In this document: piece after piece, positions 1-64,000 of the stretch
How positions within the stretch are numbered: the first letter of the stretch is position 1
Layout: every line of letters begins with the position of its first letter
Source: Leucoraja erinacea
Taxonomy: Eukaryota
Direction of reading: 5' to 3'
DNA length: 64,000 nt
Assembly: GCF_028641065.1 (NCBI RefSeq)
Contig: NC_073414.1
Span: 5,456,001-5,520,000, forward strand
The notes under the pieces: generated by a model
Databases searched by the model: none
Told to the model about the DNA's origin: nothing
The model's input: the letters and a program-made list of their open reading frames with translations, nothing else
Program-made: the position numbers and the translations under genes

Positions 1-171
1 GAGGCAGTGGTGGCGGATTCGTGGCTGAGCACCCAGGAGCGTGTGGTCACCAGCGAGCAGATCGGCAACAGCGTGGACGAGGTGGAGCAGCTCATCAAGC
101 GGCACGAGGCCTTCCGCAAGTCAGCAGCCGCGTGGGAGGAGAGGTTCAGCTCGCTACGGAGACTCACCACG
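1..171 (+). CDS. SPTBN4: betaIV-spectrin coding exon (end of last spectrin repeat; starts before the window)
   Basis: EAVVADSWLSTQE...WEERFSSLRRLTT closely matches recalled human SPTBN4 (EAVVADAWL...WEERFSSLRRLTT); donor ACG|gtaggt, phase 0. Confidence 0.93.
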
Positions 172-327
172 GTAGGTCACGGTGGTCATCAGTATCGCAG
201 AGTGATACAGCGTGGAAACAGGCCCAACTTGCCCACACCGGCCAACATGCCCCCATCTACACTAGTCTCACCTGGCCCATATCCCTCCAAACCTGTCCGA
301 TCCATGTACCTGTCTAGAGCAAAGATC

Positions 328-858
328 CAAGTCAAGTCAAGTCAAGTCAAGTCAAGTTTATTTGTCACATACACATACGAGATGTGCAGTGAAATGAAAG
401 TGGCAATGCTCGCGGAACAACAAAACAACCAAACAAATTATAAACACAATCATAACACACATATTATTTTACATAATAAATAATAGAAGGAAAAACGTTC
501 TGTAGAGTTAGTCCCTGGTGAGAAAGGCGTTTACAGTCCGAATTGCCTCTGGGAAGAAACTCCTTCTCAACCTCTCCGTTCTCACTGCATGGCAACGGAG
601 GCGTTTGCCTGACCGTAGCGGCTGGAACAGTCCGTTGCAGGGGGGGAAGAGGTCTCTCATGATTTTGTTTGCTCTGGAGTTGCACCTCCTGTTGTATAGT
701 TCCTGCAGGGGGGTGAGTGAAGTTCCCATAGTGCGTTCGGCCGAACGAACTACTCTCTGCAGAGCCTTCTTGTCCTTGGCAGAGCAATTTCCGAACCAGA
801 TGGTAATGTTCCCGGACAAGATGCTTTCCACCGCCGCTGCGTAGAAGCACTGGAGGAT
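328..858 (-). mobile_element. Rex1/Babar-like LINE 3' fragment
   Basis: FYAAAVESILSGNITIWFGNC...LQRVVRSAER...SGKRLR...SFFP; (CTTGA)n tail; relatives near 4890-5360, 6635-7000, 8905-9450, 47315-47760, 48645-49030. Confidence 0.75.
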
Positions 859-2292
859 CCTATAGATAGATCCTATAGATCCTATAGATAGACCACTCCT
901 GCCAAATGCAACGGGCTGACGTGTAGTACGCAACGGAGCGGAACGTGGGCCTTTTTTTCATCCATTTCAGTAACCCGACCCGACCCGACCCGACCCGACT
1001 CGCAGTGTAATCAACGTTGCGGGGGAACAGTTTGTGTTAATAAATTTTAATTCTGAAAATGAGGAGAAGATTTTTACCAAAGAACTTTTGATTTTTACGA
1101 TGATGTTTCCGTAACCGGCTTCCGTCTCCGCACTAGTATCTTTGCTCCGCTACGGGATCTTTGGTGCGGAGACGGAAGCCGGTTACGGAAATGGGGGCCG
1201 AAAATGACCCATGAATCTGCCCATGACCGTACGACACGTCTTTTTCGTCGAGTGGGCGATCTTGCTCGCTGTAGGGTCTTTGGTCTAAAGGGCCTGTCCC
1301 ACTCGCCAATTTTTTTCGCCGACTGCCAGCGTCATATCAGTGTCGCCAAAAGACTTTGTACATTTCAAAATCCAGCGGCAACAAAAAAAATGTTGCGGCA
1401 TTTGAAAATACACCGCGCGCCAATATGTCACCCGTGATCTGATATGTCAGTCAATGATGCCTGCAGTCGCCAGAAAAAATCCCCAAGAGTACAGGCCCCT
1501 AACTCTTTCTTATACGTTGGGATAGTCCCAGCCTCAACTACCTCCTCTGGCAGCTCGTTCCATACACCCACCACCCTCTGTGTGAAAAAGTTACCCCTCA
1601 GGTTCCTATTAAATCTTCCCCCCCCCCCCCCCCCTTAAACCCACGCCCTCTGGTCCTCGATTCACCTGCTCACCAGGTCAGGTGCCTTCCCGATCGCTGC
1701 TTAAGTTAGGCGCAAAGTGCCGGGGAGTCTTAGCGGGTCAGGCAGCATCTCTGGAGACAAAAGGAGGGTTTGGAAATGGAGACAGAGGCTGGAAAGAGCA
1801 AGGCGAAAGCACATTGAGCTGTGATGCTGGTCAGATGAAACCAGATGGGGAGGGGATAGGACGGGGAGGTGAAGGGTGGATTGTATGTGGGTGCAGGGGG
1901 AGGGTAATTAATCTAGATGACCAACATTATCTGCAGCGGCCGAGCTGCTGCCTCTCAGCGCCACAGACCCGGGATCAATCCTGACTACGGGCGCTGTCTG
2001 TACGGAGTTTGCATGTTCTCCCTGTGACCGCGTGGGTTTTCTCCGGGTGCTCCGGTTTCCTCCCACACTCCAAACACGTACAGGCTTGTGGGTTGATTGC
2101 CCTCTGTAGATTGTTCCTAGTGTGTAGGATAGCGCTAGTGTACGGGGTGAATGCTGGTCGGCGCGGACTCGGTGGGCTGAAGGGCCTGTTTCTGCGCTGT
2201 ATCTCTAAACTAAACTAAACTAAACTAGTGTAAATGGGTGATCGGTGGTCGGTACAGACTCGTTGGGCCGAAGGGCCTGTTTCCGCGCTGTA

Positions 2293-2514
2293 TAATAATA
2301 ATAATAATAATAATAATAATTTTATTTATATAGCACATTTTCAGTCAACTTGCATTGACCCCAAAGTGCTTCACATAATTACATTACATTACACACAGGC
2401 AAAGGTGGGTGAAGTGTCTTGCCCCAACGACAGTATGCACTCCAAGCGGGATTCGAACCAGCTACCTTCCGGTCGCCAGCCGAACACTTAGCCCATTGTG
2501 CCATCTGTCGTCCC
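2293..2514 (-). mobile_element. Second tRNA-derived SINE family with an (ATT)n tail
   Basis: Reverse strand has A box TGGCACAATGGG, B box GTTCGAATCC and an L2-like 3' tail; inserted among tandem HE1 tails. Confidence 0.65.
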
Positions 2515-2725
2515 AAACTCTAAACGTGTATCTCTAAACTAAACTAGTGTGTATGGGTGATCGGTGGTCGGTACAGACTCGTTGGGCCGAAGGGCCTGTT
2601 TCCGCACTGTATCTCTAAACTAAACTAGTGTGTGAACGGCCGATCGCTGGTCGGCACGGACTCGTTGGGCCGAAGGGCCTGTTTCCGCGCTGTGTGTATA
2701 AGGTGTTTTGTGATGTGTTCCCCAG

Positions 2726-3117
2726 CTGGAGCGGATGGAGAACAAGTCACCGTTTGCCATTCAGCAGCAGCAGCAGCAGCAGCAGCAGCCGGCCACCCCC
2801 ATGCTGAGCCGCAGGGTGCTGCCCGAGTCCAGGCCCTCTCCGGTCAAGCAGTTGGTGCCAGTGGCCGGGATCCGTCCCGTCAAGCAGCAGGCCCAGCTCG
2901 AGATCGTCGACGATGCCGGGGACCGCGACAAGCGCGGCGGGGAGGAACACGCGGCCACCGTGGCTGCGCCGGAGCCGGCTGCCCCGCGCCCACACCAGGC
3001 CGAGGGCCGGCAGGAGCGGCCACAGAACAAGGCAGAGCCGGCGGAGGGCAGGACAGAGCGCCGGGGAGAACGGCAGGAGCCGCAGAGCGAACCGCGGGAA
3101 CCCGAGTACGAAGCTGG
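2726..3117 (+). CDS. SPTBN4: betaIV-spectrin exon, variable region with Q9 tract
   Basis: cccag|CTG acceptor; LERMENKSPFAIQ9PATPMLSRR resembles human IEKIKAEQSKQPPTPLLGRK; donor GG|gtgaga, phase 2, fits the next exon. Confidence 0.8.
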
Positions 3118-3145
3118 GTGAGAAACCATCCCCCCTTAACACTTT

Positions 3146-3409
3146 TTCTCACAGAGAGTGGTGAGTCTGTGGAATTCTCACAGAGAGTGGTGAGTCTGTG
3201 GAATTCTCACAGAGAGTGGTGAGTCTGTGGAATTCTCACAGAGAGTGGTGAGTCTGTGGAATTCTCACAGAGAGTGGTGAGTCTGTGGAATTCTCGCAGA
3301 GAGTGGTGAGTCTGTGGAATTCTCACAGAGAGTGGTGAGTCTGTGGAATTCTCACAGAGAGTGGTGAGTCTGTGGAATTCTCGCAGAGAGTGGTGAGTCT
3401 GGAATTCTC
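3146..3409 (+). repeat. 29-bp minisatellite, 9 copies, derived from CR1
   Basis: Unit TTCTCACAGAGAGTGGTGAGTCTGTGGAA, continuing into a normal CR1 3' end. Confidence 0.92.
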
Positions 3410-3708
3410 TGCCTCAGAGGGCGGTGGAGGCAGGTTCCCTGGATGCTTTCAAGAGAGAGCTAGATAGGGCTCTTAAAGATAGTGGAGTCAGGGGATATGG
3501 GGAGAAGGCAGGAACGGGGTGCTGATTGGGGATGATCAGCCATGATCATATTGATTGGCGGTGCTGGCTCGAAGGGCCGAATGGCCTACTCCTGCACCTA
3601 TTATCTATGGTCTATTGTCTAAAGGGAATATCGTGAATGACGTTTAGTGCAAGGTAAAGTCCGATTAACGATAGTCTGAGGGTCTCCAGTGAGGTAGATA
3701 GTAGCTCA

Positions 3709-3887
3709 GGTAGACAAAAATGCTGGAGAAACTCAGCGGGTGCAGCAGCATCTACGGAGCGAAGGAAATAGGCAACGTTTCGGGCCGAAACCCTTCTTCA
3801 GACCTTTCGGCCCGAAACGTTGCCTATTTCCTTCGCTCCGTAGATGCTACTGCACCCGCTGAGTTTCTCCAGCATTTTTGTGTACCT
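3709..3887. mobile_element. Penelope-derived fold-back (~80-bp inverted arms)
   Basis: Arms 3709-3790 and 3805-3887 are reverse complements; similar at 14120-14450, 42841-43020, 44415-44575, 46715-46885, 54229-54460, 56478-56700, 62610-62812. Confidence 0.7.
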
Positions 3888-4679
3888 TCGATAGTAGTTC
3901 AGGACTGCTCTCTGGTTGTGGTGGGATGGTTCAGTTGCCTGATAACAGCTGGGAAGAAACTGTCTCTGAATCTGGAGCTGTGTGTGCGTTTGTTTTCACT
4001 CTTCTGTACCTCTTGCCCGATAGGAGAGGGGAGAAGAGGGAGTGGCCGGGGTGCGACTTGTCCTTGATGATGCTGCTGGCATTGCCGAGGCAGCGTGAGG
4101 TGTAGATGGAGTCAATGCATGGGTGGTTGGGCGGGGTGGATGGTCTGGGGTCTTAGAAATAGAAACATAGAAATTAGGTGCAGGACTGGAGGCCATTCGG
4201 CCCTTCGAGCCTGCACCGCCACCCAATATGATCATGGCTGATCATCCAACTCAGTATCCCGTACCTGCCTTCTCTCCATACCCTCTGATCCCCTTAGCCA
4301 CAAGGGCCACATCTAACTCCCTCTTAAATATAGCCAATGAACTGGCCTCAACTACCCTCTGTGGCAGAGAGTTCCAGAGATTCACCACTCTCTGTGTGAA
4401 AAAAGTTCTCCTCATCTCGGTTTTAAAGGATTTCCCCCCTTATCCTTAAGCTGTGACCCCTTGAACTGGACTTCCCCAACATCGGGAACAATCTTCCTGC
4501 ATCTAGCCTGTCCAACCCCTTAAGAATTTTGTAAGTTTCTATAAGATCCCCTCTCAATCTCCTAAATTCTAGAGAGTATAAACCAGTCTTGGATGCAGTT
4601 GTTCCCGAACCGTGCTGGGATGCTTCCCGATAAAGTGCTTTCTACGGAAACTCTGACTCCGGTGGCCTTGTTTCCACAG

Positions 4680-4737
4680 GGACAGGAGAACAACCATGGC
4701 AGATATCGTGGAGCAGCTACAAGAAAAGGAAGCCCAG
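4680..4737 (+). CDS. SPTBN4: betaIV-spectrin short exon (DRRTTMADIVEQLQEKEAQ)
   Basis: ccacag|G acceptor, CAG|gtgagt donor; ADIVEQLQEKEA matches recalled human SPTBN4; not in the ORF track. Confidence 0.92.
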
Positions 4738-5605
4738 GTGAGTGAGACCAAACACATCCTGGCTGTGGTGGGGAACGATGTTGACTGAATGAGTTCATTT
4801 TCTGCCGTTTAACCTTGTGGAGTTTCTGGCACAGAATCGTCTAAATCTATGGCCAAAAACGCTCGATAGCGGTTCACATGCACCTCTTCATGTCAAGTCA
4901 AGACAACTTTACTTATCACACACACACACACACACGTACAAGATGTACAGTGAAATTAACGTGCCAATGCCTGCAGGTTTGTGCAAAGCAACAGAACAGA
5001 ACAGAACCAGTATTTACATTTTTGAAAAAGACTCAACAGTAATTAGTCCCTGGTGAGATCAGGGTTTACAGTCCTGACGGCCTGTGGGAAGAAACTCCAT
5101 CTCATCCTCTCTGTTTTCACAGCGGAGGCTTTTGCCTGGCCGTAGCAGCTGGAACAGTCCGTTGCTGGGGTGGAAGGGGTCCCCCATAATGTTGCTGGCT
5201 CTGGAGTTGCACCTCCTGATGTATAGGTCCTGCAGGGGAGCGAGTGTAGTTCCCATAGTGCGTTCGGCCGAACGCACTACTCTCTGCAGAGCCTTCCTGT
5301 CCTGGGCAGAGCAGTTCCCAAACCAGATCGAGATATTACCGGACAAGATGCTTTCTACAGCTCCAGAAATGCTTTCTACAGCTACAGCATTGAAGGATCC
5401 TCATAGAGGCTCTGAATTTTGTCTACTCCAATCGGTGTTCCTAGTGTGGCTTCCTCCACATCAGTTAATCCAAGGCGACCATTTCACAGGGAGGACGTGC
5501 AAACTCCACACTGCCAGCACCCGTGGTCAGGATCGAACCCGGGTCTCAGGCGCTGTGAGGCAGCAGCTGTACCTGCTGCGCCGCCATGCAGTTATCACAG
5601 CCTTA

Positions 5606-5895
5606 AGGGGCTGTCCCACTGTACGAGCTAACTCTCCCGAGTTTCCCCTGGATCAAACAAGGAGAATTACCGCTTGTAGGTACTCGGGGCTCTCGTGGAC
5701 ATTTTTCAACATGTTGAAAAATCTTCACGAGCTTACCGCGTTTCCCAAGTACCTGCCGTTAGCGTTACGAGCCGCTAAGAGACGTCCCGAGCTCCGACGT
5801 ACCCGCTACGTACATTCTATATGCTATCCACGAGTTTGATTTTTTTTAAAACTCGGGAGCGCTCTTGAATTAGCTCTTACAGTGGGACAGCCCCT
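5606..5895. mobile_element. PIF/Harbinger-type MITE
   Basis: TIR AGGGGCTGTCCCACTGTA, TTA target duplication; related copy at 55301-55621. Confidence 0.8.
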
Positions 5896-7048
5896 TTATC
5901 TGTCTGTGGTCTCCTGCTTCTTGAGTTCCAATTCATACCAGCACCTTGTCTTAGGCACCGACTCGACAAAATCTAGAGCCAAAAAGGCCGGTGAAGGTTT
6001 GCGGGCACCTCTTCAGAACCAAACGCAGGCTCGGCAGGCAGCATCTCTAGAGATAAGGAATAGGTGACGTTTCAGGTCGAGACCCTCCTTCAGTCTGACC
6101 CGAAATGTTACCGATTCCTTTTTCTCCAGAGATGCTGCCTGTCCCGCTGAATTACTCCAGCATCTCGTGTGTCTTTTTTCGGTGTAAACCAAAGGATTAG
6201 GGGGGGGGATCTTATAGAAACATATAAAATTATAAAAGGACTGGACACGCTAGATGCAGGAAAAATGTTCCTAATGTTGGGCGAGTCCAGAACCATGGGG
6301 CCACACACAGTCTTAGAATAAAGGGGAGGCCATTTAAGACTGAGGTGAGAAAAAACGTTTTCACCCAGAGAGTTGTGAATTTGTGGAATTCCCTGCCACA
6401 GAGGGCAGTGGAGGCCAGGTCACTGGATGGATTTAAGAGAGAGTTAGATAGAGCTCTAGGGGCGAGTGGAGTCAAGGGATATGGGGAGAAGGCAGGCACG
6501 GGTTATTGATTGGGGATGATCAGTCATGATCACAATGAATGGTGGTGCTGGCTCGAAGGGCTGAATGGCCTCCTCCTGCACCTATATTCTATGTTTCTTT
6601 GTTTCTAAACCACATCTGCATTCCCCCCTACACGTTCAAGTTCAAGTGAGTTTATTGTCATGTGTCCCTGTATAGGACAATGAAATTCTTGCTTTGCTTC
6701 AGCACAACAGAACATAGTAGGCATTTACTACAAAACAGATCAGTGTGTCCATGTACCATAATACAAATATATACACACACATGAATAAATAAACTGATCA
6801 AGTGCAAATAACAGATAATGGGTTATTAATGTTCAGAGTTTTGTCCGAGCCAGGTTTAATAGCCTGATGGCTGTGGGGAAGTAGCTATTCCTGAACCTGG
6901 TTGTTGCAGTCTTCAGGCTCCTGTACCTTCTACCTGAAGGTAGCGGGGAGATGAGTGTGTGGCCAGGATGGTGTGGGTCTTTGATGATGCTGCCAGCCTT
7001 TGTGCTTGATGTGAGTTGATGTATTAAAAGCTGAGCCTCTTCCCACAG

Positions 7049-7335
7049 GAACGTGACTCCTCACTCACCGCCGGTCTTCCCAACGGGATTGAGAAACTCC
7101 CGGAGAGAGTCCCCCGCCCGGACAGGCCGCGGGCCAGAGACCGGCCCAAGCCCAGGAGGAGACCGCGGCCAAAAGATCCCAACCAGGCGGGCGGGGACAG
7201 CCGCCGCTCGCGCTCCGCCCCGTCGCCCCAGAGCAGCACGACTGCGCCCGTCACGGTCTCCCACACGTCCGAACAAGAGGGCTTCCTCGCTCGGAAGCAC
7301 GAGTTTGAAGCTCCCAACAAGAAATCATCCAGCAG
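7049..7335 (+). CDS. SPTBN4: betaIV-spectrin exon, Arg/Pro-rich region and start of PH domain
   Basis: cccacag|GAA; LPNGIEKLPERVPRPDRPRARDRPKPRRRPRP...EGFLARKHEFEAPNKKSSSR; AG|gtatct, phase 2. Confidence 0.93.
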
Positions 7336-8614
7336 GTATCTCAATCAAGCCATTCGGCCCACGTCCACCATTCGCACCATTTCCCAATGTTGGAGGAGTC
7401 CAGTACCAGGGGTCACAGTATAAGAATAAGGTCATTTAGGGGTCACAGTATAAGAATAAGGTAATTTAGACCCCATTTAGAACGGAGATGAGGATAAACT
7501 TTTTCACAGAGAGTTGTGAACCTGTGGAATTCTCTGCCTCAGAAAGGTTTTGTTGCGTGCTAACCAGTCAGCGGAAAGACAATACATGATTACAATTGAC
7601 CCGTTCACAGTGTGCAGAGAAGGGAATCTCTGGATGCTTTCAAGAGAGAGCTAGATAGGGCTCTTAAAGATAGCGGAGTCAAGGGATATGGGGAGAAGGC
7701 AGGAACGGGTTACTGATTGGGGATGATCAGCCATGATTACAGTGAATTGTGGTGCTGGCTCGAAGGGCCGAATGGCCTACTCCTGCACCTATTGTCTATA
7801 TTTACTGTCATTGAGTCATGGAGCATTGAAACAGTCCTTTCGGCCCAACTTGCCCACACCGACCATTTGCCCACTCACACGAGTTTCGGCACTGGGATGG
7901 TGGACCTGTTCTTGGAATTTAGTTTGGTTTAGAGATACAACGTGGAAACAGGCCCTTCGGCCCACCAAGTCCGCACCAACCAGCGATCCCCGCACACTAA
8001 CACTATCCTACACACACTAGGGACAATTTACACTTATACCAAGGCCAATTAACCTACAAACCTGTACGTCTTCGGAGAGTGGGAGGAAACCGAAGATCTC
8101 GGGGAAAATCCGCGCAGGTCACGGGGAGAACGTACAAACTCCGTACAGGCAGCACCCGCTGTCGGGATCGAACCCGGCGCTGTCCTGTCCCCACCTGAGT
8201 ACCCCCCCCCCCCCCCCCCCCCCCCCGCGGGTGGCCAGAGAGGTCGGCAGCAGAGATCCTCCGGTAAAGGACCTTTGGTCGGGAATCAGACGAGCCAGCG
8301 CAGAGAAACAGCGCTAAACCCAGCTCAACTCTGCCTGTACCGCCAGGTGAGCCTACAGCCCTCCTGGAGGCGGGAAATATGGCCCAGCGTGGAGAAGCAG
8401 CGCTGGTATCCCGTCAGGGCTGTAGTTAACCCGGCGAGACAGGCAGAGTTGAGCTGCATTTAGCGCTGGATTGAGCCTCCGAAGCCTCGCGCGTGTGAGT
8501 GTGCACATGCGCGCGTGACCGCCAAGAAATTGTGTCCCCCGTCCCCTCCATGTTTTGATAGCGAGTTCCGCTCTTGCCGACGCTCACTGTAACACTTCTA
8601 TTTTTGCTGCTCAG

Positions 8615-8788
8615 GTCGTGGGTTAACATTTACTGCGTGATCAGTAAAGGAGACCTGGGGTTTTACAAAGACGCCAAGAGTCACAAAGCGGGGTCAACCC
8701 ACAATGGCGAGTCGCTCATTACACTTAGCGAAGCCACATGCGAAATCGCCAACAATTACAAGAAGAAGAAGTTTGTGTTTAAAATCCG
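8615..8788 (+). CDS. SPTBN4: betaIV-spectrin PH domain exon
   Basis: ctcag|G; SWVNIYCVISKGDLGFYKD...YKKKKFVFKIR; CG|gtgagt. Confidence 0.95.
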
Positions 8789-9574
8789 GTGAGTGTGCGG
8801 GAAAGAGTGTGCGCGTTACGGGGGGACCTTTTCACTGCGAGGGGAGTCCGTACCTTGAACGAGCTGCAGGAGGAAGCTATTGAAGTCGATGACCTTACGA
8901 CTTTTAGATTCAGACTCAGATTCAGATTCAGATTCAAACTTTATTGCCTTTGTGCAGTGTACAAGTACAGAGATAACGTCTCACCCAGAAGTGGGAACAC
9001 AGAATAATGGAACAGTAAAAAATATTATATGTATATACAGTAGCAGTAGTGTAATTTTCGGGGGGGGGGGGGGAAGAAGATCAGTCACTGGGGGAAGGAG
9101 TGTCCGAGGGGGGGGGGGGGGAGAGAGATCAGTCACCAAGGTGCAGAGTTACGAAGGGTAACAGCCGCAGGGAAGAAGCTGGCCCTGAACTTGCTGGTCC
9201 GGCAACGGAGAGACCTGTAGCGCCTCCCGGATGGTAGGAGGGTAAACAGTCCATGGTTGGGGTGAGAGCAGACCTTGGCGATACTGAGCGCCCTTCGCAG
9301 ACAACGCTTGCTTTGGATAGACTCAATGGAGGGGAGTGAGGAACCGGTGATGCGTTGGGCAGTTTTCACCACCCTCTGCAATGCCTTCCGGTCGGAGACA
9401 GAGCAGTTGCCATACCATACTGTGATGCAGTTGGTGAGGATGCTCTCGACTTTTTGGGCACATGTACTTTGAAGCTGGATAGGGTGCGGAGAAGACTTAC
9501 GAGGTTGTTGCCGGGACTAGAGGGAGAGGTTGAGCAGGCCAGGGCTTCATTCCTTGGAGCGCACGAGGATGAGG

Positions 9575-10215
9575 TCAAGACAAGTCAAGAGAGTTTATTG
9601 TCATGTGTCCCTGTATAGGACAATGAAATTCTTGCTTTGCTTCAGCACAACAGAACATAGTAGGCATTGACTACAGAACAGATCAGTGTGTCCATATACC
9701 ATTATACGTAAATACACACATGAATAAATAAATTGATAAAGTGCAAATAACAGATAATGGGTTATTAATAATCAGAGTTTTGTCCGAGCCAGGTTTAATA
9801 GGCTGATGGCTGTGGGGAAGTAGCTATTCCTGAACCTGGTTGTTGCAGTCTTCAGGCTCCAGTACCTTCTACCTGAAGGTAGTGGGGAGATGAGTGTGTG
9901 GCCAGGATGGTGTGGGTCCTTGATGATGCTGCCAGCCTTTTTGAGGCAGCGACTGCGATAGATCCCCTCGATGGAAGGAAGGTCAGAGCCGATGATGGGC
10001 TGGGCAGTGTTTACTACTTTTTGTAGTCTTTTCCTCTCCAGGGCGCTCAAGTTGCCGAACCAAGCCACGATGCAACCGGTCAGCATGCTCTCTACTGTGC
10101 ACCTGTAGAAGTTAGAGATAGTCCTCCTTGGCAAACCGACTCTCCGTAATCTTCTCAGGAAGTGGAGGCGCTGATGAGCTTTCTTAATAATTGCGTTCGT
10201 GTTCTGGGACCAGGA
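9575..10215 (-). mobile_element. Rex1/Babar-like LINE 3' fragment with open RT tail
   Basis: KKAHQRLHFLRRLRR...FYRCTVESMLTGCIVAWFGN...LPSGRRY. Confidence 0.8.
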
Positions 10216-11323
10216 TGGTCTTGTGGAGCTGTGCAACACGATCTACATGAGAAGAGCTGATCGCGCAAACGCACAAAGTCTTTTGCCCAGAGTAGGAGAA
10301 TCAGGCTGCTTCTTCAGACGGATGGGAGTAGAGTGGAGATAGCTGGTGGAAAGAGATGAGGGGAAGATGAGGCGATCTTGATTAGAACGGATGTCAGGGG
10401 TGATGGGGCAAAGGCAGGGGGAATGGGGTTGAGAGGAAAAGGTAGATCAGCCGTGATTGAATGGTGGAGTACACTTGATGGGCCGAATGGACTCCGAGAA
10501 CTTATGAAGAGGTGGGGTGAGATCTCACACGCGACAGGTGGGTCCATAGAAGAAAGACTGGATAGACTTGGTTTGTACTCTCTAGAATTTAGCAGATTGA
10601 GGGGGGATCTTATAGAAACTTACAAAATTCTTAAGGGGTTGGACAGGCTAGATGCAGGAAGATTGTTCCCGATGTTGGGGAAGTCCAGGACAAGGGGTCA
10701 CAGATTAAGGATAAGGGGAAATCCTTTAAAACCAAGATGAGGAGAACTTTTTTCACACAGAGAGTGGTGAATCTCTGGAACTCTCTGCCACAGAGGGTAG
10801 TTGAGGCCAGTTCATTGGCTATATTTAAGAGGGAGTTACATGTGGCCCTTGTGGCTAGGGGATCAGAGGGTATGGAGAGAAGGCAGGTACGGGATACTGA
10901 GTTGGATGATCAGCCATGATCATATTGAATGGCGGTGCAGGCTCGAAGGGCCGAATGGCCTACTCCTGCACCTAATTTCTATGTTTCTATGTCCAAGTGA
11001 GGAGGGGTTGATTGGAAGATGAGTCAGCTGGGGAGGAGAGGGGTGGAGATGGTAGCCAAGGCTGGAGGTGAGAAGTGGAGAAGACAAAATTCATCGATGA
11101 CTGTCTGAACGTTTTGGGATCAAAGTATCGATTTACTGATGATACACGTTTGTAAATTTCCTGATGACATTTCTTCTGTTGCAAGGATAGTTTGTTTTCT
11201 CCAGCCATTGAGAGTTGATTTGTACAGATGATAGAGCTCTGAAGGATTTAAGAAATGTGTTTTATTCCATATTATATGTGATCCATCTCTTCTTCGATTG
11301 AAGACTCTTTTTCATTGTGACAG

Positions 11324-11366
11324 GACATGCGATGGCAATGAGTTCCTATTCCAGGCCAAGGATGAG
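11324..11366 (+). CDS. SPTBN4: betaIV-spectrin PH domain micro-exon (TCDGNEFLFQAKDE)
   Basis: gacag|G acceptor, GAG|gtgagt donor, 43 nt, phases consistent with both neighbours. Confidence 0.93.
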
Positions 11367-11712
11367 GTGAGTTTCACTCATGTCAATATTGGTACATGGT
11401 GGCACATAATTGGGGAAAGAGAGGTCAATAGACAATAGGTGCAGGAGGAGGCCATTTGGCCCTTCGAGCCAGTACCGCCATTCAATGTGATCATGGCAGA
11501 TCATCCCCAATCAGTACCCCGTTCCTGCCTTCTCCCCATATCCCCTGACTCCGCTATCTTTAAGAGCCCTATCTAGCTCTCTCTTGAAAGCATCCAGAGA
11601 ACCTGCCACCACCGCCCTCTGAGGCAGAGAATTCCACAGACAATTGATGGGGTCTGTACGATTTGTGGGATTTCCCTGGGATCAATCCTGGGAAAAGTAC
11701 GGAGACGGAATG

Positions 11713-12240
11713 GGGCGGCACGGTGGCACAGCGGTAGAGTTGCTGCCTCACAGCGCCAGAGACCCAGGTTCCATCCCGACTACGGGTGCTGTCTGTACGG
11801 AGTTTGCATGTACTCCCCGTGACCTGCGTGGGTTTTCTCCGAGATCTTCAGTTTCCTCCCACACTCCAAAGACGTACAGGTTTGCAGGTTAATTGGCTTG
11901 GTGTAAATGTAAAAATTGGCCCTAGTGTGTGTAGGGTAGTGTTTATGCCCCTGTCCCACTTAGGAAACCTGAACGGAAACCTCTGGAGACTTTGCGCCCC
12001 ACCCAAGGTTTCCGTGCGGTTCCCGGGGGTTTTCGTCAGTCTCCCTACCTGCTTCCACTACCTGCAACCACCTGCAACCTCCGGCAACCGCACGGAAACC
12101 TAGGATGGGCGCAAAGTCTCCAGAGGTTTCCGTTCAGGTTTCCTAAGTGAGACAGGGGCATTTGTGTGCGGGGATCGCTGGTCGGCGCGGACTCGGATGT
12201 CCGAAGGGCCTGTTTCTGCGCTGTATCTCTAAATCTAAAC
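11713..12240 (+). mobile_element. HE1-like tRNA-derived SINE interrupted by a MITE
   Basis: A box TGGCACAGCGG, degenerate B box, V-SINE-like body, (CTAAA)n tail; many partial copies (e.g. 1935-2226, 23870-24150 on -, 50818-51100, 51660-51945). Confidence 0.8.
11945..12161. mobile_element. Near-palindromic Harbinger-type MITE
   Basis: ATGCCCCTGTCCCACTTAGGAAACC TIR with ~80-bp arms; copies at 45955-46172 and (partial) 33036-33252. Confidence 0.8.
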
Positions 12241-12250
12241 CTGTTGACAG

Positions 12251-12415
12251 GACGAGATGGACGACTGGATCAAGGCTGCCTCCACAGCCATCGCGGAACA
12301 TGCAGAAATCGCCCAGCTGAGCGGCCAGATCGTCCCGACCACCTCCTCCACCGATGAAGGAAACCCCAAGCGTGACAGCGACCGAAGATTCAGCCTCTTC
12401 GGAAAGAAGAAATGA
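12251..12415 (+). CDS. SPTBN4: betaIV-spectrin last coding exon
   Basis: gacag|GAC; DEMDDWIKAASTAIAEHAEIAQ...PTTSSTDEGNPKRDSDRRFSLFGKKK*; AEHAEIA and PTTSSTDEGNPKR match recalled human SPTBN4. Confidence 0.95.
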   Translation, partial: DEMDDWIKAASTAIAEHAEIAQLSGQIVPTTSSTDEGNPKRDSDRRFSLFGKKK

Positions 12416-13164
12416 GGATAGTGTTTATTTTTGACATGACAAACTGCGGGGCCCCTTGGCATTGGGGTTGCACCTGGTGAGGTACAAATGATCTCGTCTC
12501 GAACCCCAGCAACTGATGTTTTTAATTTTATAATTTACACGGATGTTGGCCAACTGGGGCTGCTTCTTTCCGAATGGACTCGCAAGGACTTTCTACGCCC
12601 TGAGCAGAGCGGATCGGTTCCCCGTGCCTGCGCGTGAATCCTCGCGGCCCGGGGCTAGAATCTGAGCTGGAGGGGGGTGTGAGCAATGGATCCATCCATC
12701 CTTTGAGACCCAAAGCGTGGCCAGTATGTTCGGGCTCTGTGTTGCCTCTATACTCCAGTTCCATGCACGTATGGACCTGTTCCAGCTTGATCATGGTTTA
12801 TTTAATGACAATGAATATGAGAAAATATCCCCTTCCCATCAACATATTTTATTAAAAAAAAAAATGATGACCATCACGTCTTGCAAGTTTTAACCTTCTT
12901 TGCAAACACCAACCTTCTGAAGGAGGTGGACAAAAATGCTGGAGAAACTCAGCGGGTGAGGCAGCATCTCTGGAGCAAAGGAGATAGGCAACGTTTCGGG
13001 GCAGATACCCTTCAAGGAGGCAAGGTGCTTGTTTTAACCACAAATTCAACAGGCACAGTTGTTAACCGAAACACTTGCGTCACATAGTGACAATTAATTT
13101 TAAGTGTGAAGTGACCGACCAGTGATCCCCGAACACTAACACCGTCCCACACACTATAGGGACA

Positions 13165-13697
13165 TTTTACACACTCACAGACTCACACAAACTATCACTC
13201 ACGCAAACTATCACTCACACACACACTCACACACAATCTCACACTCACAGACTCTCACGGACACAGACACTCACAAACACTCACACACACACTCACACAC
13301 TCACAGACAATCTCACACACACTCACAGACTCTAACGGACACAGACACTCACAAACACTCACACACACACACACTCACACACTCACACACAATCTCACAC
13401 TCACAGACTAACGGACACAGACACTCACAAACACTCACACACACTCACAGACTCACACAAACTCACTCACACACACTCACTCACACACACTCACAAACAA
13501 TCTCACACACACTCAGACTCTCACGGACACAGACACTCACAAACACTCTCACACACACACACACTCACACACACACTCACAAACAATCTCACACACACTC
13601 ACAGACACTCACACAATCACAAACAATCTCACACACACTCGCACTCACTCACACACACTCACAAACACTCTCACACACAGACACTCACACACACATT
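13165..13697. repeat. Degenerate CA/CT-rich microsatellite
   Basis: (CA)n/(CACT)n mosaic; similar tracts in the GPCR introns at 18587-19180 and 27118-27660. Confidence 0.9.
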
Positions 13698-15169
13698 TAC
13701 AATTTTACTGAAGCCAATTAGTTTACAGACCTGTATGGCTTTGTAGTGTGGGCGGAAATACACGCAGGTCACGGGGAGAAGGTACAAACTCCGTACAGAC
13801 AGCAACCGTAGTCAGGACTTCAGTCTGAAGAAGGGTCTCAACCCGAAACATCACCCATTCCTTCTATCCAGAGATGCTGCCTGTCCCGCTGAGTTACTCC
13901 AGCACTTTGTGTCTATCTTGAGGAAAGGATTTTGTAATCGAGGGAGACGGGACTGCAATCAATGCCGTGTTAGATTACAAAAGACAGGATTACAGCGATG
14001 TGTGTTCATCATTAAAAAGCTCGAGGGAGGTTGATTGCACCCTTGGGTGTTGGGAGCTGGAGCCTGGTTGCAAACATGCGCAGACACACAGACAGACTGT
14101 AACTCGGATGTCGCTCAGACAGACACACAATGCTGGGGTGACTCAGCAGGACAGGCAGCAACTCTGGAGAGAAGGAATGGATGATGTTTTCCGAATCGAG
14201 ACCCTTCTTCAGACAGAGTCAGGGGAGAGGGAAACGAGATATATCGACGGTGATATAGAGAGAATTGGTATAAAGAAATGAAGTATAGACACAAAATGTT
14301 GGAGTCACTCAGCGGGACAGGCAGCATCTCTGGAGAGAAGGATGGGTGACATTTCGGGTCGCGACCCTTCTTCGGACCCGAAACAATCCGCTGAGTTACT
14401 CCAGCATTTTGTATCTATCTTCAGTGTAAACCAGCATCTGCAGTTCCTTCTTACACAAAGAGTGGTGAATCTCTGGAATTCTCTGCCACAGAAGGTAGTT
14501 GTGGCCAGTTCATTGGGACGGAGTTAGATGTGGCCCTTGTGGCTAAAGGGATCAGGGGGTATGGAGAGAAGGCAGGTACAGGATACAGAGTTGGATGATC
14601 AGCCATTATCATATTGAATGGTGGTGCAGGCTCAAAGGGCCGAATGGCCTACTCCTGCACCTAATTTCTATGTTTCTATGAAATAAAAGATAGAGCTCTA
14701 GGAGCTAGTGGAATCAAGGTGATATGGGGAGAAGGCAGGCATGGGTTATTGATTGGGGTGATCAGCCATGATCACAATGAATAGCGGAGCTGGCTCAAAG
14801 GGCCGAATGGCCTCCTCCTGCACCTATTTTCTATGTTTCTATATCGGTGGCTTCCACAGCTGGCTTGACATTCTGATGACATTCTAATGTCATCATGACC
14901 TTCAACTGAATTGGAATTATTGCTCATTTACATCTTTCTAGGTTACAATATAATATTTCACAAATGCATTGAAAGTGAGTCTTCCCTTTAGAACAAGCTT
15001 CCTCATTAGATGAAGCCAAAAAGATGAAAACACTTTGTACAATGAAAATATATATTTTGCAAACGAGTGAGTAACAGACTAATAATTCCCATCAAGGAAT
15101 TTACAGATGAGTAGGAAAGAACTGCAGATGCTGGTTTAAACCCAAGATGGACACATAAAGTTGGAGTAA

Positions 15170-15545
15170 AGGGCCTGTCCCACGAGCATGCGGCAAGCGC
15201 GACCAAACCGGAAACGGGGCAGCGCGGAGGTCGAGTGAATGACGTGGAGTTCGAGCGAAGTCCGCGGGAAGTCCACGCGTGACATACGGCGTCGAGACGC
15301 TGTGCACGCCCGTCGACGCGGTGCGTATGGCGTCGAGGCCGCCGTGGGCCGGCAGGCCGTTGCCGCGCGGAATTTTTGAACACGGTCAGTTTTTCGGCGC
15401 CCCGGGCGATGTCGGGACCAGCCCCGCACAACTCCATACAGCTCCGCTGATCGAAGTGGGACCGGCCCCGCGAGGCCGTACGGCTCAAGCGACCACGTTA
15501 GGTCACGCTTGCAGCATGGAGTCGCATGCCCGTGGGACCGGCCCT
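15170..15545. mobile_element. GC/CpG-rich Harbinger-type MITE
   Basis: AGGGCCTGTCCCACG...CGTGGGACCGGCCCT ends; inserted after TAA in a Penelope-derived repeat. Confidence 0.72.
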
Positions 15546-17575
15546 TTCCTCAGTGGGTCAGACAGCATCTCTGGAGAGAAGGAACAGGTGACGTTTCGGG
15601 TCGATACCCTTCTTCAGTCTAGGGTCCTTCTCTCCAGAGATCCTGTCTGACCTGCTGAGCGACTCAACTTTTTATGTCTATCTTCAAAGAATTTAGAGAG
15701 TTTAGAATAGTTTAGAGATTTCGCTTAGAGATACAGCATGCAATCTGGCCCTTCAGCCCATCGATCACCCATTCGCCGAGTTCTGTTATCCCGCTTTCTC
15801 ATCCACTCTCTGCACATGAGGAGAAACCTACAAACACGCACGTCTTTGGGATGTGGGAGGAAACCGAAGCACCCGGGGGAACCCCACATGTTCGCAGGGG
15901 GAACATGCAAACTCCACCGGGAGAGAGGAGAAGAAGGATTGACCACGGTAGGATGAGTCCTTGATTATGTCGGCTGCTTTTCCGAGGCAGCGTGAAGTAC
16001 AGATGAAGTCAACGGCGGGGAGTCTGGTCTGTGTGATGGGCTCGGCGACATCTACAACTCATAGAGTCACAGAGTGATACAGTGTAGAAACAGGCCCTTC
16101 GGCCCATCTTGCCCACTCCGGCCATCTGTACCAGTCCCACCTGCCTGCACTTGGTCCATATCCCTCCAAACCTATCTTATCCATGTACCTGTCTAACTGT
16201 TTCTTAAATGTTGGGATAGTCCCAGCCTCAACCATATGACTCAACTGTCACTGTATGTCATGTTGTTACTTGTGGGCCGAGCACCAAGGCAAATTCCTTG
16301 TATGTGAATACTTGGCCAATAAACTTACTTACTTACTTACTTAACTACCTCCTCTGGCAGCTCGTTCCATACACCCACCACCACCTTTTGTGTGGAAAAG
16401 GTTACCCCTTGGATTCCTATGAAACTCTGCAGTTTCTTGCGGTTGTGGGCGGAGCTGTTCCCAAACCCAGCTGTGATGCGACGTGACAGAATGTTGGGAT
16501 AATGATGTCCGGATGATGTAATCTGGAGTCGGACCTGAGTCTCTAGCGCTGCAAAGGGCCTGTCCCACATCGGCTATTTTTAGGTGACTGCCAGCGACTG
16601 TCATGGTCGTAGCAGGTCGCCGAAAAACCAGCGACTGGACCCCCCCCCCCCTTCGACATGAAATTTGAAATAGAATCATTACTTTAACAACAACAAAACC
16701 GAAGTCAGCACCAGCGGCAACTTACGTTAACCTGGCTACAACTACGACAGCACCTACGTCACGAGAAGTCAAGCTACGCTCATTGGCGTCAAACCCACTG
16801 TCACCGACTGTCTCCGAAAATCCAGCGGCGACCAGAAGCATCGAGACATAGAAACATAGACAATAGGTGCAGGAGTAGAGGCCATTCAGCCCTTCGAGCC
16901 TGCATCGCCATTCAATATGATCATGGCTGATCATCCAACTCAGTATCCCATCCCTGCCTTCTCTCCATACCCCCTGATCCCTTTAGCCACAAGGGCCACA
17001 TCTAACTCCCTCTTAAATATAGCCAATGAACTGTGGCCTCAACTACCTTCTGTGGCAGAGAATTCCACAGATTCACCACTCATGTGTGAAAAATGTTTTT
17101 CTCATCTTGGTCCTAAAAGATTTCCCCCTTATCCTTAAACTGTGTGACCCCTTGTCCTGGACTTCCCCAAAATCGGGAATAATCTTCCTGCATCTAGCCT
17201 GTCCAACCCCTTAAGAATTTTGTAAGTTTCTATAAGATCCCCCCTCAATCATCTAAATTCTAGCGAGTACAAGCCGAGTCTATCCAGTTTTTCTTCATAT
17301 GAAAGTCCTGCCATCCCAGGAATCAGTCTGGTGAACCTTCTCTGTACTCCCTCTATGGCAAGAATGTCTTTCCTCAGATTTGGAGACCAAAACTGTACGC
17401 AAATACTCGTTAAGACTTTTCATACTTTTCTGGGACGATGTGGAAACATATCCACAATTATTCATCAAAACAATATTTGGCATCAGCTGGAATAAGGCGC
17501 CGGTTTCAATGACAGTAATTAGCGTAAAAACGCAATGATGCCTTCCTGATGTGTTCCCTGGTGAGTGATATTAGG

Positions 17576-17583
17576 TATAAATA
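17576..17583 (+). promoter_or_regulatory. TATA box of GPCR A (equivalents at 26109-26116 and 34351-34356)
   Basis: TATAAA 60-80 nt upstream of the ATG in all three GPCR genes. Confidence 0.6.
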
Positions 17584-17636
17584 TAACAGACTGTGAATAC
17601 AGTGTATTTATTGTCCGCTGAAAACGTCCGCACACA

Positions 17637-17706
17637 ATGCACGGACTTCCAAAGATCTTGTTGTTTGCCATCTACTATCCAGTCATTGCAGCCATCGGCA
17701 TTCCTG
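17637..17706 (+). CDS. GPR139-like orphan GPCR copy A, exon 1 (MHGLPKILLFAIYYPVIAAIGIP)
   Basis: ATG about 60 nt after TATAAATA; hydrophobic start of TM1; CCTG|gtaacg, phase 1, joins 19215 to rebuild GIPAN. Confidence 0.85.
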
Positions 17707-19214
17707 GTAACGTATTAACTTTCATTTTCAATCTGCAACATTTTGTGATATACTTGTTCTCTCTTTGGTATTATTAGTTTCTATTAATTGTAGAATCGTG
17801 GCCCATGTTGCTTATGCAGATGACCCTAGAACCGGCATAGAAACAGGCCCTTCGACCCAACTTGCCCATGCTGACCAAGATGCCCCATCTACGCTAGTCT
17901 TACGTTTTGGCCAATATCCCTCTAAACCTTTCCCAACCATGTACCAGAGGATGTAGGTTTAAGATGAAGGGGAAAAGATATGAATCATGAAGGAAAAGAT
18001 TACCCCTCAGAATCCTATTCATATCTAATAATACCAACATGAGAGGAATAGATCGGGTAGATGCACACAGTCTCTTGGCCAGAGTAGGGGAATCGAGGAC
18101 CAGAGGACATAGGTTTAAGATGAAGGGGAAAAGATATGAATAGGATTCTGAGGGGTAACTTTTTCCTTCAAAGGGTGGAGGGTGTATGGAACGAGCTGCC
18201 TGAGGAGGTAGTTGATGCTGGGACTATCCCAACGTTTAAGAAACAGTTAGACAGGTACATGGATAGGACAGGTTTGGAGGGTTATGGACCAAACCCAGGC
18301 AGGTGGGACTAGTGTAGCTGGGACATGTTGGCCGGTGTGGGCAAGTTGGGCCGAAGGGCCTGTTTCCACTGTATCACTCTATGACTCTAATCTTATTATT
18401 CTCCCAGTATCGTTGATTTATTTTAATTAGAAGTTTGTAAGTGAGAGGAGCAGAATTAGGCTCATCAAGTCTACTCCGCCATTTAATCAATGGCTGGTCT
18501 CAATCCCATTCTCCTGCCTTCTCCCCATAACCATTTACACATGTGGACTAATCAAGAATCTATCTATCTCTGCCTTAAATATATCCACGCACTCTCATTC
18601 ACGCACTCTCACTCTCTCATACTCACACTCACACTCACTCTCTCAAACTCACACTCACTCTAATTCTCTCACACTCATGCTCACTCTCATTCCCTCAAAC
18701 TCACACTCACTCTCATTCTCTCATACTCACACTCTCATTCTCTCACACACTCACACTCACATTCTCTCACACACTCACTCGCACTAGCACTCACACACTC
18801 TCATTCTCTCACACACTCATTCTCTCACACTCACTCTCATTCTCTCACACACTCACACGCTCACTCTCATTCTCGTTATCTTACACACTCACACTCGCAC
18901 TCGCACTTGCACTCATTCTCGTTCTCTCACACACTCACACTCACACACTCACACTCGCACTCATTCTCGTTCTCTCACACACTCACACTCACACACTCAC
19001 ACTCGCACTCATTCTCTCACACACTCACACTCACACTCGCACTCTCACTCTCTCACACTCATTCTCACTCTCATTCTCACATTCACTCACATTCACTCAC
19101 ACTCACACTCTCTCACACACACACACTCACACTCACTCTCAAATTCTCTCACACACTCGCACTCACACTCGCACTCACTAGCATGCCCCGCTGCGTGTGT
19201 GTGGTGTCTTGCAG

Positions 19215-20116
19215 CTAACGTGGCGGTGATTTGGATCTTGTGCCGACGCCGGTGTGGGCTATCGGGCTGCATCACCTTGTACCTACTGTCCATGGCAGTG
19301 ACCGATCTGCTGGTGCTGATCACGGCGGTGATCCTGAACCGGGTTGTGGCCATGAACTCCCCGGCCAACCCGCTCACCTTCTCCCCGCTGTGCAACGTCA
19401 ACTTCGTGCTGGTGTTCGCGGTGAGGGACTGCTCCGTCTGGACAACCGTGGTGTTCACCTTCGACCGCTTCGTGGCCATTTGTTGCCACAAACTGAAAGC
19501 CACGTATTGCAGGGAGCGGATAGCAGCCGCCGTGGTCGCCACAGTCTGTGCTCTCAGCTCATTCAAGAACGCATTTCGGTATTTCATGTTTGAGCCCCTT
19601 GCTAAAGGCGAGGCCACTCCGTGCAAAATCAAGCTCTCCTTTTACACCTCGCCCGCCTGGGTGGCCTTTGACTGGATCGACAGCATCCTCACCCCCTGTC
19701 TCCCCTTCGTCTTAATTCTCCTCCTCAATTTCCTGACCGTCCGCCACATTTTAAGGGCGATTTCAACCCGCAGGAAACTCCGGGGCAACGAGGACAGAGA
19801 GGGTCAGAGGGACCCGGAGACTGAGAACCGCAGGAGGTCCATAGTCCTTCTCTTGAGCATCTCAGGTCTCTTCATCCTCCTGTGGCTCCTGGCGTTAATC
19901 ACCTTCCTCTACATCCGCATCGCCAGCGTCACCTACTTCTCCGGCTCCAACTTCAATGAGTCCAACTTCCTCCTGGAAGAAAGTGGCTACATGCTGCAGT
20001 TCCTCTGCTCCTGCGCCAATCCCTTCATCTACGCCGGCACCCAGAATAGATTCAGGGCAGAGCTGAAACTGGGGTTGAAATATCCACTCTCCCTCATTGG
20101 CAAACTGCGGAAATAA
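19215..20116 (+). CDS. GPR139-like orphan GPCR copy A, exon 2 (spliced protein 323 aa)
   Basis: ttgcag|CT; MAVTD (TM2), FDRFVAIC (TM3), LTPCLPF (TM5), NPFIY (TM7); intact to TAA. Confidence 0.9.
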
Positions 20117-21915
20117 ACCAATTAAAAAACAAAACAAACGCAAAAGTGCTGGAGGAATCAGCGCTGGAAGTGGCGCAGCGGTAGAGTTGCTGCCTTAGGG
20201 CCTGTCCTACTTACGCGACCTTCACAGGCGACTGCCCCCACCCGTGTTAGGTCGCCGAAATGTTCAACATGTTGACAATTCAGCGGCGACCAGAAAGACT
20301 CTAAGATTTTTTGGAGACCACTCACCACCATAGGAGACCTCTCATGCCCATACCGCCTGGGTTCGATCCCGACTATGGCTGCTGACTGTACGGAGTTTGC
20401 ACGTTCTCCCCGACACCTGCGTGGGTTTTCTCCGGAGATCTTCGAATTTCCTCCCACACGCTTGGGTAGTTTACACCCCAGCGGTATGAACATTGACTTC
20501 TCCAATTTCAGGTAGTCCCTGCTTCCTCCCTCCTTCCCCTCCCCTTCCCAGCTCTCCCACATCCCACCATCTCCACCTCATCCTTTCTTCTTCCCGCCCC
20601 ACCACCCTCCACCGACATCAGTCTGGAGCAGGGTCACCTATTTCCTTCGCTCCATAGATGCTGCCCTACCCGCTGAGTTTCTCCAGCATTTTTATCTACC
20701 TCCAAAGACGTTACACAGTTTGGTGTATGTGTAAATTGTCCCTAGTGTGTGTTGGGTTGTGTTAATGTGTGGGGATCGCTGGTCGGCACGGACTCGATGG
20801 GCCGAAGGGACTGTTTCTGCGCTGTATCTCTGAACTGAACTAAAAATGATTCCAGCTAATAAAAATAAAAAGGAATCATAACTTAACCACAGATGCTGCC
20901 TGACCTGTTGAGCTCGTGAATGAGTTCATAAGACAAGTTTGTTGCCACATTCATAGGAAACAAACATACTTAGTAATATTGGCCAATTCGGACTTTCTAC
21001 CTCAGTTCAGTTTAGTTTATTGTCACGTGTGTCGAGGTACAGTGAAAAGCTTTTAGATACATAGATACATAGAAAATAGGTGCAGGAGTAGGCCATTCGG
21101 CCCTTCGAGCCTGCACCGCCATTCAATATGATCATGGTTGATCATCCAACTCAGTATCCCATCCCTGCCTTCTCTCCATACACCCTGATCCCTTTAGCCA
21201 CAAGGGCCACATCTAACTCCCTCTTAAATATAGCCAATGAACTGTGGCCTCAACTACCCTCTGTGGCAGAGAGTTTTGTTGTGTGCTAACCAGTCAGCGG
21301 AAAGACAACACATGATTACAATCGAGCCATTCGCAGTGTACAGATACATGATAAGGGAATAACGTTTAGTGCAAGGTAAAGTCCTATCAAGGATAGTCCG
21401 AGGGTCATCAAGGAGGTAGATAACAGTTCAGCACTGCTCCCTGGTTCCTGGAGGAACTATTAAAACTAACAATAATAAAAGGAATAAAAAACAATAAAAA
21501 GCTCCATAGATGCTGCCTCACCCGCTGAGTTTCTCCAGCATTTTTGTCTACCTTCGATTTTTCCAGCATCTGCAGTTCCTTCTTAAACATAATAAAAGGA
21601 GTAGTAATTTAAACAAGCATCCCACATTTTAGTTGTAGCAACAATATTGGACAAGTTCTACCTGTCATGTCCCTATACTACAGAGAGCCACCCCCGCACA
21701 CTAGCAATATCCTACACACACTAGGGACAATTCAGAAATGACAGAAGCCAATTAACCTGCAAACCTGTACGTCTTTGGAGTGTGGGAGGAACCCGGAGCA
21801 CCCGGAGGAAATCCACGCGGTCACAAGGAGAACGTGCAAACTCCGTACAGACAGTACCCGTAGTCGGTATAAGGCAGCAACTCTACCTCTTGGAATAGAT
21901 TAAATGTTTCTTCAT

Positions 21916-22796
21916 AGAAACATAGAAATTAGGTGCAGGAGTAGGCCATTCGGCCCTTCGAGCCAGCACCGCCATTCAATATGATCATGGCTGATCATCC
22001 AACTCAGTATCCCGTACCTGCCTTCTCTCCATACCCCCTGATCCCCCTAGCCACAAGGGCCACATCTAACTCCCTCTTAAATATAGCCAATGAACTGGCC
22101 TCAACCACCCTCTGTGGCAGAGAGTTCCAGAGATTCACCACTCTCTGCGTCAAAAAAGTTCTTCTCATCTCGGTTTTAAAGGATTTCCCCTTTATCCTTA
22201 AGCTGTGACCCCTTGTCCTGGACTTCCCTAACATCGGGAACAATCTTCCTGCATCTAGCCTGTCCAACCCCTTAAGAATTTTGTAAGTTTCTATAAGATC
22301 CCCTCTCAATCTTCTAAATTCTAGAGAGTATAAACCAAGTCTATCCAGTCTTTCTTCATAAGACAGTCCTGACATCCCAGGAATCAGTCTGGTGAACCGT
22401 CTCTGCACTCCCTCTATGGCAATAATGTCCTTCCTCAGATTTGGAGACCAAAACTGTACGCAATACTCCAGGTGTGGTCTCACCAAGACCCTGTACAATT
22501 GCAGTAGAACCTCTCTGCTCCTATACTCAAATCCTTTTGCAATGAAAGCTAACATACCATTCACTTTCTTTACTGCCTGCTGCACCTGCATGCCTACCTT
22601 CAATGACTGGTGTACCATGACACCCAGGTCTCGCTGCATCGCCCCCTTTCCCAATCGGCCACCATTTAGATAATAGTCTGCTTTCCTGTTTTTGCCACCA
22701 AAATGGATAACCTCACATTTATCCACATTATACTGCATCTGCCAAACATTTGCCCACTCACCCAGCCTATCCAAGTCACCCTGCAGTCTCCTAGCA
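21916..22796 (-). mobile_element. Young 5'-truncated CR1 LINE (open RT C-terminal ORF)
   Basis: 265-aa ORF ([37 protein letters not shown]), (TTTCTATG)n tail, TTCAT duplication; empty site at ~30450. Confidence 0.93.
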
Positions 22797-25700
22797 TTCA
22801 TGCTCGAAGAGCAGAGAGCAGATCATTTTCGGGTTGGGGACTGGAGTTAGTGTGCAGCGACATAATCTGAATCAATGGATGGGTGGAAGAAGGTGCTTTA
22901 TATCCATATTTGGCTTGGGTGAATAATTGTAAATTGTCCCTAGTGTGTAGTATAGTGCTCTAGTGTACAGGTTGATCACTGGTCAGCACGGACTCGGTGG
23001 GCCGAAGGGCCTGCTTCCTCGTTATATCTCCAAACTAAACTAACACTAAACAGTAGATAGACACAACAAGCTGGAGTAACTCAGTGGGACAGGCAGCATC
23101 TCTGGTGAGAAGGAATGGGTGACGTTTCGTGTTGAGACCCCTCAGTGTCTATCTTCGATTTAAACCAGCATCTATCTGCAGTTCTTTCTTACACATAAAA
23201 CTAAATAATCAATGTTGGTGGATGTCACAGTGTTTACGTCCTCGTTGGACTCTCTGGTTTCTGTCTGTGGCTGATGTCAAGTACCCGGCTGTCTGCATTA
23301 GGAAGTTTAATTTTGCCCATGTGGTGGTCTATCCACAGAGAGTTGCTGGCTGACTCACAGCGCTAGAGACCCGGGTTCCATCCTGACCACGAGTGCTGTC
23401 TGTACGGAGTTTGCACGTTCTCCCCGTGACCTGCGTGGGTTTTCTCCGGGTGCTCCGGTCTCTGACCACACTCAAAAGACGTGCAGGTTTGTAGGTTAAT
23501 TGCCTTCTGTAAATTTCCCCGATGGAACTAGTGTACGGGTGAATATGCTGGTCGACATGAACTCAGTGTATGACTTTGATTCCTGGTTGTCTGGTTTTGG
23601 AGTAGCATGGATAAATGTATCTCTTACAACGCCTCGACTGCTACGTTTGACTTGAAACATTTATTTTAGTCAAAGCGATTAGAATAATTTAACCGTAAAA
23701 TGGTCTGGTTCATTTTTTTTTTTCTTTTTCTTTTTTTTTTCTGTACAGCACTTTGGTCAGCTTTGGTTGTTTTTTAAGGTGCTTAACAAATAAAGTTATT
23801 ATTATTATTATCTCTAATCGACAGTCTACACTCTTTGTTCTTATTTCAGATTTTCAGCATCTGCGTTAGACACGGAAACAGGCCCTTCGGCCCAATGAGT
23901 CTGTGCCGACCAGCGATCACCCCGTACACTCGCACCATCCTATGCACTAGGGACAACCTACAATTTCCAGAAGCCAATTAACCTACAAACCTGCGCGTCT
24001 TTGATGTGTGGGAGGAAACCGGAGCACCCGGAGAAAACCCACACGGTCAGAGGGAGAATGTATAAACTCTGCGCAGACAGCACCCGTAGTCAGGATTGAA
24101 CCCGGGTCTCCAGCGCTGTGAGGCAGCAACTCTACCGCTGTGCCACGGTGCCAGCGCTTCTGCTGAATTAATTTTGGTTTGCAGTTTAGGGGCACTGACG
24201 TGCCTATAAAAAAAGATTGAAAGGTGGGTACACCAACAGATTCAACCACAGCTTCTACCCTATCAGATTTGTGAATGTTCCTCTCACAGGCCCCCGACCG
24301 CAGGAGAACAAAGAAGGGAAGAAACCAAACTTTGTTTTCGCCTTCCATCACAGTGAGGAATGTGGAGGAGTCACTGTGGTGGATGTTTATGTTAAAATGT
24401 ATTTTGTGTGTCCTGTTGCTTTTTAATGGTATGACTGTATGGCAAATTAAATTCCTCGTATGTTGCAAAATATACTTGGCTAATCAAGTATGATTATGGT
24501 TATTATGATAAGTTAAAGATGAATTTCCAGGATCTTCCAATCTACCTCATTGTGACCTTGCACTTTTTTAAAAATTGCACTTTCTCTGCAGATACAACAC
24601 AATATACTGCTCTCCGTTACTTTTCTCTTTTTGCACAACCTGATGTACCAATGTATAGTTTGATTGTAATCAAGTATGGATGATTTTTGTTATAGCACGC
24701 AAAATAAAGGTTTTCATTGTATCTCGGTACACGTGAATAACAAACTAATACCAATATTGTTACATCTATAATCCATTGGTTCTTCTCACAGTACCAGATC
24801 CTCATGGCTGGACCCAAAGTATTGCCACACAGGGTGGCACGTTGGCACAGCGGTAGAGCTACTGTCTTACTTACTTACTTAACTACCTCCTCTGGCAGCT
24901 CGTTCCATACACCCACCACCACCTTTTGTGTGGAAAAGGTTACCCCTTGGATTCCTATGAAACTGCAGTTTCTTGCGGTTGTGGGCGGAGCTGTTCCCAA
25001 ACCCAGCTGTGATGCGACGTGACAGAATGTTGGGATAATGATGTCCGGATGATGTAATCTGGAGTCGGACCCGAGTCTCTAGCGCTGCAAAGGGCCTGTC
25101 CCACATCGGCTATTTTTAGGCGACTGTCAGCGACTGTCATGGTCGTAGCAGGTCATCGAAAAACCAGTGACTGGACCCCCCCCCTTCGACATGAAATTTG
25201 AAATAGAATCATTACTTTAACAACAAAAAAAACGAAGTCAGCACCAGCTGCAACTTACGTTAACCTGGCTACAACTACGACAGCACCTACGTCACGAGAA
25301 GTCAAGCTATGCTCATTGGCGTCAAACCCACTGTCACCGACTGTCTCCGAAAATCCAGCGGCGACCAGAAGCATGGAGACATAGAAACATAGACAATAGG
25401 TGCAGGAGTAGAGGCCATTCGGCCCTTCGAGCCTGCACCGCCATTCAATATGATCATGTCTGATCATCCAACTCAGTATCCCATCCCTGCCTTCTCTCCA
25501 TACCCCCTGGTCCCTTTAGCCACAAGGGCCACAACTAACTCCCTCTCAAATATAGCCAATGAACTGTGGCCTCAACTATCTTCTGTGGCAGAGAATTCCA
25601 CAGATTCACCACTCTCTGTGTGAAAAATGTTTTTCTCATCTTGGTCCTAAAAGATTTCCCCCTTATCCTTAAACTGTGTGACCCCTTGTCCTGGACTTCC

Positions 25701-26169
25701 CCAACATCGGGAACAATCTTCCTGCATCTAGCCTGTCCAACCCCTTAAGAATTTTGTAAGTTTCTATAAGATCCCCCCTCAATCTTCTAAATTCTAGTGA
25801 GTACAAGCCGAGTCTATCCAGTCTTTCTTCATATGAAAGTCCTGCCATCCCAGGAATCAGTCTGGTGAACCGTCTCTGTACTCCCTCTATGGCAAGAATG
25901 TCTTTCATCAGATTTGGAGACCAAAACTGTACGCAATACTCGTTAAGACTTTTCATACTTTTCTGGGACGATGTGGAAACATATCCACAATTATTCATCA
26001 AAACAATTTTTGGCATCAGCTGGAATAAGGCGCCGGTTTCAATGACTGTAATTAGCGTAAAAACGCAATGATGCCTTCCTGATGTGTTCCCTGGTGAGTG
26101 ATATTGGGTATAAATATAACAGACTGTGAATACAGTGTATTTATTGTCCGCTGAAAACCTCCGCACACA

Positions 26170-26239
26170 ATGCACGGACTTCCAAAGATCTTGTTGTTTG
26201 CCATCTACTATCCAGTCATTGCAGCCATCGGCATTCCTG
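26170..26239 (+). CDS. GPR139-like orphan GPCR copy B, exon 1
   Basis: Same sequence as 17637-17706; TATA box at 26109. Confidence 0.85.
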
Positions 26240-27693
26240 GTAACGTATTAACTTTCATTTTCAATCTGCAACATTTTGTGATATACTTGTTCTCTCTTTG
26301 GTATTATTAGTTTCTATTAATTGTAGAATCGTGGCCCATGTTGCTTATGCAGATGACCCTAGAACCGGCATAGAAACTGGCCCTTCGGCCCAACTTGCCC
26401 ATGCTGACCAAGATGCCCCATCTACGCTAGTCTTACGTTTTGGTCCATATCCCTCTAAACCTTTCCCAACCATGTACCAGAGGATGTAGGTTTAAGGTGA
26501 AGGGGAAAAGATATGAATCATGAAGGAAGAGGTTACCCCTCAGAATCCTATTCATATCTAATAATACTAACACGAGGGGAATAGATCGGGTAGATGCACA
26601 GAGTCTCTTGGCCAGAGTAGGGGAATCGAGGACCAGAGGACATAGGGTTAAGATGAAGGGGAAAAGATATGAATAGGATTCTGAGGGGTAACTTTTTCCT
26701 TCAAAAGGTGGTGGGTGTATGGAACGAGCTGCCTGAGGAGGTAGTTGATGCTGGGACTATCCCAACGTTTAAGAAACAGTTAGACGGGTACATGGATAGG
26801 ACAGGTTTGGAGGGTTATGGACCAAACCCAGGCAGGTGGGACTAGTGTAGCTGGGACACGTTGGCCGGTGTGGGCAAGTTGGGCCGAAGGGCCTGTTTCC
26901 ACTGTATCACTCTATGACTCTAATCTTATTATTCTCCCAGTATCGTTGATTTATTTTAATTAGACGTTTGTAAGTGAGAGGAGCAGAATTAGGCTCATCA
27001 AGTCTACTCCGCCATTTAATCAATGGCTGGTCTCAATCCCATTCTCCTGCCTTCTCCCCATAACCACTCACACATGTGGACTAATCAAGAATCTATCTAT
27101 CTCTGCCTTAAATACATCCACTCACTCTCATTCACTCACACTCACTCTCTCATACTCACACTCACACTCACTCTCTCAAACTCACACTCACACTAATTCT
27201 CTCACACTCACACTCACTCTCATTCCCTCAAACTCACACTCATTCTCTCACACACTCACACTCTCATTCTCTCACACACTCACACTCACATTCTCTCACA
27301 CACTCACACTCGCACTAGCACTCACACACTCATTCTCACACACTCTCACACTCACACTCACTCACTCTCATTCTCTCACACACTCGCACTAGCACTCACT
27401 CACCCTCATTCTCACATCCTCTCACACTCACTCTCACACACTCACACTCACTCTAATTCTCATTCTCTCACACTCACACTCACTCTCATCCTCTCACAAA
27501 TTCACACTAACATTCACTCGCACTCACACTCACTCTCATTCTCACATTCTCTCACACTCACACTCATACTCTCTCACACTCACACTCGCACTCATTCTCA
27601 TTCTCTCACACACACACACACACACACACTCACACTCACACTCACACTCACACTCACTAGCATGCCCCGCTGCGTGTGTGTGGTGTCTTGCAG

Positions 27694-28595
27694 CTAACGT
27701 GGCGGTGATTTGGATCTTGTGCCGACGCCGGTGTGGGCTATCGGGCTGCATCACCTTGTACCTACTGTCCATGGCAGTGACCGATCTGCTGGTGCTGATC
27801 ACGGCGGTGATCCTGAACCGGGTTGTGGCCATGAACTCCCCGGCCAACCCGCTCACCTTCTCCCCGCTGTGCAACGTCAACTTCGTGCTGGTGTACGCGG
27901 TGAGGGACTGCTCCGTCTGGACAACCGTGGTGTTCACCTTCGACCGCTTCGTGGCCATTTGTTGCCACAAACTGAAAGCCACGTATTGCAGGGAGCGGAT
28001 AGCAGCCGCTGTGGTCGCCACAGTCTGTGCTCTCAGCTCATTCAAGAACGCATTCTGGTATTTCATCTTTGAGCCCCTTGCTAAAGGCGAGGCCACTCCG
28101 TGCAAAATCAAGCCCTCCTTTTACACCTCGCCCGCCTGGGTGGCCTTTGACTGGATCGACAGCATCCTCACCCCCTGTCTCCCCTTCGTCTTAATTCTCC
28201 TCCTCAATTTCCTGACCGTCCGCCACATTTTAAGGGCGATTTCAACCCGCAGGAAACTCCGGGGCAACGAGGACAGAGAGGGTCAGAGTGACCCGGAGAC
28301 TGAGAACCGCAGGAGGTCCATAGTCCTTCTCTTGAGCATCTCAGGTCTCTTCATCCTCCTGTGGCTCCTGGTGTTAATCACCTTCCTCTACATCCGCATC
28401 GCCAGCGTCACCTACTTCTCCGGCTCCAACTTCAATGAGTCCAACTTCCTCCTGGAAGAAAGTGGCTACATGCTGCAGTTCCTCTGCTCCTGCGCCAATC
28501 CCTTCATCTACGCCGGCACCCAGAATAGATTCAGGGCAGAGCTGAAACTGGGGTTGAAATATCCACTCTCCCTCATTGGCAAACTGCGGAAATAA
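27694..28595 (+). CDS. GPR139-like orphan GPCR copy B, exon 2 (323 aa spliced)
   Basis: Near-identical paralogue of copy A (6 amino-acid differences), intact ORF. Confidence 0.9.
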
Positions 28596-31500
28596 ACCAA
28601 TTCAAAAAAAAAAAAAAAAACGCAAAAGTGCTGGAGGAATCAGCGCTGGAAGTGGCACAGCGGTAGAGTTGCTGCCTTAGGGCCTGTCCTACTTACGCGA
28701 CCTTCACAGGCGACTGCCCCCACCCGTGTTAGGTCGCCGAAATGTTCAACATGTTGACAATTCAGCGGCAACCAGAAAGACTCTAAGATTTTTTGGAGAC
28801 CTCTCATAACCATAGGAGACCTCTCATGACCATAGGAGACCTCTCACAACCATAGGAGACCTCTCACAACCATAGGAGACCTCTCATGACCATACCGCCT
28901 GGGTTCGATCCCGACTATGGCTGCTGACTGTACGGAGTTTGCACGTTCTCCCCGACACCTGCGTGGGTTTTCTCCGGAGATCTTCGAATTTCCTCCCACA
29001 CGCTTGGGCAGTTTACACCCCAGCGGTATGAACATTGACTTCTCCAATTTCAGGTAGTCCTTGCTTTCTCCCTCCTTCTCCTCCCCTTCCCAGCTCTCCC
29101 ACATCCCACCATCTCCACCTCATCCTTTCTTCTTCCCGCCCCACCACCCTCCACCGACATCAGTCTGGAGCAGGGTCACCTATTTCCTTCGCTCCATAGA
29201 TGCTGCCCTACCCGCTGAGTTTCTCCAGCATTTTTATCTACCTCCAAAGACGTTACACAGTTTGGTGTATGTGTAAATTGTCCCTAGTGTGTGTCGGGCA
29301 GTGTTAATGTGTGGGGATCGCTGGTTGGCACGGACTCGATGGGCCGAAGGGACTGTTTCTGTGCTGTATCTCTGAACTGAACTAAAAATGATTCCAGCTA
29401 ATAAAAATAAAAAGGAATCATAACTTAACCACAGATGCTGCCTGACCTGTTGAGCTCGTGAATGAGTTCATAAGACAAGTTTGTTGCCACATTCATAGGA
29501 AACAAACATACTTAGTAATATTGGCCAATTCGGACATTCTACCTCAGTTCAGTTTAGTTTATTGTCACGTGTGTCGAGGTACAGTGAAAAGCTTTTAGAT
29601 ACATAGATACATAGAAAATAGGTGCAGGAGTAGGCCATTCAGCCCTTCGAGCCTGCACCGCCATTCAATATGATAATGGCTGATCATCCAATTCAGTATC
29701 CTGTACCTGCCTTCTCTCCATACACCCTGATCCCTTTAGCCACAAGGGCCACATCTAACTCCCTCTTAAATATAGCCAATGAACTATGGCCTCAACTACC
29801 CTCTGTGGCAGAGAGTTTCGTTGTGTGCTAACCAGTCAGCGGAAAGACAATACATGATTACAATCGAGCCATTCAGTGTACAGATACATGATAAGGGAAT
29901 AACGTTTAGTGCAAGGTAAAGTCCGATCAAGGATAGTCCGAGGATCATCAAGGAGGTAGATAATAGTTCAGCACTGCTCCCTGGTTCCTGGAGGAACTAT
30001 TAAAACTAACAATAATAAAAGGAATAAAAACAATAAAAAGCTCCATAGATGCTGCCTCACCCGCTGAGTTTCTCCAGCATTTTTGTCTACCTTCGATTTT
30101 TCCAGCATCTGCAGTTCCTTCTTAAACATAATAAAAGGAGTAGTAATTTAAACAAGCATCCCACATTTTAGTTGTAGCAACAATAATGGACAAGTTCTAC
30201 CTGTCATGTCCCTAGACTACAGAGAGCCACCCCCGCACACTAGCACTATCCTACACACACTAGGGACAATTCAGAAATGACAGAAGCCAATTAACCTGCA
30301 AACCTGCACGTCTTTGGAGTGTGGGAGGAAACCGGAGCACCCGGAGGAAATCCACGCGGTCATAAGGAGAACATGCAAACTCTGTACAGACAGCACCCGT
30401 AGTCGGTATAAGGCAGCAACTCTACCTCTTGGAATAGATTAAATGTTTCTTCATGCTCGAAGAGCAGAGAGCAGATCATTTTCCGGTTGGGGACTGGAGT
30501 TAGTGTGCAGCGACATAATCTGAATCAATGGATGGGTGGAAGAAGGTGCTTTATATCCATATTTGGCTTGGGTGAATAATTGTAAATTGTCCCTAGTGTG
30601 TAGTATAGTGCTCTAGTGTACAGGTTGATCACTGGTCAGCACGGACTCGGTGGGCCGAAGGGCCTGCTTCCTCGTTATATCTCCAAACTAAACTAACACT
30701 AAACAGTAGATAGACACAACAAGCTGGAGTAACTCAGTGGGACAGGCAGCATCTCTGGTGAGAAGGAATGGGTGACGTTTCGTGTTGAGACCCCTCAGTG
30801 TCTATGTTCGATTTAAACCAGCATCTATCTGCAGTTCTTTCTTACACATAAAACTAAATAAACAATGTTGGTGGATGTCACAGTGTTTACGTCCTCGTTG
30901 GACTCTCTGGTTTCTGTCTGTGGCTGATGTCAAGTACCCGGCTGTCTGCATTAGGAAGTTTAATTTTGCCCATGTGGTGGTCTATCCACAGAGAGTTGCT
31001 GGCTGACTCACAGCGCCAGAGACCCGGGTTCCATCCTGACCACGAGTGCTGTCTGTACGGAGTTTGCACGTTCTCCCCGTGACCTGCGTGGGTTTTCTCC
31101 GGGTGCTCTGGTCTCTGACCACACTCAAAAGACGTGCAGGTTTGTAGGTTAATTGCCTTCTGTAAATTTCCCCGATGGAACTAGTGTACGGGTGAATATG
31201 CTGGTCGACATGAACTCAGTGTATGACTTTGATTCCTGGTTGTCTGGTTTTGGAGTAGCATGGATAAATGTATCTCTTACAACGCCTTGACTGCTACGTT
31301 TGAGTTGAAACATTTATTTTAGTCAAAGCGATTAGAATAATTTAACCGTAAAATGGTCTTGTTCATTTATTTTTTTCTTTTTCTTTTTTTTTTCTGGACA
31401 GCACTTTGGTCAGCTTTGGTTGTTTTTTAAGGTGCTTAACAAATAAAGTTATTATTATTATTATTATCTCTAATCGACAGTCTACACTCTTTGTTCTTAT

Positions 31501-32714
31501 TTCAGATTTTCAGCATCTGTGTTAGACGTGGAAACAGGCCCTTCGGCCCAATGAGTCTGTGTCGACCAGCGATCACCCCGTACACTCGCACCATCCCATG
31601 CACTAGGGACAACCTACAATTTCCAGAAGCCAATTAACCTACAAACCTGCGCGTCTTAGATGTGTGGGAGGAAACGGAGCACCCGGAGAAAACCCACACG
31701 GTCAGAGGGAGAACGTATAAACTCTGCGCAGACAGCACCCGTAGTCAGGATTGAACCCGGGTCTCCGGCGCTGTGAGGCAGCAACTCTACCGCTGTGCCA
31801 CTGTGCCACCGCTTCTGCTGAATTAATTTTGGTTTGCAGTTTAGGGGCACTGACGTGCCTATAAAAAAAGATTGAAAGGTGGGTACACCAACAGATTCAA
31901 CCACAGCTTCTACCCTATCAGATTTGTGAATGTTCCTCTCACAGGCCCCCGACCGCAGGAGAACAAAGAAGGGAAGAAACCAAACTTTTTTTTCGCCTTC
32001 CATCACAGTGAGGAATGTGGAGGAGTCACTGTGGTGGATGTTTATGTTAAAATGTGTTTTGTGTGTCCTGTTGCTTTTTAATGGTATGACTGTATGGCAG
32101 ATTAAATTCCTCGTATGTTGCAAAATATACTTGGCTAATAAAGTATGATTATGGTTATTATGATAAGTTAAAGATGAATTTCCAGGATCTTCCAATCTAC
32201 CTCATTGTGACCTTGCACTTTTTTAAAATTGCACTTTCTCTGCAGATACAACACAATATACTGCTCTCCGTTACTTTTCTCTTTTTGCACAACCTGATGT
32301 ACCAATGGATAGTTTGATTGTAATCAAGTATGGATGATTTTTGTTATAGCACGCAAAATAAAGGTTTTCATTGTATCTCGGTACACCTGAATAACAAATT
32401 AATACCAATATTGTTACATCTATAATCCATTGGTTCTTCTCACAGTACCAGATCCTCATGGCTGGACCCAAAGTGTTGCCACACAGGGTGGCACGTTGGC
32501 ACAGCGGTAGAGCTACTGTCTTACAGTGGCCATTCGGCCCATCAAGTCTATTCAATCATGGGCGATCAATTGAATAAATGAGATGGTCACTAGGCAGCAT
32601 CTCCCCCTCCCCCCCGTTCCGTCCCGACCCCCCGGGAAACTGAAGGGAGCGACAATCAACTGCCACGGATACAAATAATGTCATACGCAAGAAAGGGCAG
32701 ATGCTGGTTGACAA

Positions 32715-32805
32715 AAAGTGAACACTCAGTGCTGGAGTAACACAAAGTGAACACTCAGTGCTGGAGTAACTCAAAGTGAACACTCAGTGCTGGAGTAACA
32801 CAAAG
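32715..32805 (+). repeat. 29-bp tandem repeat, 3 copies
   Basis: AAAGTGAACACTCAGTGCTGGAGTAACAC at period 29. Confidence 0.85.
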
Positions 32806-34430
32806 ACGCTGCAGAATTTTGGAAACATCATCCCGTCACCCATTCCTTCTCTCCAGAGATGCTGCCTGCCCGCTGAGTTAAAGAGTGCCCACCATAAACT
32901 CACGGGCTACTTGCGTTCTTAGAACGAGTTTAAAAGCTTTAAATGTTTAATTTGACACGTGGACATTTTTCATCGTGTTGAAAGATTTTTACGAGTTAAC
33001 AAGTTTCTTGAGTTCCTGCCGTTAGCATTATGAGTCGCTAAGGAAACTTGAACGGAAACCTCTGGAGACTTTGCGCCCCACCCAAGGTTTCCGTGCGGTT
33101 CCCGGAGGTTGCAGGTGGTTGCCGGAGGTTGCAGGTAGTGGAGGCAGGTAGGGAGACTGACAAAAACCTCCGGGAACCGCATGGAAACCTTGGGTAGGGG
33201 GCGCAAAGTCTCCAGAGGTTTCCTGCAGGTTTCCTAAGTGGGACAGGGGCATTAGTAGTCCACGAACTCTACCGCTACCCTCAACCCTCAAATCCTAGTC
33301 TTGTTGTAACGATATCAAGAAATGAGCAGAGCCAAGCACAGGCAAGACACAGGGGTAAACTCAAAAGGCTTTCACTAACAGCTGGGGTAACTCTATGGGT
33401 CAGGCAGCATTTCGGGTCGAGACCCTTCCTCAGACTGCGTCAGGGGAAAGGGATACGAGAGAGATTGACAGTAACGTAGAGAGATGTAGAACAAAGATAT
33501 GCAAAAAAAGATGGGCTTTCACCTAGCACACAGTAAACAATGGCCTGCTGATTTTATCATCGTTAGTTTTTGCATATGTTTCATTCATTTGTTCTATATC
33601 TCTCTACTGGAGTTTAGAAGGATGAGCGGGGGTCTTATGGAAACATATAAAATTATAAAAGGACTGGACAAGCTAGATGCAGGAAAAATGTTCCCAATGT
33701 TGGGCAAGTCCAGAACCAGGGGCCACACAGTCTTAGAATAAAGGGGAGGCCATTTAAGACTGAGGTGAGAAAAAATGTTTTTACCCAGAGAGTTGTGAAT
33801 CTTTGGAATTTGTGGAGTTCCCTGCCACAGAGGGCAGTGGAGGCCAAATCACTGGATGGATTTAAGAGAGAGTTAGATAGAGCTCCAGGGCGTTGCAGAA
33901 TCAAGGGATATGGGGAGAAGGCAGGCACGGGTTATTGATAGGGGATAATCAGCCATGATCAAAATGAATGGCGGTGCTCGCTCATTGAAGGGCCGAATGG
34001 CCTCCTCCTATTTTCTATGTTTCTTACATCACCATCTATATCTCTTGTTTCCCTTTGCCCCCGACTCTCCGTCTGAGGAAGGGTCTCGACCCGAAACGTT
34101 ACCCATTCCTTATCTCCAGTGATGCTGCCTGACCCTCTGAGTCACCCCAGCTTTTAGTGTCATCTCCCAGATCTCATCCTCCAGGTTTTACTTTTCACCC
34201 CTCCTCTGCCAATTTCCAATTGAATTCGAATTTTCTAATTAGCACAAGAGGGATTTAACTTCCCTGTTGCAATATGTTCAGTTTTTTTTTAATGCAATGA
34301 TTCAGGCAGTGTTGCAACCTCGACACCTCCCCGGAGATCAGCAGTGTGTGTATAAATGAAACGCTCGGTGACTGTGTGAGATCCAAGTGATCGAGTCCAA
34401 CACAAGGTCTCTCGTCTCCCCACACGGAAC

Positions 34431-34497
34431 ATGCATTTCCCAGTTCAATTCGCTGCGAAAGTCTGGTACACAGTCATCGCTTTTCTTGGTGTCCCTG
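34431..34497 (+). CDS. GPR139-like orphan GPCR C, exon 1 (MHFPVQFAAKVWYTVIAFLGVP)
   Basis: TATAAA at 34351, ATG, CCTG|gtaagt phase 1; same layout as exon 1 of A and B. Confidence 0.85.
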
Positions 34498-35934
34498 GTA
34501 AGTGAGTCTGTGGATGGGAACAATTTGTGTTTCTTGCAGAATCTACATATAATTCTTTGTTTATGTTTCTAGTGAGTTTGTACGAGTCTGTGTGGCTGTG
34601 ATGCTGTTGCAAGCAAGATTTCCATTGTACCTGCACCTCACATACTTGTGCATTGGACTATAAACTCAACTTGTCTTCACAGATGCTGTTTGACCTGCCA
34701 AGTACATCCAGCGCTCTGTTTGTGTTTTCGATTGCAGCATCTTCAGTTACTTCAATTTCTTGGACAATATATCATTGAATAGACAATAGACAATAGGTGC
34801 AGGAGTAGGCCATTTGGCCCTTCGAGCCAGCATCGCCATTCAATGTGATCATGGCTGATCATCCCCAATCAGTACCCCGTTCCTGCCTTCTCCCCATATC
34901 CCATGACTCTGCTATCTTTAAGAGCCCTATCTAGCTCTCTCTTGAAAGCATCCAGAGAACCGGCCTCCACCACCCTCTGAGGCAGAGAATTCCACAGACT
35001 CACCACTCTCTGTGAGAAAAAGTGTTTCCTCGTCTCCGTTCTAATATAGGAGGAACAGGAATAGGAAGGGGGGAACGGGGTGAGAGGGAAATGGGGAAAT
35101 TGGTGGAGGCCGGTTCTCTGGATACTTTCAAGAGAGAGCTAGATAGGGCTCTTAAAAATAGCGGAGTCAGGGGATATGGGGAGAAGGCAGGAACGGGGTA
35201 CTGATTGGGGATGATCACATTGAATGGCGGTACTGGCTCGTAGGGCCGAATGGCCTACTCCTGCACCTATTGTCTATTGTAATTACCTGGCTTCTCCCAT
35301 AACCCTTGACACCTGTTCTAATCAAGAATGTATCTATCTCCTCCTTAAAAATATCCACTGACTTGGCCTCCATGCCCTCTGTGGCAATGAGGTCCACAGA
35401 TTAACTACCCTCTGGCTAAGGAAGTTCCTGCTCACCTCCTTTCTAAAAGAGCGCCCTTTAATTCTGTGGCTGCGACCTCTGGTCCTAGACTCTCCCACCA
35501 GTGGAAACATCCTCTCCACATCCGTGCTATCTGTGCCTTGAGCAGTGATCATGTTGCCCCTTGGTTAAATTTTATAAGGCTTGGGGAAGATTTATTCCAC
35601 ATTTTCACACAACATAAATTGTCCCCTCTCCAACCGTTATCAAAATAATTTTACCTTTATACGGTGGAACGGACTTGACGACAAACAGGGACTTAAATTG
35701 TTGAAATTCTCAGATTCTATTTTGCATTTTTTTTACTAGTTTAAGGGGTTTTTGTTTCATAGTTTTTTCTCTTTTGTGCTTTTTTTCCTTTTTTTTAAAA
35801 TATATATAAGTTTTCTTTAAAACATTTAACTATATTTACATAGAGACCGGGAGGTCTATATTCAATGTATATTTTGATACTGGGCTCATATTTAGGTTAT
35901 ACATATTATTAATGTAATCCTGATCCCTATGGTA

Positions 35935-36690
35935 AAACCTCCTTCTTTCATCTCCGCAACATTGCCAAACTCAGACCCTCTCTCACACCTCCCGCTGCTG
36001 AAAGACTCATCCATGCCTAAATCTCCTTCCGACGGGACTATTGCAACTCACTTCTCCTTGGCATCAGCTCCACCTACATCAACCAATTCCAACTGGTCCA
36101 GAACGCAGCCGCCCGACTCATCACCCACACCAAATCCTGGCATCACATCACTCCAGTCCTCAAACAACTTCACTGGCTTCCCATCTCCCACCGGATCACC
36201 TACAAAATCCTGATCCTCACCTACATAGCCCTCCACCATCTGGCCCCCCATATCTCACTGACCTCCTCTCCCCCTACCAACCCTCACGGTCCCTCAGATC
36301 CACATCAGCCGGTCTCCTGTCCATCCACAAGTCCAACCTCCGCAGTTTAGGGGACAGAGCCTTCTCCAGGGCAGCTCCCAGGCTCTGGAACTCCCTCCCC
36401 CAACTGATCCGCAATTCCGTGTCCCTCACCATCTTCCAGTCCCGCCTCAAGACCCATCTCTTCACCTCTGCCTATCCTTAGCCCCACGTCCCCTTCCCTT
36501 TTCATCTGTGCTTGAATTGCCTCATATTGTGTTTTGTATTGAATTATGTCTTTACTTTGTGTACTAGTCATGTCTGTATTATTTATTTCATTCCCCTTAC
36601 ATGTTTTTCCTCTACCTGCTAAATTTTTGTAAGGTGTCCTTGAGACTCTTGAAAGGCGCCCATAAATAACATTTATTATTATTATTATTA
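35935..36690 (+). mobile_element. L2 LINE 3' fragment
   Basis: QLVQNAAARL, LHWLP, DRAFSRAAPRLWNSLP, FQSRLKTHLF motifs across frames; (ATT)n tail. Confidence 0.85.
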
Positions 36691-36794
36691 TGTATCAATA
36701 CCATTGTTATTTTTATCATTATTCTTTTTGTTTTTGGAACAAAAGCTAATAAAAAGATTTTAAAAGTAAGTGATCATGTTGTGATGATGTGATG

Positions 36795-37582
36795 ATGATC
36801 CACTTTGGTGGCATAAACAGGAAAGTAGACTATTATCTGAATGGTGGCCGATTAGGAAAAGGGGAGATGCAACGAGACCTGGGTGTCATGGTACACCAGT
36901 CATTGAAAGTAGGCATGCAGGTGCAGCAGGCAGTGAAGAAAGCGAATGGTGTGTGTTAGCATTCATAGCAAAAGGATTTGAGTATAGGAGCAGGGAGGTT
37001 CTACTGCAGTTGTACAGGGTCTTGGTGAGACCACACCTGGAGTATTGTGTACAGTTTTGGTCTCCTAATCTGAGGAAAGACATTCTTGCAGAGAAGGTTC
37101 ACCAGACTGATCCCTGGGATGGCAGGACTTTCATATGAAGAAAGATTGGATAGACTCGGCTTGTACACTCTAGAATTTAGAAGATTGAGGGGGGATCTTA
37201 TAGAAATTTACAAAATTCTTAAGGGGTTGGACAGGCTAGATGCAGGAAGATTATTCCCGGTGTTGGGGAAGTCCAGAACAAGGCTTCACACAGTTTAAGG
37301 ATAAGAGGGAAGTCTTTTAGGACTGAGATGAGAAAATCATTTTTTACACAGAGTGGTGAATCTGTGGAATTCTCCGCCACAGAAGGTGGTTGAGGCCACA
37401 GTTCATTGGCTAGATTTAAGAGGGAGTTAGATGTGGCCCCTGTGGCTAAAGGGATCAGGGGGTATGGAGAGAGGCAGGGATGGGATATTGATCTGGATGA
37501 TCAGCATTGATCATATTGAATGGCGGTGCAGGCTCAAAGGGCCGAATGGCCTACTCCTGCACCTATTGTCTATGTTTCTATG
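36795..37582 (+). mobile_element. CR1 3' fragment (frameshifted) in the GPCR C intron
   Basis: Same RT tail and 3' hairpin; further copies near 4155-4590, 6200-6606, 10546-10992, 16841-17408, 25375-25941, 33608-34025, 38719-39261, 42247-42660, 56008-56383, 58595-59120, 62016-62588. Confidence 0.9.
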
Positions 37583-37705
37583 ATAAGGGAATAACCTCGA
37601 TTGAAATCATGTGTTGTTTTTCTGTTGACTTGATAGCACGCAACAAAAGCTTTTCACGTTTCTATGTTTCTGTGTGACTTCTCCCTCTCTTGTCTTGCTC
37701 CACAG

Positions 37706-38613
37706 TGAACTTGGTGGCGATCGTGATCCTGTCCCGTGGCAAGTGTGGCCTCTCCACCTGCACCACCCTCTACCTGGTGTCCATGGCAGCAGCGGACCTG
37801 TTGACCATCATCACCCAGGTGATACTGAGGCGCATCAACATTTATTACTTCCCCTGGAATTTCCTGCGCACCTTCCCCGTGTGCCGGGTGCTGTATGTCC
37901 TTCGGCACATGGCCAGGGGCTGCTCTGTCTGGTTCACCGTCACCTTCACCTTTGATCGCTACGTGGCCATTTGTTGCCAGAAGCTAAAGACTCAATACTG
38001 CAGCAGGAAAACCGCCATGGTGGTTCTGACAGCAACCGGCATTCTGGTCACCGCAAAGAACATCCCAAAGTACTTCATACTGAAACCCTGGGTCATCATC
38101 GACGGCACTCCTTGGCTGTGCATCTTCAAGGCGGGCTATTTCTCCGAGCCTGAATGGGTGGGATTTGACTGGTTTGATTCCATTACTACCCCATTGCTTC
38201 CATTTGGGTTAATCTTGATGTTCAACTTCCTGACAGTCAAGCACATCTTGGTTGCCAGCCGGGTGCGGAAGGCGCTGAGAGGTCAGAGCAGTGGAGACAA
38301 AGGCAGTGACCCTGAGATGGAGAGCCGTAGGAGGTCTATAATCCTGCTCTTTACCTTGTCTGGCAGCTTCATCCTCTTGTGGCTCTTCTACGTCATAGAT
38401 TCCTTCTTTTATTCTATTGCAGGGATAGCCACCAGCCAGTATAATGATGCCCAGTACATCTTTCGCTACATTAGTGTTATGCTATTACACTTGAATTGTT
38501 GTACCAACACATTTATCTACGCTGTGACTCAGTCCAACTTCAGAGAACAGGTGAAGACCATGGCGACATATCCTGTAACTTCAATTATTCGATTCATTAA
38601 ACAAAAAAAATAA
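37706..38613 (+). CDS. GPR139-like orphan GPCR C, exon 2 (324 aa spliced)
   Basis: ccacag|TG rebuilds GVPVN; MAAAD, FDRYVAICC, DPEMESRRRSIILL, NTFIY; divergent paralogue of A/B. Confidence 0.9.
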
Positions 38614-39830
38614 CTGATCTCTTCCGTTCAAGTGCACAATATATTGGGTCCGAAGACCAGGTCTCTGGGTCTACCTGTGTCAAACAGATCCCCCATTTAA
38701 TTGAAGAAAGGCTCGGCTTTGGTCCCCTAATCTGAGGAAAGACATTCTTGCCATAGAGGGAGTACAGAGAAGGTTCACCAGACTGATTCCTGGGATGGCA
38801 GGACTTTCATATGAAGGAAGACTGGATAGACTCGGCTTGTACTCGCTAGAATTTAGAAAATTGAGGGGGGATCTTTTAGAAACTTACAACATTCTTAAGG
38901 GGTTGGACAGGCTAGATGCAGGAAGATTGTTCCCGATGTTGGGGAAGTCCAGAACAAGGGGTCACACAGTTTAAGGATAAGGGGGAAATCTTTTAGGACC
39001 GAGATGAGATTTTTTTCCCCCACACACAGAGTGGTGAATCTGTGGAATTCTCTGCCACAGAAAATAGTTGAGGCCACAGTTCATTGGCTATATTTAAGAG
39101 GGAGTTAGATGTGGCTCTTGTGGCTAAAGGGATCGGGGGTATGGAGAGAAGGCAGGTATGGGATACTGAGTTGGATGATCAGCCATGATCATATTGAATG
39201 GCGGTGCAGGCTCGAAGGGCTGAATGGCCTACTCCTGCACATATTTTCTATGTTTCTATGTTAATACAGGAGCCGTACGGCGGAGAAACGGGCCATTCTG
39301 CCCATCTTGTACCATGATATACATCCCTGCCCTTAGAATCTATGCCCCTATTATTGGCTAGCATCCTGCAAGCTCAGACACAACATTTTGGGTCAGGGAT
39401 CTTCTTCAGGCTTGTGTCTCCACCAACTTTCAAGTTACAAGTTGCAAACTTATTGATCAAACCTCCAGCGTTCATAGTTACACAGAATCCCGGTGGTCCA
39501 ACTCATCAATGCCGACCAAGGTGTCTGCTGAAGCTAGTCCCAATTGCCTGCGTTTGGCCGTTGTCCCTCTCTACCTCATCGGGACCTCTGCGACGATCTC
39601 GACCTTAGCGGGACCTCCGTGACTATCGGCAGTGTCGAATTTGCTCCCTGTGGACCAGCCTCTTCCCATACCCGACTTAAACACGGGTTTAAGGTGAAGG
39701 GGAAAAGATTGAATAGGAATCTGAGGGGTAACGTTTTCACACCAAGGGCGGTGGGTCTACGTAACGAGCTGTCAGAGGAGGTAGTTGAGGCTGGGACTAT
39801 CCCAACATTTAAGAAACAGTTAGACAGGTA

Positions 39831-40587
39831 CAGGTACCCTTCATAATGTTTGGGACAAAGACCCATCATTTAGGCTCGAAGGGCCGAATGGCCTACTCCT
39901 GCACCTAATTTCTATGTTTCTATTTACTTGCCTCTGTACTCCACAATTTGAGATTTGTAATATTTAAAAAATCACCTGTGGTTAAAGTGCATTTTGTCAG
40001 ATTATAATAAAGGCCATGTTATACATTTTGGTTTCACCATGTAGAAATTACAGCAGTGAGCTTTTCCTTGGCCTGCCGATCCCTTTGCGATTCGTAAGCC
40101 CACCAGTGCTCCCTTTCTTCTTAATGATGTTCCAAACCGTTGATTTTGGTAAGCCTAAGGTTTGGCTGATGTTTCTAACAGTTTTATTCTTGTTTCTCAG
40201 TCTCATAGTGGCTTCTTTGACTTTCATTGGCACAACTTTGGGCCTCATGTTGATAAACAGCAATAAAAGTTTCCAAAGGTGATGGAAAGACTGGAGGAAA
40301 GACTAGGTGCTGATGATACCTGCATTAAGGAGGCAATTAAACACACCTGGGCAACCTGTGTCCCAAACATTATGCTGCCCTGAAATGGGGGGGGGGGGCT
40401 ATGTATAAACACAGCTGTAACTTCTACATGGTGAAACCAAAATGTATACAAATGGCCTTTATTAAAATCTGACCATGCACACTTTAACCACAAGTGGGTT
40501 TCTTTCTATTACAAATCTCAAATTGTGGAGTACGGATATAAATAAATAAATGACGGGTCTTTGTCCCAAACATTATGGAGGGCACTG
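39831..40587 (-). mobile_element. Internally deleted Tc1-like DNA transposon (IR/DR type)
   Basis: ~200-bp terminal inverted repeats beginning CAG..CCCT.CATAATGTTTGGGACAAAGACCC; TA duplication; residual transposase N-terminus with HTH and GRPRK (40048-40263, -). Confidence 0.88.
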
Positions 40588-40860
40588 TACATGGATAGGA
40601 CAGGTTTGGAGGGATATGGACCAAATTTGACCGCTGGCTGGTCAAAATGAAAGAGTTCTAATTGTGCTTTTGTCGATACCACTGCTGCTATAGAGGTGAC
40701 CAGGGCATTGTAAAAAAACAGAGGCAATCCAATCCCATGTCAGAGAACCACGTGCCAGCTCCATGCAAAGATAGAAACAAGTATTAGTTTGTGGGTCAAC
40801 CGACCATTAATACCAGCAGGTTTCAAAAACCACAACTTCTCACCATCCATTTTGATTCAT

Positions 40861-40866
40861 TTTATT
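40861..40866 (-). terminator. Candidate polyadenylation signal of BCKDHA
   Basis: AATAAA on the minus strand near the end of a ~1 kb non-repetitive UTR-like block (40730-41750); no transcript evidence. Confidence 0.35.
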
Positions 40867-41843
40867 CCTATTCCTTAACCATCAATGATTATACACACAA
40901 CACGAACACACTTATATTTTGTAACAGACTTGAAGATAAATATGACATTTTGATTTGCCAAGGCTGCTTCTGATGTACTTCAGCCGATATTCGGACCCTC
41001 GCTCCCCCTGCGTCACAAGCCAATATACAACTTGACACCAATATCCTATTTTGTGTCACATTTACCTGTAAAGCTGTACATTAACAGCGGCAAGCCGCGC
41101 CGTTTCGGCTGCGGCATTGCAAGGATTAAGTCAAGACCCCGAAGAGTTTCGAAAGCCACAGGGAGTCACTAACAGAATATCTACAAGGCCAAGTCCCTGG
41201 ATAAATCAGCACAAGATAAACCAGAACAAAACAAAGATTATTAATGGTTTTGATATCGATAATTAACTGTTTGTGATGTATCTCTTTTCAAGAGAATATT
41301 GGAGACTTCACATTGTTTAAACAAGGAAGCATATGGTTTGGGCTAGCGAGGGGGAAAATGCATCACAGTGTAATATGAACAAGGTCCTAGTCTCTTTGTC
41401 AGGGCACCATTCACTCGTCCCATGTACAGCAGCCAGGATCGGCATCTGGAACTGTTAACAAAGCTTTAGGACTGTCCCAGAGTCTTGCTGGACTCATTAT
41501 TAATCTCCACTGCTGGGGTCACCTCTGGAAAAGAAAAAGGGCTCTAGGCATTAACATGAGCAATTGCACTTGCTGAGGATGGCTTTAATGGTGCTCCATT
41601 CAACAGAACTGTTTGCTTCCAGAACCAGGCGATGGGAGGCAGTTCCACCCCATATCATAGATCCAAGCCTCAGCTGCTTGTGAGCGCCAACATCAGACCC
41701 TTAATACCAGCAAACGGGGGCCATTGGAAGTAAACTGTTTATTAAAACATGGTTTTAAAGGCGGCACGGTGGCACAGCGGTAGAGTTGCTGCCTTACAGC
41801 GCCCGAGACCCAGGTTTGATTCTGACATCTGTAAATTGTAAAT

Positions 41844-42110
41844 CTCATATTTCGCTTGGGTAGTTTACACCCCAGCGGTATGATCATTGACTTCCCTAAC
41901 TTCAGGTAGCCCCTTGCCGTCTCTCTCCATCCCCTTCCCCTACCCAGTTCTCCTACCAGTCGTACTGTCTCCGACTACATTCTATCTTTGTCCCGCCCCC
42001 TCCCCAGACATCAGTCTGAAGAAGGGTCTCGACCCGAAACGTCGCCAATGCCTTCTCTCCAGAGATGCTGCCTCACCCGCTGAGTTACTCCAGCATTGTG
42101 TGTCTACTTT
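41844..42110 (+). mobile_element. Penelope-like element 3' end (endonuclease C-terminus plus terminal repeat)
   Basis: LIFRLGSLHPSGMIIDFPNFR* resembles PLE GIY-YIG C-termini as recalled; followed by CTGAAGAAGGGTCTCGACCCGAAACGTC; similar ends at ~20459 and ~29001. Confidence 0.7.
42012..42046 (+). ncRNA. Minimal hammerhead ribozyme-like motif in a Penelope-like terminal repeat
   Basis: CUGAAGA-(A)-stem II GGGU[CUCG]ACCC-GAAA-palindromic ACGU-C; activity untested. Confidence 0.55.
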
Positions 42111-43253
42111 CTGTACATTGGCCCTAGTGTGTAGGATTGTGCTAGTGTACGGGGTGATCGCTGGTCGGCGCTCTAACTGATTTCTAGGGCTTTATAACCC
42201 CCTTTGATGCCCCTTTAATCCATGAGGTTACTGGGGAGAGCAGAGGATGAAAGAATGGAGCGACTGGGCTTATATTCACTGGAATTTAGAAGGATGAGAG
42301 GGGATCTAATAGAAACATATAACATTCTTAAGGGTAGATGCAGGGAAAACGTTCCCGATGTTGGGGGAGTCCAGAACCAGAGGTCACACAGTTTAAGAAT
42401 AAGGTGTAGGACTGAGATAAGGAAACACTTTTTCACTCAGGGAGTTGTGCATCTGTGGAATTCTCTGCCACAGAAGGCGGTGGAGGCCAATTCACTGGAT
42501 GTTTTCAAGAGAGAGTTAGATTTAGCTCTTGGGGCTTTTGGAATCAAGGGATATGGGGGAAAAAGCAGGATGATCAGCCATGATCATATTGAATGGCGGT
42601 GCTGGTTCGAAGGGACGAATGTCCTACTCCTGCAGCTATTTTCTACGTTTCAATGTTTCTGCCAACACAAAAGACGGCTGGGTGGAAAGAGGGAAACAAC
42701 ATGGTCATAAAGGACCCATCAGCACCTGTGGTCAGGATCGAAAGCGGGATGAGGCTGAAACTGTAGTGTGGTGACACTGTGTCACCCAGGAATGAAGTGG
42801 TAGGGATGGGAGGTGGGAACGATTTGCAGAGTGGGATGAGGGTAGACAAAAAATGCTGGAGAAACTCAGCGGGTGAGGCAGCATCTATGGAGAGAAGGAA
42901 TAGGCGACGTTTCGGGTCGAGACCCGAAACGTCGCCTATTCCTTCTCTCCATAGATGCTGCCTCACCCGCTGAGTTTCTCCAGCATTTTTTGTCTATCTT
43001 CGATTTTTCCAGCATCTGCAGTTCAGAGGGGAATGGGGAATGAGGAATTCACTGCCATTAGATTCCTCCAAAACCCAGCGACCAGCAACACAGACCACCA
43101 AGACCTGGGCAACTATAGAGAGAGGGGAGCGTCACCATAGTTAGCATTAGTTTTGGAAATCGGACGAGGCAACTTTGTGGATTGAGGATTAAAGTTAGTG
43201 GTGTGCGGGACTGAAGGGCGGGCGGGCGGGACTGGGAATCGACTCCATGACAT

Positions 43254-43424
43254 CTACTTCTCAAAATGGTCCATGGGATAATGCTCGCCGTACATCTTCA
43301 GGTGCCTCTGCAGCGCCTCCTGCTGTTTCTGCAGCAAGACCGGCATTTCTTCGTACACGTCCGTGAATAAGTAGTCCACCTTGGGCTTCAGCTCACGTTC
43401 GGCCTCCTCAAAGGCTTCCATCAC
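43254..43424 (-). CDS. BCKDHA: BCKDHA exon 9, last coding exon (CDS total 1320 nt, 439 aa)
   Basis: [15 protein letters not shown]...[16 protein letters not shown]; all nine exons join in frame. Confidence 0.95.
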
Positions 43425-44975
43425 CTGGCAACAAGACGGCAGGTCATAAGTGATAGGAGCGGAATTAGGCCGTTCGGCCCATCAAGTCTACCCCGCCGTT
43501 CAGTCATGGCTGATCTATCGTTCCCTCTTAAACATAGAAAATAGGTGCAGGAGTAGGCCATTCGACCCTGCACCACCATTCATTGTGATCATGGCTGATC
43601 ATCCAACTCAGTATCCCATCCCTGCCTTCTCTCCATACCCCCTGATCCCTTTAGCCACAAGGTCCACATCTAACTCCCTCTTAAATATAGCCCATGAACC
43701 GGCCTCAACTACCCTCTGTGGCAGAGAATTCCACAGATTCACCACTCTCCGTGTGACAAATCTCTGGAACCTCTGCCTTCTCCCCATAACCCCTGACACC
43801 CGCACTAATCAAGAACCTATCTATCTCTGCCCAAAAAATATCCATTGACTTGGGCCTCCACAGCCTTCTGTGGCAAAGAGTTCCACAGATTCTCCACCCT
43901 CTGACTGAAGAAATTCCTCCTCATCTCCTGCCTGAAGGAACATCCTTTAATTCTGAGACTATGTCCTCTAGTCCTAGACTCTCCCACTAGTGGAAACATC
44001 CTCTCCACATCCACTCTATACAAGCCTTTCACTATTCGGTATGTTTCAATGAAGTCCCCCCCTCATTCTTCCAAACTCCGGCAAGTACAGGCCCAGTGCC
44101 GTCAAACTGGTCAGCTAGTTGGGTAGGATTGCTGTTTTATCACCAGTGGCTATCGGTGCCCCTGCTGATCTGGACCAGTCCAGAGTGAAGCATGAAGGTG
44201 TCCTCGTCCCAACTGTTCAACCAGCTGTGCTCCCATACGCACCATGTCTCGTGTAAGGAAAAGATCGGAGAGATGCACAGATTCTCTTGTGTAAAAAAAG
44301 TTACCCCTTAGATTCCCATTAAATCTTTCCCCCCTCACCATAAACCTATGTCCTCTAATTCTCGATTCCCCTACTCTGGGCAAAAGACTCAATTTACCCA
44401 ATGTATTCCTCCGTTTAAGAAAGAACTGCAGATGCTGGAAAAATCGAAGGTAGACAAAAATGCTGGAGAAACTCAGCAGGTGAGGCAGCATCTATGGAGG
44501 GAAGGGATAGGTGACGTTTCGGGTCCAGACCCGAAACGTCACCTATTCCTTCTCTCCATAGATGCTGCCTCACCCAATGTATTCCTCTCATCATTTTGTA
44601 CACCATAAGATCACCCCTCATCCTTCTGCCTTCCAAGGAATAATATCTTAGCCTGCTTATCTCTCCCTACAGTTCTGGCCCTCGAGTCCTGGCAACATCC
44701 TCGTAAATCTTCTCTGCAACCTCTCCAGCTCAACAACGTATCTGCAAAAGACTGTGGGTATATCTGATCTATTCCTCTCATGATTTTGGACGCGTCTTGG
44801 TCTAACGGCCTCTGCTTGTAAAGCTCTGAGACCTGTTATGTATGAAGTCCACCACGATTGCATTTCAGGTAAAGCAATGACTAAGTACTGGATAGGGAAC
44901 GTAATATGCTGAGGTCCTTCATTTCCAGGTGCCGAGGGGGGGGGGGGGGGGGGGGGGGGGGAGGAGAGTACCTAC

Positions 44976-45147
44976 CCGTTTCCTGGACTGTTTCCTCCAT
45001 GCTTTCTCCTGCTCCTCATCCCACCAGCCCTTGTTCACCATGTAGTGCCTGAGCCTGGAGATGGGGTGATCTTGCTTGTCCCAATAGTTCACTTCATCCA
45101 CTGACCGATAGGCCGAGCTGTCGTCGCTGGTGCTGTGATGTCCGATC
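44976..45147 (-). CDS. BCKDHA: BCKDHA exon 8 (BCKDK phosphorylation loop HHSTSDD)
   Basis: [35 protein letters not shown], 172 nt. Confidence 0.96.
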
Positions 45148-45261
45148 CTGAGGGAGTTCGCAACACAAACCCGCGCAGCATCTCAGCACGTATATGTTGC
45201 AATATTACACGTTCAATTTTACGCGGTTTAGTTTCGAGATACGGCGTGGTAACGGGCCCTC

Positions 45262-45745
45262 TATAACCATATAACCATATAACAATTACAGCACGGAAAC
45301 AGGCCATCTCGACCCTTCTAGTCCGTGCCGAACACATAATCTCCCCTAGTCCCATATACCTGCGCTCAGACCATAACCCTCCATTCCCTTCCCATCCATA
45401 TAACTATCCAATTTATTTTTAAATGATAAAAACGAACCTGCCTCCACCACCTTCACTGGAAGCTCATTCTACACAGCTACCACTCTCTGAGTAAAGAAGT
45501 TCCCCCTCATGTTACCCCTAAACTTCAGTCCCTTAATTCTCATGTCATGTCCCCTTGTTTGAATCTTCCCTACTCTCAGTGGGAAAAGCTTGTCCACGTC
45601 AACTCTGTCTATCCCTATCATCATTTTAAAAACCTCTATCAAGTCCCCCCTTAACCTTCTGCGCTCCAAAGAATAAAGCCCTAACTTGTTCAACCTTTCT
45701 CTGTAACTTAGTTGCTGAAACCCAGGCAACATTCTAGTAAATCTC
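45262..45745 (-). mobile_element. CR1 3' fragment of a second subfamily with a (GGTTATAT)n tail
   Basis: ORF MLPGFQQLSYRERLNKLGLYSLERRRLRGDLIEVFK; different tail repeat. Confidence 0.82.
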
Positions 45746-46415
45746 TACCCACTGAGTACGCAGTGACCAGCGATCCCTGCACATTAACACCATCCATGCA
45801 CACGGGGGACAATTTTCACTTGTAACAAGTAGCCAATAAACCTACAAACCTGCACATCTTTGCACTACACCCACACGGCCACGGGGGGAAAACATACAGA
45901 CAGCACCCAAAGTCAGGATCGATCCTGGGTCTCGGTTGCTGCATGGTATCTATAATGCCCCTGTCCCACTTAGGAAACCAGAACGGAAACCTCTGGAGAC
46001 TTTGTGCCCCACACAAGGTTTCCGTGCGGTTCCCGGAGGTTTTTGTCAGTCTCCCTACCTGCTTCCACTACCTGCAACCTCCGGCAACCTCCGGGAAATG
46101 CACGGAAACCTTGGGTAGGGCGCAAATTCTCCAGAGGTTTCCGTTCAGGTTTCCTAAGTGGGACAGGGGCTTGACTCTCTCTTGAAAGCATTCAGACTCC
46201 TGGCCTCCACCGCCCTCTGTGAGGCAGAGAATTCCACAGACTCACAACTCTCTCTGTGTGTGGAAGAAGTGTTTCCTCGTCTCTGTTCTAAATGGCTCAC
46301 CCCTTATTCTTAAACTGTGGCTCCCCCAACATCGGGAACATGTTTCCTGCCTCCAGCGTGCCCAAACCCTTAATAATCTTATATGTTAATCAGAATCATT
46401 GAGAGAACTTATTCA

Positions 46416-46616
<201 letters not shown>

Positions 46617-46659
46617 TTATTATCTGTGTTTCATGCTTGACATCAGGGACTGTGCTTGA

Positions 46660-47310
46660 CATTACCAACTCCCTGATGTTCCGATGGTCACTCCAACCCC
46701 ATGGTCTTCATATTTAAGCAGGAACTGCAGATACTGAAAAATCGAAGGTAGACAAAAATGCTGGAGAAACTCAGCGGGTGAGGCAGCATCTATAGAGCGA
46801 AGGAAATAGGCGACGTTTCGGGTCCAGACCCATCTTCATGTCTGATGCTGCCTCACCCGCTGGGTTTCTCCAGCATTTTTGTCTCCATACGTCACTGTCA
46901 ACCCATAAGCATCTACGTCACTCCCACTCTTTGATGTTACTCCCAACCCACGACTTTTGCTACATCACTCCCACCCCATGGCCCTTCGATGTCACTCCCG
47001 GTCTCATGACCTTCTAAGTCACTTCCAACCCAAGAGCCTTCCGTCGTTACTCCCAATCCGTGACCCTTTCTGCATCACTCCCACCCCGTGGCCCGTCCAC
47101 CTCACTCCCAACCTTCGAAGTCACTCCCAACGCATGAGCTTGCGACGTCACTCGCAAACCATGACCCTTCCTACTTTACTCCCAATCCGACATAGCTCCC
47201 AACGCCATGGCTCTCGTAACTCACTCCCAAGCCTTTCACTTACCTCCGTCACTCCCAACAAATGACCCTTCCATACCAGTCCCACCCTCATCACTTCCAA
47301 CCCACGATGC
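46660..47310. repeat. Degenerate ~27-bp minisatellite in BCKDHA intron 6
   Basis: Recurrent GTCACTCCCAACCCATGACCCTTC core, interrupted by a Penelope fold-back. Confidence 0.7.
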
Positions 47311-49379
47311 TGCCGTAATCGTCCGATCAGCAGAGAAGGTTATTGGCTGCAACCTTCCCTCCATTGATGAACTGTACACTGCAAGGGCCAGGAAGCGAGC
47401 GGGCAAGATCATCTCTGACCCCTCTCACCCTGGCCACAAACTCTTTGGATCACTTCCCTCTGGAAGGCGACTCCGGACTGTCAAAGCTGCCACAGCCAGA
47501 CAAAAAAGTTTTTATCCACGAGTAGTTGCTCTACTCAACAGCCAAAAATCTGTAGCCTCCCTACAGGTGATCTGGTATTTTGTTGGTTCACATGCTTGAT
47601 CAATGGTGTTTTATCATGAATGTTTTATTATTATTAATGTTTAGTGTTTTCTGAGTCATTCGTAACTGTCACTGTATGTCATGTTGTTACTTGTGGGCGG
47701 AGCACCAAAGCAAATTCCTTGTATGTGAATACTTGGCCAATAAACGCATGTACTTACTTAATAACTCCCAACCCAAATTGTCCCTAACAATGGTGAGTAG
47801 CAGGAGAAGTGGGGGAGTTGATGGGTATATGTGAGAGAATCGTGGGGCATGTTGCTAACGCAGATGCACCAAGAGCCAGCTGAGAAACAGGCCCTTCGGC
47901 CCAATTTGTCCATGCCTACCAAGATGCCCCATCTATGCTAGTACCACTGGCTTACATTTGGACCATATCCCTCTAAACATTTTCCAACCATGTACCAGAG
48001 GGCATCGGTTTAAGGTGAAGGGGTAAAGATATTAATAAAGGAATCTTAGGAGTAACCAGAGGTTTTCTTCAAAGGGTGGTGGGAGTATAGAACAAGCTGC
48101 CAGAGGAGGTAGTTACGCCAGGGACAATCGCAACACTTAAGGTAGATACATGGATCGGACAGATTTAGTGGGATACGGGCCAAACGCAGGCAGGTGGGAC
48201 TTGTGTAGATGGGACATGTTGGTCGGTTGGGTCGAGAGACCTGTTTCCATGCTGTATGACTGTATCTCTCTATAACCATGTACCTGTCCAAATATATTTT
48301 AAATGTTGTTACTGTACCTGTCTCAACTACCACCTCCGGCAGCCTGTCCCATATACCTACTACCCTCAGTGTGAAAAAGGTACACCTCAGGTTCCTCTCA
48401 AATCTTAAAGTTATGTTCTACGGTTCTCGACTCCCCTGCTCTGGGTAAAAGACTGTGTGCATTCAATGGTCCCCTTCCATGGCACAAGGAAGTAGGAGAA
48501 AGGGATAGTACTGGGGCTAGGGGATGAGTTGCCTCTTTTTGTGCTGCAGTATTCTTTGGTCCTATGAACTCTCCAACTCCCAACAGTTTTGTGCCTTTTC
48601 ATACTTCTCGTTTCCCTCTCCGCTGACTTTGTCTGAAGAAGGGAACTTCACTCACCCCCCCTGCAGGAACTATACAACAGGAGGTGCAACTCCAGAGCAA
48701 ATAAAATCATGGGAGACCCCTTCCACCCCTGCAACGGGCTGTTCCAGCCGCTACGGTCAGGCAAACGCCTCCGTTGCCATGCAGTGAGAACGGAGAGGTT
48801 GAGAAGGAGTTTCTTCCCAGAGGCAATTTGGACTGTAAACGCCTATCTCACCAGGGACTAACTCTACTGAACGTTTTTCCTTCCATTATTTATTATGTAA
48901 AAGAATATGTGTGTTATGATTGTGTTTATAATTTGTTTGGTTGTTTTGTTGTTTGTCTTTTGCACAAAAGTCCGCGAGCATTGCCACTTTCATTTCACTG
49001 CACATCTCGTATGTGTATGTGACAAATAAACTTTGCAGGTCGAGGTCGAGGAACAGCTTCTTCCCGGCGGCTGTCACTCTACTCAACAACGTACCTCGGT
49101 GACTGCCAATCACCCCCCCCCCCGGACACTTATTATTATTTATTCAAATCGTTTGCTATGTCGCTCTTTCAGGGAGATGCTAAATGCATTTCGTTGTCTC
49201 TGTACTGTACACTGACAATGACAATTAAAATTGAATCTGAATCTGAACCTGAACTTGACTTGACTTGACTCGATCCGAAACGTCACCCATTCCTGTTCTC
49301 CACGACGCTGCCTGACCCGCAGCTTTGTTATGTCTAGCTCCCAACAGCATCTCCCTTGTACGGTGCTGCCAATACCTAC

Positions 49380-49586
49380 CGATGCCGTCGCCTCTGTACT
49401 GCTCGTGAGTTGGCGTCGATATTGCATAGCCGTTGTTTCTGCAGAAGAATATGATGGGGCACTCTAAAGTGGCCGAAAAGTTGAAGCCGGCATGAGCATC
49501 CCCTTCGCTTGCCGCGCCTTCTCCGAAGTAGCAGATGACGGCGCGGTCCGCCTGGCTGACCTTGTAGGCGTATGCGGCCCCGACGG
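49380..49586 (-). CDS. BCKDHA: BCKDHA exon 6 (ThDP-binding motif)
   Basis: [43 protein letters not shown], 207 nt. Confidence 0.96.
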
Positions 49587-51138
49587 CTGGCGGTCAAAGA
49601 GCGGAGAGAGGGTCAAAGAAAGCATGGTCACGCGGAAACGATAAATTCAATCAATGATGCCTAACGGGATCAAGTACAAACTGGGCTTGTTCCCATACAC
49701 TCCCCACCCTCTCCCCCAACCCCTCACTCCATCCACTGGTGCAGCTTGAGGAAGGGGCAAGGAACAGCAGAGGGGATGTTCCATTTTGCTTTAGTGCTGA
49801 CGGAGACTAGTTTGTCTTGTAAAGTAGGAGTTATGGTGATAATAAATGTGGTAAAGTCCCACCAACATCCTGGTTTGAAGAGCAATCTGCTGGAGGAATT
49901 CAGTGGGTCGAGCAGCTTCTGTGGGGGGGCTGCACGACTGAGATGCAGCGGCTCAATAGACAATAGTTGCAGGAGGAGGCCATTCGGCCCTTCGAGCCAG
50001 CACCGCCTTTCAATGTGATCATGGCTGATCATCCCCAATCAGTACCCTGATCCTGCCTGCTCCCCATATCGCCTGACTCCACCATCTTTAAGAGCCCTAT
50101 CTAGCTCTCTCTTGAAAGTATCCATTGAACCTGCCTCCACCGCCCTCTGAGGCAGAGAATTCCACAGACTCACAACTCTCTGTGTGAAAAAGTGTTTCCC
50201 CATCTGCGCTCTAAATGGCTTACCCCTTTTTCTTAAACTGTGTGGCCCCTGGTCCTGGAGAGGGATATGGGCCAAATGCGGGCAGATCATAGTGAAAGGG
50301 TCACAGAGCATTGAAACATTAGCCCAGTTTGCCCACGCTGACCAAGATGCCCCTTCCACCATGATCCCACCTGCCTACATTTGGCCTACATCCCTCTGAA
50401 CATTTCCTATCCATGTACCTGTCGAACTGTCTTTTAAATGTTGTTACAGCAGCAAATGGGTCAACTTAGATGAGACAACTTGGTCAGCATGGACAAGTTG
50501 GGCCGAAGAGTCTGTTTCCGTGCTCTACGACTGAGTTTTCATCAGGCATCTGAACCATTCTACTACAACTAGAGAGCAGTCCCGAACTACCTTCTACCGC
50601 ATTGGAGACTATCTTTGATCGGACTTTATTGGGTTTATCATGCACTAAATGTTATTCAGGTTATTCCCTTTATCATGCATCTGTACACTGCGAATGGCTC
50701 GGTTGTAATCATGTATTGTCTTTCCGCTGACTGGTTAACAGGCATCAAAGGCTTTTCACTGCACCTCGGTACACGTGACAATAAACTAGACTCAACTGAA
50801 CTAACTTGTCGGCGGGACGGTAGTGTTGCTGCCTCACAGCGCCAGAGACCGGGGTTCGATCCTGACTACGGGTGCTGTCTGTATGGAGTTTGTACGTTCT
50901 CCCCGTGACCTGCGTGGGTTTTCTCAGAGATCTTCGGACATACAGGTTTGTAGGTTAATTGGCTTGGCATAAATATGAAAAATCTGTCCATAGTGTCTGT
51001 AGGACAGTGTTAGTGTGTGGGGATCGCTGGTCAGTGTGGACTCGGTGGGCCAAAGTGCCTGTTTCCGCACTGTATCATCTCTAATCTAAACTAAACTAAA
51101 CGAAGCAAAGGTAACCTGTTGAGATTTCTAATCATTAC

Positions 51139-51300
51139 CCTGGGGTATTTGCGTGGCTAAGGGAGAGGAGATTGTAACGAAGTGTAGATCCTTGCTGCCG
51201 TAATGAACTGGCATCTGGCGGCCCTTGCCCACATCGCTAGCGCTGGCATAACACTGCGCCATGAAGAGCTCCAGCGACAGGCCTCGGTACATGAGGACAC
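51139..51300 (-). CDS. BCKDHA: BCKDHA exon 5
   Basis: GVLMYRG...[30 protein letters not shown], 162 nt. Confidence 0.95.
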
Positions 51301-52041
51301 CTGCAGGGGTGACAAAGTACAACCTGAGCAATGGTAATGAATTGGCAGTGTCTGAGATGACGAACCCCTTACAAATCGCACACCTTCCTAATCACTACAC
51401 AGGAGACACAGAGGCACACAGCACAATCTCATTACTGGCAAACTAGAGATTAAACTGTTGTCTTGTTTAAGAAGGAACTGCAGATGCTGGAAAATCGAAG
51501 GTAGACAAAAATGCTAGAGAAACTCAGCGGGTGCAGCAGCATCTATGGAGCGAAGGAAATAGGCAACGTTTCGGTTCGAGACCCTTCTTAACTGTTGTCT
51601 TGGTTATTCTACTCAAGGGGAAATATATTGGCCAGGATGCTGGGAGAACTAAGGAGCGGTACGGTGGCGCAGCGGTAGAGTTGCTGCCTCACAGCGCCAC
51701 AGATCTGGGCTTGAGCCTGACTACGGGTGCTGTCTGTACGGTCTCCCCATGACCGGCGTGGGTTTTCCCCGTGTGGTCCAGTCACCTCCCACACTCCAAA
51801 GACGTGCAGGTTTACAGGTAAATAGGAGGCTTGGTATAAGTGTAAATTGTCACTAGTGTGCGTAGGATAGTGTTAATGTGCGGGGATCGCTGGTCGGTGC
51901 AGACTTGGCGGCTGAAGGGCCTGTTTCTGCGCTGTATCTCTAAATTAGACAAAACTGTTTATTGTAGTTATTGTACTTAAGAGGAAAAATATTGCCAGGA
52001 TGCTGGGACAACTAAGGGGCCCCAAGTCTCTGCTGGTGTAA

Positions 52042-52968
52042 AGGGCCTTTCCCACTTACGCAATTTTTTTCGGCGACTGCCAGCACCCGTCAGAGTCGCA
52101 GCAGGTAGCCGAAAATGTTCAACATGTTGAAAATCCAGCGGTGACCAGAAAAAGGTACGACTCTTTGGGCGACTATGCACGACCATATAGACGCCACCCT
52201 GCGACATGTCACCAGTATGGTCGTGAGTAGTCGCCCAAACATAGAAACATAGAAACATAGAAATTAGGTGCAGGAGTAGGCCATTCGGCCCTTCGAACCT
52301 GCACCGCCATTCAATATGATCATGGCTGATCATCCAACTCAGTATCCCGTACCTGCCTTATCTCCATACCCTCTGATCCCCTTGGCCACAAGGGCCACAT
52401 CTAACTCCCTCTTAAATATAGCCAATGAACTGGCCTCAACTACCCTCTGTGGCAGAGAGTTCCAGAGATTCACCACTCTCTGTGTGAAAAAAGTTCTCCT
52501 CATCTCGGTTCTAAAGGATTTCCCCCTTATCCTTAAGCTATGACCCCTTGTCCTGGACTTCCCCAACATCGGGAACAATCTTCCTGCATCTAGCCTGTCC
52601 AACCCCTTAAGAATTTTGTAAGTTTCTATAAGATCCCCTCTCAATCTCCTAAATTCTAGAGAGTATAAACCAAGTTTATCCAGTCTTTCTTCATAAGACA
52701 GTCCTGACATCCCAGGAATCAGTCTGGTGAACCGTCTCTGCACTCCCTCCATGGCAATAATGTCCTTCCTCAGATTTGGAGACCAAAACTGCACGCAATA
52801 CTCCAGGTGTGGTCTCACCAAGACCCTGTACAACTGATCGTACCAAAGAGTCGTACCTTTTTCTGGCCGCCACTGGATTTTCAACACGTTGAAAATCTTC
52901 GGCCACCTGCTGAGACCATGACGGGTGCCGGCAGTCACCGAAAAAATCTCATAAGTGGGACAGGCCCT
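52042..52968. mobile_element. Harbinger-type MITE split by CR1
   Basis: AGGGCCT(T/G)TCCCACTTA TIRs, TAA duplication; relatives at 1289-1499, ~16553-16835, ~20197-20350. Confidence 0.8.
52240..52836 (-). mobile_element. CR1 3' fragment nested inside a Harbinger-type MITE
   Basis: Splits the MITE at 52042-52968; CCAAA on both sides. Confidence 0.88.
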
Positions 52969-53070
52969 TAAGGCAGCAACTCTACTGTTGTGCCTCCATG
53001 TGGCCCTATTCATTGTTAAATCTTATGTCTTATCTGGCAGCCCAGGATATAAACGCCACATTTCACTTAC

Positions 53071-53179
53071 CTGCCTCCCTGTATTGTCCAAACACCAAGT
53101 CATCTGGTTCCAACGCAGCTGCACTGCCGATATGTGTGCCCTCCTCACCGTAGTTTGTCATGTAGAAGGATATGCGGCC
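53071..53179 (-). CDS. BCKDHA: BCKDHA exon 4
   Basis: [36 protein letters not shown], 109 nt. Confidence 0.95.
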
Positions 53180-54010
53180 CTGTAACACAGGCACAGTGTC
53201 TAACACTGGCAATGGTCCATAAGCCGGGACACGCCAATGCTCTTCACAATCAATGAAGAACTTTTTGTAACACAGTCACTGATGGAATGCAGGAAGCCAC
53301 AAAGGGCAGTTTGCACACAGCAAGCTTCCACAAACAGCAGTGTGTTTACAATGAGATTATACGCGCATAAGTCATAGGAGAAGAAGTAGGCCATTCGGCC
53401 CACTGAGTCTACTTCGCCAGTCAATCATGGCTGATCTATCATTCCCTCTCAACCCCATTCTCTTGCTTGTTCCTCAATAACATGACACCCTAAACATCAG
53501 TCAATCTCCCCCATAACTATCTCATGGATTCCACAGATTCTGACTAAAGAAATTCCTCTTCATCCCCTTTTATTCTGAGGTGATTCCCTCTGGTCCTAGA
53601 CACTCCCACCAGTGGAAACATCCTCTCCACGTCCACTATATCCAGGCCTTTCACTATTCGGAAGTTTCAATGAGGTTCCTCCCACCTCATCTTCCTAAAC
53701 TCCAGCGAGTGCTGGCCCAGTGCCAAACGCTCATTAATATGTTAACCCACTCAACCCCGGGATCATTCTTGCATGATCCTCTCCGTCGCGAACACATCCT
53801 TCCTCAGATATGGGGCACACAATCTGTTTTTAGAGGCGTTGGGAGAAGCTAGGACACCAGAGAGAACCCCCTTGCTCCTCTAACCCAGCGGACGGATTTC
53901 ATTTGTAATGTCGGTACGTCAACAGTGCAGCTCTCAGTTCAGCCATGAAAGAAAAGAATTAGTGGCTCAAGTGCCAAAACAAGCAGAGGAAAATCCTGCC
54001 GTGTACTTAC

Positions 54011-54097
54011 TTGTCGTTGAGACTCGTACAAAATGCGATCCATGGTGTTCAGCAGCGTCATCTTCTGATAGAATTTGAGGACCATCTCCTTTGGCAA
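54011..54097 (-). CDS. BCKDHA: BCKDHA exon 3
   Basis: [29 protein letters not shown], 87 nt, AG/GT. Confidence 0.95.
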
Positions 54098-55720
54098 CTA
54101 CAGGAAGGGCAGAAAGAGTAGATCTGTGAATGGGGCAAAAACTCACCAGCTTAGTGAATGGAAGGGTTAATAACCACTTCAGGCCGTGGAGGAATGGAAA
54201 CACTGCAATAGTAAGTGTGGGAAGGTACTGCAAATGCTGGTTTAAACCAAAGATAGACACAAAAAGCTGGAGTAACTCAGCGGGTCAGATAGCATCTCTG
54301 GAGAAAGCTAATAGGTGATGTTTTGAGTTGAGACCCTTCTTCAAACTTACGTTTTGGGTCGAGACCCTTCTTCAGACTAGAAGGGTCTCCACCCGAAACA
54401 TCACCTATTCCTTTTCTGCAGAGATGCAGTCTGAGTTACTCCAGCTTTTTGTGTCTATCTTCACTGCCTGTAATAATATAACCGCCTTGAGAGAAGGGAC
54501 TGACAGAAATAACTGAGGTCTAGAAGGGAACTCCATTTGCAAGCTATTTTAATATTGGACTGAAATCACTGAGAAAAGAAAAGTCCATATTTTTCCAGGG
54601 TGGCATAGTGGGGCAGCGGTAGAGTTGCTGCCTTACAGCGCCGGAGACCCGGGTTTGATCCCGACTACAGGTCCTGTCTGTGTGGAGTTTGTATGTTCTC
54701 CTCATGACCCGAGTGGGTTTCCTCCGAGACCTTCAGTTTCTTCCCACACTCCAAAGATGTACAGGTTTGTAGGTTAATTGGCTTGGTGTAAATGTATACA
54801 TGCAAAATAGTCCATGACCTCAAGAAATTGCAGCTAATTGTGGACGCAGCCCAGACAATCACCAAAACGTACTCTCTTCCATTGACTCCATTTATACCTC
54901 ACACTGCCTCAGCAAGGCCAGCAGTATAATCAAGGATGAGTCGCACCCCTGGCCACTCCCTCTTCTCCCCTCTCCCATCTAGCCAAAGGTGCAGAAGTGT
55001 GAAAACGCACACCTCCAGATTCAGGGATAGTTTCTTCCCAGCTGTTATCAGGCAACGAAATCATCCTTCCACAGCCAGAGAGCAGTGCTGAACTACTATC
55101 TACCTCATTGGTGACCCCCGGACTATTCTTGTTCACACTTTGCTGGCTTTACCTTGCACTAAATGCTATTCCCTTATCATGTAGATACTGTATTCCCATA
55201 TCATGTATCACTCTAAATGGCTCAATTGTAATCATGCATTGTCTTTCCACTGACAACAAAAGCTTTTCACTGCACCTCGGTACATTTGACAATAAACTAA
55301 AAGCCATGTCCCACGGTGCGAGTTCATTTGAAGAGCTCTCCCGAGTTTGCCCTGACTCGAACTCGGAGATTTACGGTAATGGCCACGGTACTCGAGGCTC
55401 TCGTGGACATTTTTCAACGTTGAAAAATCTTCACGAGTCTTCCCATGCTTACCTGCCGTTAGCAAGTCTACCCGAGTACCTGCCGTTAGCGTTACGAGCC
55501 GCTAAGAGACGTCCCGAGCTCCGACGTACCCGCTACGTTCATTCTCTGTGCTTACCATGAGTTTGATTTTTTTTTAACTCGGGAGAGCACTTGAATAAAC
55601 TGGCACCGTGGGACAGGGCTTTAGACGTATTATTCCCTATCAGGCCACTGTGAGACCGCATGTTAATGGTTCAACATGGCACCAGGCTGCAGTTCTGCTT
55701 TGGGATGGCACATGACAAAC

Positions 55721-55897
55721 CTTGGGGTCTTCATCCGGGTTCATGATCTGTCCCTGTCGGTCCATGACCCGATAGATGGGAATACCGGATATTACGTTGG
55801 GCTGGATAAACTCCAGCCTGTCCACAAAATCCGCGGAGGCCCCCGGGAACTGGGGCTTCTCATCCAGCGACGTGAATTGCTGCTGATGAACTGCATG
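55721..55897 (-). CDS. BCKDHA: BCKDHA exon 2
   Basis: [47 protein letters not shown]; AG/GT flanks. Confidence 0.95.
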
Positions 55898-58371
55898 CTG
55901 GAGAGAGAACAGGAAAGTGTCAGGTGTCAAATATACATGCGACGCATGACAAACTATCCTCCTTGGAACTGAGGAGAGATTTCATTGAGATATTCAAAAT
56001 TCTTTTAAACATATAAAATTATAAAAGGATTGGACAAGCTAGATGCAGGATAAATGTTTCCAATGTTGGGCGAGTCCAGAACCAGGGGCCACAATCTTAG
56101 AATAAAGGGGAGGTCATTTAAGACTGAGGTGAGAAAAAACTTTTTCACCCAGATAGTTGTGAATTTGTGGAATTCCCTGCCACGGAGGGCAGTGGAGGCC
56201 AAGTCACTGGATGGATTTAAGAGAGAGTTAGATAGAGCTCTAGGGGCTGGTGGAATCAAGGAATATGGGGAGAAGGCAGGCACGGGTTATTGATTAGGGA
56301 CGATCAGCCATGATCACAATGAATCGCGGTGCTGGCTCGAAGGGCTGAATGGCCTCCTCCTGCACCTATTTTCTATGTTTCTTTGAATCCTAAAACTACA
56401 GCCTGAAAGGGTAATAGAAGCAGAATCAATTTAGGGAAATTTTAAAAATCGAAAGGGAAAAAGTGCAGTAATTAGTAGATAGACACAAAATGCTGGAATA
56501 ACTCAGCAGGACAGGCAGCATCTCTGGAGAGAAGGAATGGGTGACGTTTCAGTCTGAAGAAAGGTCTCTAAAGATTCAGTCTGAAGAAGGGTCTCCACCC
56601 AAAACGTCACCCATTTCTTCTCTCCAGAGATGCTGCCTGTCCCGCTGTGTTACTCCAGCATTTTGTGTCTATCTTCGATTTAAACCAGCATCTGCAGTTC
56701 TTCCCCGCAGTAATTAGTACCTTTGCAAACATGAAACACAGCAAATTTGCACACAGCAAGAATCCATGATCACCAATGAGATAATGCAGGAGATAATGGT
56801 TGTAAAAAAATATATGATTTTGGTTTAGATACAAATATTATTTAGGATGTCTACCCAAGTAGGTTAAGTTGGGTTTGGTAAAAATATCAAATTGTCTTTA
56901 GTGCTATTGTGTGGAGATGGCTGGTCGGCAGGGACGTGACGGGCTGAAGGGTCAGTAACCACGTCGTATGCCTAAACATCCATATTTTACAGCCCTCTAC
57001 TGTATCACTCGTCACAGTTTCTTTGTCCCTCAAGAGAAATACGACCCAATCTTGACTGCATAACGCACTGGGTTTGTTTGTACAATATTATCACAAGTGA
57101 TTTTGTACCTGGTAACGAGTGCTCTTACTAAGTGCTCTGCCCTTGTACTAAGTTATCTGATTTCTGTATGCTGTAATCCCCATTCTACTCTCCACCTGAG
57201 CAGAGAGCATTCACATCACAAATTGTTTCATCCAAAGAAAAAACTAAGATGGGCCCACACAGTAACGCAGTGCCAGAGACTTGGGTTCAATCCTGACTAT
57301 GGGTGCAGTCTATACGGAATTTGTACGGTCTCCCTGAGGGTTTTCTCTGGGTGCTCTGGTTTCCTCCCGCACTCCAAAGACGTACAGGTTTGTAGGCCAA
57401 TAGACATCGGTAAAATTGTAATGTGTCTCTAGTGTGGAGGATAGTGTTAGTGGATGGAGTGATCACTGGTTGGCATGGACTAGAGGGGTGAGAGCGCGTT
57501 TAAGGGCCTGTAGATGCTGGAAACAGAATTTTTTTTAAAGACAAGGTTCTGGAGGAACTCAAGTAAAAGACAAATTGCCGGAGGAACTCAGCAGGTCAGA
57601 CAGTATCTCAGGATCCATAGAGTCATACAGTGTGGAGACAGTCAGCATGGAATGTGTTATAAACAGGACCAGGTATATGTGGAGGGACGAGGACAGACGA
57701 CCATTAGAGTCGAGACATTCCCTCAGAAGTTAAGAGTGTTTTATTGTCATGTGTCCCAGATAGAACAATTAAATTCTTACTTGCAGCAGCACAACAGAAT
57801 ATGTGAACATTGTACTCTGTAAACACAGTAAACTGTAAATATAATAAACAAGGAAAAAAAACTTCAGTGTGTATATGTGCGCGTGTACACAAAGAGGAAG
57901 ATGACTGAACTTTATTGCCTTCCATCACAGTGGGAAACGTTGATTCCGCTGTGGTGGATGTTTATGTTAAACTCTATTGTGTATTGTGTTCTTTTTATTT
58001 GTATGGCAACTCAAATTTCATGTGACCATAAATGTGAACTTGAACTTGAAGTTTGTGTGTGTGTGTGAACTGAAGATGCTGGTTTAAACTAAACAGTTTC
58101 GGCTCGAGACCCTTCTTCAGACCGTGTGTGTGAGTATATATATATATATATACACACAATCACACAACAGGAACATCCTATATATTATAGTGAATTATAG
58201 GATGTTTCCGTTGTGCTTCAAAATGTGTGTGTATGTATAATATATATATAGAACCGTGACATTCTTACTTGTAGCAGCACAACAATATGTAAAGCCTTCA
58301 GATCCCACAAAACACGCAGATGCTGTCAAAGACTCCAACGTACGTATATATATATCATGTGTTTGTGTATA

Positions 58372-58563
58372 NNNNNNNNNNNNNNNNNNNNNNNNNNNNN
58401 NNNNNNNNNNNNNNNNNNNNNNNNNNNNNNNNNNNNNNNNNNNNNNNNNNNNNNNNNNNNNNNNNNNNNNNNNNNNNNNNNNNNNNNNNNNNNNNNNNNN
58501 NNNNNNNNNNNNNNNNNNNNNNNNNNNNNNNNNNNNNNNNNNNNNNNNNNNNNNNNNNNNNNN
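58372..58563. other. Assembly gap
   Basis: Run of N. Confidence 0.99.
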
Positions 58564-59302
58564 NTACGGCGGTGGAAAGCACACATTGTCCGGAAACATA
58601 GAAATCTCAGGGTAATTGCCCTTCGAGCCTGCACCGCCATTCAATATGATCAGGCTCATCCAAGAGTATCCCGTACCTGCCTTTCATACCCCCTGATCCC
58701 CTTAGCCACAAGGGCCACATCTAACTCCCTCTTAAATATAGCCAATGAACTGTGGCCTCAACTACCCTCTGTGGCAGAGAGTTCCAGAGATTCACCACTC
58801 TCTGTGTGAAAAAAAGTTCTTCTCATCTCGGTTTTAAAGGATTTCCCCCTTATCCTTAAACTGTGACCCCTTGTCCTGGACTTCCCTAACATCGGGAACA
58901 ATCTTCCTGCATCTAGCCTGTCCAACCCCTTAAGAATTTTGTAAGTTTCTATAAGATCCCCTCTCAATCTTCTAAACTCTAGAGAGTATAAACCAAGTCT
59001 ATCCAGGCTTTCTTCATAAGACAGTCCTGAATCCCAGGAATCAGTCTGGTGAACCGTCTCTGCACTCCCTCTATGGCAATAATGTCCTTCCTCAGATTTG
59101 GAGACCAAAACTGTACGCAAAACTGCACGGATGTTCCCGTCGTGCTTCAAAATGTGTATGTATAATATATATATATAGAACCGTGACATTCTTACTTGTA
59201 GCAGCACAACAATATGTAAAGCCTTCAGATCCCACAAAACACGCAGATGCTGTCAAAGACTCCAACGTACGTATATATATATATATCATGTGTTTGTGTA
59301 TA

Positions 59303-59550
59303 NNNNNNNNNNNNNNNNNNNNNNNNNNNNNNNNNNNNNNNNNNNNNNNNNNNNNNNNNNNNNNNNNNNNNNNNNNNNNNNNNNNNNNNNNNNNNNNNNN
59401 NNNNNNNNNNNNNNNNNNNNNNNNNNNNNNNNNNNNNNNNNNNNNNNNNNNNNNNNNNNNNNNNNNNNNNNNNNNNNNNNNNNNNNNNNNNNNNNNNNNN
59501 NNNNNNNNNNNNNNNNNNNNNNNNNNNNNNNNNNNNNNNNNNNNNNNNNN
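59303..59550. other. Assembly gap
   Basis: Run of N. Confidence 0.99.
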
Positions 59551-59817
59551 ACATGATATATTTATACACGTATGTTGGAGTCTTTGACAGCATGTGCGTG
59601 TTGTTTTGTGGGATCTGAAGGCTTTACATATTGTTGTGCTGCTACAAGTAAGAATGTCACGGTTGTATCTGGGACAGGGGACAATAAACACTCTTGCCTG
59701 ACTCCGGGCCAGCAGCAGGTTTGACCGGTCGCCCTTCACGCCGCAGCGGCGCCGCGGCCGCGGCCCTCTCCCTCCTTCCCTCCCTCCCTGACCCACAGCC
59801 CCGTGACATTGACTTAC

Positions 59818-59910
59818 ACTGGCGGAGAGAGGCCGCCGAGCCCCGGCAGCGATGGAGCAGCGGACGCCGCGCCAGCCTCTGCCCAGTTGTCTGATCACCG
59901 CCGCCGCCAT
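59818..59910 (-). CDS. BCKDHA: BCKDHA exon 1 (mitochondrial transit peptide)
   Basis: MAAAVIRQLGRGWRGVRCSIAAGARRPLSAS, Arg-rich with no acidic residues; donor gtaagt. Confidence 0.85.
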
Positions 59911-60262
59911 CTTCACCCTCTAGCCCAGCTGCTGCTGTTGCCCCACAGTGTCAACACCCCCACATACACAACCCCAGGACCCCACCCATCCCTCACTCCC
60001 ACCGACCCCCAACCAGAATAAAATAATCAACCCTTTAAAAAAGTTAATAACCGCCGACAAATTCCCTTCAGAGAAACTAATTTAAACCAGGCGTGCGTTG
60101 GACATCTGTGGTTGTGGGGGCCTGGATGGGGGATGTCGCGGGTTGCCTCTCCCGCAGCGGATTGGCCGGGGTGGGCGGGTCCGGCCGCTGATTGGTGGAG
60201 GGCGCTGTCCGTCAGGCGCGGTGACGCGGGTAGAGTGCGCCGCCGGGTGGGCGGGAAACAAA
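59911..60262. promoter_or_regulatory. Bidirectional CpG-island promoter for BCKDHA and EXOSC5
   Basis: 352 bp between divergent ATGs; ATTGG (CCAAT) boxes near 60161 and 60191; GGGCGG boxes; YY1-like AANATGGCGGC over both start codons. Confidence 0.8.
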
Positions 60263-60365
60263 ATGGCGGCGGCGGCGGTTGGGGGCGAGATGCAGCTGCT
60301 GCGCCCGTTCTGCTGCGAACACGGACTCCTGTCCCGGCCCGACGGCTCGGCCTGTTTCACACAAG
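60263..60365 (+). CDS. EXOSC5: Exosome component RRP46, exon 1
   Basis: [23 protein letters not shown] versus recalled human [23 protein letters not shown]; G|gtgggt. Confidence 0.92.
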
Positions 60366-60853
60366 GTGGGTGCTGCTGTGCTGCTGTGCTGCACGGCCCT
60401 TGCCACGGCCCGCAGGGACACGCCAGTGTTTAACAAGGAACTGCAGATGCTGGAAAATCCTCATCTCCCTGCTGCCGTCAGGTAGAAGGTACATGAGCGC
60501 ATGCAGGTGCAGCAGGCAGTGAAGAAAGCGAATGGTATGTTAGCATTCATATGTTAGCATTCTTAGCAAAAGGATTTGAGTATAGGAGCAGGGAGGTTCT
60601 ACTGCAGAGGAGGAGAGAGGACGGATGAGTGCGCAGTTCAGAAAAGAAAGAGTACAATTTGATTTGGTAGATATTTTGCAAGGGAGTTCATATAAGTGCT
60701 ATCAAATCCTGCTGCTTTTTCTTAGGGTAACCAATTTGTTCGGAAGGATATAGGTTATTAGTATATTGAATGGTGTTGTTTGATCCACACTCCATGCCAG
60801 TTGGTGGCGGTAATGCACCAAAAACGTTGTTTGCCAACCGCCAAAAAACACTG

Positions 60854-61667
60854 CATAGAAACATAGAAATTAGGTGCAGGAGTAGGCCATTCGGCCCTTC
60901 GAGCCTGCACCGCCATTCAATATGATCATGGCTGATCATCCAACTCAGTATCCCGTACCTGCCTTCTCTCCATACCCCCTGATCCCCTTAGCCACAAGGG
61001 CCACATCTAACTCCCTCTTAAATATAGCCAATGAACTGGCCTCAACTACCCTCTGTGGCAGAGAGTTCCAGAGATTCACCACTCTCTGCGTGAAAAAAGT
61101 TCTTCTCATCTCGGTTTTAAAGGATTTCCCCTTTATCCTTAAGCTGTGACCCCTTGTCCTGGACTTCCCTAACATCGGGAACAATCTTCCTGCATCTAGC
61201 CTGTCCAACCCCTTAAGAATTTTGTAAGTTTCTATAAGATCCCCTCTCAATCTTCTAAATTCTAGAGAGTATAAACCAAGTCTATCCAGTCTTTCTTCAT
61301 AAGACAGTCCTGACATCCCAGGAATCAGTCTGGTGAACCGTCTCTGCACTCCCTCTATGGCAATAATGTCCTTCCTCAGATTTGGAGACCAAAACTGTAC
61401 GCAATACTCCATGTGTGGTCTCACCAAGACCCTGTACAACTGCAGTAGAACCTCTCTGCTCCTATACTCAAACCCTTTTGCAATGAAAGCTAACATACCA
61501 TTCGCTTTCTTTACTGCCTGCTGCACCTGCATGCCTACCTTCAATGACTGGTGTACCATGACACCCAGGTCTCGCTGCATCTCCCCCTTTCCCAATCGGC
61601 CACCATTTAGATAATAGTCTGCTTTCCTATTTTTGCCACCAAAATGGATAACCTCACATTTATCCAC
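60854..61667 (-). mobile_element. Young 5'-truncated CR1 LINE
   Basis: Open RT C-terminal ORF, near-identical to the 21916 copy. Confidence 0.92.
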
Positions 61668-61751
61668 GAAAGCGAATGGTATGTTAGCATTCATATGTTA
61701 GCATTCTTAGCAAAAGGATTTGAGTATAGGAGCAGGGAGGTTCTACTGCAG

Positions 61752-62015
61752 AGGAGGAGAGAGGACGGATGAGTGAGCAGTTCAGAAAAGAAAGAGTACA
61801 ATTTGATTTGGTAGATATTTTGCAAGAGAGTTCATATAAGTGCTATCAAATCCTGTTGCTTTTTCTTAGGGTAACCAATTTGTTCGGAAGGATATAGGTT
61901 ATTAATATATGTAATGGTGTTGTTTGATCCACACTCCATGCCAGTTGGTGGCAGTAATGCACCAAAAAAGTTGTTTGCCAACCGCCAAAAAACACTGCAT
62001 AGAAGAAGAAGAAGA
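61752..62015 (+). mobile_element. Short (GAA)n-tailed retroposed fragment with 14-bp target duplication
   Basis: Flanked by AGGTTCTACTGCAG on both sides inside an older CR1; family not identified. Confidence 0.7.
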
Positions 62016-63335
62016 AGGTTCTACTGCAGTTGTACAGGGTCTTGGTGAGACCACACCTGGAGTATTGCGTACAGTTTTTGTCTCCTGATCTGAGGAAAGA
62101 CATTCTTGCCATAGAGGGAGTCCAGAGAATGTTCACCAGACTGATTCCTGGGAAGAGATGGAAAGTCTGGATTGGGGTACTCGCTAGAATTTAGAGATGA
62201 GGGGGGATCTTATAGAAACTTACAAAATTCTTAAGGGGTTGGACAGGCTAGATGCAGGAAGATTGTTCCCGATGTTGGGGAAGTCCAGAACAAGGGGACA
62301 CAGTTTAAGGAAAAGGGGGAAATCTTTTAGGACCGAGAGGAGAAAATAATTTTTTACACAGTGAGTGGTTAATCTGTGGAATTCTCTGCCACAGAAGGTA
62401 GTTGAGGTCAGTTCATTGGCTATATTTAAGAGGGAGTTAGACGTGGCCCTTGTGGCTAGGGGGATCAGGGGGTATGGAGAGAAGGCTGGTATGGGATATT
62501 GATTTGGATGATCAGCCATGATCATATTGAATGGCGGTGCAGGCTCGAAGGGCTGAATGGCCTACTCCTGCACCTATTGTCTATGTTACTGTGAAAAGAT
62601 TTCCATAAGGTAGACAAAAGTGCTGAAGAAACTCAGCGGATGCAGCAGCATCTCAGGAGCGAAGGAAATAGGCAACGTTTCGGGCCAAAACCCTTCTTCA
62701 AGAAGCCCGAAACGTTGCCTATTTCCTTCGCTCCATAGATGCTGCCTCACCTGCTGAGTTTCACCAGCATTTTTGTCTACTTTCGATTTTCCAGCATCTG
62801 CAGTTCCTTCTTAAATGGCTTTCCATAAGCTGTGTTTAAACTGTACAACTCCTCCCCTTTCTGTCGTGGGGTAAACACGCGCGCCCCCCTCCCCCCCCCC
62901 CTTCCAACTAACCCCATTGATTCCCCCTTGCCTTGTGCCAACCTCACACTATCCTCTGCTCCAGTGGTCCCTCGGGGCTGAGGATGTTGCATCCACTTAG
63001 GTTTAGTAGGTGGTGTATGAGATGGTGAGCTCATTATGCCTTGTCTTGATCCTAAACATCACCTATCGCTTTTCTCCAGAGATGCTGCCTGACCTGCTGA
63101 GTTACTCCAGCATTTTGTGTCTATCTTTGGTAGAAACTCGCATCTGCAAGTCTTTGTTTCTACAATTAAACAGTGCAGCTGATTAATTTTTTTCTGTTGT
63201 CAAGAGGATACCTTTTCACCTGGTTAACTTTTACTTTGGAGAAGTTGTAACAGCATCACTAAACGCATTGTTGCGACGTATTGACCGTGTGTGGCAATGT
63301 TGACACCTGCCTGTGCTAATATGTTTTAATCACAG

Positions 63336-63449
63336 GAGATACAACAGTTCTGGCTGCTGTATACGGACCCGCCGAGGTGAAAGTGAGCAAAGAGATCTTC
63401 GACAAAGCCACACTGGATGTCCTACTCAAGCCAAAAGTCGGGTTACCAA
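63336..63449 (+). CDS. EXOSC5: Exosome component RRP46, exon 2 (gene continues past the window)
   Basis: [38 protein letters not shown], 114 nt, AG/GT; absent from the ORF track. Confidence 0.93.
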
Positions 63450-64000
63450 GTAAGTCCCGAGAGACCATGTTGAGGGAAACATCCAATTAGCTCCCTGGGC
63501 AAGAATGAAGACTGACATGTGGGACTGTTTTAGGTGGGCTGTAGATTGGGATCTGGGTGGATTGCCGTTTGGTGGGAAATAGTTTGTACACAAACGCAAA
63601 AACTTTCTTTGAGAAGTCTCTGGCATAGAGCACTCTGACAGCTTGCTTCTTCATCCACTGTGGGTTTGTGTCATAGAACACAGAAACAGGCCCTTCAGTC
63701 CACCGTTCCCTGCAGACCACTGAGAATATTCCAATCCTTGTATTCCTATCAACTCTCCCCAGATTCTTCTACCCCCTCACCGACAGACTAGGGAAAATCT
63801 AGAGCGGCCAATTAACCTACTAACCCGTACATCTTCGGGATATGGAAGAGAACCAGAGCACTTGGCAGGAGGGAATTGTGGTCGCAAGGAGAGCATGCAA
63901 ACTCCACACAGACAACAGTACCTGAGGCTGGATCTGAGGAGTCTCAAGTATTCTGAGGCAGTGTTACTGTGCCACCCAAGTTAATAATACCACAGATCCT

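Follow-up and report, generated by a model that had tools for sequence, protein, structure and literature searches.

GPR139 and GPR142 are vertebrate orphan receptors for L-Trp and L-Phe. The vertebrate OR, TAAR, V1R, V2R and taste repertoires occur in tandem clusters; their pockets vary while the cytoplasmic face stays constant, and OR and TAAR proteins have a short N-terminus, like the three receptors described here. Clustered, lineage-specific expansions are also found in nematodes (the srw birth-and-death GPCR family) and in Aplysia (the AcCR candidate chemoreceptors, which are expressed in sensory organs). Myosuppressin and FMRFamide receptors are relatives of the srw genes, for which sensing of environmental peptides has been proposed. 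Non-mammalian orphan clades beside GPR139/142 have been surveyed in coelacanth, gar and teleosts, where 'GPR210A/B' and a third unnamed set adjoin them (Rinne et al. 2019, PMC6504862); no shark was included ('shark' has 0 occurrences) and no expansion is reported. Cartilaginous fishes have been described as both GPCR-poor and olfactory-receptor-poor (PMC8455134).

Here we describe genes A, B and C in a 64-kb window of the little skate (Leucoraja erinacea) genome. They share with the vertebrate chemoreceptor repertoires membership in a large clustered family with pocket-focused variability, and differ from them in ancestry and in having one conserved TM1 intron. The likeness to srw and AcCR lies in clustered, lineage-specific expansion, although both are of independent origin, and A, B and C have no match to Pfam Srw (PF10324). 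That domain is precomputed on 1/120 listed matches; in one Atlas cluster the share is 42%.

Three intact genes between a beta-spectrin gene and BCKDHA

The window contains three intact class A GPCR genes of two exons each, all on the + strand and encoding proteins of 323, 323 and 324 aa:

1..12412, + strand: beta-spectrin gene, 3′ part, left neighbour (spectrin repeat, PH exon; last exon ends at 12412)
17576..17582, + strand: TATA box of gene A, from sequence; ATG 61 nt downstream
17637..17706, + strand: gene A coding exon 1, 70 nt (spliced product equals NCBI P0392)
19215..20116, + strand: gene A coding exon 2, 902 nt, Asn1.50 to stop (sequence, Pfam, match to P0392)
26109..26115, + strand: TATA box of gene B, from sequence
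26170..26239, + strand: gene B coding exon 1, 70 nt, identical to that of A (sequence)
27694..28595, + strand: gene B coding exon 2 (sequence)
34351..34357, + strand: TATA box of gene C, from sequence
34431..34497, + strand: gene C coding exon 1, 67 nt, 22 codons plus 1 nt (match to Rhinoraja P0001)
37706..38613, + strand: gene C coding exon 2, 908 nt (sequence, Pfam, database matches)
43257..59919, − strand: BCKDHA, right neighbour (one exon by search, others by eye; last exon end read by eye as 43257)

The layout given in a preliminary description of this DNA, a TATA box, a first coding exon of 67–70 nt ending in phase 1 before the TM1 Asn and a second exon of about 905 nt (902, 902 and 908 nt), is borne out in all three genes. 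Exon 1 of A consists of 23 codons plus 1 nt and encodes a short N-terminus and the outer half of TM1. All introns are GT-AG, in phase 1 and inside the codon preceding Asn1.50, and each frame has a single terminal stop after splicing. The spliced product of A is letter-for-letter identical to the NCBI Leucoraja erinacea protein P0392, and exon 1 of C matches Rhinoraja P0001 at 20/22 residues and also matches the N-terminus of a Narcine protein, both relatives being independently annotated. Matches to a spectrin repeat, a PH exon and a BCKDHA exon confirm the neighbours that the preliminary description had named, the left one being, we presume, SPTBN4 rather than another beta-spectrin. No fourth copy or fragment was found in the window by tblastn with eight relatives as queries, and no repeats were found upstream of gene A. 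Elsewhere the window holds assembly gaps and an apparent local duplication (58372–59550).

All three proteins are class A (rhodopsin-like) GPCRs. Each matches Pfam 7tm_1 (E 1e-25 to 5e-24, 85–91 bits vs a cut-off of 30.5) and no other family, including Srw and the vertebrate OR, TAAR, V1R, V2R and taste families. The predicted structure of A has seven helices and helix 8 (pLDDT 84.6) and aligns with class A receptors at Z 27–29 (VIA). Asn1.50, Asp2.50, the Cys3.25–ECL2 disulfide, D-R-Y/F, Pro5.50 and NxxxY are present in A, in C and in 198–208 of 208 family members, while Pro6.50 and Trp4.50 are missing from the family. The N-terminus is only about 23 residues long and has no glycosylation site. 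The NCBI label of gene A, 'P2Y purinoceptor 8-like', can be rejected: A nests among 'GPR139-like' shark proteins (63–69% identity, 99/99), and there is no P2Y receptor among its 11 solved-structure matches.

Genes A and B lie in two units arranged head to tail:

16328..24870, + strand: tandem duplication unit 1, containing A (self-BLAST)
24866..32524, + strand: tandem duplication unit 2, containing B (self-BLAST)
24866..24870, no strand: duplication junction, 5-bp microhomology CTTAC without assembly gap (sequence)
21910..22796, − strand: LINE-like 3′ fragment, present only in unit 1 (self-BLAST)

The fragment, which we take to be LINE-like and for which Pfam gave no match, has a copy of about 99% identity near 60851–61667. 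A and B are the product of a recent head-to-tail duplication: their proteins are identical at 317/323 residues, and non-coding segments of unit 2 diverge from unit 1 by 1.4–2.3%. A and C are far more distant (149/319 residues, 47%), and their split predates that of sharks and rays. The contrast between a very recent pair and an old paralogue, as first described, stands. Exon 2 of B differs from that of A at six amino-acid and two silent codons. Coding DNA is less divergent than the flanks (8/972 vs 109/5761, P = 0.016), the ratio of non-synonymous (6/732) to synonymous (2/237) changes is about 1 and uninformative, and 3/6 amino-acid substitutions affect residues of the pocket (3.33, 4.60 and 6.51; P = 0.023, post hoc).

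It is quite improbable that the assembly has set two haplotypes of a single gene side by side, in which case B would not be a gene apart from A. The units are about 98% identical over 7.6 kb, the LINE fragment is confined to one of them, and the gaps and apparent duplication elsewhere in the window would fit such an assembly; however, the A/B junction is gapless, it is a distinct 5-bp microhomology junction, and the flanks differ (by the 1.4–2.3% above). Should A and B nevertheless be haplotypes, the family-level result would be unaffected.

Family extent and relation to GPR139 and GPR142

Sequence comparison places A, B and C in a very large elasmobranch family. Searches matched 2,269 database clusters at E ≤ 1e-10, and the 235 distinct matches listed include 117 from the horn shark Heterodontus francisci, 37 from Pristiophorus and 26 from Heptranchias; those analysed were taken from the head of two search lists and do not form a random sample. 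About 40/120 listed rows, counted by eye, lie on a single 59.5-Mb contig. The near-full-length filter was failed by 73/271 proteins, some of them probably broken genes. These counts, with the A/B units, agree with the large lineage expansion and tandem turnover proposed initially, and no description of the family was found in the open-access literature, in keeping with its being called uncharacterised. The term chondrichthyan fared less well: the expansion is elasmobranch, all named expanded members among the matches listed being elasmobranch, and with no holocephalan among those 235 the wider term is unproven, while the origin is older, as follows. Orthogroup OG0000365 of a whale-shark supplement (157 proteins, 12 taxa, 7tm_1) might be the same family; nothing links the two.

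In our trees, which contain no true GPR139/142 sequence, the sister of the family is an amphibian clade, Y (support 100/99 under two models), and the alternative grouping of Y with a further clade, X, is rejected (p-AU 0.0014). Clade X, of jawed vertebrates (Latimeria, teleosts, sturgeon, amphibians, reptiles and sharks), falls outside the family plus Y. Because an amphibian gene is its sister, the family's lineage is older than chondrichthyans, and its origin is not chondrichthyan. Clade Y comprises 14 listed rows from 14 species, one per species ('probable GPR139', e.g., P0236 of Pleurodeles). It shares Asp-Pro-Glu before TM6 with the window family but is only ~28–31% identical to the window proteins and has a nearly invariant pocket. 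Clade X may be one of the sets beside GPR139/142 in the PMC6504862 survey; it includes shark proteins distinct from the window genes, which therefore do not belong to it. The G-x-P-x before Asn1.50 is absent from 28/84 X models, 14 of which, as printed, show unrelated sequence at that place, a pattern consistent with an exon edge there; 0/14 clade Y proteins show such a sign.

Profile searches point to GPR139 as the nearest solved receptor, in line with the resemblance noted earlier: the family profile scores 54.4 bits against GPR139 and 45.9 against the next, and the X/Y profile 147.6 vs 89.6 bits. For a Latimeria clade X protein, GPR139 is the sole solved match at E ≤ 1e-10. Single-sequence searches are less specific, with mu-opioid ranked above GPR139 for C, GPR139 not found for A at E 0.001, and no solved structure matched at E ≤ 1e-22 by the outgroup P0249. 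Fold searches with the A model did not separate GPR139 (7vug; Foldseek rank 18, VIA Z 27.2 vs a best of 28.7) from other peptide receptors. In the ESM Atlas, C retrieved only 'probable GPR139' and FMRFamide-receptor-like clusters, and a spectrin fragment gave no match.

A, B and C nonetheless appear to be distant relatives rather than orthologues of GPR139, as the preliminary description had supposed. Like GPR139/GPR142 they have two coding exons (the number given in a GPR139 review), and Asn5.58 and Trp6.48 are common to GPR139 and the family. However, the family has lost Pro6.50, exceeds 100 copies in one species, and in the window proteins is only 21–22% identical to human GPR139, compared with 70% between human and zebrafish GPR139. 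Of six agonist-pocket residues (E3.32, F3.33, H5x43, W6.48, R6.51 and N7x38), A keeps two, B and C one each and no family member among 208 more than three; the Trp/Phe-sensing pocket of GPR139 is not retained.

Pocket variability and candidate functions

A new result is that, among paralogues, the pocket is about twice as variable as other helix positions: across 208 family proteins, TM entropy is 1.86 bits at pocket positions (set by generic class A numbering, not model coordinates) vs 0.93 bits elsewhere (P = 3e-7), entropy not being a test of positive selection. Also new, the reverse holds in X and Y (pocket/other ratio 0.77 in X, which has similar overall divergence, and 0.28 in Y) and among batoid orthologues of C, where the pocket is better conserved than the other positions. 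Inside single-species subclades the ratios are 2.66, 1.86 and 2.37. Compared only with extracellular-half helix positions, the pocket excess is 1.3–1.7-fold, significant in two of three subsets (P = 0.007, 0.045 and 0.19). Within TM3, variability peaks at 3.28/29, 3.32/33 and 3.36. Among the 107 horn-shark proteins analysed, no two have the same 27-residue pocket string. The pocket of C changes little between skate, electric ray, stingray and devil ray, with 33–37/37 residues kept in three batoid orthologues vs 16/37 shared with A. Net pocket charge ranges from −7 to +4 in the family, from −2 to 0 in X, and is +3 in Y (14/14); it is +4 in C (several Arg/His/Lys) and −2 and −3 in the aromatic pockets of A and B. 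Asp2.50, Asp3.49, Arg3.50, Asn5.58 and Arg6.30 are invariant (208/208). A pocket variable among paralogues and constant among orthologues suggests a ligand-diversified repertoire, supporting the likeness to receptor repertoires first drawn from tandem turnover.

On balance, A, B and C are probably working members of a shark and ray class A GPCR birth-and-death family that may well serve as a repertoire for sensing outside chemicals. The genes, of two exons each, were copied in tandem, as the A/B units illustrate; the intracellular face is conserved, and the pocket varies from one paralogue to another. Each paralogue would bind its own small soluble ligand, presumably within the helix bundle because the N-terminus is so short and lacks a glycosylation site. 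The charge of its pocket predicts an anionic ligand for C, and those of A and B, being acidic and aromatic, predict a cationic or basic-peptide ligand. By analogy with GPR139, all may couple to a common G protein, probably Gq/11 or Gi. The least certain step is the role itself, which might be sensing of environmental, dietary, conspecific or microbial chemicals in sensory or barrier tissue; such an origin would parallel that of nematode srw, thought to derive from neuropeptide receptors. No GPCR occurs among the top 50 genes of a catshark library from brain plus olfactory tissue, weak evidence against this role as known olfactory receptors are missing too. More tentatively, the family could be an unrecognised major vertebrate chemosensory class, with >100 genes in some elasmobranchs and sparse expression in olfactory or other sensory neurons, its GPR139-related gene having stayed single-copy in amphibians and disappeared, it seems, from most bony vertebrates.

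An immune repertoire would account just as well for the rapid tandem turnover and the variable pocket; its receptors, on leukocytes or epithelia, would recognise peptides and metabolites that stem from microbes or from damage, as in the mammalian FPR and MRGPR expansions. Cartilaginous fishes lack MAS1/MRGPR-type receptors according to PMC8455134, leaving such a niche, but the profile searches give GPR139 and no chemoattractant receptor as the closest solved relative, and we consider this role rather unlikely; it partly overlaps with sensing of external chemicals. An endogenous signalling role, in which the receptors would bind peptides or metabolites made by the animal itself and would be subfunctionalised among tissues, as for GPR139 and MIP/FMRFamide receptors, would accord with ancestry in the GPR139/142–MIP-R–FMRFa-R group, with the stable pocket of C and with peptide receptors as fold-search matches. 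We regard it as unlikely given the distinct pockets of the horn shark, since we know of no vertebrate peptide family that would need ~107 of them, and given that nematode peptide-receptor genes, unlike srw, are stable 1:1 families. Largely neutral amplification, with most copies redundant or decaying, is very improbable: the locus is repeat-rich, the A/B junction lies in a short repeat, some filtered-out proteins are probably broken and the A/B substitution ratio is near 1, yet signalling motifs are invariant, pockets are conserved between orthologues as they diverge between paralogues, and A/B coding DNA is less divergent than its flanks.

With at least 117 distinct proteins in a single shark, the family, which carries a wrong automatic name, calls into question the view of cartilaginous fishes as GPCR-poor and olfactory-receptor-poor. 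It may have been overlooked because gene-family scans discard families with >100 copies in any species. If chemosensory, the family would be the vertebrate counterpart of srw, a possibly overlooked route of chemical detection in sharks and rays, and would help explain why their chemical senses are keen although they have very few olfactory receptors of the classical kind. Tissue expression and ligands can be tested directly in the little skate, a laboratory model; A with its acidic pocket, C with its basic one and the single-copy sister gene of amphibians make a ready comparison. The family may also shed light on the ancestry of GPR139, a drug target.

Two further signals did not hold up. An invariant Asp 5.42, seen in a 26-row alignment and considered as a family-wide amine anchor, is present in only 118/208 proteins of the wider set. 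An acceleration specific to the A lineage is significant for A itself (51:13 to 61:13), but two of three batoid controls are faster too (33:8 and 39:11; the third 24:15), and the speed-up is probably a general batoid rate effect.

Structure of the genes and of the A/B duplication

A, B and C, three same-strand (+) two-exon class A GPCR genes at 17576–38613, each have a TATA box 61–80 nt upstream of the ATG, a first coding exon of 67–70 nt, a GT-AG phase 1 intron within the codon preceding Asn1.50 and a second exon of 902–908 nt. Reading the window sequence confirmed the shared layout given in the preliminary description (TATA box, 67–70-nt exon 1, phase 1 intron, ~905-nt exon 2), and the genes are intact as described there, with spliced frames of 323, 323 and 324 residues in which Pfam 7tm_1 is the sole Pfam match. 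Since an NCBI Leucoraja erinacea protein (working label P0392, NCBI name "P2Y purinoceptor 8-like") is 100% identical to spliced A, that gene model has independent automatic support. Relatives of C occur in Rhinoraja (91% identity) and Narcine (79%), and the N-terminus is common to both and C. The cluster is intergenic, with a beta-spectrin gene (end 12412), which we take to be SPTBN4, on one side and BCKDHA (end 43257) on the other.

A and B lie in head-to-tail units:

16328–24870, unit 1, carrying gene A
24866–32524, unit 2, carrying gene B

The junction is gap-free with 5-bp microhomology, and a LINE-like fragment in unit 1 is absent from unit 2. A and B differ at 8/972 coding sites versus 109/5,761 sites in four non-coding segments (Fisher P = 0.016). 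The head-to-tail arrangement and small coding difference bear out the earlier view of a very recent pair; that A and B are instead two haplotypes assembled in tandem is improbable. Six codon changes alter a residue and two are silent, a ratio (~1) that says little. Pocket positions of the generic numbering (3.33, 4.60 and 6.51) account for three of the six (binomial P = 0.023, post hoc), and five are extracellular (P = 0.08). Because the B branch is shorter in the tree, A is the changed copy.

An elasmobranch expansion and its relatives

With C exon 2 as query, 2,269 clusters (defined at 90% identity) passed E ≤ 1e-10 out of 3,818 candidates, and a mixed profile with A as its lead sequence gave 2,138 matches out of 7,999. 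Both totals combine species, and isoforms, broken genes or outside relatives may be among them. The matches listed from both searches comprise 240 rows (235 distinct, 234 with names; species labels hand-copied). Of the lineage-expanded chondrichthyan family proposed earlier, the large expansion stands; its membership, among the 234 named matches listed, is entirely elasmobranch (17 species), with no holocephalan. Lower bounds among these matches are at least 117 in Heterodontus francisci, 37 in Pristiophorus, 26 in Heptranchias and 2 in Leucoraja. Automatic names are mostly "probable GPR139", with P2Y8-, GPR15-, CCR3-, V2R- and capa-receptor-like also present. Four models of 543–569 aa (P0385, P0386, P0387, P0389) score higher than single receptors and are probably annotation fusions of neighbouring tandem copies. 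A clusters with shark proteins at 63–69% identity, apart from the clade that contains C; the A/C split is therefore older than the shark–ray split, and C is the old paralogue it was taken to be.

An exhaustive search yielded 96 representatives at E ≤ 1e-30 plus a tail of full-length proteins at 25–34% identity. Once tail proteins were named (120 of 187 matches listed), two further clades, X and Y, could be recognised outside the expansion. Among the matches listed, X spans coelacanth, sturgeon, teleosts, amphibians, turtles, squamates and three sharks, in most cases with a single protein per species, and Y consists of 14 rows, each from a different amphibian species; these 120 of 187 include no mammal or bird. 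In a 64-row tree, 41 family rows form one clade (99/92) with Y as sister (100/99), and a 24-row mixture-model tree supports family + Y (100/99) and the family alone (92/90) and rejects X + Y (p-AU 0.0014); both trees contain long branches and unnamed outgroups and leave out true GPR139/142. X (P0227, P0282, P0285, P0347 and others) is a conserved orphan GPCR labelled "probable GPR139/142", with Arg6.51 kept in 106/106 proteins; two X models carry the name TMEM183A isoforms, hinting that TMEM183A is a genomic neighbour. Y (P0236 and a subset of P0361–P0383) is an orphan amphibian GPCR, sister of the shark family, with an almost invariant basic pocket and Asn2.50 and Ser1.50 in 14/14, and is a good single-copy handle for a ligand search.

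The GPR139 link is drawn from profiles: the family profile scores 54.4 bits to GPR139 versus 45.9 for the next receptor, and that of X/Y and kin 147.6 versus 89.6, GPR139 first. Single-protein queries from the window did not rank GPR139 top. Window proteins share 21–22% identity with human GPR139, whereas human and zebrafish GPR139 share 70%, and of six GPR139 agonist residues A keeps two and B and C one each (zebrafish figure and residues from the available part of PMC7318219); by these measures, and as expected, the window genes are not GPR139 orthologues. The accessible text of PMC6504862 describes three orphan sets beside GPR139/142 in a survey without sharks, and parts of PMC12208981 and PMC8514136 give background on the GPR139/142–MIP-R–FMRFa-R group.

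We found no description of the expansion in the literature covered (Creative Commons PMC papers and bioRxiv). Neither GPR139 nor "receptor 139" is mentioned in the body of PMC11979771, PMC8455134, PMC10115646, PMC10620051, PMC11406177 or PMC12361510, or in the readable supplementary files of PMC8455134, PMC12361510 and PMC10115646. The expansion is easy to see in RefSeq, so other workers may already be aware of it. A, B and C belong to a large elasmobranch repertoire of receptors that is mis-annotated and apparently undescribed. It adds a new vertebrate example to a known pattern, in which a peptide-receptor-like gene gives rise to a birth-and-death family. Comparable cases, from excerpts of the sources, are the nematode srw family (PMC2576165) and the Aplysia AcCR candidate chemoreceptors (PMC2700072); the literature covered also includes PMC11526382 and PMC12294341.

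Pocket variation and candidate ligands

We aligned 208 of 235 family matches, leaving out 27 longer than 400 aa, together with 106 proteins of X and 14 of Y, numbering positions from class A anchors, with 37 pocket positions picked beforehand from general knowledge. Mean family entropy is 1.86 at pocket versus 0.93 at other transmembrane (TM) positions (P = 3e-7), and 1.68 versus 0.82 in horn shark only (107 of 117 proteins). The values are 0.77 versus 0.99 in X (P = 0.08), where mean identity is similar (0.62 vs. 0.63–0.66), and 0.13 versus 0.47 in Y. The excess also holds inside subclades (ratios 2.66, 1.86 and 2.37), falling to 1.69, 1.33 and 1.32 (P = 0.007, 0.045 and 0.19) against other extracellular-half helix positions only, a comparison that gives 0.69 for X and 0.30 for Y, both below 1. 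TM3 variability has its maxima on the pocket side, every 3–4 residues. The cytoplasmic face is fixed, with five positions invariant in 208/208, and an N-glycosylation sequon occurs in 1 of 133 normal-length N-termini. The pocket of C matches Rhinoraja, Narcine and Hypanus at 37/37, 33/37 and 33/37 positions, and A at 16/37; that of A matches two shark orthologues at 26–27/37, not above other TM sites. Net charge over 27 core positions is +4 in C, −2 in A and −3 in B, and ranges from −7 to +4 in the family (207/208 rows), from −2 to 0 in X (104/106) and is +3 in Y (14/14).

A, B and C are intact class A receptors with tandem birth, paralogue-specific pockets and shared signalling motifs. Different paralogues probably bind different small ligands, and we infer that the family would couple to one common G protein; the primary coupling of GPR139 is Gq/11 (available part of PMC7318219), which bears on the family by analogy only. 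More speculatively, the ligand of C and those of A and B might be opposite in charge. In the least certain step, the ligands would be external and the expressing cells sensory or barrier cells, an overall reading that we favour slightly; true use in sensory neurons is doubtful. Sensing by immune cells seems unlikely, endogenous signalling somewhat more so, and neutral amplification of the family very improbable. These gradings of mechanism and rivals are judgements.

Repeats and assembly features

Additional features of the window are:

60263–60367, + strand, EXOSC5/RRP46 first exon, head-to-head with BCKDHA
21910–22796, LINE-like 3′ fragment copy (example)
36787–37582, LINE-like 3′ fragment copy (example)
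52232–52833, LINE-like 3′ fragment copy (example)
60851–61667, LINE-like 3′ fragment copy (example)

The EXOSC5/RRP46–BCKDHA pairing is presumably also present at human 19q13.2. Two N gaps in BCKDHA intron 1 (58372–58564 and 59303–59550; region 58200–59620) have near-identical flanks, which look like an assembly duplication. Many copies of the one LINE-like 3′ fragment occur window-wide, and their 87–99% identity suggests recent activity. Directly 3′ of the stop, A has ATTAAA (20117–20130) and B has ATTCAA and then an extended run of A (28596–28625), so that 3′ end formation may differ between the two. Degenerate long (CACT/CA)n microsatellites lie at 18570–19180, 27105–27660 and 13126–13743; in A and B the tract stops ~35 nt upstream of a splice acceptor whose pyrimidine tract is weak and GT-rich.
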